Positions 1 through 64,000 of a stretch of DNA of 64,000 nt are shown here, one piece after another. The stretch is from the NCBI GenBank assembly GCA_040399645.1, contig JBBARR010000001.1:91559-155558 (forward strand). The letters are read 5' to 3'. Each line of letters begins with the position of its first letter. Position 1 is the stretch's first letter. The notes under the pieces are model-generated. The model was not told the DNA's origin and did not search any database. It worked only from the letters and a program-made list of their open reading frames with translations. Source of the stretch: Caulobacteraceae bacterium (GTDB taxonomy: Bacteria; Pseudomonadota; Alphaproteobacteria; Caulobacterales; Caulobacteraceae). A program made the position numbers and the translations under genes.

Positions 1-2
1 CC

Positions 3-551
3 CGACTGGCGCGGGCTTCAACTCGGGCTGGGATAAGGCCTGATCAGTTGGAGCGTTTTAGACCTTGGCTGGCGGAGGCCACCCTTTCGGTGGCGGCCCT
101 CCAAAGGCAGGGGGCGTGGGCCAGGGATGGTGTCGAGCAGGTGCTATCGACGGGGCTGGACGTCAAGGTCGAGCGCAGAGCTTTTGATACCCCGGAACAA
201 CAGATCGATATTCTGGCCAATGACAGTGAGGCCGAGCAGGTTGCTTCACTTGAAGAAACATTAAGACGAATGGATGAGGAGCCCGATAGCTACGAGGCCC
301 TACTAGCATTCTGGATGGCGGCAGATCTTGTCGCCCTAGAGCGTGAAGCCCTCCAGCCCATCAGGCAATTGACCCCCACGCTCTACAAGACCTTGATCCG
401 TGACCGCAATCTGCGCTGGGTCGAGGCCATCAAGCGGCGTATGGCTGGGCGCGGTCGAACTGTGATGATTGTTGGGGTTGGCCATCTGCTCGGTAAGGAG
501 GGTGTGCCCGAACGGCTTCGGGGGCTAGGATATCGGGTTGAGGGACCATGA
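3..551 (+). CDS. TraB/GumN family protein, 5'-partial (frame is open to the window start)
   Basis: The reading frame of ORF 48..551 has no stop back to position 3. The C-terminal VMIVGVGHLLGKEGVPERLRGLGYRV pattern is typical of the TraB/GumN family. Confidence 0.7.
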   Translation, partial: RLARASTRAGIRPDQLERFRPWLAEATLSVAALQRQGAWARDGVEQVLSTGLDVKVERRAFDTPEQQIDILANDSEAEQVASLEETLRRMDEEPDSYEALLAFWMAADLVALEREALQPIRQLTPTLYKTLIRDRNLRWVEAIKRRMAGRGRTVMIVGVGHLLGKEGVPERLRGLGYRVEGP

Positions 552-599
552 TCTGCGTGCCCTCAGACCAGATTCTGAAAAGAAGCTTGGACTGCTGCG

Positions 600-628
600 T
601 TGACGTGGGCCTTGGCTTTCAGTATATC
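600..628 (+). promoter_or_regulatory. Candidate sigma70-type promoter of rpsT (TTGACG-N17-TATATC)
   Basis: -35 TTGACG lies at 600-605, followed by a 17-nt spacer and -10 TATATC at 623-628, about 70 nt upstream of the rpsT ATG. Confidence 0.5.
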
Positions 629-697
629 CGCGCACTCTTGAATTCAGCGCCTCGCACGACGTGATAAGCGCTTGTCCGCATCGAAGGTTCGAAACAC

Positions 698-967
698 ATG
701 GCCAATACGCCCGGCGCCAAGAAGGCGATCCGCAAGATTGAGCGCCGCACTGAGGTCAATAAGGCGCGTCGTTCGCGCGTTCGTACCTTCCTGCGCAAGT
801 TTGAAGAGGCCTTGTCGGCTGGCGATATTGCCGCTGCTAAGGGTGCCTTTGTTGAGGCTCAATCGGAGCTTATGCGTGCCGTTTCCAAGGGCGTCGTTCA
901 TAAGAACACCGGCTCGCGGAAGGTTTCACGTTTAGCCGCACAACTTAAGAAGTTGGACGCAGCTTAA
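698..967 (+). CDS. rpsT: 30S ribosomal protein S20
   Basis: 89 aa beginning [31 protein letters not shown], a canonical S20 N-terminus. A GAAGG Shine-Dalgarno lies upstream. Confidence 0.97.
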
Positions 968-1027
968 CCCGCACCCACTCTGGGTCGTAATTTAGATAAA
1001 GCTAAGAAATAACTCAATAATTTAAAG

Positions 1028-1056
1028 CCGACGGCGCTCCTGTGCCGCCGGTTTTA
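1028..1056 (+). terminator. Probable intrinsic terminator after rpsT
   Basis: CCGACGGC (1028-1035) pairs with GCCGCCGG (1044-1051) with one mismatch, followed by TTTTAGTCGTTTTCG. Confidence 0.45.
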
Positions 1057-1162
1057 GTCGTTTTCGCGAAAAAATTGTACCGTGAACAGAGCGTTACCCT
1101 TGGCATTTGTAGAGCTTTTTAGAGTCAACAAAAATATCACTAAAAAAAGCGAAGAATCCCCG

Positions 1163-1190
1163 TTGACCGGCCCTGCGGCGAGGCTAATGT
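1163..1190 (+). promoter_or_regulatory. Candidate dnaA promoter (TTGACC-N16-TAATGT)
   Basis: -35 lies at 1163-1168 and -10 at 1185-1190, implying a ~300-nt leader. A GAATC (GANTC) site at 1154-1158 lies just upstream of the -35. Confidence 0.35.
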
Positions 1191-1490
1191 CGCGTGACTA
1201 ACGTCTTAAATCTCACCACGGATGAAAACGATGACGCGGAGCTATAGTCAGTTCTGCGATGGGTAACTGTATGTTTTTTTGAGCTTATCTTCGAGGTTTC
1301 ATCGCGCTTCGGTGCTGGATGGATTTGGGACCTCTATTTTGCGTAGGCCTCATCAACTGGAGGGGGCGGGGTTTTCGGCTGGATTTTGAATGCGGCTTTT
1401 GTGCTGTGTTCGGCTGAAAAGAAAACCCTTAAGATTTAAACTAATATTTCATCCTTGGGATGAGATTCGAACGGTTGGCGGGGCGGGTCT

Positions 1491-2990
1491 ATGACGGTTT
1501 CAAAGGGGGCGGCAATTCAGATTCAGGCAGAGTCCCCAACGGTCACAAAGGCAGGGACCCTATGGAACCTTGCTTGTGTGGCTTTGAAATCTGAATTGGG
1601 TGATGACACCTACGGCTCTTGGCTGTCTCAAGCAGCTTTGCGCGAGTCCAGCAGTGGTCATTTTGTAATTGTGACCCCAACCGGCATTGCGCGGGACTGG
1701 ATCCGCCGCAACGCTTGGCGCCGGATTTGTGAACTTTGGGCGATGAATGATCCCGAAGGTCGCCGCTTGGACCTCAAGTCACGCGTAGAGTTTGAAGCCG
1801 ATGTGGGTTTGGCCGGGGCCGCCCGTCAGGCCGCCAGCGCCAATATGGACTTGGCCAACCAAGATCTGATCGAAATTATTGAGCCCGTCTCATCGGACAT
1901 GCCGACCTCATCGGCGCCGACTGTCGCAGGCGATGCGCGCGCGCCTCGAATGGCCGGTCTGCAGGAACGGTTCACCTTCGATAGCTTCGTTGCGGGCCCG
2001 GCAAATGAATTTGCCCTAGCGGTTGCCAAGCGGGTTGCCTCTTGGAGCGATGGGCACTTCAATCCCGTCCTGATCCATGGGCCCTATGGCTTTGGCAAGA
2101 CCCACCTGCTCAATGCCATGGCCTGGCAGGCCATGCGGACGGCACCGGACAAGCGGGTCATCTATCTGACCGCCGAACGGTTCCTCTCAACCTTTGTTCG
2201 CGCTGTGATGGATAAGCAGACAGCGGCCTTCAAGGAAGAGCTCCGCGCCGCTGACCTTCTGTTGATCGATGATGTTCATTTTGTCGGTGGGAAACAGTCA
2301 ACCCAAGAAGAACTGTTCCACACCCTGACCGCCCTTATGGAAGATGGTCGCCGGGTGGTTTTCTCTTCGGATCGGGCCCCAGCAGCCCTTGACGAGATTG
2401 ACGCACGCTTGCGCTCTCATCTGCAGGCCGGACTGGTCTGTGGTATTGAGCCGGCCGACCGTACCCTTCGCCTTGGGATCTTGGAAAAGAAGCTGGATCT
2501 GCTTGGCCGTCAGCAAGGTCTGATCGGCGCGAGTGCCCGCCCAGAGGTTCTTCAGTTTCTGGCCGATCGCTTTACCGAAAGCGTCCGTGAACTGGAAGGT
2601 GCACTCAACACCCTCGTGGCCCGCGTTGGCGAGGGCGTGTCCAGCTTGACCCTGGATGAGGCCCAAGCCATCCTTCGTCCGCATCTGCGCGGCGGGGAAA
2701 GGCGCATCACTATTGATGACATCCAAAAGGCGACCTCTGAGCATTTTGGCCTCAAGCAGGTCGACCTGATCTCCGAGCGCCGTAATCGCTCCATCGCGCG
2801 TCCTCGGCAGGCGGCCATGTGGTTAGCCAAGCAATTGACCACGCGGTCCTTGCCCGACATTGGGCGGCGCTTTGGGGGCCGCGATCACACGACGGTTTTG
2901 CATGCTGTGCGCCGTATTGAGGCCCTCCGCGCCGAAGATCCACAATTGGCGCGCGACCTAGAAACCCTTACCCGCAAGCTTCGCGGCTAA
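1491..2990 (+). CDS. dnaA: Chromosomal replication initiator protein DnaA
   Basis: 499 aa with Walker A GPYGFGKTHLL, LLIDDVHF, the sensor region and the C-terminal DNA-binding helix DHTTVLHAVRRIE. Confidence 0.97.
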   Translation: MTVSKGAAIQIQAESPTVTKAGTLWNLACVALKSELGDDTYGSWLSQAALRESSSGHFVIVTPTGIARDWIRRNAWRRICELWAMNDPEGRRLDLKSRVEFEADVGLAGAARQAASANMDLANQDLIEIIEPVSSDMPTSSAPTVAGDARAPRMAGLQERFTFDSFVAGPANEFALAVAKRVASWSDGHFNPVLIHGPYGFGKTHLLNAMAWQAMRTAPDKRVIYLTAERFLSTFVRAVMDKQTAAFKEELRAADLLLIDDVHFVGGKQSTQEELFHTLTALMEDGRRVVFSSDRAPAALDEIDARLRSHLQAGLVCGIEPADRTLRLGILEKKLDLLGRQQGLIGASARPEVLQFLADRFTESVRELEGALNTLVARVGEGVSSLTLDEAQAILRPHLRGGERRITIDDIQKATSEHFGLKQVDLISERRNRSIARPRQAAMWLAKQLTTRSLPDIGRRFGGRDHTTVLHAVRRIEALRAEDPQLARDLETLTRKLRG

Positions 2991-3174
2991 AGAAATTGTT
3001 AACCTTGGATGGTCAGAGCGAGATTCCGCGCTCGCCCCCCTTCCCCAACGCGTCATTTCAGCTAATCTCGATAACCCTGCCGACTGGATTGTCATCCTTT
3101 TTGGTCGTTCCGCAGGGAAGCATTTCTCATGGCCTTAGGGGCGGTTTGTCTAGGCCTGCGGATCGGAAGACAAG

Positions 3175-4293
3175 ATGAAGCTGACTATTGAACGGGCAGC
3201 CCTGCTAAAGGCTCTGGGACATGTGCAAAGCGTCGTAGAGCGCCGCAACACCATACCCATTCTCTCCAACGTCCTTTTGTCGGCCGGCCACGGGGCCCTG
3301 ACCTTCTCGGCCACTGATCTGGATATGGAGATCACCGACGAGGTGCCGGCCCGCGTCGAGGTGCCTGGTCAGATCACCGCTCCGGCCCACACCCTTTACG
3401 AAATTGTCCGCAAGCTGCCCGATGGTGCTGAGGTCGAGCTGTCCTTTGACGGTGACGATCCGCGCCTGACCGTGTCGGCGGGCCGTTCGCGCTTTAATCT
3501 GCCGGTCCTGCCTGCGGGGGACTTCCCGGTCATGTCGTCCGAAGGACTGTCGACCCACCTGTTGGTCGATACGGGCGATCTGATGCGCCTGATCGACAAG
3601 ACCCGGTTTGCCATCTCGACCGAAGAGACCCGCTACTACCTCAACGGCCTTTACCTGCACACTGTGATCGAGAACGGTGAGACCAAGCTGCGCGCTGTGG
3701 CCACCGATGGCCACCGTCTGGCCTTGGCAGAAATGCCAGCGCCCGAAGGGGCCGCAGGCTCGCCCGGCGTGATCGTACCCCGCAAAACCGTTCAGGAGGC
3801 CCGCCGTCTCTTGGAAACGGCCGGCGAGACGGTCGAGCTACATCTGTCCCCCGCCAAGGTCCGCTTCAACTTTGGCCGCGCCGCCCTGACCTCGAAGGTC
3901 ATTGATGGCTCGTTCCCCGACTATGCCCGGGTCATTCCGCGCGACAATAACCGCGTGCTCATTGTCGATAATGCCCTGTTCGCAGCCGCGGTTGACCGTG
4001 TGGCCACGATTTCGGCGGAGAAGTCCCGCTCGGTGAAGATGGCCGTTGAGCCAGGCCGCGTGATCTTGACCGTGCGCAATATGGAAGCTGGTCAGGCCGT
4101 CGAAGAGGTCGAGGTCGACTATGAGGGCGAAGGCTTCGAGATTGGCTTCAATGCCCGCTATCTGCTCGATGTCGCCGGTCAGATTCAGGAAAATACGGCC
4201 GAGTTCCGCTTTGCCGATCCAGCCTCGCCGACCCTCGTGCTCGACCCCGCCGATGCGGGCGTGCGCTACGTGCTGATGCCGCTGCGGGTTTGA
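3175..4293 (+). CDS. dnaN: DNA polymerase III beta sliding clamp
   Basis: 372 aa beginning [35 protein letters not shown] and ending YVLMPLRV, both typical of DnaN. Confidence 0.97.
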
Positions 4294-4307
4294 TCGCGGC
4301 GCCAGCC

Positions 4308-7945
<3,638 letters not shown>

Positions 7946-7991
7946 GCGGCCGATCCCGGCCATCTTTAGCTTTTCTAATGGTCATTCCTAT

Positions 7992-8030
7992 AACCCGGCG
8001 CTTGTGAGTGCCGGGTTGGCGCTTTATTGG
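7992..8030 (+). terminator. Possible terminator after gyrB
   Basis: AACCCGGC (7992-7999) pairs with GCCGGGTT (8010-8017) across a 10-nt loop, but the T tract is weak (GGCGCTTTATT). Confidence 0.4.
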
Positions 8031-8092
8031 GTGCGCAAAGGGTGCGGTTAGGCTTTGGCTTCGACGCGCTAAATCTGATTGAAAGACCGACC

Positions 8093-8896
8093 ATGACCCC
8101 CCCTGCGCCTGAGGCCAAGCCTTCGCCCTATAATCACCAGACCGTTCTGTGGGTGAAGCACTGGACGGATCGGTTGTTTAGCTTTGCCATCAGCCGTCCG
8201 GCCAGCCTGCGGTTTCGCTCGGGCGAGTTCATCATGATCGGGCTGGCGCTGGAGCCAAAGCCGATCCTGCGGGCCTATTCCATTGCCAGTCCTGGCTTTG
8301 CCGACGAGATCGAGTTCTTATCGATCAAGGTGCCGGGCGGCCCCTTAACCTCGCACCTGTTGAACATCCAGCCCGGCGACGAGGTCTTGATGGGTAGGAA
8401 GCCAACCGGAACGCTGGTGCTCGACGCCCTCAAGGGCGGCAAGCGGCTGTTCCTGATAAGCACGGGCACCGGCCTTGCCCCGTTCCTCAGCGTCGCGCGC
8501 GATCCTGAAACCTATGAGCGGTTTGAACAGGTCATTGTCGTCCATACGGTTCGTGAAGTGGCCGAGCTAGCCTATCGCGATCTGTTCGAGAAGGATATTT
8601 TTGACGATGAGCTGGTCGGCGAGCAGGCCAAGACCCAGCTGGTCTACTATCCCACCGTCACCCGCGAGCCGTTTGAGCGTCCGGGCCGGATCACCGACCG
8701 CGCAACCAGCGGCGAACTGTTCCGCGATCTGGGCATTGACCGCACCCAATTTGATGCCTCGGAAGATCGAGCGATGATCTGTGGCAGCATGGCCATGATC
8801 AAGGATGTGGCGGCGATGCTAGAGGCCCATGGCCTGGTCGAGGGCTCTAATGCCCAGACCGGTGATTTCGTCATCGAACGGGCCTTCGTAGGCTAA
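8093..8896 (+). CDS. fpr: Ferredoxin-NADP+ reductase (bacterial Fpr type)
   Basis: It has the FAD-binding RAYSIAS motif and the NADP-binding domain STGTGLAPF. The ATG at 8093 is preferred over the upstream alternative start at 8027. Confidence 0.88.
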   Translation: MTPPAPEAKPSPYNHQTVLWVKHWTDRLFSFAISRPASLRFRSGEFIMIGLALEPKPILRAYSIASPGFADEIEFLSIKVPGGPLTSHLLNIQPGDEVLMGRKPTGTLVLDALKGGKRLFLISTGTGLAPFLSVARDPETYERFEQVIVVHTVREVAELAYRDLFEKDIFDDELVGEQAKTQLVYYPTVTREPFERPGRITDRATSGELFRDLGIDRTQFDASEDRAMICGSMAMIKDVAAMLEAHGLVEGSNAQTGDFVIERAFVG

Positions 8897-8902
8897 GGCC
8901 CG

Positions 8903-10738
8903 CTACTCGGTATCGCGAACCACCTTCAAGACCGCCTCGCCATAGCGGTCCAGCTTGCCTTGGCCGACGCCGCCGGTCTTGGCCAGAGCTGATGACTTGG
9001 TGGGTCTGCCGCTGGCAATGTCCAGCAGAGTTCGGTCGTGGAAGATGACATAGGGCGGCACGTGTTGGCGTGCGGCCTCTGACTTTCGCCAGTTGCGCAG
9101 GGCCTCGAACAGGGCGCGGTCGTGGATCGGCACCTCCAACGAGGCTCCGCCGATCCTTGTCTGGCGGGTCTTGCCCGCGCGCGCGGGAGCGTCTTGGGTC
9201 AGCTTGCGCAACATTATACGCCGCTCGCCGCGATAGACGGCCCGCACGCCTTCGCCATCACCCAGCCGGATCAGGGGGCGGCCGTCATTTGGGTCTTCGG
9301 CCAGCAGACCCTCGAACAGAAGCTGATCCATCAGGTCGCGCCAAGCCACGGCACTGAGGTTCTTGCCTATGCCAAAGGTGGTCATGCTGACCTCGGCCGC
9401 ATCCGGCTCCTTGGTCTTGCCCAAGAGGTGGTCTATGGCCCGGCCCCGGCCATAGCGCCCGCTCAGGCGATGGACCGCGGACAGAGCCTTTTGCGCGGCC
9501 TCGGTAGCATCGACCCCGACGGGCGGGGAGAGGCAAAGATCACAGACGCCGCAGGGCTCAGCCCCGGTCTCACCAAAATAGCGACGCACGGCGGCGGCGC
9601 GGCAGGCCATACCGTCAAGCATGGCATAAAGTTGGCGCAGCTTACGGCTCTGCACCTGCTTGACTGCCTCATCCACATCGCGCCCCTGGCTGCGGCGCAG
9701 GGCCCAGGCCATGTCTGATGAACCATAGAGAGTGATGCCCTCGGCAGGGTCACCGTCGCGTCCGGCCCGGCCAATCTCCTGCCAATAGGCCTCGATGGAG
9801 GCAGGTGGGTCGGCATGGATGACAAAACGCACATCTGGCTTATCGACGCCCATGCCAAAGGCGATGGTGGCGACCATGACCGCATCATCCTCGTCGAGGA
9901 ACCTGGTCAGCCGCTCTTCACGGACCTTACGATCAAGGCCGGCATGGTAGGCGAGGGCCGATATGCCCTGATCACAGAGCTTTTGCGCCAAGAGATCGGT
10001 GCCTTCGCGCGATCCGGCATAGACCACGCCCGCCCGCCCTCGGCGCTCCTTGACCAACTCGATGACCCGCTCATGACCGCGGCCCCGCTTGCGTTCGGCG
10101 CTGAGGGCCAGTTCAGGACGGGCGAAACTGTCAACAAACTCCGCCGCGTCCGACAGGTGTAGTTCAGCGCGGATGTCGTCTCTGGTCCGCGCATCGGCCG
10201 TGGCCGTCACGGCCAGCCTTGGCACGGTGGGAAAGATCTCCGCGAGGCGGCCAAGGGTGCGATATTCGGGCCTGAAATCATGACCCCATTGGCTAACGCA
10301 GTGAGCCTCATCGACCGCGATCAGGGCGATCTGCACCTGAGACAGGCGGTCCAGCATATGGCTCTGCATCAGGCCTTCGGGGGACATATAGAGGAGGTCG
10401 AGCTCGCCCGCCTCGATCTGTCGCCAGATGCGTGAGCGGTCGTCCAGCATCGTGTCAGAATCGAGTCGCTCTGCCGCCACGCCCGATTGCTGAAGCCCGG
10501 CCACCTGATCGGCCATTAGGGCAATGAGCGGCGAGACCACAATGCCCAGCCCGGGCCGGATCATGCTTGGGATCTGATAGCATAGGCTCTTGCCACCGCC
10601 GGTGGGCAGGACCGCTAGGGCGCTGCGTCCGGCGAGGGCCTCGGCTATGACGCCCGCCTGCAGACCGCGAAAATCCTCATGCCCGAAGGTGCGGCGCAGG
10701 GTGTCACGGGCTTGATCAAGACGGGCTTCGGGGGTCAC
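8903..10738 (-). CDS. recQ: ATP-dependent DNA helicase RecQ
   Basis: 611 aa with PTGGGKSLCYQ, DEAHCVSQWGHDFRPEY, the Zn-binding CGVCDLC and a C-terminal HRDC-like region. It has a GTG start and is convergent with fpr across a 6-bp gap. Confidence 0.95.
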   Translation of the reverse strand: MTPEARLDQARDTLRRTFGHEDFRGLQAGVIAEALAGRSALAVLPTGGGKSLCYQIPSMIRPGLGIVVSPLIALMADQVAGLQQSGVAAERLDSDTMLDDRSRIWRQIEAGELDLLYMSPEGLMQSHMLDRLSQVQIALIAVDEAHCVSQWGHDFRPEYRTLGRLAEIFPTVPRLAVTATADARTRDDIRAELHLSDAAEFVDSFARPELALSAERKRGRGHERVIELVKERRGRAGVVYAGSREGTDLLAQKLCDQGISALAYHAGLDRKVREERLTRFLDEDDAVMVATIAFGMGVDKPDVRFVIHADPPASIEAYWQEIGRAGRDGDPAEGITLYGSSDMAWALRRSQGRDVDEAVKQVQSRKLRQLYAMLDGMACRAAAVRRYFGETGAEPCGVCDLCLSPPVGVDATEAAQKALSAVHRLSGRYGRGRAIDHLLGKTKEPDAAEVSMTTFGIGKNLSAVAWRDLMDQLLFEGLLAEDPNDGRPLIRLGDGEGVRAVYRGERRIMLRKLTQDAPARAGKTRQTRIGGASLEVPIHDRALFEALRNWRKSEAARQHVPPYVIFHDRTLLDIASGRPTKSSALAKTGGVGQGKLDRYGEAVLKVVRDTE

Positions 10739-10805
10739 GAGGAGGGTATGACCTGATCCGGCTAGAACCGTCTAGAGCCCGTCGTGGCTTTCGCCCTGTC
10801 TTGGG

Positions 10806-11789
10806 CTAGACCACCAACATAACCTTGCCGACATGGGCTCCAGCTTCGAGATAGGCATGGGCATCAGCGGCCTGTTCGAGGGGGAAGGTCTTGTCGACCA
10901 CCGCCTTGATCTTACCCGCTTCGATCCATGGCCAGACCGTCGCCTCGACCGCCGCCGTGATTCGGGCCTTTTCGTCGGCGCTGCGCGGGCGAAGGGTCGA
11001 GCCGGTGATGATCAGACGCTTTTGCATCACCTTCATGATGTTCAGATCGACATTGGCCCCCGACAGGGTGGCGATGTGGACCAAACGCCCGCCGGTGTTC
11101 AGGGCCTCGATGTTCTGAGTAAAATAGGAGCCTGCGACCATATCCAAGATCACATCGACCCCGCCTGCGGCCTGAGCCACAGCGACAAAATCTTCCGAGG
11201 ATGAATTGACGGCAATGTCTGCGCCCAAGGCGAGGGATTGAGCGGCCTTTTCGGCGCTCCTTGCCGTGACAATGACCTTAGCGCCCGCAGCCTTGGCCAT
11301 CTGAATGGCCATGACGCCAATGCCCGAGGTGGCCCCATGGATCATCAGGGTCTCACCCGCCTTCAGGGCGCCATGTTCGAAGACATTGACATAGACGGTC
11401 AGGGCCGTTTCAGGCAGGGCTGCAGCCTGCACAAAGTCCAGTCCCTTGGGCACGGGCAGGGCGTGACGCCCATCGACCACGCAATATTGTGCATAGCCGC
11501 CGCCGCCGAGCAAGGCCGTGACTTGATCTCCGACCTTCCAGCGCCTAGTGCCTTCACCGACGGCAACAACCTCGCCAGAGGCTTCTAGGCCTAGAATGTC
11601 CGGCGCGCCGGGAGGCGGTGGATAGAAGCCCATCCGCTGCAAGATGTCCGGGCGATTGACCCCGGCTGAGCGGGTCTTGATGAGGATTTCGCCCGGGCCC
11701 GCCTTGGGAACGGTGCGCTGTTCAGGGACCAGGGCCGAGGCCGGGCCCTTGCCGCCTTCAATCGAAACGGCGATCATAGTGTCGTCCAT
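10806..11789 (-). CDS. NAD(P)H:quinone oxidoreductase (zeta-crystallin/PIG3-type MDR)
   Basis: It has the MDR fold motifs GVNRPD and HGATSGIGVMAIQMAKAAGA. The start is uncertain, with in-frame ATGs at 11810, 11789 and 11777. Confidence 0.85.
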   Translation of the reverse strand: MDDTMIAVSIEGGKGPASALVPEQRTVPKAGPGEILIKTRSAGVNRPDILQRMGFYPPPPGAPDILGLEASGEVVAVGEGTRRWKVGDQVTALLGGGGYAQYCVVDGRHALPVPKGLDFVQAAALPETALTVYVNVFEHGALKAGETLMIHGATSGIGVMAIQMAKAAGAKVIVTARSAEKAAQSLALGADIAVNSSSEDFVAVAQAAGGVDVILDMVAGSYFTQNIEALNTGGRLVHIATLSGANVDLNIMKVMQKRLIITGSTLRPRSADEKARITAAVEATVWPWIEAGKIKAVVDKTFPLEQAADAHAYLEAGAHVGKVMLVV

Positions 11790-11889
11790 AATGTCCCCAT
11801 GGGCTTGCATCGGCGATCTGTTGGGTCACAAATAGACGGGCTTGCGCACGAAACCAAGGGCGCGACTGTGACTAAGGGAGGATGAGGCC

Positions 11890-12111
11890 ATGAATGATGA
11901 ACCCGCCGAACCCCGCACGGGCCGCGGCCAGATTCTGTCGGCGCTTGGCCGAGAGGACCTTGAGCTCTATAGCGCCGATGAGTTGAGCGAGCGGATCTTA
12001 TCGCTTCGGGCGGAAATTTCACGGATCGAGGTCCAGATGGCCAAGAAGGCCAATGTCCGCTCCTCTGCTGATGCCCTGTTCAGCTTCAAATCCGATGACC
12101 CCTCCGCTTAA
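11890..12111 (+). CDS. DUF1192 family small coiled-coil protein
   Basis: 73 aa. The DLELYSADELSERILSLRAEISRIEVQMAKK pattern is typical of DUF1192, and the gene sits directly upstream of a DUF1465 gene. Confidence 0.75.
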   Translation: MNDEPAEPRTGRGQILSALGREDLELYSADELSERILSLRAEISRIEVQMAKKANVRSSADALFSFKSDDPSA

Positions 12112-12192
12112 GGACGGTTTTGGCATATAGGTTGCTTGTACAGTCCCGTCTGCCGTCATGAGCGGCTGGATTTTGGCAAGACTAGGACGGCA

Positions 12193-12714
12193 ATGAGCGA
12201 TTTAGGCACAGCGGCAGTCATTGATTGGCGGGCCAGTCAGGTGAAGGACTTCACCCGATCGGAGCTGTTTGCCCGGACCTTTGCCGAGGGTATGGATCTG
12301 GTCGAAGAGGCGGCCGCCTATCTCGACGGCGGCGGCCGTCACGATTCCAAACTCCTGTCGCGCAATACGGCGCTGGCCTATGCGGGCCAGAGCATGCGCC
12401 TGACCACGCGGCTGATGCAGGTGGTCTCTTGGCTACTGGTCCAGCGCTCCGTGCGAGACGGTGATATCGCGCCTTCTGACGCCTACGAAGAGCGCTATCG
12501 TCTCGCGCCTGAGCCCGCCGAGCGCGCTTCGGATCTTTTGCCAGACGACTTACCAGCCGGACTGGTCGATCTGTTGGAGCGATCCGAACGGCTCTATGGG
12601 CACGCCCTTCATTTGGATCGACGGATGTATGTCGAGGCCGAGGTGGTGGCTGAGCCCAATCCCGTGCTGAGCCAGCTTCAACGGCTCAATGACGCCTTCG
12701 GTTCAAAGACCTAA
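12193..12714 (+). CDS. rcdA: DUF1465 protein, RcdA-like (regulator of CtrA degradation, ClpXP adaptor)
   Basis: The FAEGMDLVEEAAAYLDG...LAYAGQSMRLTTRLMQVVSWLLVQRSV core is recognisable as the RcdA/DUF1465 family. The ATG at 12193 has an AGGACGG Shine-Dalgarno and gives 173 aa. Confidence 0.8.
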   Translation: MSDLGTAAVIDWRASQVKDFTRSELFARTFAEGMDLVEEAAAYLDGGGRHDSKLLSRNTALAYAGQSMRLTTRLMQVVSWLLVQRSVRDGDIAPSDAYEERYRLAPEPAERASDLLPDDLPAGLVDLLERSERLYGHALHLDRRMYVEAEVVAEPNPVLSQLQRLNDAFGSKT

Positions 12715-12750
12715 GGGTCTTGATCATGGGGTTTTGACGCCCCTTAATCT

Positions 12751-14040
12751 CTATTGATCAAGGCCGTAGCCTCCGTTCGAAATTTCCAAAACCTCTTCCA
12801 CGGTCCGCAGGCCGGGACGCTGGGCATTGACCAGAACGCCCATATTGCCGGGAAGGTGCTTATTATCGAGCATCTTTTCGTGGGCATCTGGGATACCGTC
12901 CCAGCCGAAGACTTCCGACAGGCAAGGATCAATACGGCGCTCAATGACCAGCCGGTTAGCGGCCGAGGCCTGCGCCAGATTGGCGAAGTGGCTGCCTTGA
13001 ACGCGCTTTTGGCGCATCCACAGGAAGCGGGCATCCATGGTCAGGTTGAAGCCAGACGTTCCTGCGCAGATCACGACCATGCCGCCGCGCTTGACGACCA
13101 AGACTGACACCGGGATGGTCGCTTCGCCGGGATGTTCGAACACCATATCGACATCCTTGCCGCCAGTGATTTGCCACAGGGCCTTACCGAACTTACGGCT
13201 CTCTTTCATATAGTCGTTGAATTCCGGTCCATTGACCGTGGGCAGTTGACCCCAGCAGTTAAAGTCGCTGCGATTGAGGACCGCTTTGGCCCCCATCGAC
13301 ATGACGAAATCACGCTTGTCTTCGGAGGAGACCACGCCGATAGCGTTGGCGCCCGAAACGGCACAGAGTTGGGTAGCAAAGACGCCGAGGCCGCCCGAGG
13401 CGCCCCAGATTAGGACATTGTCGCCCGGACGGATGATGTGGGGGCGGTGGCCGAACAGCATGCGATAGGCGGTGGCGAGCGTCAGGGTGTAGCAGGCGCT
13501 CTCTTCCCAGGTCAGGTGCTTGGGGCGCGGCATTAACTGGCGCGACTGAACCCGCGTGAACTGGGCAAAGCTGCCGTCCGGGGTCTCATAGCCCCAGATG
13601 CGCTGAGAGGTCGAGAACATCGGATCGCCGCCGTTGCACTCCTCGTCGTCACCATCATCCTGGTTGCAGTGAATGACCACCTCGTCTCCAGGCTTCCAGC
13701 GGCGCACCTTGGCGCCGACAGCCCAGACCACGCCCGAGGCATCAGACCCGGCAATGTGATAGGGTTGCTTGTGGCCATCGAGTGGGCTGATCGGCTCGCC
13801 CAGCGCCGCCCAGACGCCATTATAGTTGACGCCAGCGGCCATCACGAGGACCAGAACCTCATCCTCGCCAATGGTTGGGGTCTCAACGACTTCGAGCTGC
13901 ATAGCCTTGTTCGGGCGGCCATGGCGTTCCTTACGGATCGTCCAGGCATGCATGCGGGCGGGGACATGATAGGCCGGCGGAATCTCGCCGATCTCATAGA
14001 GGTCCTTCAAGGCTGGGGCAGTCATAGCTGTGCTGGTCAT
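12751..14040 (-). CDS. ccr: Crotonyl-CoA carboxylase/reductase
   Basis: The LKDLYEIGEIPPAYHVPARMHAWTIRKERHG N-terminus and MDR fold are characteristic of Ccr. The ATG at 14040 (about 429 aa) is preferred over the 465-aa ORF start. Confidence 0.93.
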   Translation of the reverse strand: MTSTAMTAPALKDLYEIGEIPPAYHVPARMHAWTIRKERHGRPNKAMQLEVVETPTIGEDEVLVLVMAAGVNYNGVWAALGEPISPLDGHKQPYHIAGSDASGVVWAVGAKVRRWKPGDEVVIHCNQDDGDDEECNGGDPMFSTSQRIWGYETPDGSFAQFTRVQSRQLMPRPKHLTWEESACYTLTLATAYRMLFGHRPHIIRPGDNVLIWGASGGLGVFATQLCAVSGANAIGVVSSEDKRDFVMSMGAKAVLNRSDFNCWGQLPTVNGPEFNDYMKESRKFGKALWQITGGKDVDMVFEHPGEATIPVSVLVVKRGGMVVICAGTSGFNLTMDARFLWMRQKRVQGSHFANLAQASAANRLVIERRIDPCLSEVFGWDGIPDAHEKMLDNKHLPGNMGVLVNAQRPGLRTVEEVLEISNGGYGLDQ

Positions 14041-14362
14041 GGCGCGGTTCCGGTCTTGGCGTGGTCTCGATTGGGGTGGTAACCCCGCAGATCTTAAGGC
14101 TGCCCGACAATAGTCAGCCTCTGACCCGCTTGTTTTGGTTAGTTTCAAGCAAGACCGTGCCCCTAGCGGGGCTCTATCTCATTTGTCCGGTCAATACCGT
14201 GGGACAAGCTTACGAGGCTGGCAAGAGGCTTTTTTGCAACGCAACACGAGAAATTGTGCGCCGCGGTCGTGTTCCCCAATCAAGACAGTGGATTGCCGCA
14301 GCCTCGGTGAATGATAAAGTCCGGACAATTACTCTGCAGCCCACCGACTAGGATGATCGAAC

Positions 14363-16363
14363 ATGTCCGCCAAGCCGTTCCAACATGCGCCAGACGCCCC
14401 GTGGATCATCCGCACCTATGCTGGCCACTCCACGGCGGACAAGTCCAACGCCCTCTATCGGGCCAATCTGGCCAAGGGTCAGACGGGGCTTTCGGTAGCC
14501 TTCGATCTTCCGACCCAGACCGGCTATGACCCAGACCATATTTTGGCGCGCGGTGAGGTCGGCAAGGTCGGGGTGCCGGTCAGCCATATGGGCGATATGC
14601 GCGCCCTGTTCGATCAGATCCCGCTCGATCGGATGAACACCTCTATGACCATCAATGCGACGGCGGCTTGGCTATTGTCCCTCTATGTCGGGCTGGCGCA
14701 GGAGCAGGGCGTGTCGCCCAAAGCCTTACAGGGCACGACGCAGAACGACCTGATGAAGGAATATCTGTCGCGCGGGACCTATATCTATCCGCCTGCGCCC
14801 TCGATGAGGGTGATCAGCGACATGGTGGCATGGGCCTATGTCGAGACGCCAAAATGGAACCCGACCAATATCTGTTCCTACCACTTGCAAGAGGCCGGAG
14901 CGACGCCCGAGCAGGAACTAGCCTATGCGCTGGCCACCGCCGTCGCCGTGCTCGACGCGGTCAAGGCTGGGGGACAGGTGCCGGAGGCGGACTTTACGGT
15001 TGTGGTCTCTCGCATCAGCTTCTTCGTCAATGCCGGGATCCGTTTCGTGACCGAGCTTTGCAAGATGCGCGCCTTCACCGAGCTTTGGGATGAGCTCTTA
15101 CAACAGCGCTATGGCATCACCGACGATAAGGCCCGCCGGTTCCGTTATGGCGTTCAGGTCAATTCTCTGGGCCTGACCGAACAGCAGCCGGAAAATAACG
15201 TCTATCGCATCCTGATCGAGGCGCTAGCCGTGACCCTGTCAAAGGATGCGCGCTGCCGCGCCCTGCAACTGCCCGCGTGGAACGAGGCCCTTGGTCTGCC
15301 TCGTCCTTGGGATCAGCAATGGTCCTTGCGCATGCAACAGGTCCTAGCTTTTGAAACCGACCTTCTGGAATATGAGGACCTGTTTGACGGCTCGCACGTC
15401 GTCGCCGCCAAGGTCGCGCAGTTAAAGACCCAAGCCATTGATGAGTTGGCCAAGATCGACGCCATGGGCGGGGCCGCTGCGGCCATTGACTATATGAAGG
15501 GCCAGTTGGTTGCCTCCAACGCCGCCCGGGTTCGCGGGGTCGAGACCGGGGCCATGACGGTCATTGGCGTCAATCGCTATCCTGAAACTGAGGTCTCGCC
15601 CCTGTCGGCGGGCGAAGGCTCCATCGAGACGGTTGACCCACGCCTTGAGGCCGAGGTCATTGGCCGCCTGAAACAGTGGAAGGCTGCTCGCAATGGCGCG
15701 GCGGTGATCTCTGCCCTCGCCGATCTGGACAGCGCCGCCAAGGAAGATCGCAACCTGATGCCCGCCTCGCTGGCGGCGGCAAAGGCTGGAGTGACGACCG
15801 GCGAATGGGCCGATACCCTGCGCAATGTGTTTGGTGAATATCGCGGCCCGACCGGCGTGGCTGTAGTGGTCTCCTCGGGCACGGATCCTGATGAAGCTGA
15901 GGTGCAAAAGGAAGTGGCCCGCGTCAGCGAAGCCTTAGGCGAAACCTTGCGCTTCCTCGTCGGTAAGCCGGGCCTTGATGGCCACTCCAATGGGGCTGAA
16001 CAGATCGCCACCCGCGCCCGCGCTGTGGGCATGGAGGTCTTTTATGACGGAATCCGCTCTACCCCTGCCGAGATCGTGCAACGGGCCAAGGATACCCGAG
16101 CCCATGTGATCGGTCTTTCGATCCTGTCGGGCTCGCATCTGGATCTGGTGCAAGAGGTTGTGCGCCTGATGCGGGTCGAGGGAATGGACCATGTGCCCGT
16201 CATCGTCGGCGGCATTATCCCGCCGCAGGACGCCATGATGCTCAAGCAGATGGGCGTGCGGCGGGTCTATACGCCCAAGGACTTTAAGATCACGCCGATG
16301 ATGGGTGACGTGGCCCGCACAGCTCTGGCGGCTGTTGAAGCCCGCCTGACTTCTGAGGCCTAA
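14363..16363 (+). CDS. ecm: Ethylmalonyl-CoA mutase (MeaA/Ecm), B12-dependent
   Basis: 666 aa beginning PWIIRTYAGHSTADKSNALYRANLAKGQTGLSVAFDLPTQTGYD, with a C-terminal cobalamin-binding domain (GLDGHSNGAEQ). It is divergent from ccr. Confidence 0.93.
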   Translation: MSAKPFQHAPDAPWIIRTYAGHSTADKSNALYRANLAKGQTGLSVAFDLPTQTGYDPDHILARGEVGKVGVPVSHMGDMRALFDQIPLDRMNTSMTINATAAWLLSLYVGLAQEQGVSPKALQGTTQNDLMKEYLSRGTYIYPPAPSMRVISDMVAWAYVETPKWNPTNICSYHLQEAGATPEQELAYALATAVAVLDAVKAGGQVPEADFTVVVSRISFFVNAGIRFVTELCKMRAFTELWDELLQQRYGITDDKARRFRYGVQVNSLGLTEQQPENNVYRILIEALAVTLSKDARCRALQLPAWNEALGLPRPWDQQWSLRMQQVLAFETDLLEYEDLFDGSHVVAAKVAQLKTQAIDELAKIDAMGGAAAAIDYMKGQLVASNAARVRGVETGAMTVIGVNRYPETEVSPLSAGEGSIETVDPRLEAEVIGRLKQWKAARNGAAVISALADLDSAAKEDRNLMPASLAAAKAGVTTGEWADTLRNVFGEYRGPTGVAVVVSSGTDPDEAEVQKEVARVSEALGETLRFLVGKPGLDGHSNGAEQIATRARAVGMEVFYDGIRSTPAEIVQRAKDTRAHVIGLSILSGSHLDLVQEVVRLMRVEGMDHVPVIVGGIIPPQDAMMLKQMGVRRVYTPKDFKITPMMGDVARTALAAVEARLTSEA

Positions 16364-16448
16364 CCGCTCAGACTTGACCTGCTGCCAGCCTGTCGCCAAG
16401 TTGGCTTCAACACCTGTTTGAAACCAAAAACCGCATTAGGGAAACGCC

Positions 16449-17213
16449 ATGAACCTCTTCGATCTGACCGGTAAGGTCGCCATCATCACTGGCTCTTCGC
16501 GCGGCATTGGCCGGGCTGTGGCTGAACGGATGGCCGACCATGGGGCCAAGGTGGTGATTTCTTCTCGTAAGGCCGGACCTTGCGAAGAGGTGGCCGCTGA
16601 GATTAATGCCGCCCATCCCGGTGCCGCCATTGCTGTGCCCGCCAATATCTCCTCGAAGGAAGACCTTCAGCGCTTGGTCGACGAGACCCGCAAGGCCTTT
16701 GGCAAGATCGATATTTTGGTCTGTAACGCCGCCTCCAATCCCTACTATGGCCCGATGGCCGGTATTGCCGATGATCAGTTCCGCAAGATCTTGGAAAATA
16801 ACGTCATCGCCAATCACTGGCTGATCCAGATGGTGATTCCCGAAATGACTGAGCGCAAGGATGGCTCGATCACCATCATTTCCTCCATCGGCGGCCTGCG
16901 CGGCTCAACCGTGATCGGGGCGTACAATATCTCCAAGGCGGCGGACTTCCAGCTGGCTCGCAATCTGGCCTGCGAATATGGCCCCAGCAATATCCGGGTC
17001 AATTGCATCGCACCGGGCCTGATCCGCACCGATTTCGCTAAGGCCCTGTGGGAAAATCCAGAGACCCTCAAGCGCGCTACCAGCGGTAGCCCTCTACGCC
17101 GTATCGGTGAGCCCAATGAGATCGCCGGTGCCGCCGTGTTCTTGGCCTCTGCCGCGGGGTCCTTCATGACAGGTCAGAACATCGTCGTTGACGGCGGTGC
17201 GACCATCGCCTGA
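16449..17213 (+). CDS. SDR family oxidoreductase (DHRS4-like)
   Basis: It has TGSSRGIGRA, NAAS and YNISK, and the C-terminal half resembles DHRS4-type reductases. Confidence 0.9.
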   Translation: MNLFDLTGKVAIITGSSRGIGRAVAERMADHGAKVVISSRKAGPCEEVAAEINAAHPGAAIAVPANISSKEDLQRLVDETRKAFGKIDILVCNAASNPYYGPMAGIADDQFRKILENNVIANHWLIQMVIPEMTERKDGSITIISSIGGLRGSTVIGAYNISKAADFQLARNLACEYGPSNIRVNCIAPGLIRTDFAKALWENPETLKRATSGSPLRRIGEPNEIAGAAVFLASAAGSFMTGQNIVVDGGATIA

Positions 17214-17221
17214 TGGGAAAG

Positions 17222-17251
17222 GGCCTAGCCGCGTTCGCGCGCGGTTAGGCC
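17222..17251. terminator. Hairpin between convergent SDR and DUF2237 genes (bidirectional terminator candidate)
   Basis: GGCCTAGCCGCG (17222-17233) pairs with CGCGGTTAGGCC (17240-17251), a 12-bp stem with one mismatch. There is no clear U tract. Confidence 0.45.
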
Positions 17252-17628
17252 GACACCGCATAGGCCTTGAGCACATCCAAGGTAACGATTGCCAAGGTCT
17301 CTTCGTGAGTGGCCTCGAGCACCACGCCGGGTGCCGCGCCAGCATCGAGCGCCTCTTTCCAGCGCGGCGCGCACAGACACCAGCGGTCACCGGGCCTAAG
17401 GCCGGGAAAATGTAGGTCGGGACGCGGCGTTGACAGATCATTGCCCGCTCTTCGGCTGAAGGCCAGAAACTCTGCGGTCATGACGGCGCATACCGTATGC
17501 AGTCCCAGATCATCGGGCCCGGTCTCGCAACAGCCATTGCGGAAAAACCCAGTTACGGGTGCGTTGGAACAGAGCAAAAGCTCTTGCCCTAAAACGTTCA
17601 GTGCGGTCTCGTCATAACGGGTGGTCAT
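17245..17628 (-). CDS. DUF2237 family protein
   Basis: 127 aa. The NVLGQELLLCSNAPVTGFFRNGCCETGPDDLGLHTVCAVMTAEFL pattern is typical of DUF2237. Confidence 0.85.
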   Translation of the reverse strand: MTTRYDETALNVLGQELLLCSNAPVTGFFRNGCCETGPDDLGLHTVCAVMTAEFLAFSRRAGNDLSTPRPDLHFPGLRPGDRWCLCAPRWKEALDAGAAPGVVLEATHEETLAIVTLDVLKAYAVSA

Positions 17629-17703
17629 GGTCCTATCTTAGAGGCTAAGAGGCGTTTGATAAAAGCCTGATAATGTCCCCATTCGATCCAAGGGAACCGA
17701 TCC

Positions 17704-18600
17704 ATGTCCAAGACCGCCCAGACCGCCCAGACCGCCAAGCCGCGCCGTAGCGCCCTCTACATGCCCGCCTCTAATGCCAAGGCCATCGACAAGGCCCGTA
17801 ACCTGCCCTGTGATGTGGTGATCTTGGATCTCGAAGATGCGGTGGCGCCGGACTCTAAGGCTCTGGCCCGCGAACAGGCGGTAGCGGCGATCAAGGCGGG
17901 TGGCTTTGGTCGGCGAGAGTTGGTTATTCGCTGTAATGGTTTGGATACCCCTTGGGGGGCTGACGATCTGGCGGCGGCGGCGGCGGCCGGTCCGGACGCT
18001 ATCTTGGTGCCCAAGGTCAATGATGCCGCTGATGTCGCGGCCTATAATAGCGCCATCGCAGCAGCTCCGGCCTCAACCCAGCTTTGGGCCATGATCGAGA
18101 CCTGCCGGTGCCTTTTCAACCTGCCCCAGATCGCTGAGGCCAGCACCTCCAGCCGCATGACCACCTGGGTGATGGGCACCAATGATTTGGCGAAGGAGAT
18201 GCGCGCCCGTCAGACGCCTGATCGCTCACCCTTCCATGCCGCCCTTTCTCTGTCAGTCGCAGCGGCGCGCTTCTATGGCCTCACTATTTTAGACGGCGTC
18301 TATAATGACATCGATAATGAAGAGGGCCTCCGCGCCATCTGCGAACAGGGCGTCGATTTTGGCTTTGACGGTAAGACCCTGATCCATCCCAAGCAGGTCG
18401 AGATCTGCAACCGCGTCTTTTCGCCGTCCGAGGCTGAGGTCGCTTGGGCCAAGGCTGTGATCGCCGCCTTCGCTCTGCCGGAAAATCAGGGCAAAGGCGC
18501 GATCCGCGTCGAGGGCCGCATGGCTGAATTGCTGCATCTGGTGCAGGCTGAGAGCCTTGTCGACGTGGCGGCCGCGATCGCCGAAACGGCGGCCGCCTAG
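17704..18600 (+). CDS. HpcH/HpaI aldolase / citrate lyase beta (CitE)-like protein, malyl-CoA lyase/thioesterase family
   Basis: 298 aa. RSALYMPASNAKAIDKARNLPCDVVILDLEDAVAPDSK is the CitE-family N-terminus. Length and N-terminus resemble the short Mcl2 (malyl-CoA thioesterase) type more than the 318-aa Mcl1 type, but this cannot be settled by eye. Confidence 0.85.
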   Translation: MSKTAQTAQTAKPRRSALYMPASNAKAIDKARNLPCDVVILDLEDAVAPDSKALAREQAVAAIKAGGFGRRELVIRCNGLDTPWGADDLAAAAAAGPDAILVPKVNDAADVAAYNSAIAAAPASTQLWAMIETCRCLFNLPQIAEASTSSRMTTWVMGTNDLAKEMRARQTPDRSPFHAALSLSVAAARFYGLTILDGVYNDIDNEEGLRAICEQGVDFGFDGKTLIHPKQVEICNRVFSPSEAEVAWAKAVIAAFALPENQGKGAIRVEGRMAELLHLVQAESLVDVAAAIAETAAA

Positions 18601-18602
18601 CG

Positions 18603-19121
18603 ATGGTTCAGCGGTGGGCAGCAATGGTTCTGACCGGGGCGGCCCTGCTGGCCATGCCTGCGCCTCTTTGCGCTCAGCCCGTTCTTACTGCACCTGATCC
18701 AGAGCCTGTCACCATCGATCAGGTGGCCAAGACCCCCGGCGGACCCTTAACTCCTCAGGAGGAGGCCTTCGACCAACAGGTGCGCCAGTCCTATTCGGCG
18801 GTGGACCAAAAGCAGGGTCCCCTCGAAGGGGCTTGGCGGCTATTGGCGGCGGACGGCAAGCCTCTGTTCGGCTTTCAGTTGGCGGATCTGGCCAAGAGTG
18901 GCGTTGAGGGGGCTTGGCGCGACCTTCGGCGCCAAGCGGCCCTCGGCGGCTCTGGTTTCATCGCCGAGATCTATCGCGATGACGATAGTCTGCGGATGAA
19001 TTTCTATGAGCGCGATGGTGAGGCGGCGACAGAAATCGTTCTGACGCCGTCAGCTTACGGCGAATGGTCCGGCAATCTCTGGGACGATAATCGTAAGATC
19101 CCGGTGACTATGAAGCGCTGA
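18603..19121 (+). CDS. Hypothetical exported protein
   Basis: It has a signal-peptide-like N-terminus (MVLTGAALLAMPAPLCAQP) and GC3-rich codons, but I recognise no family. Confidence 0.6.
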   Translation: MVQRWAAMVLTGAALLAMPAPLCAQPVLTAPDPEPVTIDQVAKTPGGPLTPQEEAFDQQVRQSYSAVDQKQGPLEGAWRLLAADGKPLFGFQLADLAKSGVEGAWRDLRRQAALGGSGFIAEIYRDDDSLRMNFYERDGEAATEIVLTPSAYGEWSGNLWDDNRKIPVTMKR

Positions 19122-19551
19122 AAAAGCCAACCTCTTCAAAGACGGCGAGGGCGCCAGCGCGGGCCTTGTCGAGCAATTCAAGGCTATAGGGCGTAGCGGG
19201 GCTGTGGCCCCACACGGGACCCGGCCAGGCCGCATCATCGCTGCGGCGGCTGACGACATGGACATGGAGTTGGGCGGTGACATTGCCCAAGGCCCCGACA
19301 TTGAGCTTTTCGGTCGGCAGTCCGAGGGCATCGCTGATCGCGCGGACGGCTTGGCTGACCAAGACAATCTCTTCCATCAAGACCAAACGCTCGGCCATCG
19401 ACAGGTCTTCAAGCTCGCGCATGTCCGCGCGGCGCGGAATCAGCACGATCCAGCCATAACGGGCATCCAACTGCAGGCGTGCTTCGCAAAGGGTCAGGTC
19501 GCAGAGCAGGTCAGACGTCGCGTCAAAGGCTGGATCAAGCACGAAGGTCAT
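19108..19551 (-). CDS. HIT family hydrolase
   Basis: The histidine triad is present as QLHVHVVSR. The gene overlaps the 3' end of the convergent gene by 14 nt. Confidence 0.85.
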   Translation of the reverse strand: MTFVLDPAFDATSDLLCDLTLCEARLQLDARYGWIVLIPRRADMRELEDLSMAERLVLMEEIVLVSQAVRAISDALGLPTEKLNVGALGNVTAQLHVHVVSRRSDDAAWPGPVWGHSPATPYSLELLDKARAGALAVFEEVGFFSAS

Positions 19552-19642
19552 CAGAATCTCTCTTAAAGCGCTGCAAACCTATCTCGGATCACAGCCGAGT
19601 TCGCAATCGCTTTAAGTGGAAATTTAGCCGTACTTAAAGGAA

Positions 19643-20698
19643 TTAGCGTTTGCGCGGCACGGCGGCCCAATAATCGAAATCCAGAATGACTTCAGAGGGA
19701 TATTTCCCGTCGCTGTCCTGATCCGGGAAATCGCTACAGGGCCGGTCCTTGGTCGCCACGAGACGCAGGCGCAAGGCCCCAATATCGCTGCGGCCGGGGA
19801 TTTCGGTCCGGTCGAGCACCTCGCTCCAGGCAAAGACGGTGGCGCCCGCAAAATAGGGATTCACGTGCCGTCCGCCATTGATGCCAAGGATCAGACCCGC
19901 ATTTTCCAACCCATTGAAGGACAGGGCCTTGGCGGTCGAGATGACCACGCCGCCATAGACAAGCCGTCGGCCCGTCGGGTCCTTGGCACGCTCATATTGA
20001 TTGAAATGGACCTTGGCCGTGTTCTGATAGAGCCGCGTGGCCATCTGGTGCTCGGCTTCTTCAATGGCCATGCCGTCGACATGGTCGATCTTCTCGCCGA
20101 TCTCATAGTCCTCAAAGGCATGGGCCGAGCCCGCCAGAGCAAAATCATACTGGGCAAAGGACAGGCCCGCTGGGATCACCAGATCGCTAGCGGAGACTGA
20201 GGCGGGCAGGGTGGGGACCGCTTCTTGAGCGATGGGGGCGGTCTCGTCGCGCTTGCGAACCATGACCCAGCGCACATAGGTCAAGACCTCTGTGCCATGC
20301 TGATTGACGCCGGTGGTGCGCACATAGACCACGCCGGTCTTGCGATTGGAGTTCTCTTTCAGGCCAATGACCTCAGAGCTGGACGAGACCGTATCGCCTG
20401 CATGGACCGGGGCAAGGAAACGGCCATCGGCATAGCCCAGATTGGCCACCGCATTGAGCGACACATCTGGCACCGTCTTGCCGAATACCATGTGGAACAC
20501 CACCAAAGGATCGACAGGGCTTTGGCCGAGGCCACAGCTCTGCGCAAAGCTATCGGCGCTGAACAGGGCAAAGCGAGGACCGTAGAAGGCGGTATAGAGG
20601 GCGACATCCCCCGCCGTGATGGTGCGCGGCGTGGCGTGGGCCAGAACCTCACCCAAACGGAAATCTTCGAAATAACGGCCAGGGTTGGTCTTGGACAT
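19643..20698 (-). CDS. mch: Mesaconyl-CoA hydratase (2-methylfumaryl-CoA hydratase), MaoC double hot-dog
   Basis: 351 aa beginning NPGRYFEDFRLGEVLAHATPRTITAGDVALYTAFYG. Length and N-terminus are typical of Mch. Confidence 0.88.
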   Translation of the reverse strand: MSKTNPGRYFEDFRLGEVLAHATPRTITAGDVALYTAFYGPRFALFSADSFAQSCGLGQSPVDPLVVFHMVFGKTVPDVSLNAVANLGYADGRFLAPVHAGDTVSSSSEVIGLKENSNRKTGVVYVRTTGVNQHGTEVLTYVRWVMVRKRDETAPIAQEAVPTLPASVSASDLVIPAGLSFAQYDFALAGSAHAFEDYEIGEKIDHVDGMAIEEAEHQMATRLYQNTAKVHFNQYERAKDPTGRRLVYGGVVISTAKALSFNGLENAGLILGINGGRHVNPYFAGATVFAWSEVLDRTEIPGRSDIGALRLRLVATKDRPCSDFPDQDSDGKYPSEVILDFDYWAAVPRKR

Positions 20699-20771
20699 GG
20701 TGTGCCTCTTAAATGTACGGACAGCCTTTAAGCGTCAGATCGTCGGGCGTCTATTCTGTTTGGCGCTTTGA

Positions 20772-21812
<1,041 letters not shown>

Positions 21813-21884
21813 AGGCTGTTGATCGTCCTATAATAGAGGCCGTCGGAGCGATCTGGCGGCCTTATTCTATTGCGGAGCCGTGAT

Positions 21885-22430
21885 ATGGTCAGCAGCGATC
21901 TTGGACCTGTATTGGTCACCGAGCGGCTGATCCTTCGCCCTCCTATGGCCGAGGATTTCGACCCCTTTGCCCAACTTATGGCCGATGAGGCCACCGCCCG
22001 CTATATCGGCGGTGTGCAACCGCGCGCTGTGGCATGGCGCGGCTTTATGACCATCGCTGGGGCGTGGGCCATGAATGGTTTTTCCATCTTTACGGTGGTG
22101 GAACGGGCGACGGGTCAGTGGGTTGGGCGCATTGGGCCGTGGCAACCGGAGGGCTGGCCGGGGACAGAGGTTGGCTGGGGTTTAGGGGCGGCCTTTCAAG
22201 GCAAGGGTTATGCCACGGAGGCAGCGACAGCGGCCATCGACTGGGTCTTTGACCATCTGGGCTGGACTGAGGTGATCCACTGTGTCGATCCCGCCAACCT
22301 CGCCTCTCAGGCCGTGGCCGCGCGCTTGGGTTCAACGATCCTGCGGCAAGACCAGATGCCACCTCCCATCGAAATCTCCATCGACATCTGGGGACAGAGC
22401 CGGGATCAGTGGCGGGCGAGGAGGGGCTAG
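21885..22430 (+). CDS. GNAT family N-acetyltransferase (RimJ/RimL-like)
   Basis: TERLILRPP...GWGLGAAFQGKGYATEAA is typical of the Acetyltransf_3 type. The ATG at 21885 has a GGAG 8 nt upstream. Confidence 0.85.
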   Translation: MVSSDLGPVLVTERLILRPPMAEDFDPFAQLMADEATARYIGGVQPRAVAWRGFMTIAGAWAMNGFSIFTVVERATGQWVGRIGPWQPEGWPGTEVGWGLGAAFQGKGYATEAATAAIDWVFDHLGWTEVIHCVDPANLASQAVAARLGSTILRQDQMPPPIEISIDIWGQSRDQWRARRG

Positions 22431-22534
22431 GTCACAAGCGCGATTTACCCCGCCTCTTGGCGTAATCGGTTTGACGTCACGGCCCAGTCATAGATCATCG
22501 GCACAATAGTGGTGTCCGTCCCTAGAGGTGTTCC

Positions 22535-23608
22535 ATGATCCGTGCCCTTGGCCTTGTGGCCCTCCTGTCGTTGGCCCATCCGGCAGAGGCGCAAGAGATT
22601 ATTAAGCGCCCAGCGGCGGCCAAGATTTGGGGTGATGATTCGGTCCTGACCCGCATCGCCTTTGGCTCCTGCATGGAGGAGACCCTGCCGGTTCCGGCCC
22701 TGCGCGGGGTTCTGGCCACACAGCCTGACCTGTTCTTGGCCATGGGCGATAATCTCTATGGCGATGATCCCGCCGACGACCCGGCCCTGCCCATTCTGAC
22801 CCAGGCCTATCGCGATCTGGCGACGAATGCCGACTTTGTCGCGCTCAACCGCGCCGTTCCGATCTTGGCGACCTGGGACGACCATGACTTCGGGGCCAAT
22901 GATGCCGGAACCCTCTATGGCGGCAAGACCCGCGCCGAGGCCCTGTTTGACGGCTTTTGGGGGGATAGCGCCCTTGGCCAAGACCATCCAGGGGTCTATG
23001 GCGCGCGCATCTTCGGTCCTAAGGGTCAGAGGGTTCAGATCATCATGCTCGATACCCGCACCTTCCGCAGCCCCTTAAAGGATACGGATGAGCCGGGAGC
23101 CAAGGGCAAGGAACGTTATGTGCCCGACGATGATGCCCGCAAGTCCATGCTGGGCGAGGCCCAGTGGGCTTGGCTGGCTGAGCAGTTGAAACAGCCCGCC
23201 GACCTACGCCTGATCGTCTCGTCGGTGCAGGTACTGGCCGATGGCCATGGCTACGAGGCGTGGCACACCCTGCCAGGTGAACGGATGCACCTCTTTAACG
23301 TTATCAAAACTAGTCAGGCCAAGGGGGTGGTGATCCTGTCGGGGGACCGGCACATGGCCGCGCTCTATCGACAGGCAGGGCTGGTGGACTATCCGATGGT
23401 CGAGCTGACGGCCTCGGCCCTCAACCGCTCCATGAGGGCGACCAATGACGAGATGAGCAGCCAGCAGATTGGCCCCGCCTATGCCCCAAACAATTCGGGC
23501 CTGTTAGAGATTGATTGGCGCGGCAAATCCTTGCGCCTGTCGATCCGCAATGAACAGGGGGCAGAGGTTCAGGGCCTTAGCGTTCCCTTCCCCCAGATCG
23601 GGCTCTAG
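22535..23608 (+). CDS. PhoD-like alkaline phosphatase/phosphodiesterase (metallophosphatase), exported
   Basis: It has the signal peptide MIRALGLVALLSLAHPAEA plus GDNLYGDD, WDDHDFGAND and LSGDRH motifs. Confidence 0.85.
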   Translation: MIRALGLVALLSLAHPAEAQEIIKRPAAAKIWGDDSVLTRIAFGSCMEETLPVPALRGVLATQPDLFLAMGDNLYGDDPADDPALPILTQAYRDLATNADFVALNRAVPILATWDDHDFGANDAGTLYGGKTRAEALFDGFWGDSALGQDHPGVYGARIFGPKGQRVQIIMLDTRTFRSPLKDTDEPGAKGKERYVPDDDARKSMLGEAQWAWLAEQLKQPADLRLIVSSVQVLADGHGYEAWHTLPGERMHLFNVIKTSQAKGVVILSGDRHMAALYRQAGLVDYPMVELTASALNRSMRATNDEMSSQQIGPAYAPNNSGLLEIDWRGKSLRLSIRNEQGAEVQGLSVPFPQIGL

Positions 23609-23675
23609 CCAAGGGGCCTTGCCCCGGTTCGGGCGGGGATCCATAGTCCCCTTAACGGTGTAGCAGGATGACATC

Positions 23676-23846
23676 ATGACCAAGCCCAGCAAGACCCGCC
23701 TGACCGACCTCAAGGGCAAGGACGCCAAGCCCGCCGCCTTCCTGCCGCCAACACCCAAGGTCAGCCGCCGCAAACCCGGTAAGGTCATGACCCCTGCCGA
23801 ACGCGCCGCCTTCTTGGCTAGCCGTCCAGATCTGAAGGTGGATTAG
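23676..23846 (+). CDS. Small basic protein, 56 aa (not in the ORF track because it is under 60 aa)
   Basis: An ATG at 23676 opens a frame to the TAG at 23844-23846, giving MTKPSKTRLTDLKGKDAKPAAFLPPTPKVSRRKPGKVMTPAERAAFLASRPDLKVD. GC3 bias is strong in this frame, and the 74-aa minus-strand ORF 23652..23876 looks like its shadow. Confidence 0.45.
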   Translation: MTKPSKTRLTDLKGKDAKPAAFLPPTPKVSRRKPGKVMTPAERAAFLASRPDLKVD

Positions 23847-23868
23847 GCGCGGCGCGCGCGTGGATGAC

Positions 23869-23913
23869 CCCCTCACCCAACCCTCTCCCTATGGGAGAGG
23901 GTTGGGTGAGGGG
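23869..23913. repeat. Perfect 21-bp-stem palindromic element (REP-like)
   Basis: CCCCTCACCCAACCCTCTCCC (23869-23889), a TAT loop, then GGGAGAGGGTTGGGTGAGGGG (23893-23913). Confidence 0.85.
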
Positions 23914-23928
23914 CTTGTTTTCTTACCG

Positions 23929-24025
23929 CGTCATTGCGAGCGAAACGAAGCAACCCAGTTGACTGAAACGAACCAAAGTGGAGGCCCCCCTGGGTTGCTT
24001 CGACGCGATGCGTCTCGCAATGACG
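23929..24025. repeat. 97-bp MITE-like palindromic element, copy 1
   Basis: The termini are CGTCATTGCGAG (23929-23940) and CTCGCAATGACG (24014-24025). The inner arms are GAAGCAACCCAG and CTGGGTTGCTTC. Similar flanks extend to about 23910-24047. Confidence 0.85.
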
Positions 24026-24068
24026 CCGGTTTGACTCATGCTGAGCCCGTCGCATAAATAGGGGTGTC

Positions 24069-24545
24069 ATGACCGGCTATTCCATTCGTCCTTTCGAGAC
24101 CCGTGACGCGCCGATCCTAACGGAGGTCTTTATCGATGCGGTGCGCGGGGGTGGCGCGCGGGACTATGATCTGGCGCAGGTCGGGGTCTGGGCCAGCTCT
24201 GCCCCCAGCCCGCAAAGGTTTGAGGATCGTGCTCAAGCGGGGGATCTGATCTGGGTCGCTGTCGAGGGATCAGATCAGCCGCTGGCCTATGGGATCTTGG
24301 AGGTCGATGGCCACCTCGACCATCTCTATTGCCGATCCGACCGTACAGGGACGGGCCTTGCCGCGGCGCTTTATGACCATATTGAACGGGAGGCGCGGGC
24401 TCTTGGCCTGACCGATCTTTTCACGGAGGCCAGCGAAGCGGCGCGGCGGCTCTTTCTGCGCAAGGGTTTCGTTGTGGTTCATCGCCGTGATTTCGAGCTT
24501 CAGGGCGTGGCGATTCATAATTATCGGATGGAAAAGTGGTTTTAG
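24069..24545 (+). CDS. GNAT family N-acetyltransferase
   Basis: 158 aa with an acetyl-CoA-binding-like core (HLYCRSDRTGTGLAAALYDHIEREARALG). It is bracketed by the two copies of the 97-bp element. Confidence 0.85.
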   Translation: MTGYSIRPFETRDAPILTEVFIDAVRGGGARDYDLAQVGVWASSAPSPQRFEDRAQAGDLIWVAVEGSDQPLAYGILEVDGHLDHLYCRSDRTGTGLAAALYDHIEREARALGLTDLFTEASEAARRLFLRKGFVVVHRRDFELQGVAIHNYRMEKWF

Positions 24546-24573
24546 GACCGACCCCCTACCTCGGCCTCGCCGG

Positions 24574-24631
24574 CACTTCCCCCAGAGGGGGAAGACTCGC
24601 ATTATTTGATCTTCCCCCTCTGGGAGAAGTG
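24574..24631. repeat. Inverted repeat (about 22 bp arms, one mismatch)
   Basis: CACTTCCCCCAGAGGGGGAAG (24574-24594) faces CTTCCCCCTCTGGGAGAAGTG (24611-24631) across a 16-nt spacer. Confidence 0.75.
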
Positions 24632-24670
24632 GTCCGTAGGACCAAAGGGGGCCTTGTTTTCTATTGCTCG

Positions 24671-24767
24671 CGTCATTGCGAGCGCAGCGACGCAACCCAG
24701 AAGACTGAAACAGACCTGAGCAGATGTTCGCCTGGGTTGCTTCGGCGAGATGCGCCTCGCAATGACG
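24671..24767. repeat. 97-bp MITE-like palindromic element, copy 2 (same orientation as copy 1)
   Basis: It has the same 12-bp termini (24671-24682 and 24756-24767), the same inner arms and the same 97-bp length. By eye it is roughly three-quarters identical to copy 1. Confidence 0.85.
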
Positions 24768-24815
24768 CGGGCCTGCCCCATGCTGAACTTACCTGCGCCT
24801 ACGCCCATATCCGCG

Positions 24816-24893
24816 TTCCCCGCGAAGGCGGGGACCCAGTACCCTTCGCGCAGTATGGAAGTGATCCTGCCGGATCCCTACCTTCGCGGGGAA
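24816..24893. repeat. Nested inverted repeats (TTCCCCGCGAAGG / CCTTCGCGGGGAA)
   Basis: A 13-bp perfect inverted repeat lies at 24816-24828 and 24881-24893. An alternative partner CCTTCGCG lies at 24843-24850. Confidence 0.7.
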
Positions 24894-24956
24894 AACGGTG
24901 TTGAGGAAGTGGCACCATCCCAAAAGGGATTTCCAAATCGATCATAAATAAGAAAA

Positions 24957-25031
24957 TGGTGGACGCGACAGGGATTGAACCTGTGACCCCCTCGATGTCA
25001 ACGAGGTGCTCTGCCGCTGAGCTACGCGTCC
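24957..25031 (-). tRNA. tRNA-Val (anticodon GAC)
   Basis: The reverse complement folds as a cloverleaf: acceptor GGACGCG/CGCGTCC, D arm GCTC-AGCGGCA-GAGC, anticodon arm CCTCG-TTGACAT-CGAGG, T arm ACAGG-TTCAATC-CCTGT, and an encoded CCA. Confidence 0.95.
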
Positions 25032-25146
25032 GACCGGGCTCCGGTGAGGAGCGGGAAGCGGGGATATACAGACCCGGCGCGCTCAAGGCAAGCGGCTCTG
25101 GTGGGGAAATGTGAAAGGCCTCGAACAGGCGGTGTTCAGAGGGTCT

Positions 25147-25503
25147 TCAGGCGGCCATCAGCTTTTCAACTTCGGTGACGATCTCGCGTAGGTGGATAGG
25201 TTTGGCCAGCACCTTGGCGCCCTGCGGGGTCTGGTTGGCCGAGGATAGGGCGACGGCGGCAAAGCCGGTGATGAACATGATACGCATGTCAGGCTGGCGC
25301 GCAGCGGCCAGGCGGGCGACCTCGATGCCGTCTATGCCGGGCATGACAATATCGGTCAAAAGCAGGTCCCAACGATCATCAAGCTCGGCCACCGCCTCTT
25401 CACCATCGGCGCAGGCCTTCACCTCAAATCCTGCCCGTTCGAGTGCACGGGCAAGAAAGCCGCGTAGGGACTCGTCATCTTCTGCCAAGAGAATTCGTGT
25501 CAT
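25147..25503 (-). CDS. cpdR: Single-domain response regulator CpdR (ClpXP priming adaptor)
   Basis: 118 aa. ILLAEDDESLRGFLARALERAG...LLLTDIVMPGIDGIE...MFITGFAAVAL...AKVLAKPIHLREIV closely matches my recollection of Caulobacter CpdR. Confidence 0.88.
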   Translation of the reverse strand: MTRILLAEDDESLRGFLARALERAGFEVKACADGEEAVAELDDRWDLLLTDIVMPGIDGIEVARLAAARQPDMRIMFITGFAAVALSSANQTPQGAKVLAKPIHLREIVTEVEKLMAA

Positions 25504-25609
25504 GTCATATCCATAGTCTGTTGGCCTAACCTTAAACCCGCAGGTGTAAAGCCGAAATAAATCCCGCGGTCTTGGGCGGCCTGCATTGACCCCTTAGGCC
25601 AAGGTCGTG

Positions 25610-26512
25610 ATGATGGGGTTAATGACCTCGCCCGACCCCTTAATCTTCGCTGAGCTTGACCTCTATCCCGCGCCCTTCGTTCTGACGCGGGCGGTGCAGT
25701 CGAGCGCTCTGGTCTTTGCCTCCCCCCATTCGGGCCGACACTATCCCGCTTCGCTTATGGAGGCGACGCGGCTTGATGGCCTGTCGATACGCCAGTCTGA
25801 GGACGGCTATGTCGACCAACTGATCGCTGGCGGACCGACCAAAGGGGCGAGCCTGATCGCGGCGACCTATGGACGGGCCTATCTGGATGTTAACCGTTCG
25901 CCGCTCGAACTGGACCCGGACATGTTTGAAGGCGACCTACCGCCAGATCAGGTCTGGGCCTCGGCGCGGGTGTCCGCAGGCCTTGGCGTCATCGCCAAGA
26001 TCGTAGGGGAGGGGCAAGAAATCTACCGCCATCGGCTTGCGCCCGCCGAGGCTCAGGCGCGCCTCGAGAATGTCCACCAACCCTATCATACGGCCCTTAG
26101 TGAATTGCTCGGACAGACACAGTTGGACCACGGGTTGGCGGTCCTGATCGACTGGCACTCTATGCCATCAGCGGCTTCTGGCGGGGGTTGGGGGCGAACG
26201 GGCAGTGATTTTGTGCTGGGTGATCGCCACGGCACCTCATGTGGCTCTGGCCTGACGCGTCTGGTCGATGAAAGCCTGACGCGCATGGGCTATCAGGTGG
26301 CGCGCAACAGTCCCTATGCCGGGGGTTATACGACCGAGCACTATGGCTGCCCGTCGCGTGGCATCCATGCCCTTCAGATCGAAATTAATCGCCGCCTCTA
26401 TCTGAATGAGGCCGGTCTGACCCTGAGTCCAGGTTTTGTCAGCCTTAAACGGAATTTGAATCGATTGATTGAAATCTTGGCCTCTACGCCCTGGCCAGAA
26501 CGCCTGACTTAG
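25610..26512 (+). CDS. N-formylglutamate amidohydrolase family protein
   Basis: It has the FGase family motifs SPHSGRHYP, YLDVNR and DWHSMPS. The start is ambiguous between the GTG at 25607 and ATGs at 25610, 25613 and 25622. Confidence 0.85.
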   Translation: MMGLMTSPDPLIFAELDLYPAPFVLTRAVQSSALVFASPHSGRHYPASLMEATRLDGLSIRQSEDGYVDQLIAGGPTKGASLIAATYGRAYLDVNRSPLELDPDMFEGDLPPDQVWASARVSAGLGVIAKIVGEGQEIYRHRLAPAEAQARLENVHQPYHTALSELLGQTQLDHGLAVLIDWHSMPSAASGGGWGRTGSDFVLGDRHGTSCGSGLTRLVDESLTRMGYQVARNSPYAGGYTTEHYGCPSRGIHALQIEINRRLYLNEAGLTLSPGFVSLKRNLNRLIEILASTPWPERLT

Positions 26513-26531
26513 GGCTGACCGGAATTTTGGC

Positions 26532-26560
26532 AAAAAAAAGCCGCGCCAATAAGGCGCGGC
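26532..26560 (-). terminator. Strong intrinsic terminator oriented for the minus strand
   Basis: On the minus strand the sequence is GCCGCGCC-TTATT-GGCGCGGC followed by eight Ts (plus-strand A run 26532-26539, stem 26540-26560). No annotated minus-strand gene lies upstream of it. Confidence 0.65.
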
Positions 26561-26614
26561 CAGTTATTAGGGAGGAAACGCCCAGAAGGGGCAGAGGCAT
26601 CAACGACGCCTCAC
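26532..26614 (-). ncRNA. Candidate ~80-nt sRNA ending at the orphan terminator
   Basis: A minus-strand TTGATA-N17-TAGACA lies at plus-strand coordinates 26649-26621. It is followed by hairpin GAGGC-N9-GCCTC, a small GCCC/GGGC hairpin, a single-stranded TTTCCTCCC (anti-SD) and the terminator. This is a prediction only. Confidence 0.3.
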
Positions 26615-27024
26615 TAGACTTGTCTAATGTGCGATGCACAAAATATCAAGCGAAAAACATCGTTCAAAACGCATTTTTGTAGACTTTTTTGACAGTAGCG
26701 GAAATTTATCCCAATAAATCAGTATCATGACGATTTCCGGGGAAATTGTTGCGTCGCAATATAATTCTGTTGGCTGGACAGGGGCGCGCCGTCTGGTGAG
26801 GCCAAGACGACCCAACAGCCTCTCAGATGAGCACCCGACGGCGATAAACAAGGTTGGGCGTCTGAATTTATCTCGCAGCCCCGGGGGCTGATTGCCGCTA
26901 AATGGTGACTGATCTGCACCCATTATAGAGTTTCGGTCGTGCCGGGGTGGCTTTGTTGGCCGCAGTCGCGTACAAGCCGCGCGCCTGTTTCCTTTCGCAC
27001 CCGCACAAAATCGGTTCCCAAACC

Positions 27025-28872
<1,848 letters not shown>

Positions 28873-28900
28873 GGTTTAACGACCTTTCAGATCTGAGTTT

Positions 28901-28929
28901 AACAGCCCCTCTGGGGCTGTTTTGCTTTG
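28901..28929 (+). terminator. Intrinsic terminator after typA
   Basis: AACAGCCCC-TCT-GGGGCTGTT is followed by TTGCTTTG. Confidence 0.75.
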
Positions 28930-28939
28930 CGGGCCCGCG

Positions 28940-29296
28940 TCAGCCCTGCTTGGCGATTGCCCACTGCGCACCGACCACTGCGCCCTTAACCAGTGGCAGC
29001 AGACAAAGGGTCAGAATAATGACCGTCGGCATGGTTAGGGCGAGTACATGCCCAACCGGCCACTGCCAAATGAACGGGAAGAACAGCATTGGGCCAATGA
29101 TCAGATGGCCGACCAGCAGAATGGTGAAATAGGGCGGCGCATCGTCTGCCGGATATTGCCCATTATCGTGGCCGCAAGCGTCGCATTCGCTGCGCACCTT
29201 GAGATAGCCTTGGAACAGGTTGCCCTTGCCGCAATTGGGACAAAGGCGAAAAAGGCCACGCTTTAGGCCGGTCGCTAGGGTCCTGTCGCCACTCAT
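28940..29296 (-). CDS. DUF983 family membrane protein
   Basis: It has the zinc-ribbon-like CPNCGKGNLF...CDACG followed by two TM segments, typical of DUF983. Confidence 0.85.
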   Translation of the reverse strand: MSGDRTLATGLKRGLFRLCPNCGKGNLFQGYLKVRSECDACGHDNGQYPADDAPPYFTILLVGHLIIGPMLFFPFIWQWPVGHVLALTMPTVIILTLCLLPLVKGAVVGAQWAIAKQG

Positions 29297-29459
29297 AATC
29301 TGTCCTTCCGGGTCTCATTAGGGTGATGTCGTGTCGATCGCCCGCTAGGTCAAGGCCCATGGACACCCCTGTGACCTTTGGTCATGCCCCTGAAAGCTCT
29401 AGGGGTGAATGTAAGAAGGTTGTAAATAATCCGAACGACCCGCTCTTGAGGACTGGACC

Positions 29460-29885
29460 ATGTTCAATCGCCGCGCACAGCTTGTCTTTCTCATCGCGCT
29501 TTTGGCCTTGCCGACCATATTCGTCAGTCCCGCTCTAGCCAGTGGCGGCGGCCATGGAGGCGAGAAAAAGAACAGTGGCAGCACCCCCTATGTTCGAATG
29601 AGGGCGCTGAACGTCAATGTTTTGCGCAGCTCGGGCGCGCGAACCGTCGTAACCTTGGAGATTGGCGTCTTTGTGACCGATCCCAAACTCTCAAAGCGTA
29701 CTGAGGCCTCTACCCCTCGGCTTCAGGCGGCCTTTGGCCAGATCGTTCAGGGCTATATGGTCGGTTTGCCCGCCGGGACCATCCCCAATGCCGACTATCT
29801 TTCCCAGCTTTTGCAAAAGGAAACCGATCGGGTCGTGGGTCAGGCGGGGGTCAAGCTGCTCCTAGGCACGATCATAATTAGCTAG
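29460..29885 (+). CDS. Hypothetical exported protein (weak FliL-like pattern)
   Basis: It has a signal peptide, a GAGGA Shine-Dalgarno and GC3-rich codons. An alternating hydrophobic pattern ([12 protein letters not shown]...[10 protein letters not shown]) is reminiscent of FliL-like proteins, but I make no firm family call. Confidence 0.65.
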
Positions 29886-30169
29886 TCTGCAAGGGCGTCC
29901 ATAAATTGCGCCAAGGTCACATCCAGCGTGCTGACTCCATCGGCGTCGTGGGTGGTAAGGATGACCTCGACCCGGTTATAGACATTGAACCATTCAGGGT
30001 GATGGTCGCGTTTCTCGGCTTCCAGCGCCACGCGGGTCATAAAGCCAAAGGCCGCATTGAAATCCTTGAACCGGAAGGTCTTGGATATAGCCTCACGGCC
30101 CTCAACCTTTCGCCAGCCGGTCAGTTGGCTAAGCGCCGCTGCTGCGCCGATTTTGGTTGGTCTGGTCAC
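29882..30169 (-). CDS. 4a-hydroxytetrahydrobiopterin (pterin-4a-carbinolamine) dehydratase
   Basis: 95 aa with [27 protein letters not shown]. The GTG start overlaps the stop of the upstream HAD gene (GTGA). Confidence 0.92.
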
Positions 30170-30819
30170 GCTGATGCGCCCTCAAAGCTCAGACCGACGA
30201 TGGCTGAAAGGTCGCGCAGCAACTGGCCTTCGTTCGAGACCTTGATTGCCTTCATGCCCAGGGCGGCGGCAGGCTTACAGTTGACCCCCAGATCGTCCAG
30301 ATAGACGCAGGCCGAAGGGTCCACATTCAGCTGCGCGCACATCATCTGGTATATGCGGGGGTCTGGCTTGCGCACCCCGGCTTTGGAGCTTTCGATCACC
30401 GCGTCGAACTGGGTCATGATGCCTGCGACGGAGCGGGCCTTTTCGGCCGTCGATGCCATACCGGCCCCTTCACCAGCCGAGACATTGTTGGTGATGCAGC
30501 CCACCTTGAACTGAGCCTTGCAGAGCATCAGGGCCTTGACCACGGCGGGACGGACATCGCCCGACAGCAGCGGCAGAACATCGGCCCCGCGAACGGTTTG
30601 ACCCAGGGCCTCGGCCTCTTTGGCGAACATCACATCAAAGGCCGCAGCACTAATCTCGGAGCGTTCGAAAAGGGCCCAGGCATTGGTGTCGGGATTGGTC
30701 GAATTGACGGCGCGAATAAAGTCCAACGGCAGGCCTCGCTGGGTCTCATACCGATTAAAGGCCTCGAAAGGTGAGGTTGTGAAAACACCGCCGAAGTCCC
30801 AAATTACCGCCTCAATCAT
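30166..30819 (-). CDS. HAD superfamily hydrolase (subfamily IA)
   Basis: It has the motif I DxG variant WDFGGV, the motif IV DD in YLDDLGVN, and an intervening cap domain. Confidence 0.85.
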
Positions 30820-30930
30820 AGTCTCACCTTGCCCTGGAATTGAAGGTCGGCACGTTTATCGCCACCTAATGGATTGGTTTTAACCCTTGTTTGCTTGCGC
30901 GGACAAGGCCAGCGGGGCTAAGTCCTATCC

Positions 30931-31596
30931 ATGACACAGATCCGCCCCATCATCGCTCCGTCTCTGCTGGCCGCTGATTTTGCCAAGCTTGGGGAAGAGG
31001 CGCGCGCCATCGAGGCCGCCGGTGCCGATTGGCTGCATATTGATGTCATGGACGGGCATTTTGTGCCGAACATCACGCTGGGCCCAGATATCGTCAAAGC
31101 CTTGCGTCCGCATGTCAAAATACCGTTTGATGTCCATCTGATGATCGCGCCGGCTGACCCCTATCTGGAAGCCTTCCGCGAGGCGGGGGCCGATATCATC
31201 AGCGTCCACCCCGAATCGGGCCCGCATCTGAACCGCACGCTCAAGCGCATTCGCCAGCTCGGTGCGAAGGCGGGCGTGGTCTTTAATCCCTCTACCCCGC
31301 CAGAATCCATCGAGTGGATGATGGATGAGGTCGATTTGATTCTGGTCATGTCGATCAATCCGGGCTTTGGTGGACAGAGCTTCATGACCTCACAGTTGAA
31401 GAAGATTGAGCGTCTGAGGGCCATGATTGATGCGACGGGCCGCGACATTCCCCTCGAGGTGGATGGTGGCGTGACCCCGCAAACGGCTCCCCTTTGCATC
31501 GCGGCTGGGGCGACGGCCCTTGTTGCCGGTTCGGCAGTCTTCCGTGGCGGGCCTTCGGCCTATGCCGACAATATTCGCGCCCTTAGGGGCGTTTGA
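30931..31596 (+). CDS. rpe: Ribulose-phosphate 3-epimerase
   Basis: It has IAPSLLAADFAKLGEE...HIDVMDGHFVPN...MSINPGFGGQ. Confidence 0.96.
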   Translation: MTQIRPIIAPSLLAADFAKLGEEARAIEAAGADWLHIDVMDGHFVPNITLGPDIVKALRPHVKIPFDVHLMIAPADPYLEAFREAGADIISVHPESGPHLNRTLKRIRQLGAKAGVVFNPSTPPESIEWMMDEVDLILVMSINPGFGGQSFMTSQLKKIERLRAMIDATGRDIPLEVDGGVTPQTAPLCIAAGATALVAGSAVFRGGPSAYADNIRALRGV

Positions 31597-31675
31597 GACC
31601 GGCCCCGCTGTGGCCCTGTTGCCCACACGTCGTCCCAAGACCGCAAAGCCGCGGCCCCTCAAGATTCTGCTCCAG

Positions 31676-33337
31676 ATGGTGGCGCAGACGGCAACCGATC
31701 TGGTCAGTTCCGACTGGTACGGCACCCCGTTCCATCTTTGGGGTCTGGGTGGACCGAAGGTTCAGGGCGTCGCAGCCGCGCCGCGCGATCTGCGCCCGCC
31801 GCGCAGTGGGATGGCCGCAGCCTTGCTTGAAGGTCGGTTTGTTCTGGCCGGAGAGACCCTTTCGGTCGGGCCCAGCGGCGATCCTTGGGATAAGCCCTGC
31901 CCAAGCCGAGCCTTTGCGGTCGAGCTACATCGCTTTTCTTGGCTTAATGCTCTGATGGAAGAGCGCCCCGTTGGGCTGGACTATGGCTTGCAGCTCTGCC
32001 TGGATTGGCGCCGCGCCTATGGCCTTTGGAACAGCTTCTCATGGGGCGGCGAGGTTCTTGACCGAAGGGTGTTTAACCTTGCCTGTCATCTCAGGCACTT
32101 GGCCGGTGTGGCTTCGGAACTTGAGACGCAAGCTCTTTGCAACAGTATGGCGCGCCAGGCCCGCCACCTTCTGTGCCTGTCCCAAAGGGACCCCAGAGCG
32201 GCGGAACGCGCCGCCGCCGCGTCCATCGCTGGAACCGCTCTGAGCGGTCCGGTCGGTGACCGATTGATGGCCAAGGGCCTGACGATCCTTACCGCTCTGT
32301 TGCCCCGGCGCGTCTTGAGTGATGGTGGCCACATTACCCGCTCCCCGGAGGCCACCCTAGAACTGCTCTATGATCTCCTAACCCTTGATGATGCCCTGTC
32401 GCAGCGCGGATTGGCAGCGCCGGTCGAAATATCAAGAGCCATTGATCGACTTACTGCGGCGGTCCGGTTCTTCACCTTGCCAGATGGTCGGCTCGCCTGT
32501 TTCCACGGCGGCGAAGAAAGCCATCCAGACTATGTGGCGGCAGCGCGGGCCCATGAGGATCGTGATCCAAATGCGCGAGAGCCGCAGCAGGCGCTGCACT
32601 CCGGCTACCAGCGTATGTCGGGTCGGACCTTGACGGTCATGATGGATGTAGGGGCTCCAGCGCGTGATGCCATGAGCCAAACCGCGACGGCGCAGCCCTT
32701 GGCCATTGAGGTTCTGACTGGCCGCGAACGGCTCATTACCAATAGCGGCTGGAGCCCGCGCCTGCCACAGGGCCAAGCTTGGCGCTTGAGTGACGGGGGA
32801 TCGAGCGCCTGTCTGGGCGAAGGGTCTGCGGGTTGGCCCTTAAGGGGCGCGGCCGCCAATCGGTTGGGTGTTCGGCTGGACGGGGCCGCTTTGACGGTTG
32901 ATTGCAGCCGCAGCGAAACCGACGCAGGGGTTTGGCTTGAGGCGGTTCATGATGGCTGGGTCCATAGTTACGGCCTGCTACACGAGCGTCGGCTGTTCTT
33001 AGATGCGCGCCTTGATGAAATGCGCGGCGAGGACGTCTTTCCTTTAGCACCGCGTAGATCCCTATCGCGGCAGGTTGAGGTGGGGGTCTATTTTCACCTT
33101 CACCCTCAAGTTCGCGCCACCTTGGCCCGCGATCGACGCAGTGTTTTGCTGATGGGGCCGTCCAACAATGGATGGTGGTTGCGCAACGATGCGGCCAGTG
33201 TGACGATCGAGCCTAGTTTTCACTTTCTGGACGGACGGCCGAGGCGCTGTATGAAGGTTGTTCTCCACAGTCCACTGACCCGCCAAGGCCGCACGCGCAT
33301 TCGCTGGAAATTGGCGGCTGCGGAGCCCTCAATATGA
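31676..33337 (+). CDS. Heparinase II/III-like family protein
   Basis: WYGTPFH...LLEGRFVLAGETL...HRFSWLNAL resembles the conserved alphaproteobacterial heparinase II/III-like protein. The start is uncertain: ATG 31676, or GTG 31610 just after the rpe stop. The tracked start at 31520 would overlap rpe by 77 nt. Confidence 0.72.
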   Translation: MVAQTATDLVSSDWYGTPFHLWGLGGPKVQGVAAAPRDLRPPRSGMAAALLEGRFVLAGETLSVGPSGDPWDKPCPSRAFAVELHRFSWLNALMEERPVGLDYGLQLCLDWRRAYGLWNSFSWGGEVLDRRVFNLACHLRHLAGVASELETQALCNSMARQARHLLCLSQRDPRAAERAAAASIAGTALSGPVGDRLMAKGLTILTALLPRRVLSDGGHITRSPEATLELLYDLLTLDDALSQRGLAAPVEISRAIDRLTAAVRFFTLPDGRLACFHGGEESHPDYVAAARAHEDRDPNAREPQQALHSGYQRMSGRTLTVMMDVGAPARDAMSQTATAQPLAIEVLTGRERLITNSGWSPRLPQGQAWRLSDGGSSACLGEGSAGWPLRGAAANRLGVRLDGAALTVDCSRSETDAGVWLEAVHDGWVHSYGLLHERRLFLDARLDEMRGEDVFPLAPRRSLSRQVEVGVYFHLHPQVRATLARDRRSVLLMGPSNNGWWLRNDAASVTIEPSFHFLDGRPRRCMKVVLHSPLTRQGRTRIRWKLAAAEPSI

Positions 33338-35220
33338 GTGGGTCTCGGCCAGATCCTTTTCAAAAGATCCCCCTTTGGTCTGTCCGTCAGATCGCTCTGC
33401 TGATCTATATCCATGATCTGCTGATGGCGGCGGCAGCGATGGCGGTGGTACTTTTGGGCCGCTATCAGTTTGAGACCAAGGCCACGCCCTATGGCATGAT
33501 CTGGGAGTCGACCTTGGCCTTTGCCTTGGTCAGCGCCCTTGTCTTTCCGTTTTTCAAACTCCATCGCGGGGTTTGGCGGTTCACGGCACTGAATGACATT
33601 TGGCGCATTGCACAGGCCGCTGCCGCGACCAGTATCTTGGTTCTGCCCTTGCTGTTTTTAGTCAATAGGCTGGTTGATTTTCCGCGCTCAGCGCCGGTTC
33701 TGGTCATTGGTTTGGCCGCCCTGTTCATGAGTTTGGGGCGGGTCCTCGCCAGTGGATTGGCCAGCGGAGATGTTCGCGCCGCCCTGTCGCTTGAAGATCG
33801 CTCGGCACCGGCCATGGTGCTGGTTGGTACAGAACAGGATGCTGCAGATTTTCTTCGAGAGAACCGCCGCGCCGTGCTGCCGATGCGTATTGCCGGCCTT
33901 GTCACCCCCGACAACCGAGGCGCGGGCCGCACCATTGATGGTCGTCCCGTTTTAGGACCGCTGAGCCGGCTGACCTTTATTCTGCGTGGCCTGTCTGAGC
34001 GCGATGTCCAATTGCCTCAGGTCGTCGTTGTAGATCCAAGGCCCAGCCGCGCCTTGCTGGAGCAGATCGTAGCGGCTGCGGGTGAGGCAGGGGTTCGGGT
34101 AGCAAGGGCACGATCGATGGCCGGCGGAGCAGCCGGGCTTGCCCCGGTTCAGGCCGCAGACCTTCTTGGCCGTCCGCCCAGAGTGCTTGATCCGATCCGA
34201 GCCCTCGATTTGGTGGCGGGTAAGCGGGTCTTAGTGACAGGGGCGGGTGGGACCATTGGGTCTGAACTGACCCGGCAGATTCTCAACTATGGCCCAGAGC
34301 GAGTCATCCTGTTTGATGCTTCGGAATATAATCTCTACGCCATCGATCGCGAACTCACCGAATCGGGCATTGAGGTGCCATGGAGCGTGGAGCTTGGTGA
34401 CGTGCGCGATCAGGGCCGCTTGAGCGAACTGTTCGCCCGCGAACGGCCACAGGTCGTTGTCCATGCCGCTGCCCTCAAACATGTCCCGTTGATGGAGGCC
34501 AATCCGTCTGAAGCGGTTATGACCAATTTGGGCGGGGCGGTGCAGGTGGCGCGGCTCGCGCGGGACCTGTCCGAAGCCTTTGTGTTCATTTCCACCGACA
34601 AGGCGGTCAATCCCACCAACGTCATGGGCGCAACCAAGCGGGCGGCTGAACGGGCTATTCAGGCCCTGATGGTCGGTGGCAAGGCTAAGGCCGCCATTGT
34701 CCGGTTTGGTAATGTTTTGGGCTCTGCGGGCTCGGTGGTGCCCCTCTTTGAACGCCAGATCGCAGCCGGCGGACCCGTGACCCTGACCCACCCCGACATG
34801 GTCCGCTATTTCATGACCGTCCAGGAGGCTGCCGGTCTTGTGCTGCAGGCGGCGGCCTTGCCGCAGGATCCCGGTTCGGCGGCGGTCTATGTGCTGGATA
34901 TGGGAGAGCCGGTTCGGATTGAAGATTTGGCCCGGCGCATGATCCAGCTCCACGGTCTTCGGCCCGACAAGGATATTGTTTTGGCCCATACAGGTCTGCG
35001 GCCTGGCGAAAAACTCTATGAAGAGGTTTTCTACGCTGCCGAAGATGTCCGTCAGACGCTTGCGGATGGTGTGATGGCAGCCCGTACGGACCCCGCCCAA
35101 TGGTCTGACTTGCAAGAGGCCTTTCACAGTTTGATGGCGGCGGCCCAATCACGCAATGAGCAGGCGGTTATCGAGGGTCTGATGGGCCTGGAGCCGGGGT
35201 TCTGTCCCGATCCGCGATAG
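33334..35220 (+). CDS. Membrane-bound polysaccharide biosynthesis protein, CapD/PglF/WbpM-like NDP-sugar 4,6-dehydratase
   Basis: It has N-terminal TM helices and then a Rossmann domain (VLVTGAGGTIGSEL, STDKAVNPTNVMGATKR). An ATGA overlap couples it to the upstream gene. Confidence 0.9.
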   Translation: MSGSRPDPFQKIPLWSVRQIALLIYIHDLLMAAAAMAVVLLGRYQFETKATPYGMIWESTLAFALVSALVFPFFKLHRGVWRFTALNDIWRIAQAAAATSILVLPLLFLVNRLVDFPRSAPVLVIGLAALFMSLGRVLASGLASGDVRAALSLEDRSAPAMVLVGTEQDAADFLRENRRAVLPMRIAGLVTPDNRGAGRTIDGRPVLGPLSRLTFILRGLSERDVQLPQVVVVDPRPSRALLEQIVAAAGEAGVRVARARSMAGGAAGLAPVQAADLLGRPPRVLDPIRALDLVAGKRVLVTGAGGTIGSELTRQILNYGPERVILFDASEYNLYAIDRELTESGIEVPWSVELGDVRDQGRLSELFARERPQVVVHAAALKHVPLMEANPSEAVMTNLGGAVQVARLARDLSEAFVFISTDKAVNPTNVMGATKRAAERAIQALMVGGKAKAAIVRFGNVLGSAGSVVPLFERQIAAGGPVTLTHPDMVRYFMTVQEAAGLVLQAAALPQDPGSAAVYVLDMGEPVRIEDLARRMIQLHGLRPDKDIVLAHTGLRPGEKLYEEVFYAAEDVRQTLADGVMAARTDPAQWSDLQEAFHSLMAAAQSRNEQAVIEGLMGLEPGFCPDPR

Positions 35221-35300
35221 CCATAGTCTTAGGGTTCATTCTAAAGCCTGTCCGTGTTAGCAGGCGCGCAGTGATCCGCCCCTGACCAAAGGCCCTCGTC

Positions 35301-36911
35301 ATGTCCGCTCCAGCCTATCCCACTGCACCCGACCGCGCCAAGATTCGTCGCGCGCTCCTGTCTGTGTCGGACAAGACCGGATTGATTGAGGCCGCGAAGG
35401 CCCTTTCGGCCCTTGGGGTTGAGCTTGTATCGACTGGCGGAACACGTGCAGCGCTCGCGGCGGCGGGTTTGCAGGTCAAAGATGTTTCCGAGCTGACCGG
35501 TTTTGCTGAAATGATGGATGGCCGGGTCAAGACGCTCCACCCTGTTGTCCACGGCGGACTGCTCGGGGTTCGCGATGCGCCCGAGCACGCGAAGGCCATG
35601 GCGGACCACGGTATCGGCGGCATCGACCTGCTCTATGTTAATCTATACCCCTTTGAGGCCACCGTCGCGGGGGGTGGAGACTTTTCCACCTGTATCGAGA
35701 ATATTGATATTGGCGGTCCGGCAATGATCCGGTCCGCGGCTAAGAATCACGCCTATGTCTGTGTCTGCACCGCGCCGCAGGATATGGCGGAGGTCATTGC
35801 GGCCCTGCAGGCGGATGGCAGCACGGGCATGGACCTGCGCAAGAGTTTGGCCGCTCGCGCCTATGCCCGCACGGCGGCTTACGATGCCGCCATTTCAGGC
35901 TGGTTTGCCGAGCAATTGGGACAGACGAGTCCCCAGCGCAAGGTGATCGCCGGAACCTTGGCCCAGACCACGCGCTATGGCGAAAATCCGCATCAGTCGG
36001 CTGCTTTTTACACCTTCTCCAACCCGCGCACGGGCGTGGCGACCGCCAAGCAGTTGCAGGGCAAGGAGCTCAGCTACAACAATATCAATGACACAGACGC
36101 CGCCTTTGAACTGGTCGCTGAATTTCACCCCGCCGACGGTGCCGCTGTGGCCATTATCAAGCACGCCAATCCATGCGGGGTTGCGGTGGCCGGTGATCTA
36201 AAGACCGCCTATTTGAAAGCCCTGCAGTGCGACCCGGTTTCGGCCTTTGGCGGCATTGTCGCGGTCAATCGACGTCTTGACCTGGCAGCGGCGGAAGAGA
36301 TCGTCAAGATCTTCACCGAGGTGGTTATCGCGCCTGAGGCGGATGACGATGCTATCGCGCTGTTTGCATCCAAAAGGAACCTTCGACTTTTGGTCACCGG
36401 CGGTCTGCCTAATCCCAAGGCCAAGGGCGATATGTTCAAGTCCGTCGCAGGTGGTTTCTTGGTTCAAAGCCGTGACGATGCCCGCCTGACGGCTGCCGAC
36501 CTGACTGTGGTGACCAAGCGCGCGCCAACCGAGCAGGAAATTAAGGACATGGTCTTTGCTTTCACGGTGGCCAAACACGTCAAGTCCAATGCCGTGATCT
36601 TCGCTAAGGATGGCCAGACCGCAGGGATCGGTGCGGGGCAGATGAACCGCAAGGATTCGGCGCGAATTGCCGCCCTTCGCGCGGGTGAAGCCGCAGAGAT
36701 GGCGGGCTTGCCCCAGTCCTTGGCTCACAATTCCGCCTGCGCGTCAGATGCCTTCTTCCCCTTTGCGGACGGCCTCATCCAGGCCATCGAGGCGGGTGCG
36801 ACGGCGGTGATTCAGCCGGGCGGATCGATCCGCGATGACGAGGTCATTGCCGCTGCCGATGCGGCGGGCGTCGCTATGGTCTTCACAGGCGTGCGGGTGT
36901 TCCGCCACTAA
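35301..36911 (+). CDS. purH: Bifunctional AICAR transformylase / IMP cyclohydrolase
   Basis: It has [12 protein letters not shown]...GGTRAAL...[10 protein letters not shown]...VRVFRH. Confidence 0.97.
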
Positions 36912-36946
36912 ACGCCCAAAAAGAGTTTTTTAAATTTCTCACCTAT

Positions 36947-36973
36947 TAAACTACCGACAACCCTTATCGATAA
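36947..36973 (+). promoter_or_regulatory. Candidate sigma28/FliA-type promoter upstream of flagellin (TAAA-N15-atCGATAA)
   Basis: TAAA lies at 36947-36950 and ATCGATAA at 36966-36973. The spacing is identical to the TAAAGTTT-N11-GCCGATAA consensus and the -10 matches 6 of 8. Confidence 0.3.
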
Positions 36974-37069
36974 TAGTGGTGATCGTCTGTTAGAACCTTT
37001 GGTCTGACGACGGGCAAAACGCCCCCGGTGCCAAAATGGAACCGGTCAACTCGATGAAGGAGTCTCGGT

Positions 37070-37909
37070 ATGGCGCTATACAGCGTTAATACGAACCGCG
37101 AGGCTATGATTGCGCTTCAGAATCTGAACGTAACAGGCGCGGAACTTGGTACCACACAAATGCGCATCTCGACCGGGCGTAAGGTCGATAGTGCGAAAGA
37201 TAATGGCTCCACTTGGGCGATTGCCCAATCGATGCGGGCCACCTCTACTTCTCTCAATGCCGTGAAAGATTCTCTACAGCGGGGGCAGTCGACACTCGAT
37301 GTTGCTCTGGCTGCGGGTTCGTCCGTTTCGGACCTGCTCTTGCAGATGAAGGAAAAGGCGCTCGGTGCCTCGGACACCACGCTTGATACTACGAGTCGCT
37401 CTGCCCTGAATGAAGACTTCAAGGCTCTGCGCGATCAGCTGGCCAAGACTGTTTCCAATGCCGACTTCAACGGCACCAACATGATCAAAACCGGCGGCAG
37501 CAATATTATGGCACTCGCCAATGCGACGGGAACCAGCAAGTTAACGGTAGTTGCGCAGTCTTTGGGGTTGGGCAGTGCAAACCTGACCGGTATTTTAAGT
37601 ACGTCGAGCATAGGGTCTAACACAGCGTCTACAGCCCAAGCTATGATTGCGACCGTCAATACTGCCATTGGCAAGGTTAGTACTGCCTTAGCTAAGATGG
37701 GTACAGGCTCTAAGGCGCTAGATCTGCATCTGTCCTTCATTATGAAGCTACAGGACACCTTAGATAATGGCGTGGGCAACCTCGTCGATGCCGATCTGGC
37801 GAAGGAAAGTGCCAAGCTCCAGTCGCTGCAAACGCGGCAACAGCTGGGTGTTCAGGCCCTGTCGATTGCCAATCAGTCTACCTCCGCCCTACTCGGCCTG
37901 TTCCGATAG
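37070..37909 (+). CDS. Flagellin (short Caulobacter-type, 279 aa)
   Basis: It runs MALYSVNTNREAMIALQNLN...RISTGRKVDSAKDNGSTWAIAQ...SLQRGQSTLDVALAAG...LQSLQTRQQLGVQALSIANQ. An AAGGAG Shine-Dalgarno lies upstream. Confidence 0.95.
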   Translation: MALYSVNTNREAMIALQNLNVTGAELGTTQMRISTGRKVDSAKDNGSTWAIAQSMRATSTSLNAVKDSLQRGQSTLDVALAAGSSVSDLLLQMKEKALGASDTTLDTTSRSALNEDFKALRDQLAKTVSNADFNGTNMIKTGGSNIMALANATGTSKLTVVAQSLGLGSANLTGILSTSSIGSNTASTAQAMIATVNTAIGKVSTALAKMGTGSKALDLHLSFIMKLQDTLDNGVGNLVDADLAKESAKLQSLQTRQQLGVQALSIANQSTSALLGLFR

Positions 37910-37935
37910 GGTTTAGCTCGCAGTAAGCGAACCTA

Positions 37936-37959
37936 CGGCGGGGGTCATGGCCCCCGCCG
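37936..37959. terminator. GC hairpin between convergent flagellin and LytTR genes
   Basis: CGGCGGGGG (37936-37944) pairs with CCCCCGCCG (37951-37959). There is no U tract on either side. Confidence 0.45.
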
Positions 37960-37977
37960 ATTAGGCCCCTTGCGGGG

Positions 37978-38790
37978 TTAGAACCAGCCGGCGTCTCGCA
38001 GGCCCGCAGCATAGCTGCGGCTAACCGGAACCCTTGTCCCATCCTTCAGGGTCAGGGTGGCGCGGCCGTCACCGCGCGCCGCTTCGATAATTCCTGCCTT
38101 GGCCACCCACCAAGAGCGGTGCGTTCGCGCGCCTTCAATACCCGCTAGCTCGCCAATGGCATCAGCCAAGCGCATCAGGATCAGGTCTGATCCTCGATCG
38201 GTGTGCAGGCGCAGATAATGGTCTTCGGCCTCGACGGCCAGCAGGTTTGCGCCCTTAAGCTTGGCTGGAAAGCGGCCCATAAACCGAACCGTCTCGGTAC
38301 GCCCCTCTGTCGAAGAGGTGGTCTGTTGGCGCTGTTCTGTTGCATAGTTCAGGGCCGTCATTGCGATGGTGATGATCAGGACCTGCGGCAGGTAAGTCAA
38401 AAGCGTCACCGTTTCGCCGGGACTTGGAAACAGCACCTTAGACGCGACATAGACCATTGCGGTGATCGGCCCTGTGATGAGGGTGACGATTAGCAGACCT
38501 TGAAGCCAAGGGCGTGTTTCGAGGATTTCAAACCTTTGGATCAGACTGATGGTTAAGGCTCCCATCGCGCTTCCACCGATCATGAGCCCCGCCCAATAGA
38601 CCAGACGCAGGGCAACTGGAGCGCCATCCGTGCCAAAGGCTCCGCAGAAGCAGAGAAAGAGGGCCGCGATGGCCCCAATGCCCAAGCCCCTGGCATTTCG
38701 CATCAACAACCTTGCCGTTGGCGAAGCGCCAATGGTGGTGCCTTCCAGTTGGCGAAGAGGCGGTGGTGATTGGCGAAGATCTGGCTGCAT
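37978..38790 (-). CDS. Membrane-anchored LytTR-domain DNA-binding protein (no receiver domain)
   Basis: About four N-terminal TM helices are followed by a C-terminal LytTR domain (LLAVEAEDHYLRLHTDRGSDLILMRLADAI...THRSWWV...LKDGTRVPVSRSY). The ATG at 38790 is preferred, since the 39000 start would overlap the divergent gene. An ATG at 38703 is also possible. Confidence 0.85.
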   Translation of the reverse strand: MQPDLRQSPPPLRQLEGTTIGASPTARLLMRNARGLGIGAIAALFLCFCGAFGTDGAPVALRLVYWAGLMIGGSAMGALTISLIQRFEILETRPWLQGLLIVTLITGPITAMVYVASKVLFPSPGETVTLLTYLPQVLIITIAMTALNYATEQRQQTTSSTEGRTETVRFMGRFPAKLKGANLLAVEAEDHYLRLHTDRGSDLILMRLADAIGELAGIEGARTHRSWWVAKAGIIEAARGDGRATLTLKDGTRVPVSRSYAAGLRDAGWF

Positions 38791-38845
38791 CGGCGGATCG
38801 GGCCTCTTAAGGTGGTAGCGACAGATTGACGAAAGAGGACCTAAC

Positions 38846-39358
38846 ATGATCGTTGAAGCGGGCAAGCGCCGCATACCACCCCTTTTCTTGAGCCTGGCCC
38901 TATTGGCCTTGTTTGTGGGCGCGGCGGCCCTAATCGGCTTGCCCAACTCCATGGGGCTGCACCGTCCAAGGCTGGACCTGTTGGTGGAGCAACCCCTCAA
39001 GGTTCAGGTCCACATTGGTGCCGCCCTCTTGGCCTTTAGCTTAGGGCTCGTGCTCTTTGCCGCGCCCAAGGGCACCTTGCCCCACCGGACCTTGGGGTGG
39101 ATTTGGGTGGTGTTCATGACCACCGTGGCGGCATCATCCCTGTTTATGACGGGCCTAAATGGGAATGCCTATTCCTGGATCCACATGCTGTCGGGCTATG
39201 TCCTGATCTCCTTGCCCGCCGGGGTCATTGCCGCGCGCCGCCATAAGGTTCTGGTGCATCAACGCACCATGACCGCCATGTTTCTCGGCGGCATGGTCAT
39301 TGCGGGAGCCTTCACCTTTTTTCCGGGCCGGTTAATGTGGCGCGTGATAATGGGATAG
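38846..39358 (+). CDS. Small polytopic membrane protein (possibly DUF2306-like)
   Basis: 170 aa with about four TM helices and conserved-looking His/Arg positions (LPHRTLGW, RRHKVLVHQRTM). It has an AGAGGA Shine-Dalgarno. The family assignment is tentative. Confidence 0.72.
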   Translation: MIVEAGKRRIPPLFLSLALLALFVGAAALIGLPNSMGLHRPRLDLLVEQPLKVQVHIGAALLAFSLGLVLFAAPKGTLPHRTLGWIWVVFMTTVAASSLFMTGLNGNAYSWIHMLSGYVLISLPAGVIAARRHKVLVHQRTMTAMFLGGMVIAGAFTFFPGRLMWRVIMG

Positions 39359-39432
39359 GGCTGAAGGCCTTGGTCTGGCCATGATTCGGGCCGACGAGAC
39401 GCCTTCGATGTTTAATCGGTACGCGTCACGCC

Positions 39433-42400
39433 ATGGCCAGTTCCATATTTCACGACCCGTCAGGTCAGCGCGCGCGTCGGGCCGGACTGGTTCTGGTCCT
39501 TGTTGTGTCTGGCATCTTAGCGGTCATTGCCGCCTTCTTCATGACCCTCGCGACAGCGCCACGCTTGCCAGACATGCAACTTCGTGACCCACGGGCCCTG
39601 TCGGCGCTGCACCGGGAGAATGTCCATAGTCTGAAGACCGAGCCCGGTTGGACCCGTGTGCCCCATCCGCACATGGCCACGCGCGGCGGTCAGGCCAAGC
39701 CCCTGACGGTTGGATTTTATGTCAGTTGGGATGAGCTTTCACGCCATTCCCTGACCGACCACCTGGCCCAACTGGATGTGGTAGCCCCGCAATGGATCGC
39801 ATTGAAAGACGCCAAGGGGGCGATAACCCTGACCGAGGACCCTCAGGCGACGGCCATGATCGCGGCTGCAGCCCATCGCCCGTCAGTTTTGCCCGTTTTG
39901 TTCAATGCCAAGAATATGGCCTTCAACGGCGAGATGGCCGACCGGCTCTTGGCCGATCCTGTGGCGCGCAAACGGATGGTTGCGCAGTTGGTCGATCTGG
40001 CCAAGCGCCGTGGCTATGGCGGCTATGTTTTCGATCTTGAGAACCTGTCGACTGCTGGCCTTAAAGCCTATCCCAGCTTTGTCGCCCAAGCCGTTGCGGC
40101 ATTGCGTCCGTTAGGCCGAGAGGTCTGGGTCACCGCCCCAATGGACGATCCCGAATGGCCCCTCGCCAAGCTGCAAAAGGCCTCCGATAGTCTGATGCTG
40201 ATGGCTTATGACGAGCATTGGCTGACCGGTGATCCTGGGCCTGTGGCCGGGCAGGACTGGTATCAGTCCCATATGGCCGAGAGCTTTAGGGTTCTTGATC
40301 CCGCCAAAACCATGATGATCCTTGGGGCCTATGGTTATGACTGGACCCTCGCCTCTGGTACCAGCAAGGGCCGGGCTGATGTGCTGACCTTCCATGAGGC
40401 ATCCGTTCTAGCCCGCGACGCGGGCGCGGATGTGCGCATGGATCATGCCTCGCTCAATCCGGGCTTTGCCTATCAAGATGACCAAAAGCAGCAGCATGCG
40501 GTCTGGTTCTTGGATGCCCCGACCCTTTTCAACCAAATCAAGGTCGCCGACGCTTGGCATCCTCGGGCCTACGGGGTTTGGCGGCTCGGTTCTGAGGACC
40601 CTGGTATTTGGCCGCTCTTAGGCAAGCCCTATGGGACCGCGTCGTCAGTGGGTCTGACCAAAATGGGGCCGGGTGAGGGCGTTGATTTTGATGGCACGGG
40701 TGAGGTTTTGTATGTTGCCTCGACGCCGTCGGCAGGCAAGCGGTCCTTCACGGTTGATCCCACCCGCGGCCTGATCGTCGACCAGCATTATGAGGTATTG
40801 CCATCATCCTATGAGATTAAACGCTATGGGGCCCATCCGGGGCTTGTCGCCTTGACCTTTGACGATGGTCCAGATCCCCGCTGGACACCGGATATTCTCG
40901 ATATCCTGAAAGAAAAGAAGGCGCCAGCGACCTTCTTTATCATTGGCGAGAACATGCAAACCTGGCCGGATCTGGTGCAGCGCGAGCTGGATGAGGGCCA
41001 TATGGTGGGCAGTCACACCTATACCCATCCCAATATTGGCGAGATTTCTGCCGTTCAGACGACCCTCGAACTCAATGTCACCCAGCGCCTGTTCGAAACG
41101 CTGACCGGCCGATCCATGCGTCTGTTCCGCCCGCCCTTTTTTGGCGACGCCGAGCCTTCAACGCCGCGTGAGGTGGCTCCGATTCTAGCGGCTCAAAAAC
41201 AGGGCTATCTGACGGTCGGCCTTCGGATTGACCCCGATGATTGGCAAAAGCCTGATGCCACGCTGATCGTTGAGCGGACCTTGGCGCGGCTAGCGGATGA
41301 AAATCCAGAGACGGGCGGGCAGGTGGTCTTACTGCACGATTCTGGCGGCAATCGGGAGCACACGGTCGCGGCCCTTCCCAAGCTGATCGATGCCCTTCGC
41401 GCCCATGGTTATCGGCTGGTCACGGTCTCAGAGTTGGCAGGACTGTCGCCAAGGCTAGCCATGCCGCCGACCACGCGCGGTGACCTTGATATAACGCTAG
41501 ATCGTTGGGGGTTTGGATTTTTTCGCATCGTAAATGCGTTTCTGCGCGTTCTATTCATTACCGCCATCGCCCTTGGTGTGGCGCGCTTGGCCTTCTTGGC
41601 GAGCCTTTCTTTGGTGCATCGGTTTGCGGTCGAGGTACGCACGCCGCCAGAGCTCGACCCAACCACAGGGCCGATGGTCACGGTCTTGATTCCTTGTTTC
41701 AACGAGGAAAAGGTCATTGTGAATTCCGTGGGTCAAATCCTCGCCTCCAACTGGAGCCAGATGGAGGTGATCGTCCTCGATGACGGATCTAAAGATCGCA
41801 CGGCGGCTTTGGTCATGGAGGCCTTTAAGGACCATCCGCAGGTTCGCCTGATGAGCTTTGAGAATGGTGGAAAGGCGCTGGCCTTGAACCGAGGCCTCGT
41901 CGAGGCCAAGGGCGATATTATCGTGGCGCTGGATGCCGATACGCTCTTTGCGCCTGAAGCCTTAGGTCGTCTCGCACGCTGGTTTGTCGATCCGCAGATT
42001 GGCGCGGTGGCGGGCAATGCCTTGGTCGGCAATCGGCTCAACCTGATTACCCGTTGGCAGGCGCTAGAATATGTCACAGCGCAAAATCTTGAACGACGCG
42101 CGCTGGCGGCGCTGGGTGCCGTGACGGTGGTGCCGGGCGCAGTTGGGGCGTGGCGTAAGTCGGCCCTGATTGATCTGGGTGGCTATCCGCCCAACACGCT
42201 GGCTGAAGATCAGGATCTGACCATCGCCGTTCAGCGTGCCGGTTGGGACGTCGCTTTTGATCCCGACGCGCGGGCCTATACAGAGGCCCCCGATACGGTG
42301 GCGGGCCTGCTCAAGCAGCGGTTTCGCTGGTCCTTCGGCACCTTGCAATGTCTATGGAAACATCGCGACGGCCTATTTAGCTTCAAGTCTCCGGTTCTGG

Positions 42401-42810
42401 GCTTCATCGCCCTGCCGCAGATCTGGTTGTTTCAGATTGTCTTGGCCGTAGTGGCCCCATTGGTCGATCTGGCTGTGGTCTGGGGCTTGGTCAGCGCAAT
42501 CTTGGCCCACATTGCCCATCCGATAGAATGGTCACCGGATGAGACAACCAATATCTTGCTCTATTGGGGCGTCTTTGTGCTGATTGACCTGATGGCCGGA
42601 GTGATGGGGATGGCGATGGAGCGTGAAGCGCCTTGGTCTGACCTGCCTTGGCTACCGCTTCAGCGGTTTGGCTATCGTCAATTGATGTATTCGGTCGTGG
42701 TCCGGGCAGTGATCACAGCCGTGCGCGGCCCACAGGTTGGTTGGGGTAAGCTGGAACGGCGCGGAACCGCCTCAGCACCCCTATTTGGGCCTAAGTCTTC
42801 AGGGGGTTGA
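39433..42810 (+). CDS. Multidomain GH18-like / CE4 polysaccharide deacetylase / family-2 processive glycosyltransferase membrane protein
   Basis: 1125 aa with an N-terminal TM anchor. The GH18-like region runs LTVGFYVSWD...GGYVFDLE. The CE4 motifs are TFDDG, HTYTH, RLFRPPFF and VLLHD. The GT2 motifs are LIPCFNEE, DDGS, DAD, AEDQD and QRFRW. TM helices lie between CE4 and GT2 and at the C-terminus. Confidence 0.92.
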   Translation: MASSIFHDPSGQRARRAGLVLVLVVSGILAVIAAFFMTLATAPRLPDMQLRDPRALSALHRENVHSLKTEPGWTRVPHPHMATRGGQAKPLTVGFYVSWDELSRHSLTDHLAQLDVVAPQWIALKDAKGAITLTEDPQATAMIAAAAHRPSVLPVLFNAKNMAFNGEMADRLLADPVARKRMVAQLVDLAKRRGYGGYVFDLENLSTAGLKAYPSFVAQAVAALRPLGREVWVTAPMDDPEWPLAKLQKASDSLMLMAYDEHWLTGDPGPVAGQDWYQSHMAESFRVLDPAKTMMILGAYGYDWTLASGTSKGRADVLTFHEASVLARDAGADVRMDHASLNPGFAYQDDQKQQHAVWFLDAPTLFNQIKVADAWHPRAYGVWRLGSEDPGIWPLLGKPYGTASSVGLTKMGPGEGVDFDGTGEVLYVASTPSAGKRSFTVDPTRGLIVDQHYEVLPSSYEIKRYGAHPGLVALTFDDGPDPRWTPDILDILKEKKAPATFFIIGENMQTWPDLVQRELDEGHMVGSHTYTHPNIGEISAVQTTLELNVTQRLFETLTGRSMRLFRPPFFGDAEPSTPREVAPILAAQKQGYLTVGLRIDPDDWQKPDATLIVERTLARLADENPETGGQVVLLHDSGGNREHTVAALPKLIDALRAHGYRLVTVSELAGLSPRLAMPPTTRGDLDITLDRWGFGFFRIVNAFLRVLFITAIALGVARLAFLASLSLVHRFAVEVRTPPELDPTTGPMVTVLIPCFNEEKVIVNSVGQILASNWSQMEVIVLDDGSKDRTAALVMEAFKDHPQVRLMSFENGGKALALNRGLVEAKGDIIVALDADTLFAPEALGRLARWFVDPQIGAVAGNALVGNRLNLITRWQALEYVTAQNLERRALAALGAVTVVPGAVGAWRKSALIDLGGYPPNTLAEDQDLTIAVQRAGWDVAFDPDARAYTEAPDTVAGLLKQRFRWSFGTLQCLWKHRDGLFSFKSPVLGFIALPQIWLFQIVLAVVAPLVDLAVVWGLVSAILAHIAHPIEWSPDETTNILLYWGVFVLIDLMAGVMGMAMEREAPWSDLPWLPLQRFGYRQLMYSVVVRAVITAVRGPQVGWGKLERRGTASAPLFGPKSSGG

Positions 42811-43075
42811 ATTTCCTCTGTGGCTCGGTTGATTTGGCCAGAAGGGGGCGTTCATAGCCCGATGCTGGGCGTCTGTTCTGGTGGTGGGCGCAATGGCGCA
42901 AAATCCCACTGCCCACGTCGCGCCCGATAAAGAACAAATTCGGCGCAAAGCGTGTTTTCCTTGGCCTGTTTGGTTGCGCCTGCGGCTAGCCATCTCTATA
43001 ACCCGGTTCCAGATTGGTGCTGAACCTATGTTCGGTGCTGTGTTTTCCGCGATCTTCTAGCCGCGACCGGACCTC

Positions 43076-44245
43076 ATGAACATTCACGAGCATCAAGCCA
43101 AGGCCGTCCTCAAAGAGTTCGGCGTTCCTGTTCCACGCGGCTTTGCCGCCTTTACGGTCGATGAGGCCGTTAAGGGTGCTGAAGTACTCGGCGGCCCTGT
43201 CTGGGTCGTCAAGGCTCAGATCCACGCCGGTGGCCGTGGAAAGGGCGGCGGCGTTAAGGTCGTCAAGTCGATCGACGCTGTTCGCGAAGAGGCGACCCGC
43301 ATGCTGGGCATGACGCTGGTCACCCATCAGACCGGCCCCGCTGGCCGCTTAGTTCGCCGCCTCTATGTCGAAGAGGGCGCGGCCATTGCTCGCGAGCTTT
43401 ATCTGTCCTTGCTGGTTGACCGGGTCACGTCTCGCGTGTCCGTCGTCGCCTCGACCGAGGGCGGCATGGACATTGAGGAAGTGGCAGCCCACACGCCTGA
43501 AAAGATCATGGCCTTCTCGATCGACCCTGCGACCGGTGTTTTCCCGCACCATGCCCGGACCTTAGCATCGTCCTTGGGCCTGACCGGTGCAGCAGCCAAA
43601 CAGATCCAAACCCTCCTGCCTTCGCTCTATAAGGCCTTTGTCGAGCGCGACATGGAGATGTTGGAAATCAATCCTCTGATCGTCACTGCCGACGACCAAC
43701 TCCGCGTCCTCGATGCAAAGATCTCGTTCGACAGCAACGCCCTCTATCGTCAACCGGAAATGCGCGAGCTACGCGACATGACCGAAGAGGACGAAAAAGA
43801 GATCGAGGCCTCCAAGTACGATTTGTCCTATATCACGCTCGACGGCGAAATTGGCTGTATGGTCAATGGTGCGGGTCTGGCCATGGCGACCATGGACATT
43901 ATTAAGCTCTATGGGGCTGAGCCTGCCAACTTCCTCGACGTTGGTGGCGGCGCTTCTAAGGAAAAGGTTACGGCAGCCTTCAAGATCATCACCTCCGATC
44001 CGGCGGTGAAGGGGATCTTGGTTAATATCTTCGGCGGCATCATGCGCTGTGACATTATCGCCGAAGGCGTGGTGGCTGCGGTCAAGGAAGTCGGCCTGAA
44101 GGTGCCTCTGGTGGTTCGTTTAGAGGGCACCAATGTCGCCCTCGGCAAGCAGATTATCAATGAGAGCGGCCTAAACGTCATCGCAGCGAACGACCTGTCG
44201 GACGCCGCAGAAAAAATCGTCAAGGCCGTGCGGGCCGGAAACTGA
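43076..44245 (+). CDS. sucC: Succinyl-CoA synthetase beta subunit (ADP-forming)
   Basis: It has [22 protein letters not shown]...[17 protein letters not shown]. Confidence 0.97.
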
Positions 44246-44298
44246 GCTGGATCCCACTGGATCCGAAGATCGATTTCTAGAAAGCTGAAGCAGGGCGC

Positions 44299-45177
44299 AT
44301 GTCCATCCTGATCGACAAGAATACCAAAGTTATCTGCCAGGGAATCACCGGTTCTCAGGGCACCTTCCATACCGAGCAGGCCATGGCCTATGGCACGCAG
44401 ATGGTCGCTGGGGTTACCCCCGGCAAGGGCGGCATGACCCATGTTGGCCTACCCGTTTATGACACGGTCGCTGAAGCGCGCGAGCGCACGGGAGCAACGG
44501 CTTCGGCTATCTATGTGCCACCGCCCTTCGCCGCTGACTCGATCCTGGAGGCCATTGCCGCTGAGGTCCCGTTGATCGTCTGTATCACCGAAGGCATCCC
44601 TGTGGCCGACATGGTCAAGGTTCGCCGCGCGCTGGACGGGTCCAAGTCGCGTCTGATCGGTCCAAATTGCCCCGGCGTCCTGACGCCTGATCAGTGCAAG
44701 ATCGGGATCATGCCCGGAAATATCTTCTCCAATGGCTCGGTCGGCGTTGTTTCTCGCTCCGGCACGCTTACCTACGAGGCTGTGTTCCAGACCACGAACG
44801 TGGGCTTGGGTCAGACCACAGCGGTCGGTATTGGCGGCGATCCGGTCAAGGGCACCGAGTTCATCGACATTCTGGAAATGTTCTTGGCCGACGAAGCCAC
44901 CAAGTCGATCATCATGATCGGTGAAATTGGCGGCTCTGCCGAAGAGGATGCTGCGGACTTCATTAAGCATTCCAAGATTAAAAAGCCTATGGTCGGGTTC
45001 ATCGCCGGCCGTACAGCCCCTCCGGGGCGTCGGATGGGTCACGCGGGCGCGATCATCTCCGGCGGCAAGGGTGGCGCTGAAGATAAGATTGCAGCGATGG
45101 AGGCCGCGGGTATCCGCGTGTCACCGTCTCCCGCAGCACTGGGCCAGACCTTGGTCGAGTTGCTTAAGAGCCTGTGA
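44299..45177 (+). CDS. sucD: Succinyl-CoA synthetase alpha subunit
   Basis: It has [24 protein letters not shown]...MGHAGAI. Confidence 0.97.
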
Positions 45178-45245
45178 TCTACACACGCAAGGGAGCGATC
45201 CGCATCGGCTGATGTCCTGCGGCGGATTGCCTAGGAACGAAGACT

Positions 45246-48197
45246 ATGGCGGACGATACCGGGCGGCTGAATCAACTTCTTGAGCAGACCTCCTTCCTCT
45301 ACGGCGGCAACAGTGCATTCGTAGAGGCGCTCTATGCGCGGTGGGCGAAAGACCCCGCCTCTGTAGAGCCGTCGTGGCAGGTCTTTTTCGCCGGTCTGCA
45401 TGAGCCGACTGCCGATGCGGTTGATGCGGTCCGCAAGCCCGATTGGGTTGGCGGCCAAACCCCTCAGGCCCGTCCCGACTGGCTATCGGCCCTTGACGGC
45501 CAGTGGCCAGCGGTCGAGGCCAAGATCGCTCAAAAAATTACCGATAAGGCTCCAGCGGCTACGCCCGAAGCGGTTCGCGCCGCCACGCTCGACAGCCTGC
45601 GCGCCATTATGATGATCCGCGCCTATCGGATGCGCGGCCACCTGGCCGCCAATCTTGATCCCTTGGGCCTCAACGAAAAGCCCGATACGACAGAGCTGGA
45701 TCCTGCCAGCTATGGTTTCTCTGAGGCCGACTATGACCGGCCGATCTTCCTAGATTATGTTCTGGGCCTCGAGACCAGCACCATGCGTGAGATCGTCTCG
45801 ATCCTTCGCCGCACCTACTGTGGCAATGTCGGCGTGCAATATATGCACATCTCCGACCCGGTCGAAAAGCAGTGGCTGCAGGAGCGGATCGAAGGCAAGG
45901 ACAAGGAAATCACCTTCACGCCTCAGGGCAAGGTGGCGATCCTCAAGAAGCTGATTGAGGCTGAGGGCTTTGAGCGCTTCCTGCATAAACGTTTCCCCGG
46001 CACCAAGCGTTTTGGTCTGGATGGCGGTGAGGCTACAGTACCGGCGCTCGAACAGATCATCAAGCGCGGCGGGGCTCTGGGCGTCGACGATATCGTCATT
46101 GGCATGCCGCACCGTGGCCGCCTAAACGTGTTGGCCGCCGTGATGGGCAAGCCCTATCGCGTCATTTTCCACGAGTTCCAAGGCGGCTCTTCCGTGCCCT
46201 TCGATATCGGTGGTTCAGGCGATGTAAAATATCATATGGGCGCCTCGTCGGACCGAAGCTTCGACGACAATAATGTCCACCTGTCCCTAACCGCTAACCC
46301 GTCTCACCTCGAGATCGTCAATCCGGTGGTGCTGGGCAAGGCCCGCGCCAAGCAGGCGGAAAAGCTTCGTCAAGACCCAGAGGGCGGTCGCGGTCACGTG
46401 CTGCCTCTGCTGCTCCACGGTGATGCGGCCTTCGCTGGTCAAGGCGTGGTGGCCGAATGTTTCGCCCTGATGGGGCTGAAGGGCTATCGCACCGGCGGCA
46501 CCATCCACTTCATCGTCAATAATCAGATCGGCTTTACCACCAGCCCCCGCTTCTCGCGTTCGTCCCCCTATCCGTCGGACGTGGCTTTGATGGTTGAGGC
46601 CCCGATCCTGCACGCCAATGGGGACGACCCAGAGGCCGTGGTCTTTGCCGCCAAGGTCGCCACCGAATATCGTCAGAAGTTCGGTAAGGACGTGGTCATC
46701 GATATGTTCTGTTATCGCCGGTTCGGCCATAATGAGGGCGACGATCCGACCATGACCCAACCCCTGATGTACGCCAAGATCAAGGGCCACCCCTCGACCC
46801 GTGAAATCTATAGCCAGCGCCTTATCGAACAGGGTGTTGTTACGGCTGCTGAGCTTGATGGTTGGTTGAAGGGCTTTGAGTCCTTTCTCGATGCCGAATT
46901 TGAGGCCGGTAAGGCCTATAAGGCCGACAAGGCCGACTGGCTCGACGGCGCTTGGAGCGGCTTTGCTCGCCCCGACGGTGATGATCGCAAGTTCGATACG
47001 GCCGTGTCGCTGCAAAAGCTCAAGGATATCGGCTCTCGCCTGGCCACGGTCCCAAACCACATTGACGTGCACAAGACCGTCAAACGCGTGGTTGAAGGAC
47101 GCCGTACCGCCATTGAATCCGGTGAGGGTCTGGACTGGTCCACCGGCGAACATCTGGCCTTCGCGACCCTGCTCGATGAGGGCTTCCCTGTACGTCTGTC
47201 TGGCCAAGACAGCGTGCGCGGCACCTTCGTTCAACGCCATTCGGACCTGATCGATCAGACCACTGAAGAGCACTATACGCCGCTGAACAATGTCCGCCCG
47301 GGTCAGGCCCATTATGAGGTCATCGACTCGCTGCTGTCAGAAGAGGCGGTGCTTGGCTTTGAATATGGTTTCAGCCTTGCCGACCCCAATACCTTGGTGA
47401 TGTGGGAAGCGCAGTTTGGCGACTTTGCCAACGGCGCGCAGGTGGTGGTGGATCAGTTCGTTAGCTCTGGCGAACGCAAATGGCTGCGGATGAGCGGTCT
47501 GGTCATGCTGTTGCCGCACGGCTATGAGGGCCAGGGTCCCGAGCACTCCTCGGCCCGTCTTGAGCGCTATCTGCAAAGCTGTGCCGAAGACAATATGCAG
47601 GTGGTCAATGTCTCGACCCCGGCCAACTATTTCCACGCCCTGCGTCGTCAGATGCACCGGCCGTTCCGCAAGCCCTTGGTAGTGATGACGCCCAAGTCCT
47701 TGCTGCGCCATAAGAAGGCGGTCTCCAAGCTGACGGATATGGCCGATGGCTCGTCGTTCCACCGCGTTTTGTGGGATGATGCCGAGATCAATCCGGCCCT
47801 AACTTCGACCAAGCTGAAGTCGGACGATCAGATCCGCCGTGTGATCATGTGCTCTGGCAAGGTCTATTATGACCTGCTGGACGATCGCGAAAAGCGCGGC
47901 ATTGACGATGTCTATCTGCTGCGCTTGGAACAGTTCTATCCTTGGCCCGTTAAGTCTGTGACCAAGGAGCTGTCGCGCTTCAAGAACGCTGAGCTCGTCT
48001 GGTGTCAGGAAGAGCCCAAGAACATGGGGGCCTGGACCTTTGTGGATCCTTGGATCGAGCTGACCTTGGCCAAGATGAAGATCAAGGCCAAGCGCGCCCG
48101 TTATGTCGGACGTCCGGCCTCGGCCTCCACGGCGGCGGGCCTGATGAGCCGTCACGTGAAAGAACTTGAAACCTTCCTCGGTGAGGCCTTCGCCTGA
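45246..48197 (+). CDS. sucA: 2-oxoglutarate dehydrogenase E1 component
   Basis: 983 aa with FLYGGNSAFVEALY...RAYRMRGH...HGDAAFAGQGVV...LLPHGYEGQGPEHSSAR. Confidence 0.97.
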   Translation: MADDTGRLNQLLEQTSFLYGGNSAFVEALYARWAKDPASVEPSWQVFFAGLHEPTADAVDAVRKPDWVGGQTPQARPDWLSALDGQWPAVEAKIAQKITDKAPAATPEAVRAATLDSLRAIMMIRAYRMRGHLAANLDPLGLNEKPDTTELDPASYGFSEADYDRPIFLDYVLGLETSTMREIVSILRRTYCGNVGVQYMHISDPVEKQWLQERIEGKDKEITFTPQGKVAILKKLIEAEGFERFLHKRFPGTKRFGLDGGEATVPALEQIIKRGGALGVDDIVIGMPHRGRLNVLAAVMGKPYRVIFHEFQGGSSVPFDIGGSGDVKYHMGASSDRSFDDNNVHLSLTANPSHLEIVNPVVLGKARAKQAEKLRQDPEGGRGHVLPLLLHGDAAFAGQGVVAECFALMGLKGYRTGGTIHFIVNNQIGFTTSPRFSRSSPYPSDVALMVEAPILHANGDDPEAVVFAAKVATEYRQKFGKDVVIDMFCYRRFGHNEGDDPTMTQPLMYAKIKGHPSTREIYSQRLIEQGVVTAAELDGWLKGFESFLDAEFEAGKAYKADKADWLDGAWSGFARPDGDDRKFDTAVSLQKLKDIGSRLATVPNHIDVHKTVKRVVEGRRTAIESGEGLDWSTGEHLAFATLLDEGFPVRLSGQDSVRGTFVQRHSDLIDQTTEEHYTPLNNVRPGQAHYEVIDSLLSEEAVLGFEYGFSLADPNTLVMWEAQFGDFANGAQVVVDQFVSSGERKWLRMSGLVMLLPHGYEGQGPEHSSARLERYLQSCAEDNMQVVNVSTPANYFHALRRQMHRPFRKPLVVMTPKSLLRHKKAVSKLTDMADGSSFHRVLWDDAEINPALTSTKLKSDDQIRRVIMCSGKVYYDLLDDREKRGIDDVYLLRLEQFYPWPVKSVTKELSRFKNAELVWCQEEPKNMGAWTFVDPWIELTLAKMKIKAKRARYVGRPASASTAAGLMSRHVKELETFLGEAFA

Positions 48198-48257
48198 GCG
48201 AGTCCCGCCCTTGGGACGCGACCGCGTCCTGCCGTTTTGACTGGAGTAGATAGACCG

Positions 48258-49469
48258 ATGGCCGACATCATGACCCCCGCCCTTGGCGAGTCCGTTGCCG
48301 AAGCGACCGTGGCCCGCTGGACCAAAAAGGTTGGCGATGCGGTCAAGCGTGACGAGATGCTGATCGAGCTGGAAACCGATAAGGTCAGCCTCGAGGTTGC
48401 CTCTCCGGCTGACGGCGTCTTGACCGAGATCTTGGCCGCTGAGGGCGACACGGTCCTTCCGGGCGCTCTGCTTGGCCGGGTGACCGCTGGCGCGGCGGCG
48501 AGCCCTTCGGCTCCTGCCCCTGTCGCAGCCCCTGTCGCAGCACCCTTCGTAGCCCCTGTTCCGGCACCTATACCGGCCCCCGTCGCCGCTGCGGCTCCTG
48601 TTGCCCCCTCGGTGCGCCGGATCGCGGCAGAAACCGGTCTCGACACCAGCACGGTTGCTGGGTCTGGCAAGGATGGCCGCGTGACCAAGGGCGACGCCCT
48701 TGCTGCCCTTGAGGCCCGCGCTGCTGCCCCTAAAGTCGTCGCCGCCCCCTCCGCACCGCGTCCGGTTCATGAGCGTGAAGATCGGGTCAAGATGACCCGC
48801 CTACGCCAGACCATCGCCCGTCGCCTTAAGGAAGCTCAGAACACCGCCGCTATGCTCACGACCTTTAACGAGGTTGATATGAGCGCGGTTATGGCCCTGC
48901 GTAATCAATATAAGGACGTGTTCGAAAAGCGCCATGGGGTGAAGCTCGGCTTCATGTCCTTCTTTGTGAAGGCCTGCGTTGAGGCCCTCAAGGACGTGCC
49001 CGACGTCAATGCTGAGATCGATGGCACCGACCTGATCTACAAGAACCATTATGACATCGGCGTCGCGGTCGGCACCGAAAAGGGTCTGGTCGTGCCGGTG
49101 GTGCGCGATGCTGAGACCCTCAGCCTGGCCGGCATTGAAAAGGCCATTGGTGCGCTGGGCAAGAAGGCCCGTGACGGCCAACTGTCTATCGACGACATGC
49201 AGGGCGGCACCTTCACTATCTCCAATGGCGGGGTCTATGGCTCGCTGATGTCGACCCCGATCCTCAATACGCCCCAGTCGGGCATCTTGGGCATGCACAA
49301 GATTCAGGACCGTCCGATGGTGATCGGCGGTCAGATCGTCGTGCGTCCAATGATGTATCTGGCCCTCAGCTATGACCACCGCGTGGTTGATGGCCAAGGC
49401 GCCGTGACCTTCCTGGTCAAGGTGAAGGACTATATCGAAGATCCTCAGCGCCTGCTGCTAGACCTCTAA
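48258..49469 (+). CDS. sucB: Dihydrolipoyllysine-residue succinyltransferase (E2o)
   Basis: It has a lipoyl domain ([11 protein letters not shown]), an Ala/Pro linker and a catalytic domain ([10 protein letters not shown]). The ATG at 48258 has a GGAG Shine-Dalgarno and is preferred over the TTG at 48237. Confidence 0.96.
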
Positions 49470-49544
49470 TCGGCGGGCCGAGAACACCGGTCCTTACCGT
49501 TTCTTTTCATTGATCTATCAACGACCCAAAGCGGATTAAAGTTC

Positions 49545-50942
49545 ATGGCCCAGTACGACGTCGTCATTATCGGGGGCGGCCCCGGCGGCTACAATGCGGC
49601 GATCCGCGCCGGCCAGCTTGGCCTTAAGGTCGCCTGTATCGAGGGGCGCGGCACCCTTGGCGGTACCTGCCTGAATGTCGGATGCATCCCCTCCAAGGCG
49701 ATGTTGCATGCCTCCGAGCTCTATGAACTGGCGAACAAGGATTTCGCCAAGATGGGCATCGACGGCAAGGTCACGGTCAATCTGCCGATCATGCTGCAAC
49801 AGAAGGCCGACAGCGTTCAGGCCCTGACCAAGGGCATTGAGTTCCTGCTTAAGAAAAACAAGGTCGACTATATCAAGGGCTGGGGCAAGATTACCGGTTC
49901 GGGCAAGGTCGTGGTCAAGGCCGAGGACGGCACCGAGACAGTCCTCGAGACCCTCAATATCGTGATTGCCACGGGCTCTGAGCCCACCCCCCTGCCGGGC
50001 GTCGATGTCGATCAAAAGCGGATCATCGATTCGACCGGCGCTCTGGCCATTCCAGAAATCCCCAAATCGATGGTCGTCATTGGGGCGGGCATTATCGGGC
50101 TGGAGCTCGGGTCAGTCTGGCGCCGCCTTGGGGCCGAGGTGACGGTGGTGGAATATCTGGACCGGATTACCCCGGGCATGGACGCCGAAACCGCCAAGAC
50201 CTTCCAGCGCATCCTGACCAAGCAGGGCATAAAGTTCAAGCTTGGCACCAAGGTTACCGGGGCCAAGGCCTCTAAGACCAGCGTGGCCCTGACGGTTGAG
50301 CCTTCGGCCGGCGGTGTGGCTGAGACGTTGAATGCCGACTATGTGCTGGTCGCCATTGGTCGACGTCCGTACACGGATGGTTCGGGTCTCGAGACCGTTG
50401 GGATCGTGCCGGACAAGCGCGGTTTCATCACCAACGATCACTTCAAGACCTCGGCCCCGGGTGTCTGGGTGGTCGGTGACGCCACCTATGGCCCCATGCT
50501 TGCTCACAAGGCTGAAGATGACGGCGTAGCCTGTATCGAACTGATCGCGGGCAAGGCCGGTCACGTGAACTATGATCTGGTCCCCAGTGTCGTCTACACC
50601 TTCCCAGAGGTGGCCTGGGTCGGCAAGAATGAGGAAGAGCTCAAGGCTGCAGGGATCGCTTACAAGTCTGGTAAGTTCCCTTTCACAGCCAATAGCCGCG
50701 CCAAGATCAACCATGAGGGCGAGGGCTTTGTGAAGGTGCTGGCCGACGCCACCACTGACCAGATCCTCGGCGTCCATATGATCGGCCCACAGGTCGGCGA
50801 GATGATCGGCGAATATTGCGTGGCTATGGAGTTTTCGGCCTCGTCAGAAGATGTGGCCCGTACCAGCCACCCCCACCCGACTCGCTCTGAAGCCCTGCGC
50901 CAGGCCGCCATGGGCGTCGAGGGCTGGACCATGCAGGCCTAA
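49545..50942 (+). CDS. lpdA: Dihydrolipoyl dehydrogenase (E3)
   Basis: It has GGGPGGY, the redox-active [13 protein letters not shown] and HPHPTRSE. Confidence 0.97.
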
Positions 50943-50980
50943 GTTAGGCATCAGCCAATCAGACGGTTTTGGGCGCATCC

Positions 50981-51928
50981 TCAGGCATGGGGGTGCGCCT
51001 TTTCGTAGGCCGCCATCAGGCCTGCCGCATCGACATCCGTATAGCGCTGGGTGGTGGAGAGGGACGCGTGGCCGAGCAGGTCCTGAATGGCGCGAAGGTC
51101 GGCTCCTGCTCCTAACAGGTGAGTGGCGAAGGAGTGCCTAAGGGCATGGGGCGTTGCGCTATCGGGCAGGCCCAATCGCCCGCGCAGGTTTTGCATCAGG
51201 GCTTGGGCGTGCCGCGGACTATAGGCCCCGCCGCGTTTGGCCCGGAAAAGCGCGTCTTCGGCCGTTAGCTTGAACGGCACCTCGGCCAGATAGACCTCTA
51301 CCGCCTCGGTCACGGCAGGCAGGACCGGTACTATGCGGGTCTTGCCGCCCTTACCGGTGATCCGTACCGAGCCCTGCAGCGGCACATCGGCGAAGGTTAG
51401 GGACAGGGCCTCGGAAATGCGCAGGCCGCAGCCATAGAGCAGGGTCAGGACGGCGCAGTCGCGCGCTACCTCCCACGGCTCGTGCTCCAGATCGCTGGCC
51501 GCCTCCTCGATCAGACCAAAGGCCTGATCCTCACTGACGGGACGCGGCACGCCGGGCTTGACCCTGGGGCCGCGCACGAGACTCATGGCGGCATTGGGCA
51601 TGCCCATGCGCCGGTCAAGCCAGCGATGGAACGAGCGAATGGCTGACAGGGCTTGCGACAGCGAGCGCGGCGATAGGGGCCGCTCGCACTGGACGCGGCT
51701 CGACAGATAGGACCGCACCTCGGCGGCCGTGACCCTGCCCAGATCGGCAAAGCGCAGGGGCTCGCCGCGATGGGTCTCGATGAAATAGAGATAGGGCCCG
51801 ACACAGTCGCCATAAGCCCGTAAGGTGCGTGGCGAAGACCGACGCTCATGATCCATGTAGGTCAGCCAAGCGCGCAGCCCGTCCTGGGCAGTGCTCAGGC
51901 CGCTTGGCCGGTCTAAAGCACCGGCCAT
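50981..51928 (-). CDS. xerC: Tyrosine recombinase XerC
   Basis: It has the R..H.LRHSFATHLL..G.DLR..Q.LLGH....TTQ.YT catalytic region. It sits downstream of a DUF484 gene, the yigA-xerC arrangement. Confidence 0.9.
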   Translation of the reverse strand: MAGALDRPSGLSTAQDGLRAWLTYMDHERRSSPRTLRAYGDCVGPYLYFIETHRGEPLRFADLGRVTAAEVRSYLSSRVQCERPLSPRSLSQALSAIRSFHRWLDRRMGMPNAAMSLVRGPRVKPGVPRPVSEDQAFGLIEEAASDLEHEPWEVARDCAVLTLLYGCGLRISEALSLTFADVPLQGSVRITGKGGKTRIVPVLPAVTEAVEVYLAEVPFKLTAEDALFRAKRGGAYSPRHAQALMQNLRGRLGLPDSATPHALRHSFATHLLGAGADLRAIQDLLGHASLSTTQRYTDVDAAGLMAAYEKAHPHA

Positions 51929-52599
51929 CGCTCTGCCGTCCGTTCCACGACCCGCGCCAAGAAGGCGACCAGTTCAGCGCCCATGTCCGGGGTAAAGCCC
52001 TCCGGATCGGAGGAGCCAAAGGCCAAGACCCCTTGGCGGGCGGGGTTCCAAAGGACAATCCGCACCAGAGCAACGCTTTGGATGCGCTCGGCATCTTCGC
52101 CAAAGAGCACATCGGCGAGCCGTGGCTCACCAAGCCGAGACTGTCCCTCATGGCCGAGCACCGAATCGACCGTGCCTGGACCCAAAGCGCGCCAACCGGC
52201 AGGGGTCCGCTCCGGTCCCTCAAGGCCAATGACCCCGCAGGACAGGCCAAAACGCAGTTGGGCCGCATCGTTTAGCCGCCGCGCCAGATCCGAATGGTTG
52301 CGTGCCTCCAGCAAGTCACAGACCGCCGCATAGGACTGGGCCTGGGCGGCAAAGTTGGCCTCTGCCGTGTCTTCCATTTCCTTGCGAGCGCTCGATTCGC
52401 GAGACTTGGCAGCGCTCAGGCGGGCCAGAGCGGCGGGACCAAATTCGACCACGTTGGCCGCATTGATCCGAAGGCCAAGCTCTTGCAACAGAGCCTCGTC
52501 CTCCCGAATTAGGCTGGGATGTTGGACGAGAAAATCCCGCACCTGATGCCAGTCGGCGTCCCGGTCCTTGTCACTTTGGGTTGGTGGTTGATCGCTCAC
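51913..52599 (-). CDS. DUF484 family protein
   Basis: It has the VRDFLVQHPSLIREDEALLQELGL pattern. The GTG at 52599, 14 nt after the tal stop, is preferred over the ATG at 52662, which would overlap tal by 50 nt. Confidence 0.8.
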   Translation of the reverse strand: MSDQPPTQSDKDRDADWHQVRDFLVQHPSLIREDEALLQELGLRINAANVVEFGPAALARLSAAKSRESSARKEMEDTAEANFAAQAQSYAAVCDLLEARNHSDLARRLNDAAQLRFGLSCGVIGLEGPERTPAGWRALGPGTVDSVLGHEGQSRLGEPRLADVLFGEDAERIQSVALVRIVLWNPARQGVLAFGSSDPEGFTPDMGAELVAFLARVVERTAERWPVL

Positions 52600-52612
52600 G
52601 GCGTGCCCGTCC

Positions 52613-53266
52613 TTAAAGGATCGACTGGCCAGTCTTGGCCCAGTCGGCATTGAACTGTTCAAGGCCCCGGTCGGTCAGGGGATGCTTATAGAGCTCCAAG
52701 AACACTGACGGTGGGATGGTCGCGCAGTCGGCTCCGGCCAAGGCGGCGGCCCGGACATGGGCGGCATTACGCACCGAGGCGGCGAGGATGGCCGTGCTGA
52801 AATCATAATTGTCGTAGATGGTGCGAATGTCGTGGATCAGTTCCATGCCATCGGCACCATGGTCATCGAGCCGTCCAATGAAGGGCGAGACAAAGGCCGC
52901 ACCGGCCTTTGCGGCCATCAGGGCTTGGGCTGCGGAGAAGCACAAGGTGACATTGACCATGATCCCTTCGATGGCCAGGGCGCGCGTCAACATCAGCCCT
53001 TCGCGCGTTAGGGGAGCCTTGACCACGACATTGTCGGCAATTGCGGCAAGCTTGCGACCCTCGGCAATCATCGATTCCAGATCGGGCGCGACCACTTCGG
53101 CGCTCACTGGGCCCTCGACGAGCGCGCAAATCTCAGCAATGACCTCCAACATGGGACGTCCAGACTTGGCAATGAGGGTAGGATTGGTGGTAACCCCATC
53201 AACAAGGCCGGTTTGCGCCAGATCCTTCAGGACCGCCGTGTCTGTGGTATCGAGAAAGAGCTGCAT
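52613..53266 (-). CDS. tal: Transaldolase, short type (fructose-6-phosphate aldolase family)
   Basis: 217 aa with [16 protein letters not shown]...GVTTNPTL...[10 protein letters not shown]. Confidence 0.93.
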
Positions 53267-53341
53267 GTTCGAGGGTCCTATGTCGGTTGCGATAATGCTT
53301 TTAAACTGCTTCGCGGCCGTGGGCCATGGCTGCCCGCAATC

Positions 53342-55501
53342 ATGAGCCGCATCGCCGAAATTCTGTTGCCCCTGCCGGTACCCGAGGCCTTCGACTATGC
53401 CGAGCCTGAGGGCATGGACCTGTCGCCCGGTGCCTTAGTGAGCGTGCCGCTCGGCAGCCGGACCCTGACCGGCGTGGTCGCAGCCTTGCGCGACGGCCAA
53501 GGCGCCAATCGCTCCCTCAAGCCGGTCTTGGAACATCTGACCGGACAGGCCTTGCCGCCGACCACCTTGGCCTTCGTGCTCTGGGCCGCGCGCTATAGCG
53601 TTGATGTGCCAGGCGCCGCCCTTTCCATAGCCTTGCGGGGGGCAAGGGCGCCTCGTCCTCGGCAAGAACGGCGGCTTCAGGCCTCTGGTACGGTTCCTGC
53701 GCGCACCACCCCGGCCCGCAGCCGCGTTCTGGCCGCAGCTCACGAGCCTATTTCCGGACCTGATCTGGCCATAGCCGCGCAGGTCTCAGCCGGGGTGATC
53801 AAGGGACTGGTCGATGATGGGGCCCTTACGGTCATCCTCATCGACCCTGATCCGGGCTTTGGGGTTCCAGATCTGACCTTGACCGGCGCCCAACTCAATC
53901 CAAGCCAAGCGGCATCGGCCAAGGTCTTGACCGGTCTGGTTCAGACTGGCGGTTTTTCCGCTGTACTGCTGGATGGGGTAACCGGTTCGGGAAAGACCGA
54001 GGTCTATCTGGAGGCGGCTGCCGCAGCCCTCGCCTCTGACCCCACAGCGCAGGTGTTGGTCTTGCTCCCGGAAATCGCCCTGACCCAAGCGGTGATCGCG
54101 CGCTTTGAGCAGCGTTTTGGCGCACGTCCGGGCGAGTGGCATTCGGCCATCGCCTTGCCTCGCCGCCGCCAGCTTTGGGAAGCTGTCGCTGATGGAACTT
54201 GCCGCATCGTGGTTGGTGCGCGCTCGGCGCTGTTCCTGCCCTTCAGCAATCTCAAACTGATCATTGTCGATGAGGAGCATGACGGCTCCTATAAGCAAGA
54301 AGAGGGCTTCATCTATCAGGCCCGCGATCTGGCCGTGGTCCGCGCCAAGCTGGAAAATGCGCTTGTCGTTCTGGCCTCGGCCACCCCGTCGATGGAGACC
54401 CTGTGGAATGCCGAATCAGGACGCTATCGCTGGCTGAAGCTGTCGGCACGGCACGGGGCAGCGGTCTTGCCAGACATTGATCTGATCGATCTGAGATCAA
54501 CGGTGCTGGAGGCGGGACGATGGCTGTCTTTGCCGCTGGTTCAGGCTATGGCCGAGACCTATGGCCGAGGCGAGCAGACCCTGCTGTTCCTCAACCGCCG
54601 AGGCTATGCGCCGCTGGTTCTTTGCAAAGCTTGCGGTGAGCGGATGACTGCGCCCGATACCGAATCCTGGCTGGTCGAGCATCGCTATACGGGTCGCCTG
54701 ATCTGCCATCTGACCGGCTTTTCGATGCCCAAGCCCAAGACCTGTCCCCATTGCGGCGCGGCCGATAGCCTCGTCTCCATCGGACCGGGGGTCGAGCGGG
54801 TCGAGGAAGAGGTCAAGGAACGGTTCCCCGAAGCGCGGGTTGAGGTCTTTTCCTCCGATACGGTCCACAGCGCTGAGGCAGCGCGTGACCTGGTCGAGCG
54901 CATGACGGCGGGCGAGATCGATATATTGGTCGCCACCCAAGCCGCGGCCAAGGGTCACAACTTTCCGAATTTGACGCTCGTTGGGGTGGTCGATGCGGAC
55001 CTTGGCCTAAGAGGCGGGGACCTGCGGGCAGCGGAGCGGACCTTCCAGCTTCTGGTTCAGGCCAGTGGCCGGGCCGGGCGCCATGAGCGGGCCGGGCGGG
55101 CCCTCTTGCAGACCTATCTGCCTGAACATGAGGTCATGCAGGCGCTCAAGGCCCAAGACCGTGATGGCTTCATGGCCGCGGAAATGGCCGAGCGCGAACT
55201 GGCCAAGCTGCCGCCCTTTGGCCGGTTGGCAGCTGTGATCGCGTCTGGCCCCGATATTCCTGCGCTCGAGGCCTATGTTCAGGCCCTTGCCGCCGCTGTA
55301 CCCAATGCGGAGGGGGTCGAGGTGTTTGGTCCGGCCGATGCCCCGCAGGCTTTGGTGCGAGGCCGTCGACGCAAGCGGTTCCTCGTCCGCGCCGACCGCT
55401 CCGTCGACCTGCAAGGGTTCCTGTCGGCTTGGCGAGCGCGGACCAAGGTGCCCAACTCTGTCCGCGTGGTCTTTGACGTCGACCCCTACAGCTTCCTTTA
55501 A
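53342..55501 (+). CDS. priA: Primosomal protein N' (replication restart helicase PriA)
   Basis: It has [19 protein letters not shown], a Cys-rich zinc region (CKACGERM...CPHCG) and [12 protein letters not shown]. The ATG at 53342 avoids overlap with divergent tal. Confidence 0.95.
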
Positions 55502-55513
55502 GCGCAGGCGGGA

Positions 55514-56269
55514 CTATTGTGTTCTGCCGCCTTTCTTTGTCGCAGACGCACTGCGCGCCATCATATTGAGGCCCTCTACCAGCCCAGAGAAGGCCATGGC
55601 GGCGTAGATATAGCCCTTGGGCACATGGTGTCCGAGGCCATCCGCGATAAGGGTCGCACCGATCATCAGTAAGAAGCCCAAGGCCAACATGACGATGGTC
55701 GGATTGTTGTGGATGAAATCAGCCAAGGGATCGGCGGCGACCAGCATAACAATCACCGCAATGATCACGGCAACGACCATGATCGGCAGATGCTCGGTCA
55801 TGCCCACAGCGGTCAAGATCGAATCAACCGAGAAGACGATATCGAGCAACAGGATCTGCACGATGGCGGCGGCGAAATTGGTGGCTACTGGCGCCTTCTT
55901 GTCGAGGATGTCGTCGCTTGGGGCCACGTCGACCGTGTGGTGAATTTCCGTGGTCGCCTTCCAGACGAGGAATAGGCCGCCGACGATCAGGATCAGGTCG
56001 CGCCACGAAATCTCTTGGCCGAGCGCGGTAAAGACCGGCGCGGTCAGGCCGACAATCCAAGCGATGGCGGAAAGGAGTGCCAGGCGCATGATCAGGGCCA
56101 AGCTGATACCAATCCTGCGCGCTCTTTGACGATCAGCCTCAGGCAGCTTGTTCGACAGGATCGAGATAAAAACGAGGTTGTCTATGCCGAGCACCACCTC
56201 CATGACGACCAGCGTCACGAGCGCCGCCCAAGCAGCGGGGCTGGCGGCGAGGGCAATTAAGCTGTCCAT
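55514..56269 (-). CDS. TerC family integral membrane protein
   Basis: It has [12 protein letters not shown] and multiple TM helices including [12 protein letters not shown]. Confidence 0.9.
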
Positions 56270-56607
56270 CGAGGTGTCCTCATTGTCGTTCGAGGCGCGT
56301 CAAACGCGCGCGGTGGCGGCCAGGTTGTCTATCCTAAGTCGAGACTTCCCTCACGCGAAAGTGCCAACTCAATCCAGACGCGCCTCAGATAGGCACTCGA
56401 ACGTCAAATGGAAGCATTTGCCTTGGTTGCGGCGATTTGGATCGCATGCTATGTCCCGCGCGGCTTTGAGTTGAAGGGCTTTTCGGGGCCTTTTCTCTCT
56501 CGTGTTTCTACGCGCGAAGTCACGCCTTCAGGCACTGACAGGCCCCTACGCTCTGATGACGGACAACGTTCGTTGGCAGGGCATAATCGCATCGGACGGA
56601 TGACTAA

Positions 56608-57162
56608 GTGGCGGACGATTCCAAGACGACGGATGTGGGCGCGCGTTATGCGCAGGCCCTATTTGATTTGGCCAAGGACGGTGATTCGATCACTGCCATT
56701 GAGGCCGATCTAAAGACCTTGAAGGCCATGTTGGCACAGAGCGCTGATCTGCGTCGTCTCCTGCCTTCACCGATCTTTAAGTCTGATGTTAAGGGCAAGG
56801 TGCTTTCGGCTCTCGCCGATGCTGGCGCGTTCAACGCCACCACCAAGAAATTCCTTGGCTTTCTGAGCCAGAATCAACGGGTCGCGGCGCTGGCGTCGAT
56901 CATCACCTCCTTTGAGCAGCTGTCGGCTGCCCATCGCGGCGTGGTGACGGCGGACGTCGTCACAGCAGTGAAGATGACTGCGGCCCAGACCAAGGCTGTC
57001 GCTAGCGCCCTGCAAAAGGCACTTGGCAAGGCTCCTGAAATTGAAACTCGGATCGATCCATCTATTTTGGGTGGAATAAAGGTTCGGGTTGGTTCGCGTC
57101 TGTTCGATGCTTCGCTTCGTTCGAAGCTCGATTCCCTCAAGTTTGCTCTGAAACGGGCATAG
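56608..57162 (+). CDS. atpH: F1 ATP synthase subunit delta (OSCP)
   Basis: It has a GTG start, [11 protein letters not shown], and the C-terminal [25 protein letters not shown]. Confidence 0.93.
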
Positions 57163-57167
57163 GTTAA

Positions 57168-58715
<1,548 letters not shown>

Positions 58716-58744
58716 GCGCTGAAAGACGGGGAAAGCAACGCCGG

Positions 58745-61085
<2,341 letters not shown>

Positions 61086-61090
61086 AGCCG

Positions 61091-61366
61091 ATGGCCAAGC
61101 TGCACTTCTCGTTGGTCGCGCCTGAGCGCCAGCTGTTCTCAGGCGATGTTGATCAGGTTGACGCGCCAGGGGCCGAAGGCGACTTCGGCGTTCTGGCGGG
61201 CCATGCGCCCTTCATGACCACCCTGCGCGAAGGCGTCGTGACCATCACGGACGGCACCACCCGCCGTGCCTTCACGATCCAAGGCGGTTTTGCCGATGTC
61301 ACCGGCGAAGGCCTGACCATTTTGGCCGAACAGGCTGTCGAGGCTGAGGTTTCAGCGGTTCATTAG
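61091..61366 (+). CDS. atpC: F1 ATP synthase subunit epsilon, short form (beta-sandwich domain only)
   Basis: 91 aa. FSLVAPERQLFSGDVDQVDAPGAEGDFGVLAGHAPFMT is a typical N-terminal domain. The ORF stops about 10 residues after the ILAEQA motif, and a terminator follows about 25 nt later. Confidence 0.9.
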   Translation: MAKLHFSLVAPERQLFSGDVDQVDAPGAEGDFGVLAGHAPFMTTLREGVVTITDGTTRRAFTIQGGFADVTGEGLTILAEQAVEAEVSAVH

Positions 61367-61391
61367 GGCCCTGACCTATCGCAATTAAAGA

Positions 61392-61427
61392 AACCGCCGC
61401 TGGAGCAATCCGGCGGCGGTTTTTGTT
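61392..61427 (+). terminator. Intrinsic terminator of the atp operon
   Basis: ACCGCCGCTGG (61393-61403) pairs with CCGGCGGCGGT (61410-61420), including one G-T pair, followed by TTTTTGTTT. Confidence 0.8.
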
Positions 61428-61730
61428 TGGTGCGCTTTGGTGAGGCTTGTGGTTGAAGAGGTTGATGGTCTGGTCACCTAGCGGCTGCTCAATCCTCTGA
61501 CTCTTTTGTGACTGTTGACCAAGAGCTCGCAACCAGAGCGAAGACTATTGGTGTGGGAACGGTTCCGTTGCTTTGGGCTGCTGCTCAGGAAACTGGAACA
61601 GAGCCGACCAAACTATTGCACCCCCGCGACAAAATCCTGCTTGCGCGCCGAAGCGAAAAAGGGTCTATCGGCCTCGGGCCACGCCTCCCCAACGGGGCGC
61701 TGCTCATCTGTAAGGATGGGAAAGACAGAC

Positions 61731-62903
61731 ATGACAAACCTCGCTAAGCCAGCGATGCGCCCTGCGCGTCCTGAATTTTCTTCCGGACCCTGTGCCAAAC
61801 GGCCGGGATGGAACCTCGACCAACTCTCGAGCGCCGTGCTCGGTCGGTCACATCGTTCAAAACTTGGAAAAGGTCGTCTCAAGGACGCCATTGATCGCAC
61901 CCGTGCGGTTCTGGGCGTGCCTCATGACTATCTGATAGGCATCCTGCCAGCCTCGGATACGGGCGCGGTCGAAGCGGCCATGTGGTCGATGCTAGGCGCA
62001 CGCCCGGTGCAGATGCTGGCCTTTGAAAGCTTCGGCAAGGACTGGGTGACCGATGTGGTCAAGCAGTTGAAGCTGAAGGACACAGAGGTTCTCGACGCCG
62101 ATTACGGCCTTTTGCCCGACCTGAGCAAGGTTCGCGCGGATGCCGATCTGGTCTTTACCTGGAACGGCACGACCTCGGGTGTGCGGGTTCCTAATGCTGA
62201 TTTCATTTCTGCGGACCGCGAAGGCATCACCATCTGTGACGCCACCTCGGCGGCCTTTGCCCAAGATCTCGACTGGGCCAAGCTCGATGTGACCACCTTC
62301 TCCTGGCAAAAGGTTCTGGGCGGAGAGGGCGCTCACGGGATGCTGATCCTATCGCCGCGCGCCGTCGCTCGCCTCGAAAGCTACAGCCCGGCTTGGCCGA
62401 TGCCGAAGATCTTCCGCCTGACCAAGGGCGGCAAGGTCAATGCCGAGATCTTTGAAGGCGCGACCATCAATACCCCCTCCATGCTCTGCGTTGAGGACTA
62501 TCTCGACGCCCTGACATGGTCGGAAAAGATCGGTGGCCTGACTGAGCTTCGTCGCCGCGCCGATGCCAATCTCGGCGTCATTGCCGATTGGGTGGCCAAG
62601 ACCGGTTGGGTCGATTTCCTGCCCGTCGATCCTGCGACCCGCTCCAACACCTCGGTCTGTCTGAAGGTGGTGGATGCCCGCGTCGCGGCGCTCGATGCCA
62701 GTGCGCAGGCTGATTTCGCTAAGAAGTTGGCTAGCTTGCTGGAAAAGGAAGGCGTGGCTCTGGATATTGGCGCCTATCGCGACGCCCCTCCAGGTCTGCG
62801 CATCTGGTGCGGGGCCACGGTTGAGACCTCTGATCTGGACGCCCTCACCCCCTGGCTTGACTGGGCCTTTGCTAGCGTCGCTGACGAGCTTCTGTCCGCC
62901 TAA
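61731..62903 (+). CDS. serC: Phosphoserine aminotransferase
   Basis: The sequence from the ATG at 61731 ([27 protein letters not shown]) matches the ~390-aa alphaproteobacterial SerC type. The 72-codon upstream extension in the track has poor coding character. Confidence 0.9.
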
Positions 62904-62999
62904 ACAAACCTCTGGCCTCGCCCTGACCTGTCTGAGCGCACAATGCGCCGAGGCGGGGCGAGGGCCCATCCCCTTCATCCGACCCTCGGAGATAAAATC

Positions 63000-64000
63000 A
63001 TGGCCCCTCGCGTTCTCATTGCTGATCAACTGTCCCCCGCCGCCGTCAAGATTTTCGAAGCGCGCGGCATTCAAGCCGATGTCATTACCGGCCTGACCAA
63101 GGATCAACTGCTCGAGATCATTGGTCAATATGATGGTCTCGCCGTCCGTTCCGCCACCAAGGCCGACAAGGATGTCATAGCCAAGGCCGAGAACCTCAAG
63201 GTCGTTGGCCGCGCCGGTATTGGTGTCGACAATGTCGATATCCCCGCCGCCACCGCTGCTGGTGTCGTGGTCATGAACACCCCCTTCGGCAACTCGATCA
63301 CCACGGCCGAGCACGCCATCGCCATGATGTTCGCTCTGGCCCGCCAACTGCCTGCCGCCGATCTGTCGACGCAAGCTGGCAAGTGGGAAAAGAACCGCTT
63401 CATGGGGATCGAGCTCTATAGCAAGACCCTTGGCCTGATCGGTTGCGGCAATATTGGCGGCATTGTCGCCGACCGCGCCAATGGCCTGAAGATGAAGGTC
63501 ATTGCCTATGACCCGTTCTTGTCGCCTGAGCGCGCCGTCGAGATCGGCGTCGAGAAGGTTGAGCTGGACGAGTTGTTGGCCCGCGCCGAAGTCATCACCC
63601 TGCACACCCCCCTGACCGACAAGACCCGCAATATCTTGAGCGCCGAGAACCTCGCCAAGACCCGCAAGGGCGTGTTCATCATCAACTGCGCACGCGGTGG
63701 CCTCGTCGACGAAGCGGCTCTGAGGGCCGGTCTGGACAGCGGCCATATTGGCGGCGCGGCCTTTGACGTCTTTGTCGAAGAGCCTGCCAAGTCGAACGTG
63801 CTGTTTGGCCATCCTAACTTTATCGCCACACCTCATCTGGGTGCGTCGACGGCGGAAGCTCAAGAAAATGTTGCATTGCAGGTCGCTGAACAGATGGCCG
63901 ACTATCTGCTGACCGGTGCGGTCTCTAACGCCTTGAACAGCCCTTCGGTCAGTGCGGACGAAGCGCCAAAGCTGAAGCCCTTTATCGCCTTGGCCGAAAA
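63000..64000 (+). CDS. serA: D-3-phosphoglycerate dehydrogenase, 3'-partial (runs off the window)
   Basis: My own translation from the ATG at 63000 gives MAPRVLIADQLSPAAVKIFEARGI...GRAGIGVDNVD...LGLIGCGNIGG...CARGGLVDE...PHLGAST. It is absent from the ORF track because no stop lies in the window. Confidence 0.93.
   Translation, partial: MAPRVLIADQLSPAAVKIFEARGIQADVITGLTKDQLLEIIGQYDGLAVRSATKADKDVIAKAENLKVVGRAGIGVDNVDIPAATAAGVVVMNTPFGNSITTAEHAIAMMFALARQLPAADLSTQAGKWEKNRFMGIELYSKTLGLIGCGNIGGIVADRANGLKMKVIAYDPFLSPERAVEIGVEKVELDELLARAEVITLHTPLTDKTRNILSAENLAKTRKGVFIINCARGGLVDEAALRAGLDSGHIGGAAFDVFVEEPAKSNVLFGHPNFIATPHLGASTAEAQENVALQVAEQMADYLLTGAVSNALNSPSVSADEAPKLKPFIALAE

Follow-up and report, generated by a model that had tools for sequence, protein, structure and literature searches.

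A GH18-CE4-GT2 fusion protein as a candidate single-polypeptide exopolysaccharide machine in a Caulobacteraceae bacterium

The window analysed here, a stretch of 64,000 nucleotides from a Caulobacteraceae bacterium (GenBank assembly GCA_040399645.1, contig JBBARR010000001.1, positions 91,559 to 155,558), carries on its forward strand a complete open reading frame (39433..42810) that starts with ATG and encodes 1125 aa followed by a stop codon. Because an identical protein is present in NCBI, together with more than 120 full-length homologues at 64–78% identity, this ORF is a real gene and not a chance one. Pfam searches, homologues and AlphaFold2 models identified its product as a GH18-CE4-TM-GT2 fusion protein. 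The first-pass annotation had likewise described a 1125-aa ORF with three modules at this position, and recomputation of its motif coordinates yielded exactly the same positions for all motifs.

The gene is adjoined upstream by a DUF2306-like ORF and is followed, after a 266-nt gap in which no membrane-like small ORF was found, by sucC (43076–44245) and then by sucD, sucA, sucB and lpd. Its neighbours are purH, a flagellin gene, a LytTR protein gene, DUF2306 and sucCDAB, and it lies among housekeeping genes near oriC. As noted earlier from the sequence, neither a PgaA/PelB-type porin, nor a PgaD/IcaD-type partner, nor a Wza exporter is encoded near the gene in the 64-kb window. Specifically, tblastn searches of the whole window with E. 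coli PgaA, PgaB and PgaD, or with a MatA-like ORF and an acidobacterial GT-C neighbour as queries, gave no match at E <0.1. Linkage to hfs/hfa or to a Wzx/Wzy-type pathway was not found among the gene's neighbours either. The suggestion that the protein might serve holdfast or unipolar polysaccharide production finds no support here, given the position of the gene among housekeeping genes near oriC and the occurrence of most family members in non-stalked bacteria.

The protein opens with a predicted cytoplasmic peptide (residues 1–16, MASSIFHDPSGQRARR; 39433..39480, + strand, as for all features below) that carries the family-conserved motif [VI]-F-x-D-P-x-G-[RK]-R and is retained across phyla, with F6 present in 129 of 131 and R13 in 131 of 134 non-gap representatives. 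This peptide holds a family mean of 3.8 Lys and Arg residues and was modelled at pLDDT 82–96 from the deep alignment. It leads into TM1 (residues ~17–40; 39481..39552), a putative N-in/C-out anchor based on hydropathy and a modelled helix at 12–40, and then into a periplasmic linker of low confidence (residues 41–89; 39553..39699; pLDDT <50 at 53–72 and 80–84). Further downstream, the hydrophobic stretch at residues 692–728 formed one long helix (TM2, residues 684–736; 41482..41640) in both AlphaFold2 models, with a hydrophobic core at ~700–727, a nearly invariant R718, a single family-averaged hydrophobic peak and 4.8 Lys and Arg residues on its C-terminal side. Exactly one helix, and hence the odd number that the first-pass annotation implied, would in this way join the periplasmic CE4 module to the cytoplasmic GT2 module. 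The C-terminal membrane region (residues 987–1098; 42391..42726) comprises TM3 (~989–1028), a short periplasmic loop (1029–1037) that is acidic in the family-wide charge analysis, TM4 (~1036–1062) and an Arg-rich amphipathic helix (1073–1098), after which a cytoplasmic tail (42727..42807) with invariant G1099, W1104 and R1109 closes the protein. Four hydrophobic segments are conserved in the family, and Lys and Arg are enriched on the N-terminal tail, after TM2, before TM3 and after TM4. Across the family, hydropathy and the distribution of charge predict a topology in which both termini and GT2 are cytoplasmic and GH18 and CE4 periplasmic.

A GH18 (beta/alpha)8 module of the YdhD/SleL/YaaH type was located at residues 90–385 (39700..40587) by Pfam, PDB sequence matches and Foldseek. 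Specifically, Glyco_hydro_18 matched residues 93–383 with 39.1 bits (cut-off 29.6), the PDB sequence matches included YdhD (3e-20) and SleL (2e-18), and Foldseek aligned the module with 5jh8 (TMt 0.86) and YdhD (0.80). From the DxxDxDxE strand the protein retains the last D and E alone (GGYVFDLE; D201-x-E203, FDLE at 40030–40041), a reduction common to YdhD and SleL in alignments, while M257-x-Y259-D260 and the barrel Trp, W383, are present. D201, E203, D260 and W383 do not vary among the 28 closest relatives (63–77% identity to the window protein), in which the conservation of Y259 reaches at least 90%, and most named genomes retain the full GH18 catalytic set. Among distant members, 48 of the 146 representatives examined have no D-x-E; it was lost jointly with MxYD in Methylobacterium, Rhodobacterales, Bryocella and Desulfatitalea, where CE4 and GT2 are intact, and the Granulicella GH18 carries an E-to-Q change only. 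These losses suggest that hydrolysis is not essential to the core function of the family. The trimming originally ascribed to GH18 is plausible in this lineage, in which D-x-E and MxYD are intact, but it is no family-wide requirement.

Between GH18 and CE4 lies a small all-beta linker domain (residues ~415–467; 40675..40833), the strands of which (417–466) were modelled at high pLDDT and which has conserved G421, G423, G435, R437 and P457; it was not assigned to any family. The adjacent CE4/NodB-homology deacetylase (residues 468–670; 40834..41442) was matched by Polysacc_deac_1 over residues 469–569 (111.2 bits, cut-off 23.1) and contains all five motifs of its family: TFDDG (475–479; 40855–40869), HTYTH (528–532; 41014–41028), RPPF (566–569; within RLFRPPFF, 41119–41142), DPDDW (600–604) and LLHD (633–636; within VLLHD, 41326–41340). 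Foldseek aligned it with Bc1960 (TMt 0.85, 34% identity) and 7fbw (0.93).

The GT-A fold catalytic domain of the family-2 synthase (residues 747–955; 41671..42297) was matched by Glyco_tranf_2_3 over residues 747–969 with 126.2 bits (cut-off 27). It contains DDGS (783–786; 41779–41790), DAD (834–836; 41932–41940) and AEDQD (924–928; 42202–42216), and is followed by an interface helix (residues 956–981; 42298..42375; model helix 956–976) that bears QRFRW (962–966; 42316–42330). AlphaFold2 placed the helices 956–976, 987–1028, 1036–1062 and 1073–1098 at pLDDT >90, and Foldseek aligned 440–480 columns to hyaluronan and cellulose synthases (HAS, BcsA). The four motifs, the interface helix and TM helices able to form a predicted channel would assign the module to the BcsA/HAS/chitin synthase/PgaC class. 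The GT2 module shares 31% identity with E. coli PgaC (E 7e-46), and its best NCBIfam model was TIGR03937 PgaC_IcaA (194.6 bits, equivalog cut-off 422.3), ahead of the NodC model TIGR04242 (112.6 bits, cut-off 550); since both scores stay below the equivalog cut-offs, they do not establish the linkage of the product.

The catalytic residues of CE4 and GT2 are essentially invariant over 151 representatives at 33–60% identity. D477, D478, H528, H532, R566 and H635 of CE4 and Q962, R963 and W966 of the interface helix are fully invariant (R965 in 150 of the 151), and D784, D834, D836 and D926 of GT2 are invariant or nearly so. The three-module reading made from motifs alone was upheld both by Pfam, with every module above its curated cut-off, and by structure prediction, in which AlphaFold2 and Foldseek backed all three folds with matches to GH18 proteins (5jh8, SleL, YdhD), CE4 deacetylases (Bc1960, PdaC) and processive membrane-embedded synthases (hyaluronan synthase, BcsA). 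The deep-alignment model of the fusion protein reached a pLDDT of 92.5 and a pTM of 0.84, which suggests a defined arrangement of the predicted domains. A Pfam search of the protein revealed no LysM or SPOR-type wall-binding domain.

All three modules were present in 146 of the top 150 representatives of 50%-identity clusters, and the three-module form is known from Alpha- and Gammaproteobacteria, Acidobacteriota, Gemmatimonadota, Bacteroidota, Verrucomicrobiota, Bacillota (monoderm carriers among them) and Deinococcus. Judged from these sequences, the architecture is not rare and belongs to a large, multi-phylum family. The gene is usually alone, as in the window, Caulobacter, Sphingomonas and Bacillus mycoides plasmids, and no partner gene is conserved across phyla, a context that fits a machine without a dedicated partner. 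In the literature, we found no functional, biochemical or genetic study of the three-module form, and its closest studied relative is MatB, a biofilm enzyme of Streptomyces.

MatB (SCO2962/SLI_3306, from the matAB PNAG locus) is a PNAG-producing CE4-TM-GT2 fusion that has been characterised (PMC5972031, PMC4391728); PNAG genetically requires it as judged from mAb F598 staining and dispersin B sensitivity (PMC5972031). Like the window protein, it has an extracellular CE4, a single TM helix, an intracellular PgaC-like GT2 and C-terminal TMs. Alignment with a MatB-like protein, the 730-aa ORF of Streptomyces sp. NPDC093252 (coupled to a 486-aa domain-less ORF) and not SCO2962 itself, gave 40% identity over 657 aa (E 1e-134) and was colinear through CE4, TM, GT2 and C-terminal TMs (residues 472–1116 of the window protein). 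In contrast to the window protein, MatB has no GH18 module, the MatB-like sequence does not show the N-terminal VFxDPxGRR peptide, and the MatB host is monoderm whereas that of the window protein is diderm. Moreover, MatB needs a translationally coupled membrane protein, MatA, which is unrelated to the GH18 module and has no homologue in the 64-kb window. Gram-negative GT/deacetylase fusions without pgaA and pgaD were observed computationally in 2020 (PMC7112194). The premise that these activities always reside on separate proteins consequently falls for CE4 and GT2, which MatB fuses; the added GH18 alone exceeds what is described.

The PgaABCD and IcaADBC systems have the PgaC/IcaA type of GT2 in common with the window protein and share its logic of a synthase, a CE4 deacetylase and a TIM-barrel glycosidase-like domain that works on the chain in the periplasm. 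The window protein differs in that all modules sit in one inner-membrane-tethered chain, without PgaD/IcaD, without a PgaA porin and without similarity to PgaB, and in that its hydrolase is a GH18 located N-terminally of CE4, whereas that of the Pga system is a GH153 located C-terminally. Rhizobial NodC and NodB act in sequence as GT2 GlcNAc polymerase and CE4 deacetylase, as proposed here, but NodB is a separate, cytoplasmic protein, the pair has no GH18 partner, and the window protein scored 118 bits for NodB and 113 bits for NodC, far under the equivalog cut-offs of 240 and 550. YdhD, SleL and YaaH, the nearest solved GH18 relatives, have the same fold and reduced D-x-E strand (IDFE/FDFE versus FDLE) but are soluble spore proteins, SleL and YaaH being spore cortex-lytic or germination enzymes, whereas the GH18 studied here shares one chain with a polysaccharide synthase and occurs in bacteria that do not sporulate. 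The PelA hydrolase of Pseudomonas belongs to GH166, a GH family other than GH18. PelA resembles the window protein in placing a hydrolase before a deacetylase in one polypeptide that acts on a nascent HexNAc polymer, but it is a soluble protein of the periplasm, depends on a synthase complex of its own and on the PelB/C export proteins, and has an alpha-1,4 GalNAc polymer as substrate (PMC12022489).

Taken together, these data make it reasonably probable that this one polypeptide is by itself a complete synthase-dependent exopolysaccharide machine of the MatB/PgaC-IcaA kind. The cytoplasmic GT2 would polymerise a HexNAc chain, with UDP-GlcNAc the most probable donor and a PNAG-like poly-GlcNAc the most probable product, and this chain would pass through a channel formed by the protein's own membrane helices (TM1–TM4 and the interface helices). 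On emerging under the membrane-tethered periplasmic CE4, the chain would lose some of its N-acetyl groups, and the GH18, which in this lineage has kept its catalytic D-x-E, MxYD and Trp, would bind and probably cleave it, either to limit chain length or to set the chain free. The sugar, its linkage, the action of CE4 and GH18 on the protein's own product and the passage across the outer membrane are points that we infer.

Some observations sit uneasily with this reading. The GH18 relatives matched are chitinases, chitinase-like proteins and spore-cortex peptidoglycan hydrolases. PNAG hydrolases characterised by 2018 comprised only DspB, which belongs to GH20, and the GH153 domain of PgaB, which had just been defined (PMC5933820); as no GH18 figures among them, cleavage of a beta-1,6 product by GH18 would be unprecedented. 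In addition, the host is diderm and no outer-membrane route is encoded nearby, and the MatA on which MatB depends has no counterpart in the window.

The same GH18 relatives, in acting on beta-1,4 GlcNAc-containing substrates (chitinases, SleL, YdhD), lend some weight to a product that is beta-1,4-linked, either a chitin- or chitosan-like polymer or short, partly deacetylated chito-oligosaccharides, with a NodC/chitin synthase-like GT2, a NodB/chitin deacetylase-like CE4 and a GH18 that is a true chitinase setting the length. Short products could leave via general porins, so that the lack of an outer-membrane exporter would be accounted for; no porin is encoded nearby. The CE4 is moreover close to NodB and to peptidoglycan or chitin deacetylases, and a weak Chitin_synth_2 match was obtained. 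The MatB authors noted that the MatB CE4, too, resembles enzymes acting on 1,4-linked substrates (PMC5972031), but the product of MatB, the closest characterised full-length relative, is dispersin-B-sensitive, chitinase-insensitive and calcofluor-negative (PMC5972031). As the GT2 also fits the PgaC_IcaA model far better than that of NodC, we regard a beta-1,4 product as unlikely, albeit worth considering.

The resemblance of the GH18 to spore-cortex peptidoglycan hydrolases, down to the reduced D-x-E, might in turn indicate that it is a peptidoglycan N-acetylglucosaminidase of the SleL/YaaH/YdhD kind, opening or remodelling the sacculus locally for polymer passage or attachment instead of acting on the protein's own product. 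Although the long flexible linker after TM1 could give it reach to the wall, the pTM suggests a GH18 packed at a defined place relative to CE4 and the membrane domain and not on a free tether, and wall-binding domains were not found. Moreover, the motif decays in many lineages that keep the domain, which fits polymer binding better than essential lysis, and a wall-directed role appears improbable to us. That same decay, alongside an intact CE4 and GT2, would suit a mainly non-catalytic GH18 that, like chi-lectins or the PgaB C-terminal domain as first described, guides the chain to CE4 or holds it at the surface without trimming it. However, the invariance of D201, E203, D260 and W383 over 28 sequences and the full set in most named genomes argue for selection on catalysis, and to this option we give slightly less credence still.

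Synthase-dependent systems for cellulose, PNAG, Pel and alginate normally consist of several proteins, whereas here one chain from a lone gene would make the polymer, translocate it, deacetylate it and possibly cleave it. Members of the family come from many phyla of soil, water and plant-associated bacteria, and megaplasmids carry it too. Were the protein active, it would offer a minimal and portable means of making GlcNAc polymers or oligomers with partial deacetylation, compounds of importance in biofilms, adhesion, plant signalling and biotechnology, and a tractable single-protein model of how a nascent chain is handed over from a synthase channel to modifying enzymes. A bolder version, which we regard as unlikely, is a partner-free one-gene diderm system without a dedicated outer-membrane exporter, in which the GH18 cuts the nascent, partly deacetylated chain. 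It would then be either the first GH18 on beta-1,6 PNAG or a component of a bacterial synthase of chitosan or chito-oligosaccharides, the short products of which leave via general porins. In this version, the conserved cytoplasmic N-terminal VFxDPxGRRW peptide and the invariant C-terminal Trp and Arg would together govern activity and form a novel element for regulation or ligand binding. That CE4 and GT2 can be fused was already clear from MatB, and routine annotation in databases shows the domain combination; the new part is the GH18 added to CE4-GT2. Catalysis by the GH18 module of the family is apparently dispensable in about a third of the lineages.

Profile searches against Pfam revealed that the single ORF of 1125 codons at window positions 39433-42810 (+), starting with ATG, carried a Glyco_hydro_18 module (GH18; residues 93-383; 39.1 bits against a curated cut-off of 29.6), a Polysacc_deac_1 module (CE4; residues 469-569; 111.2 bits) and a family-2 glycosyltransferase module (GT2; residues 747-969; 126.2 bits), the latter two likewise scoring above their curated cut-offs. 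The hydrolase, deacetylase and synthase read from this ORF in the first-pass annotation are thereby borne out, and all of its motif coordinates were reproduced upon recomputation. NCBI has an identical protein on record, and this combination of Pfam modules recurs in more than 120 full-length homologues of 64-78% identity; the fusion gene is therefore real, and it is a genuine, intact member of a large family.

By sequence, the nearest solved structures to the GH18 module were Bacillus subtilis YdhD (3e-20), SleL (2e-18), a Chromobacterium "chitinase" and YaaH. Because such YdhD/SleL-type relatives also keep just the final D-x-E of the DxxDxDxE motif (IDFE or FDFE versus FDLE here), the reduced motif appears to be normal for its clade and no mark of decay. 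D201, E203, D260 (of the MxYD motif) and W383 were invariant in the 28 close relatives, and Y259 was at least 90% conserved. In the CE4 module all five NodB-homology motifs were found, and its best NCBIfam models were PdaB, PgdA and NodB, each scoring under its equivalog cut-off. The best model for the GT2 module was PgaC_IcaA (194.6 bits; cut-off 422.3), followed by NodC (112.6 bits; cut-off 550), and alignment to Escherichia coli PgaC yielded 31% identity over 289 aa (E 7e-46). The periplasmic half showed no similarity to PgaB beyond the TFDDG motif.

AlphaFold2 modelling with the 28 close homologues gave a mediocre result (pLDDT 71, pTM 0.45), and this model was replaced by a run on 101 diverse family members (pLDDT 92.5, pTM 0.84), whose scores suggest a defined packing of the modules relative to one another. 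The latter model comprised a TM1 helix (residues 12-40), a low-confidence linker (41-89), a GH18 (beta/alpha)8 barrel (90-385), the CE4 domain (468-670), TM2 as a single uninterrupted helix (684-736), a GT-A domain (747-955), a helix bearing the QRFRW motif (956-976) and C-terminal helices at 987-1028, 1036-1062 and 1073-1098. Between GH18 and CE4, a small all-beta domain (residues ~415-467; window 40675-40833) was modelled confidently, with conserved Gly, Arg and Pro and no Pfam match. Foldseek searches against the PDB matched the GH18 part to 5jh8 (TMt 0.86), YdhD (0.80) and SleL, the CE4 part to Bc1960 (0.85; 34% identity), 7fbw (0.93) and PdaC, and the synthase part to membrane-embedded synthases, namely hyaluronan synthases, BcsA and PcManGT.

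When hydropathy was averaged across the 101 aligned sequences, four conserved hydrophobic segments stood out. The N-tail had on average 3.8 K+R per sequence, the stretch directly after TM2 4.8, that before TM3 2.6 and that after TM4 at least 3.3, and the loop at residues 1029-1037 was acidic (101-sequence means of 0.2 for K+R and 1.7 for D+E). Together, these segments and their charge bias predict a topology with the N-terminus inside, GH18 and CE4 periplasmic, GT2 cytoplasmic and the C-terminus inside, and a single helix provides the odd number of crossings between CE4 and GT2 that the first-pass annotation had called for. Residues 987-1028 form either one long helix or a hairpin, and the sidedness of the catalytic domains is the same either way.

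A genome scan revealed that actinobacterial loci match residues ~472-1116 only. A MatB-like ORF of Streptomyces sp. NPDC093252 (L074 7731-9923, 730 aa) was colinear with the fusion protein (40% identity over 657 aa, E 1e-134), the alignment starting at TFDDG, spanning the TM helix and GT2 and reaching the C-terminal helices. This ORF was translationally coupled to an upstream 486-aa ORF without Pfam domain, which corresponds to the published matA-matB arrangement (PMC4391728). MatB itself consists of an extracellular CE4 and an intracellular GT2 with one predicted TM helix between them, and a PNAG layer that is sensitive to dispersin B and reacts with mAb F598 depends on matAB (PMC5972031). 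Judged by sequence, MatB would be the closest characterised relative of the fusion protein, sharing its CE4-TM-GT2 layout, whereas the GH18 module occurs only in the latter. With deacetylase and synthase in one chain in MatB, the earlier claim that these activities sit on separate proteins in all characterised systems is not supported. Moreover, a 2020 operon survey listed glycosyltransferase/deacetylase fusions in Gram-negatives, at loci without pgaA and pgaD and without experimental follow-up (PMC7112194). Because of MatB and these Gram-negative fusions, the combination of synthase and deacetylase is of a known kind; the N-terminal GH18 is what is added, and the family is a variant of the MatB-type deacetylase/synthase fusion with an extra GH18. 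Full-text searches of open-access papers and bioRxiv revealed no functional study of a GH18-CE4-GT2 protein, and fusions to GT2 or CE4 go unmentioned in a 2026 preprint on the modular evolution of GH18. The idea that MatA is a hidden GH18 homologue, and the fusion thus a MatA-MatB protein, was rejected (BLASTP E 4.7; MatA-like ORFs without Pfam domain).

When 1.84 billion cluster representatives were searched exhaustively with a profile, 2805 proteins matched at E <=1e-30, the best 150 of which were nearly all full-length (33-60% identity); together with the window protein, 146 of these 151 representatives covered all three modules. Among species-representative genomes, the three-module form was found in Caulobacterales, Sphingomonadales, Methylobacterium, Rhodobacterales, Dyella, Competibacteraceae, Desulfobacterota, many Acidobacteriota, Gemmatimonadota, Verrucomicrobiota and Bacteroidota, Bacillota (Anoxybacillus, Neobacillus) and one Parcubacteria MAG. 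An orthologue in a Caulobacter crescentus laboratory strain was sought in the "C. vibrioides" cluster, whose entries came from other Caulobacter species and included none that could be recognised as NA1000 or CB15. Megaplasmids of Sphingobium, Novosphingobium, Deinococcus, Bacillus mycoides, Prevotella nigrescens and Sulfitobacter also carried the gene, with "glycosyltransferase" as its sole annotation. Plasmid homologues from Bacillus mycoides/B. nitratireducens (H13-H22), Deinococcus (H12) and Prevotella nigrescens (H23) were full-length with 35-43% identity. Because such homologues reside on large and partly conjugative plasmids, in monoderm as well as diderm hosts, horizontal mobility of this one-gene system is suggested. 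The question of outer-membrane passage concerns the family as a whole, whose members are also found in monoderms.

Across the 151 representatives, the CE4 residues D477, D478, H528, H532, R566 and H635 were invariant, and the GT2 residues D784, D834, D836, D926, Q962, R963, R965 and W966 were invariant or had one exception. The strict GH18 D-x-E was absent in 48 of 146 cluster representatives. Among named genomes, D-x-E and MxYD had decayed together in Methylobacterium, Rhodobacterales, Bryocella, Desulfatitalea and an unclassified MAG; the loci with motif decay included L049 (Methylobacterium), L051 and L062 (Rhodobacterales), L040 and L042 (Acidobacteriota) and L047. In Granulicella (L042), Glu-to-Gln was the only change in the GH18 motifs. 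The CE4 and GT2 catalytic residues were still invariant in these lineages. The GH18 module thus looks to have been turned repeatedly into a pseudo-enzyme, the domain apparently always being retained and its catalysis seemingly dispensable in some lineages. This retention despite loss of D-x-E suggests that the conserved role is one of binding or guiding, to which hydrolysis might be added in lineages with an intact motif, this one included. That GH18 is non-catalytic even in the fusion protein seems to us very improbable.

From the observed folds, motifs, topology, homology, context and distribution, we infer a substrate, a linkage, an action of the periplasmic modules on the protein's own product and a fate of that product; on balance we favour a scheme in which one protein polymerises, translocates and deacetylates a HexNAc chain that its GH18 binds and probably cleaves. 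GT2 would build the chain in the cytoplasm, probably from UDP-GlcNAc, and the GlcNAc polymer would probably be PNAG-like because of the affinity of GT2 to MatB and PgaC. The chain would then pass through GT2's own helices, be partly deacetylated by CE4, tethered by TM2 on the periplasmic face, and be bound by GH18, tethered by TM1, which in this lineage would probably also cleave it. The main rival to a beta-1,6, PNAG-like chain is a beta-1,4, chitin- or chitosan-like product, which would fit the GH18 relatives matched here, as these act on beta-1,4 GlcNAc-containing substrates. Moreover, at the time of the 2018 PgaB paper, the sole characterised PNAG hydrolases were GH20 DspB and a PgaB domain that had just been defined as GH153 (PMC5933820). 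Given the GT2 affinities, we nevertheless hold this product to be rather unlikely. A GH18 module aimed at peptidoglycan instead of the nascent chain appears less probable still, though slightly more probable than a non-catalytic one.

Directly before TM1, on the cytoplasmic side, lies a peptide, SIFHDPSGQRARR (window 39442-39480 (+), residues 4-16), with the consensus P-[VI]-F-[FYH]-D-P-x-G-[RK]-R-(W). Alphaproteobacteria, Acidobacteriota, Gemmatimonadota and Verrucomicrobiota all keep it, and Bacteroidota have a variant, QIFQT..RW. The peptide was modelled at pLDDT 82-96 in the 101-sequence run and was not evident in the Streptomyces MatB-like sequence. Towards the C-terminus, R1078, G1099, W1104 and R1109 were invariant, and R1082 nearly so. 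The peptide and these C-terminal residues may jointly make up a site for regulation or ligand binding in the cytoplasm.

The window is a housekeeping region (dnaA-dnaN-recF-gyrB, ethylmalonyl-CoA pathway genes, purH, flagellin, sucCDAB-lpd, ATP synthase), in which the fusion gene is flanked upstream by genes for a LytTR membrane protein and a DUF2306 protein and downstream by sucC. Given this setting, and since most family members occur in non-stalked bacteria, the earlier suggestion of a holdfast role is not supported. The same LytTR-DUF2306 ... fusion ... sucCDA synteny was found in a Caulobacter genome (L003), where the adjacent LytTR/DUF2306 pair lies ~7 kb from the fusion gene and the intervening genes (DUF2141, RPE65, TetR, TonB receptor, MFS) are ones missing in the window. 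As called from first start codons, the divergent LytTR (37978-39000 (-)) and DUF2306 (38846-39358 (+)) ORFs overlap by ~150 nt, and their true starts are probably further in.

The neighbour ORFs of 62 related loci and of the window, 63 loci in all, were clustered, and no partner gene conserved across phyla emerged. The sole recurrent neighbour encoded a GT-C/PMT_2 (ArnT-like) polytopic membrane protein of ~470-640 aa, at 18 loci, mostly of Acidobacteriota: just upstream on the opposite strand in L023, L026, L028, L029, L031-L037, L039, L040, L042, L048, L058 and L061, and downstream on the same strand in L057 (11134-13056). In Sphingomonas and on one B. mycoides plasmid the fusion gene was solitary. 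No homologues of PgaA, PgaB, PgaD, MatA or the GT-C neighbour were found within the 64-kb window, nor was a small PgaD/IcaD-like ORF found ahead of sucC.

Beside the ATP synthase genes, a 462-aa ORF (61515-62903 (+)) had no Pfam match at E <=1e-4 and may not be a true gene, since the other strand has an overlapping ORF of 504 aa. Upstream of purH and ~2 kb from the flagellin gene (37070-37909), a heparinase II/III-like ORF, called at 605 aa, shares 4 nt with the ORF of a CapD/PglF-type membrane 4,6-dehydratase (628 aa; together 31520-35220); this may be a nucleotide-sugar or glycan-modification pair, with no tie to the fusion gene. Finally, the stretches at 1491-7945 and 12751-20698 hold the dnaA-dnaN-recF-gyrB cluster, which likely marks the chromosomal origin region, and candidate ethylmalonyl-CoA pathway genes (crotonyl-CoA carboxylase/reductase-like ADH, B12-dependent mutase, HpcH-family lyase and mesaconyl-CoA hydratase).
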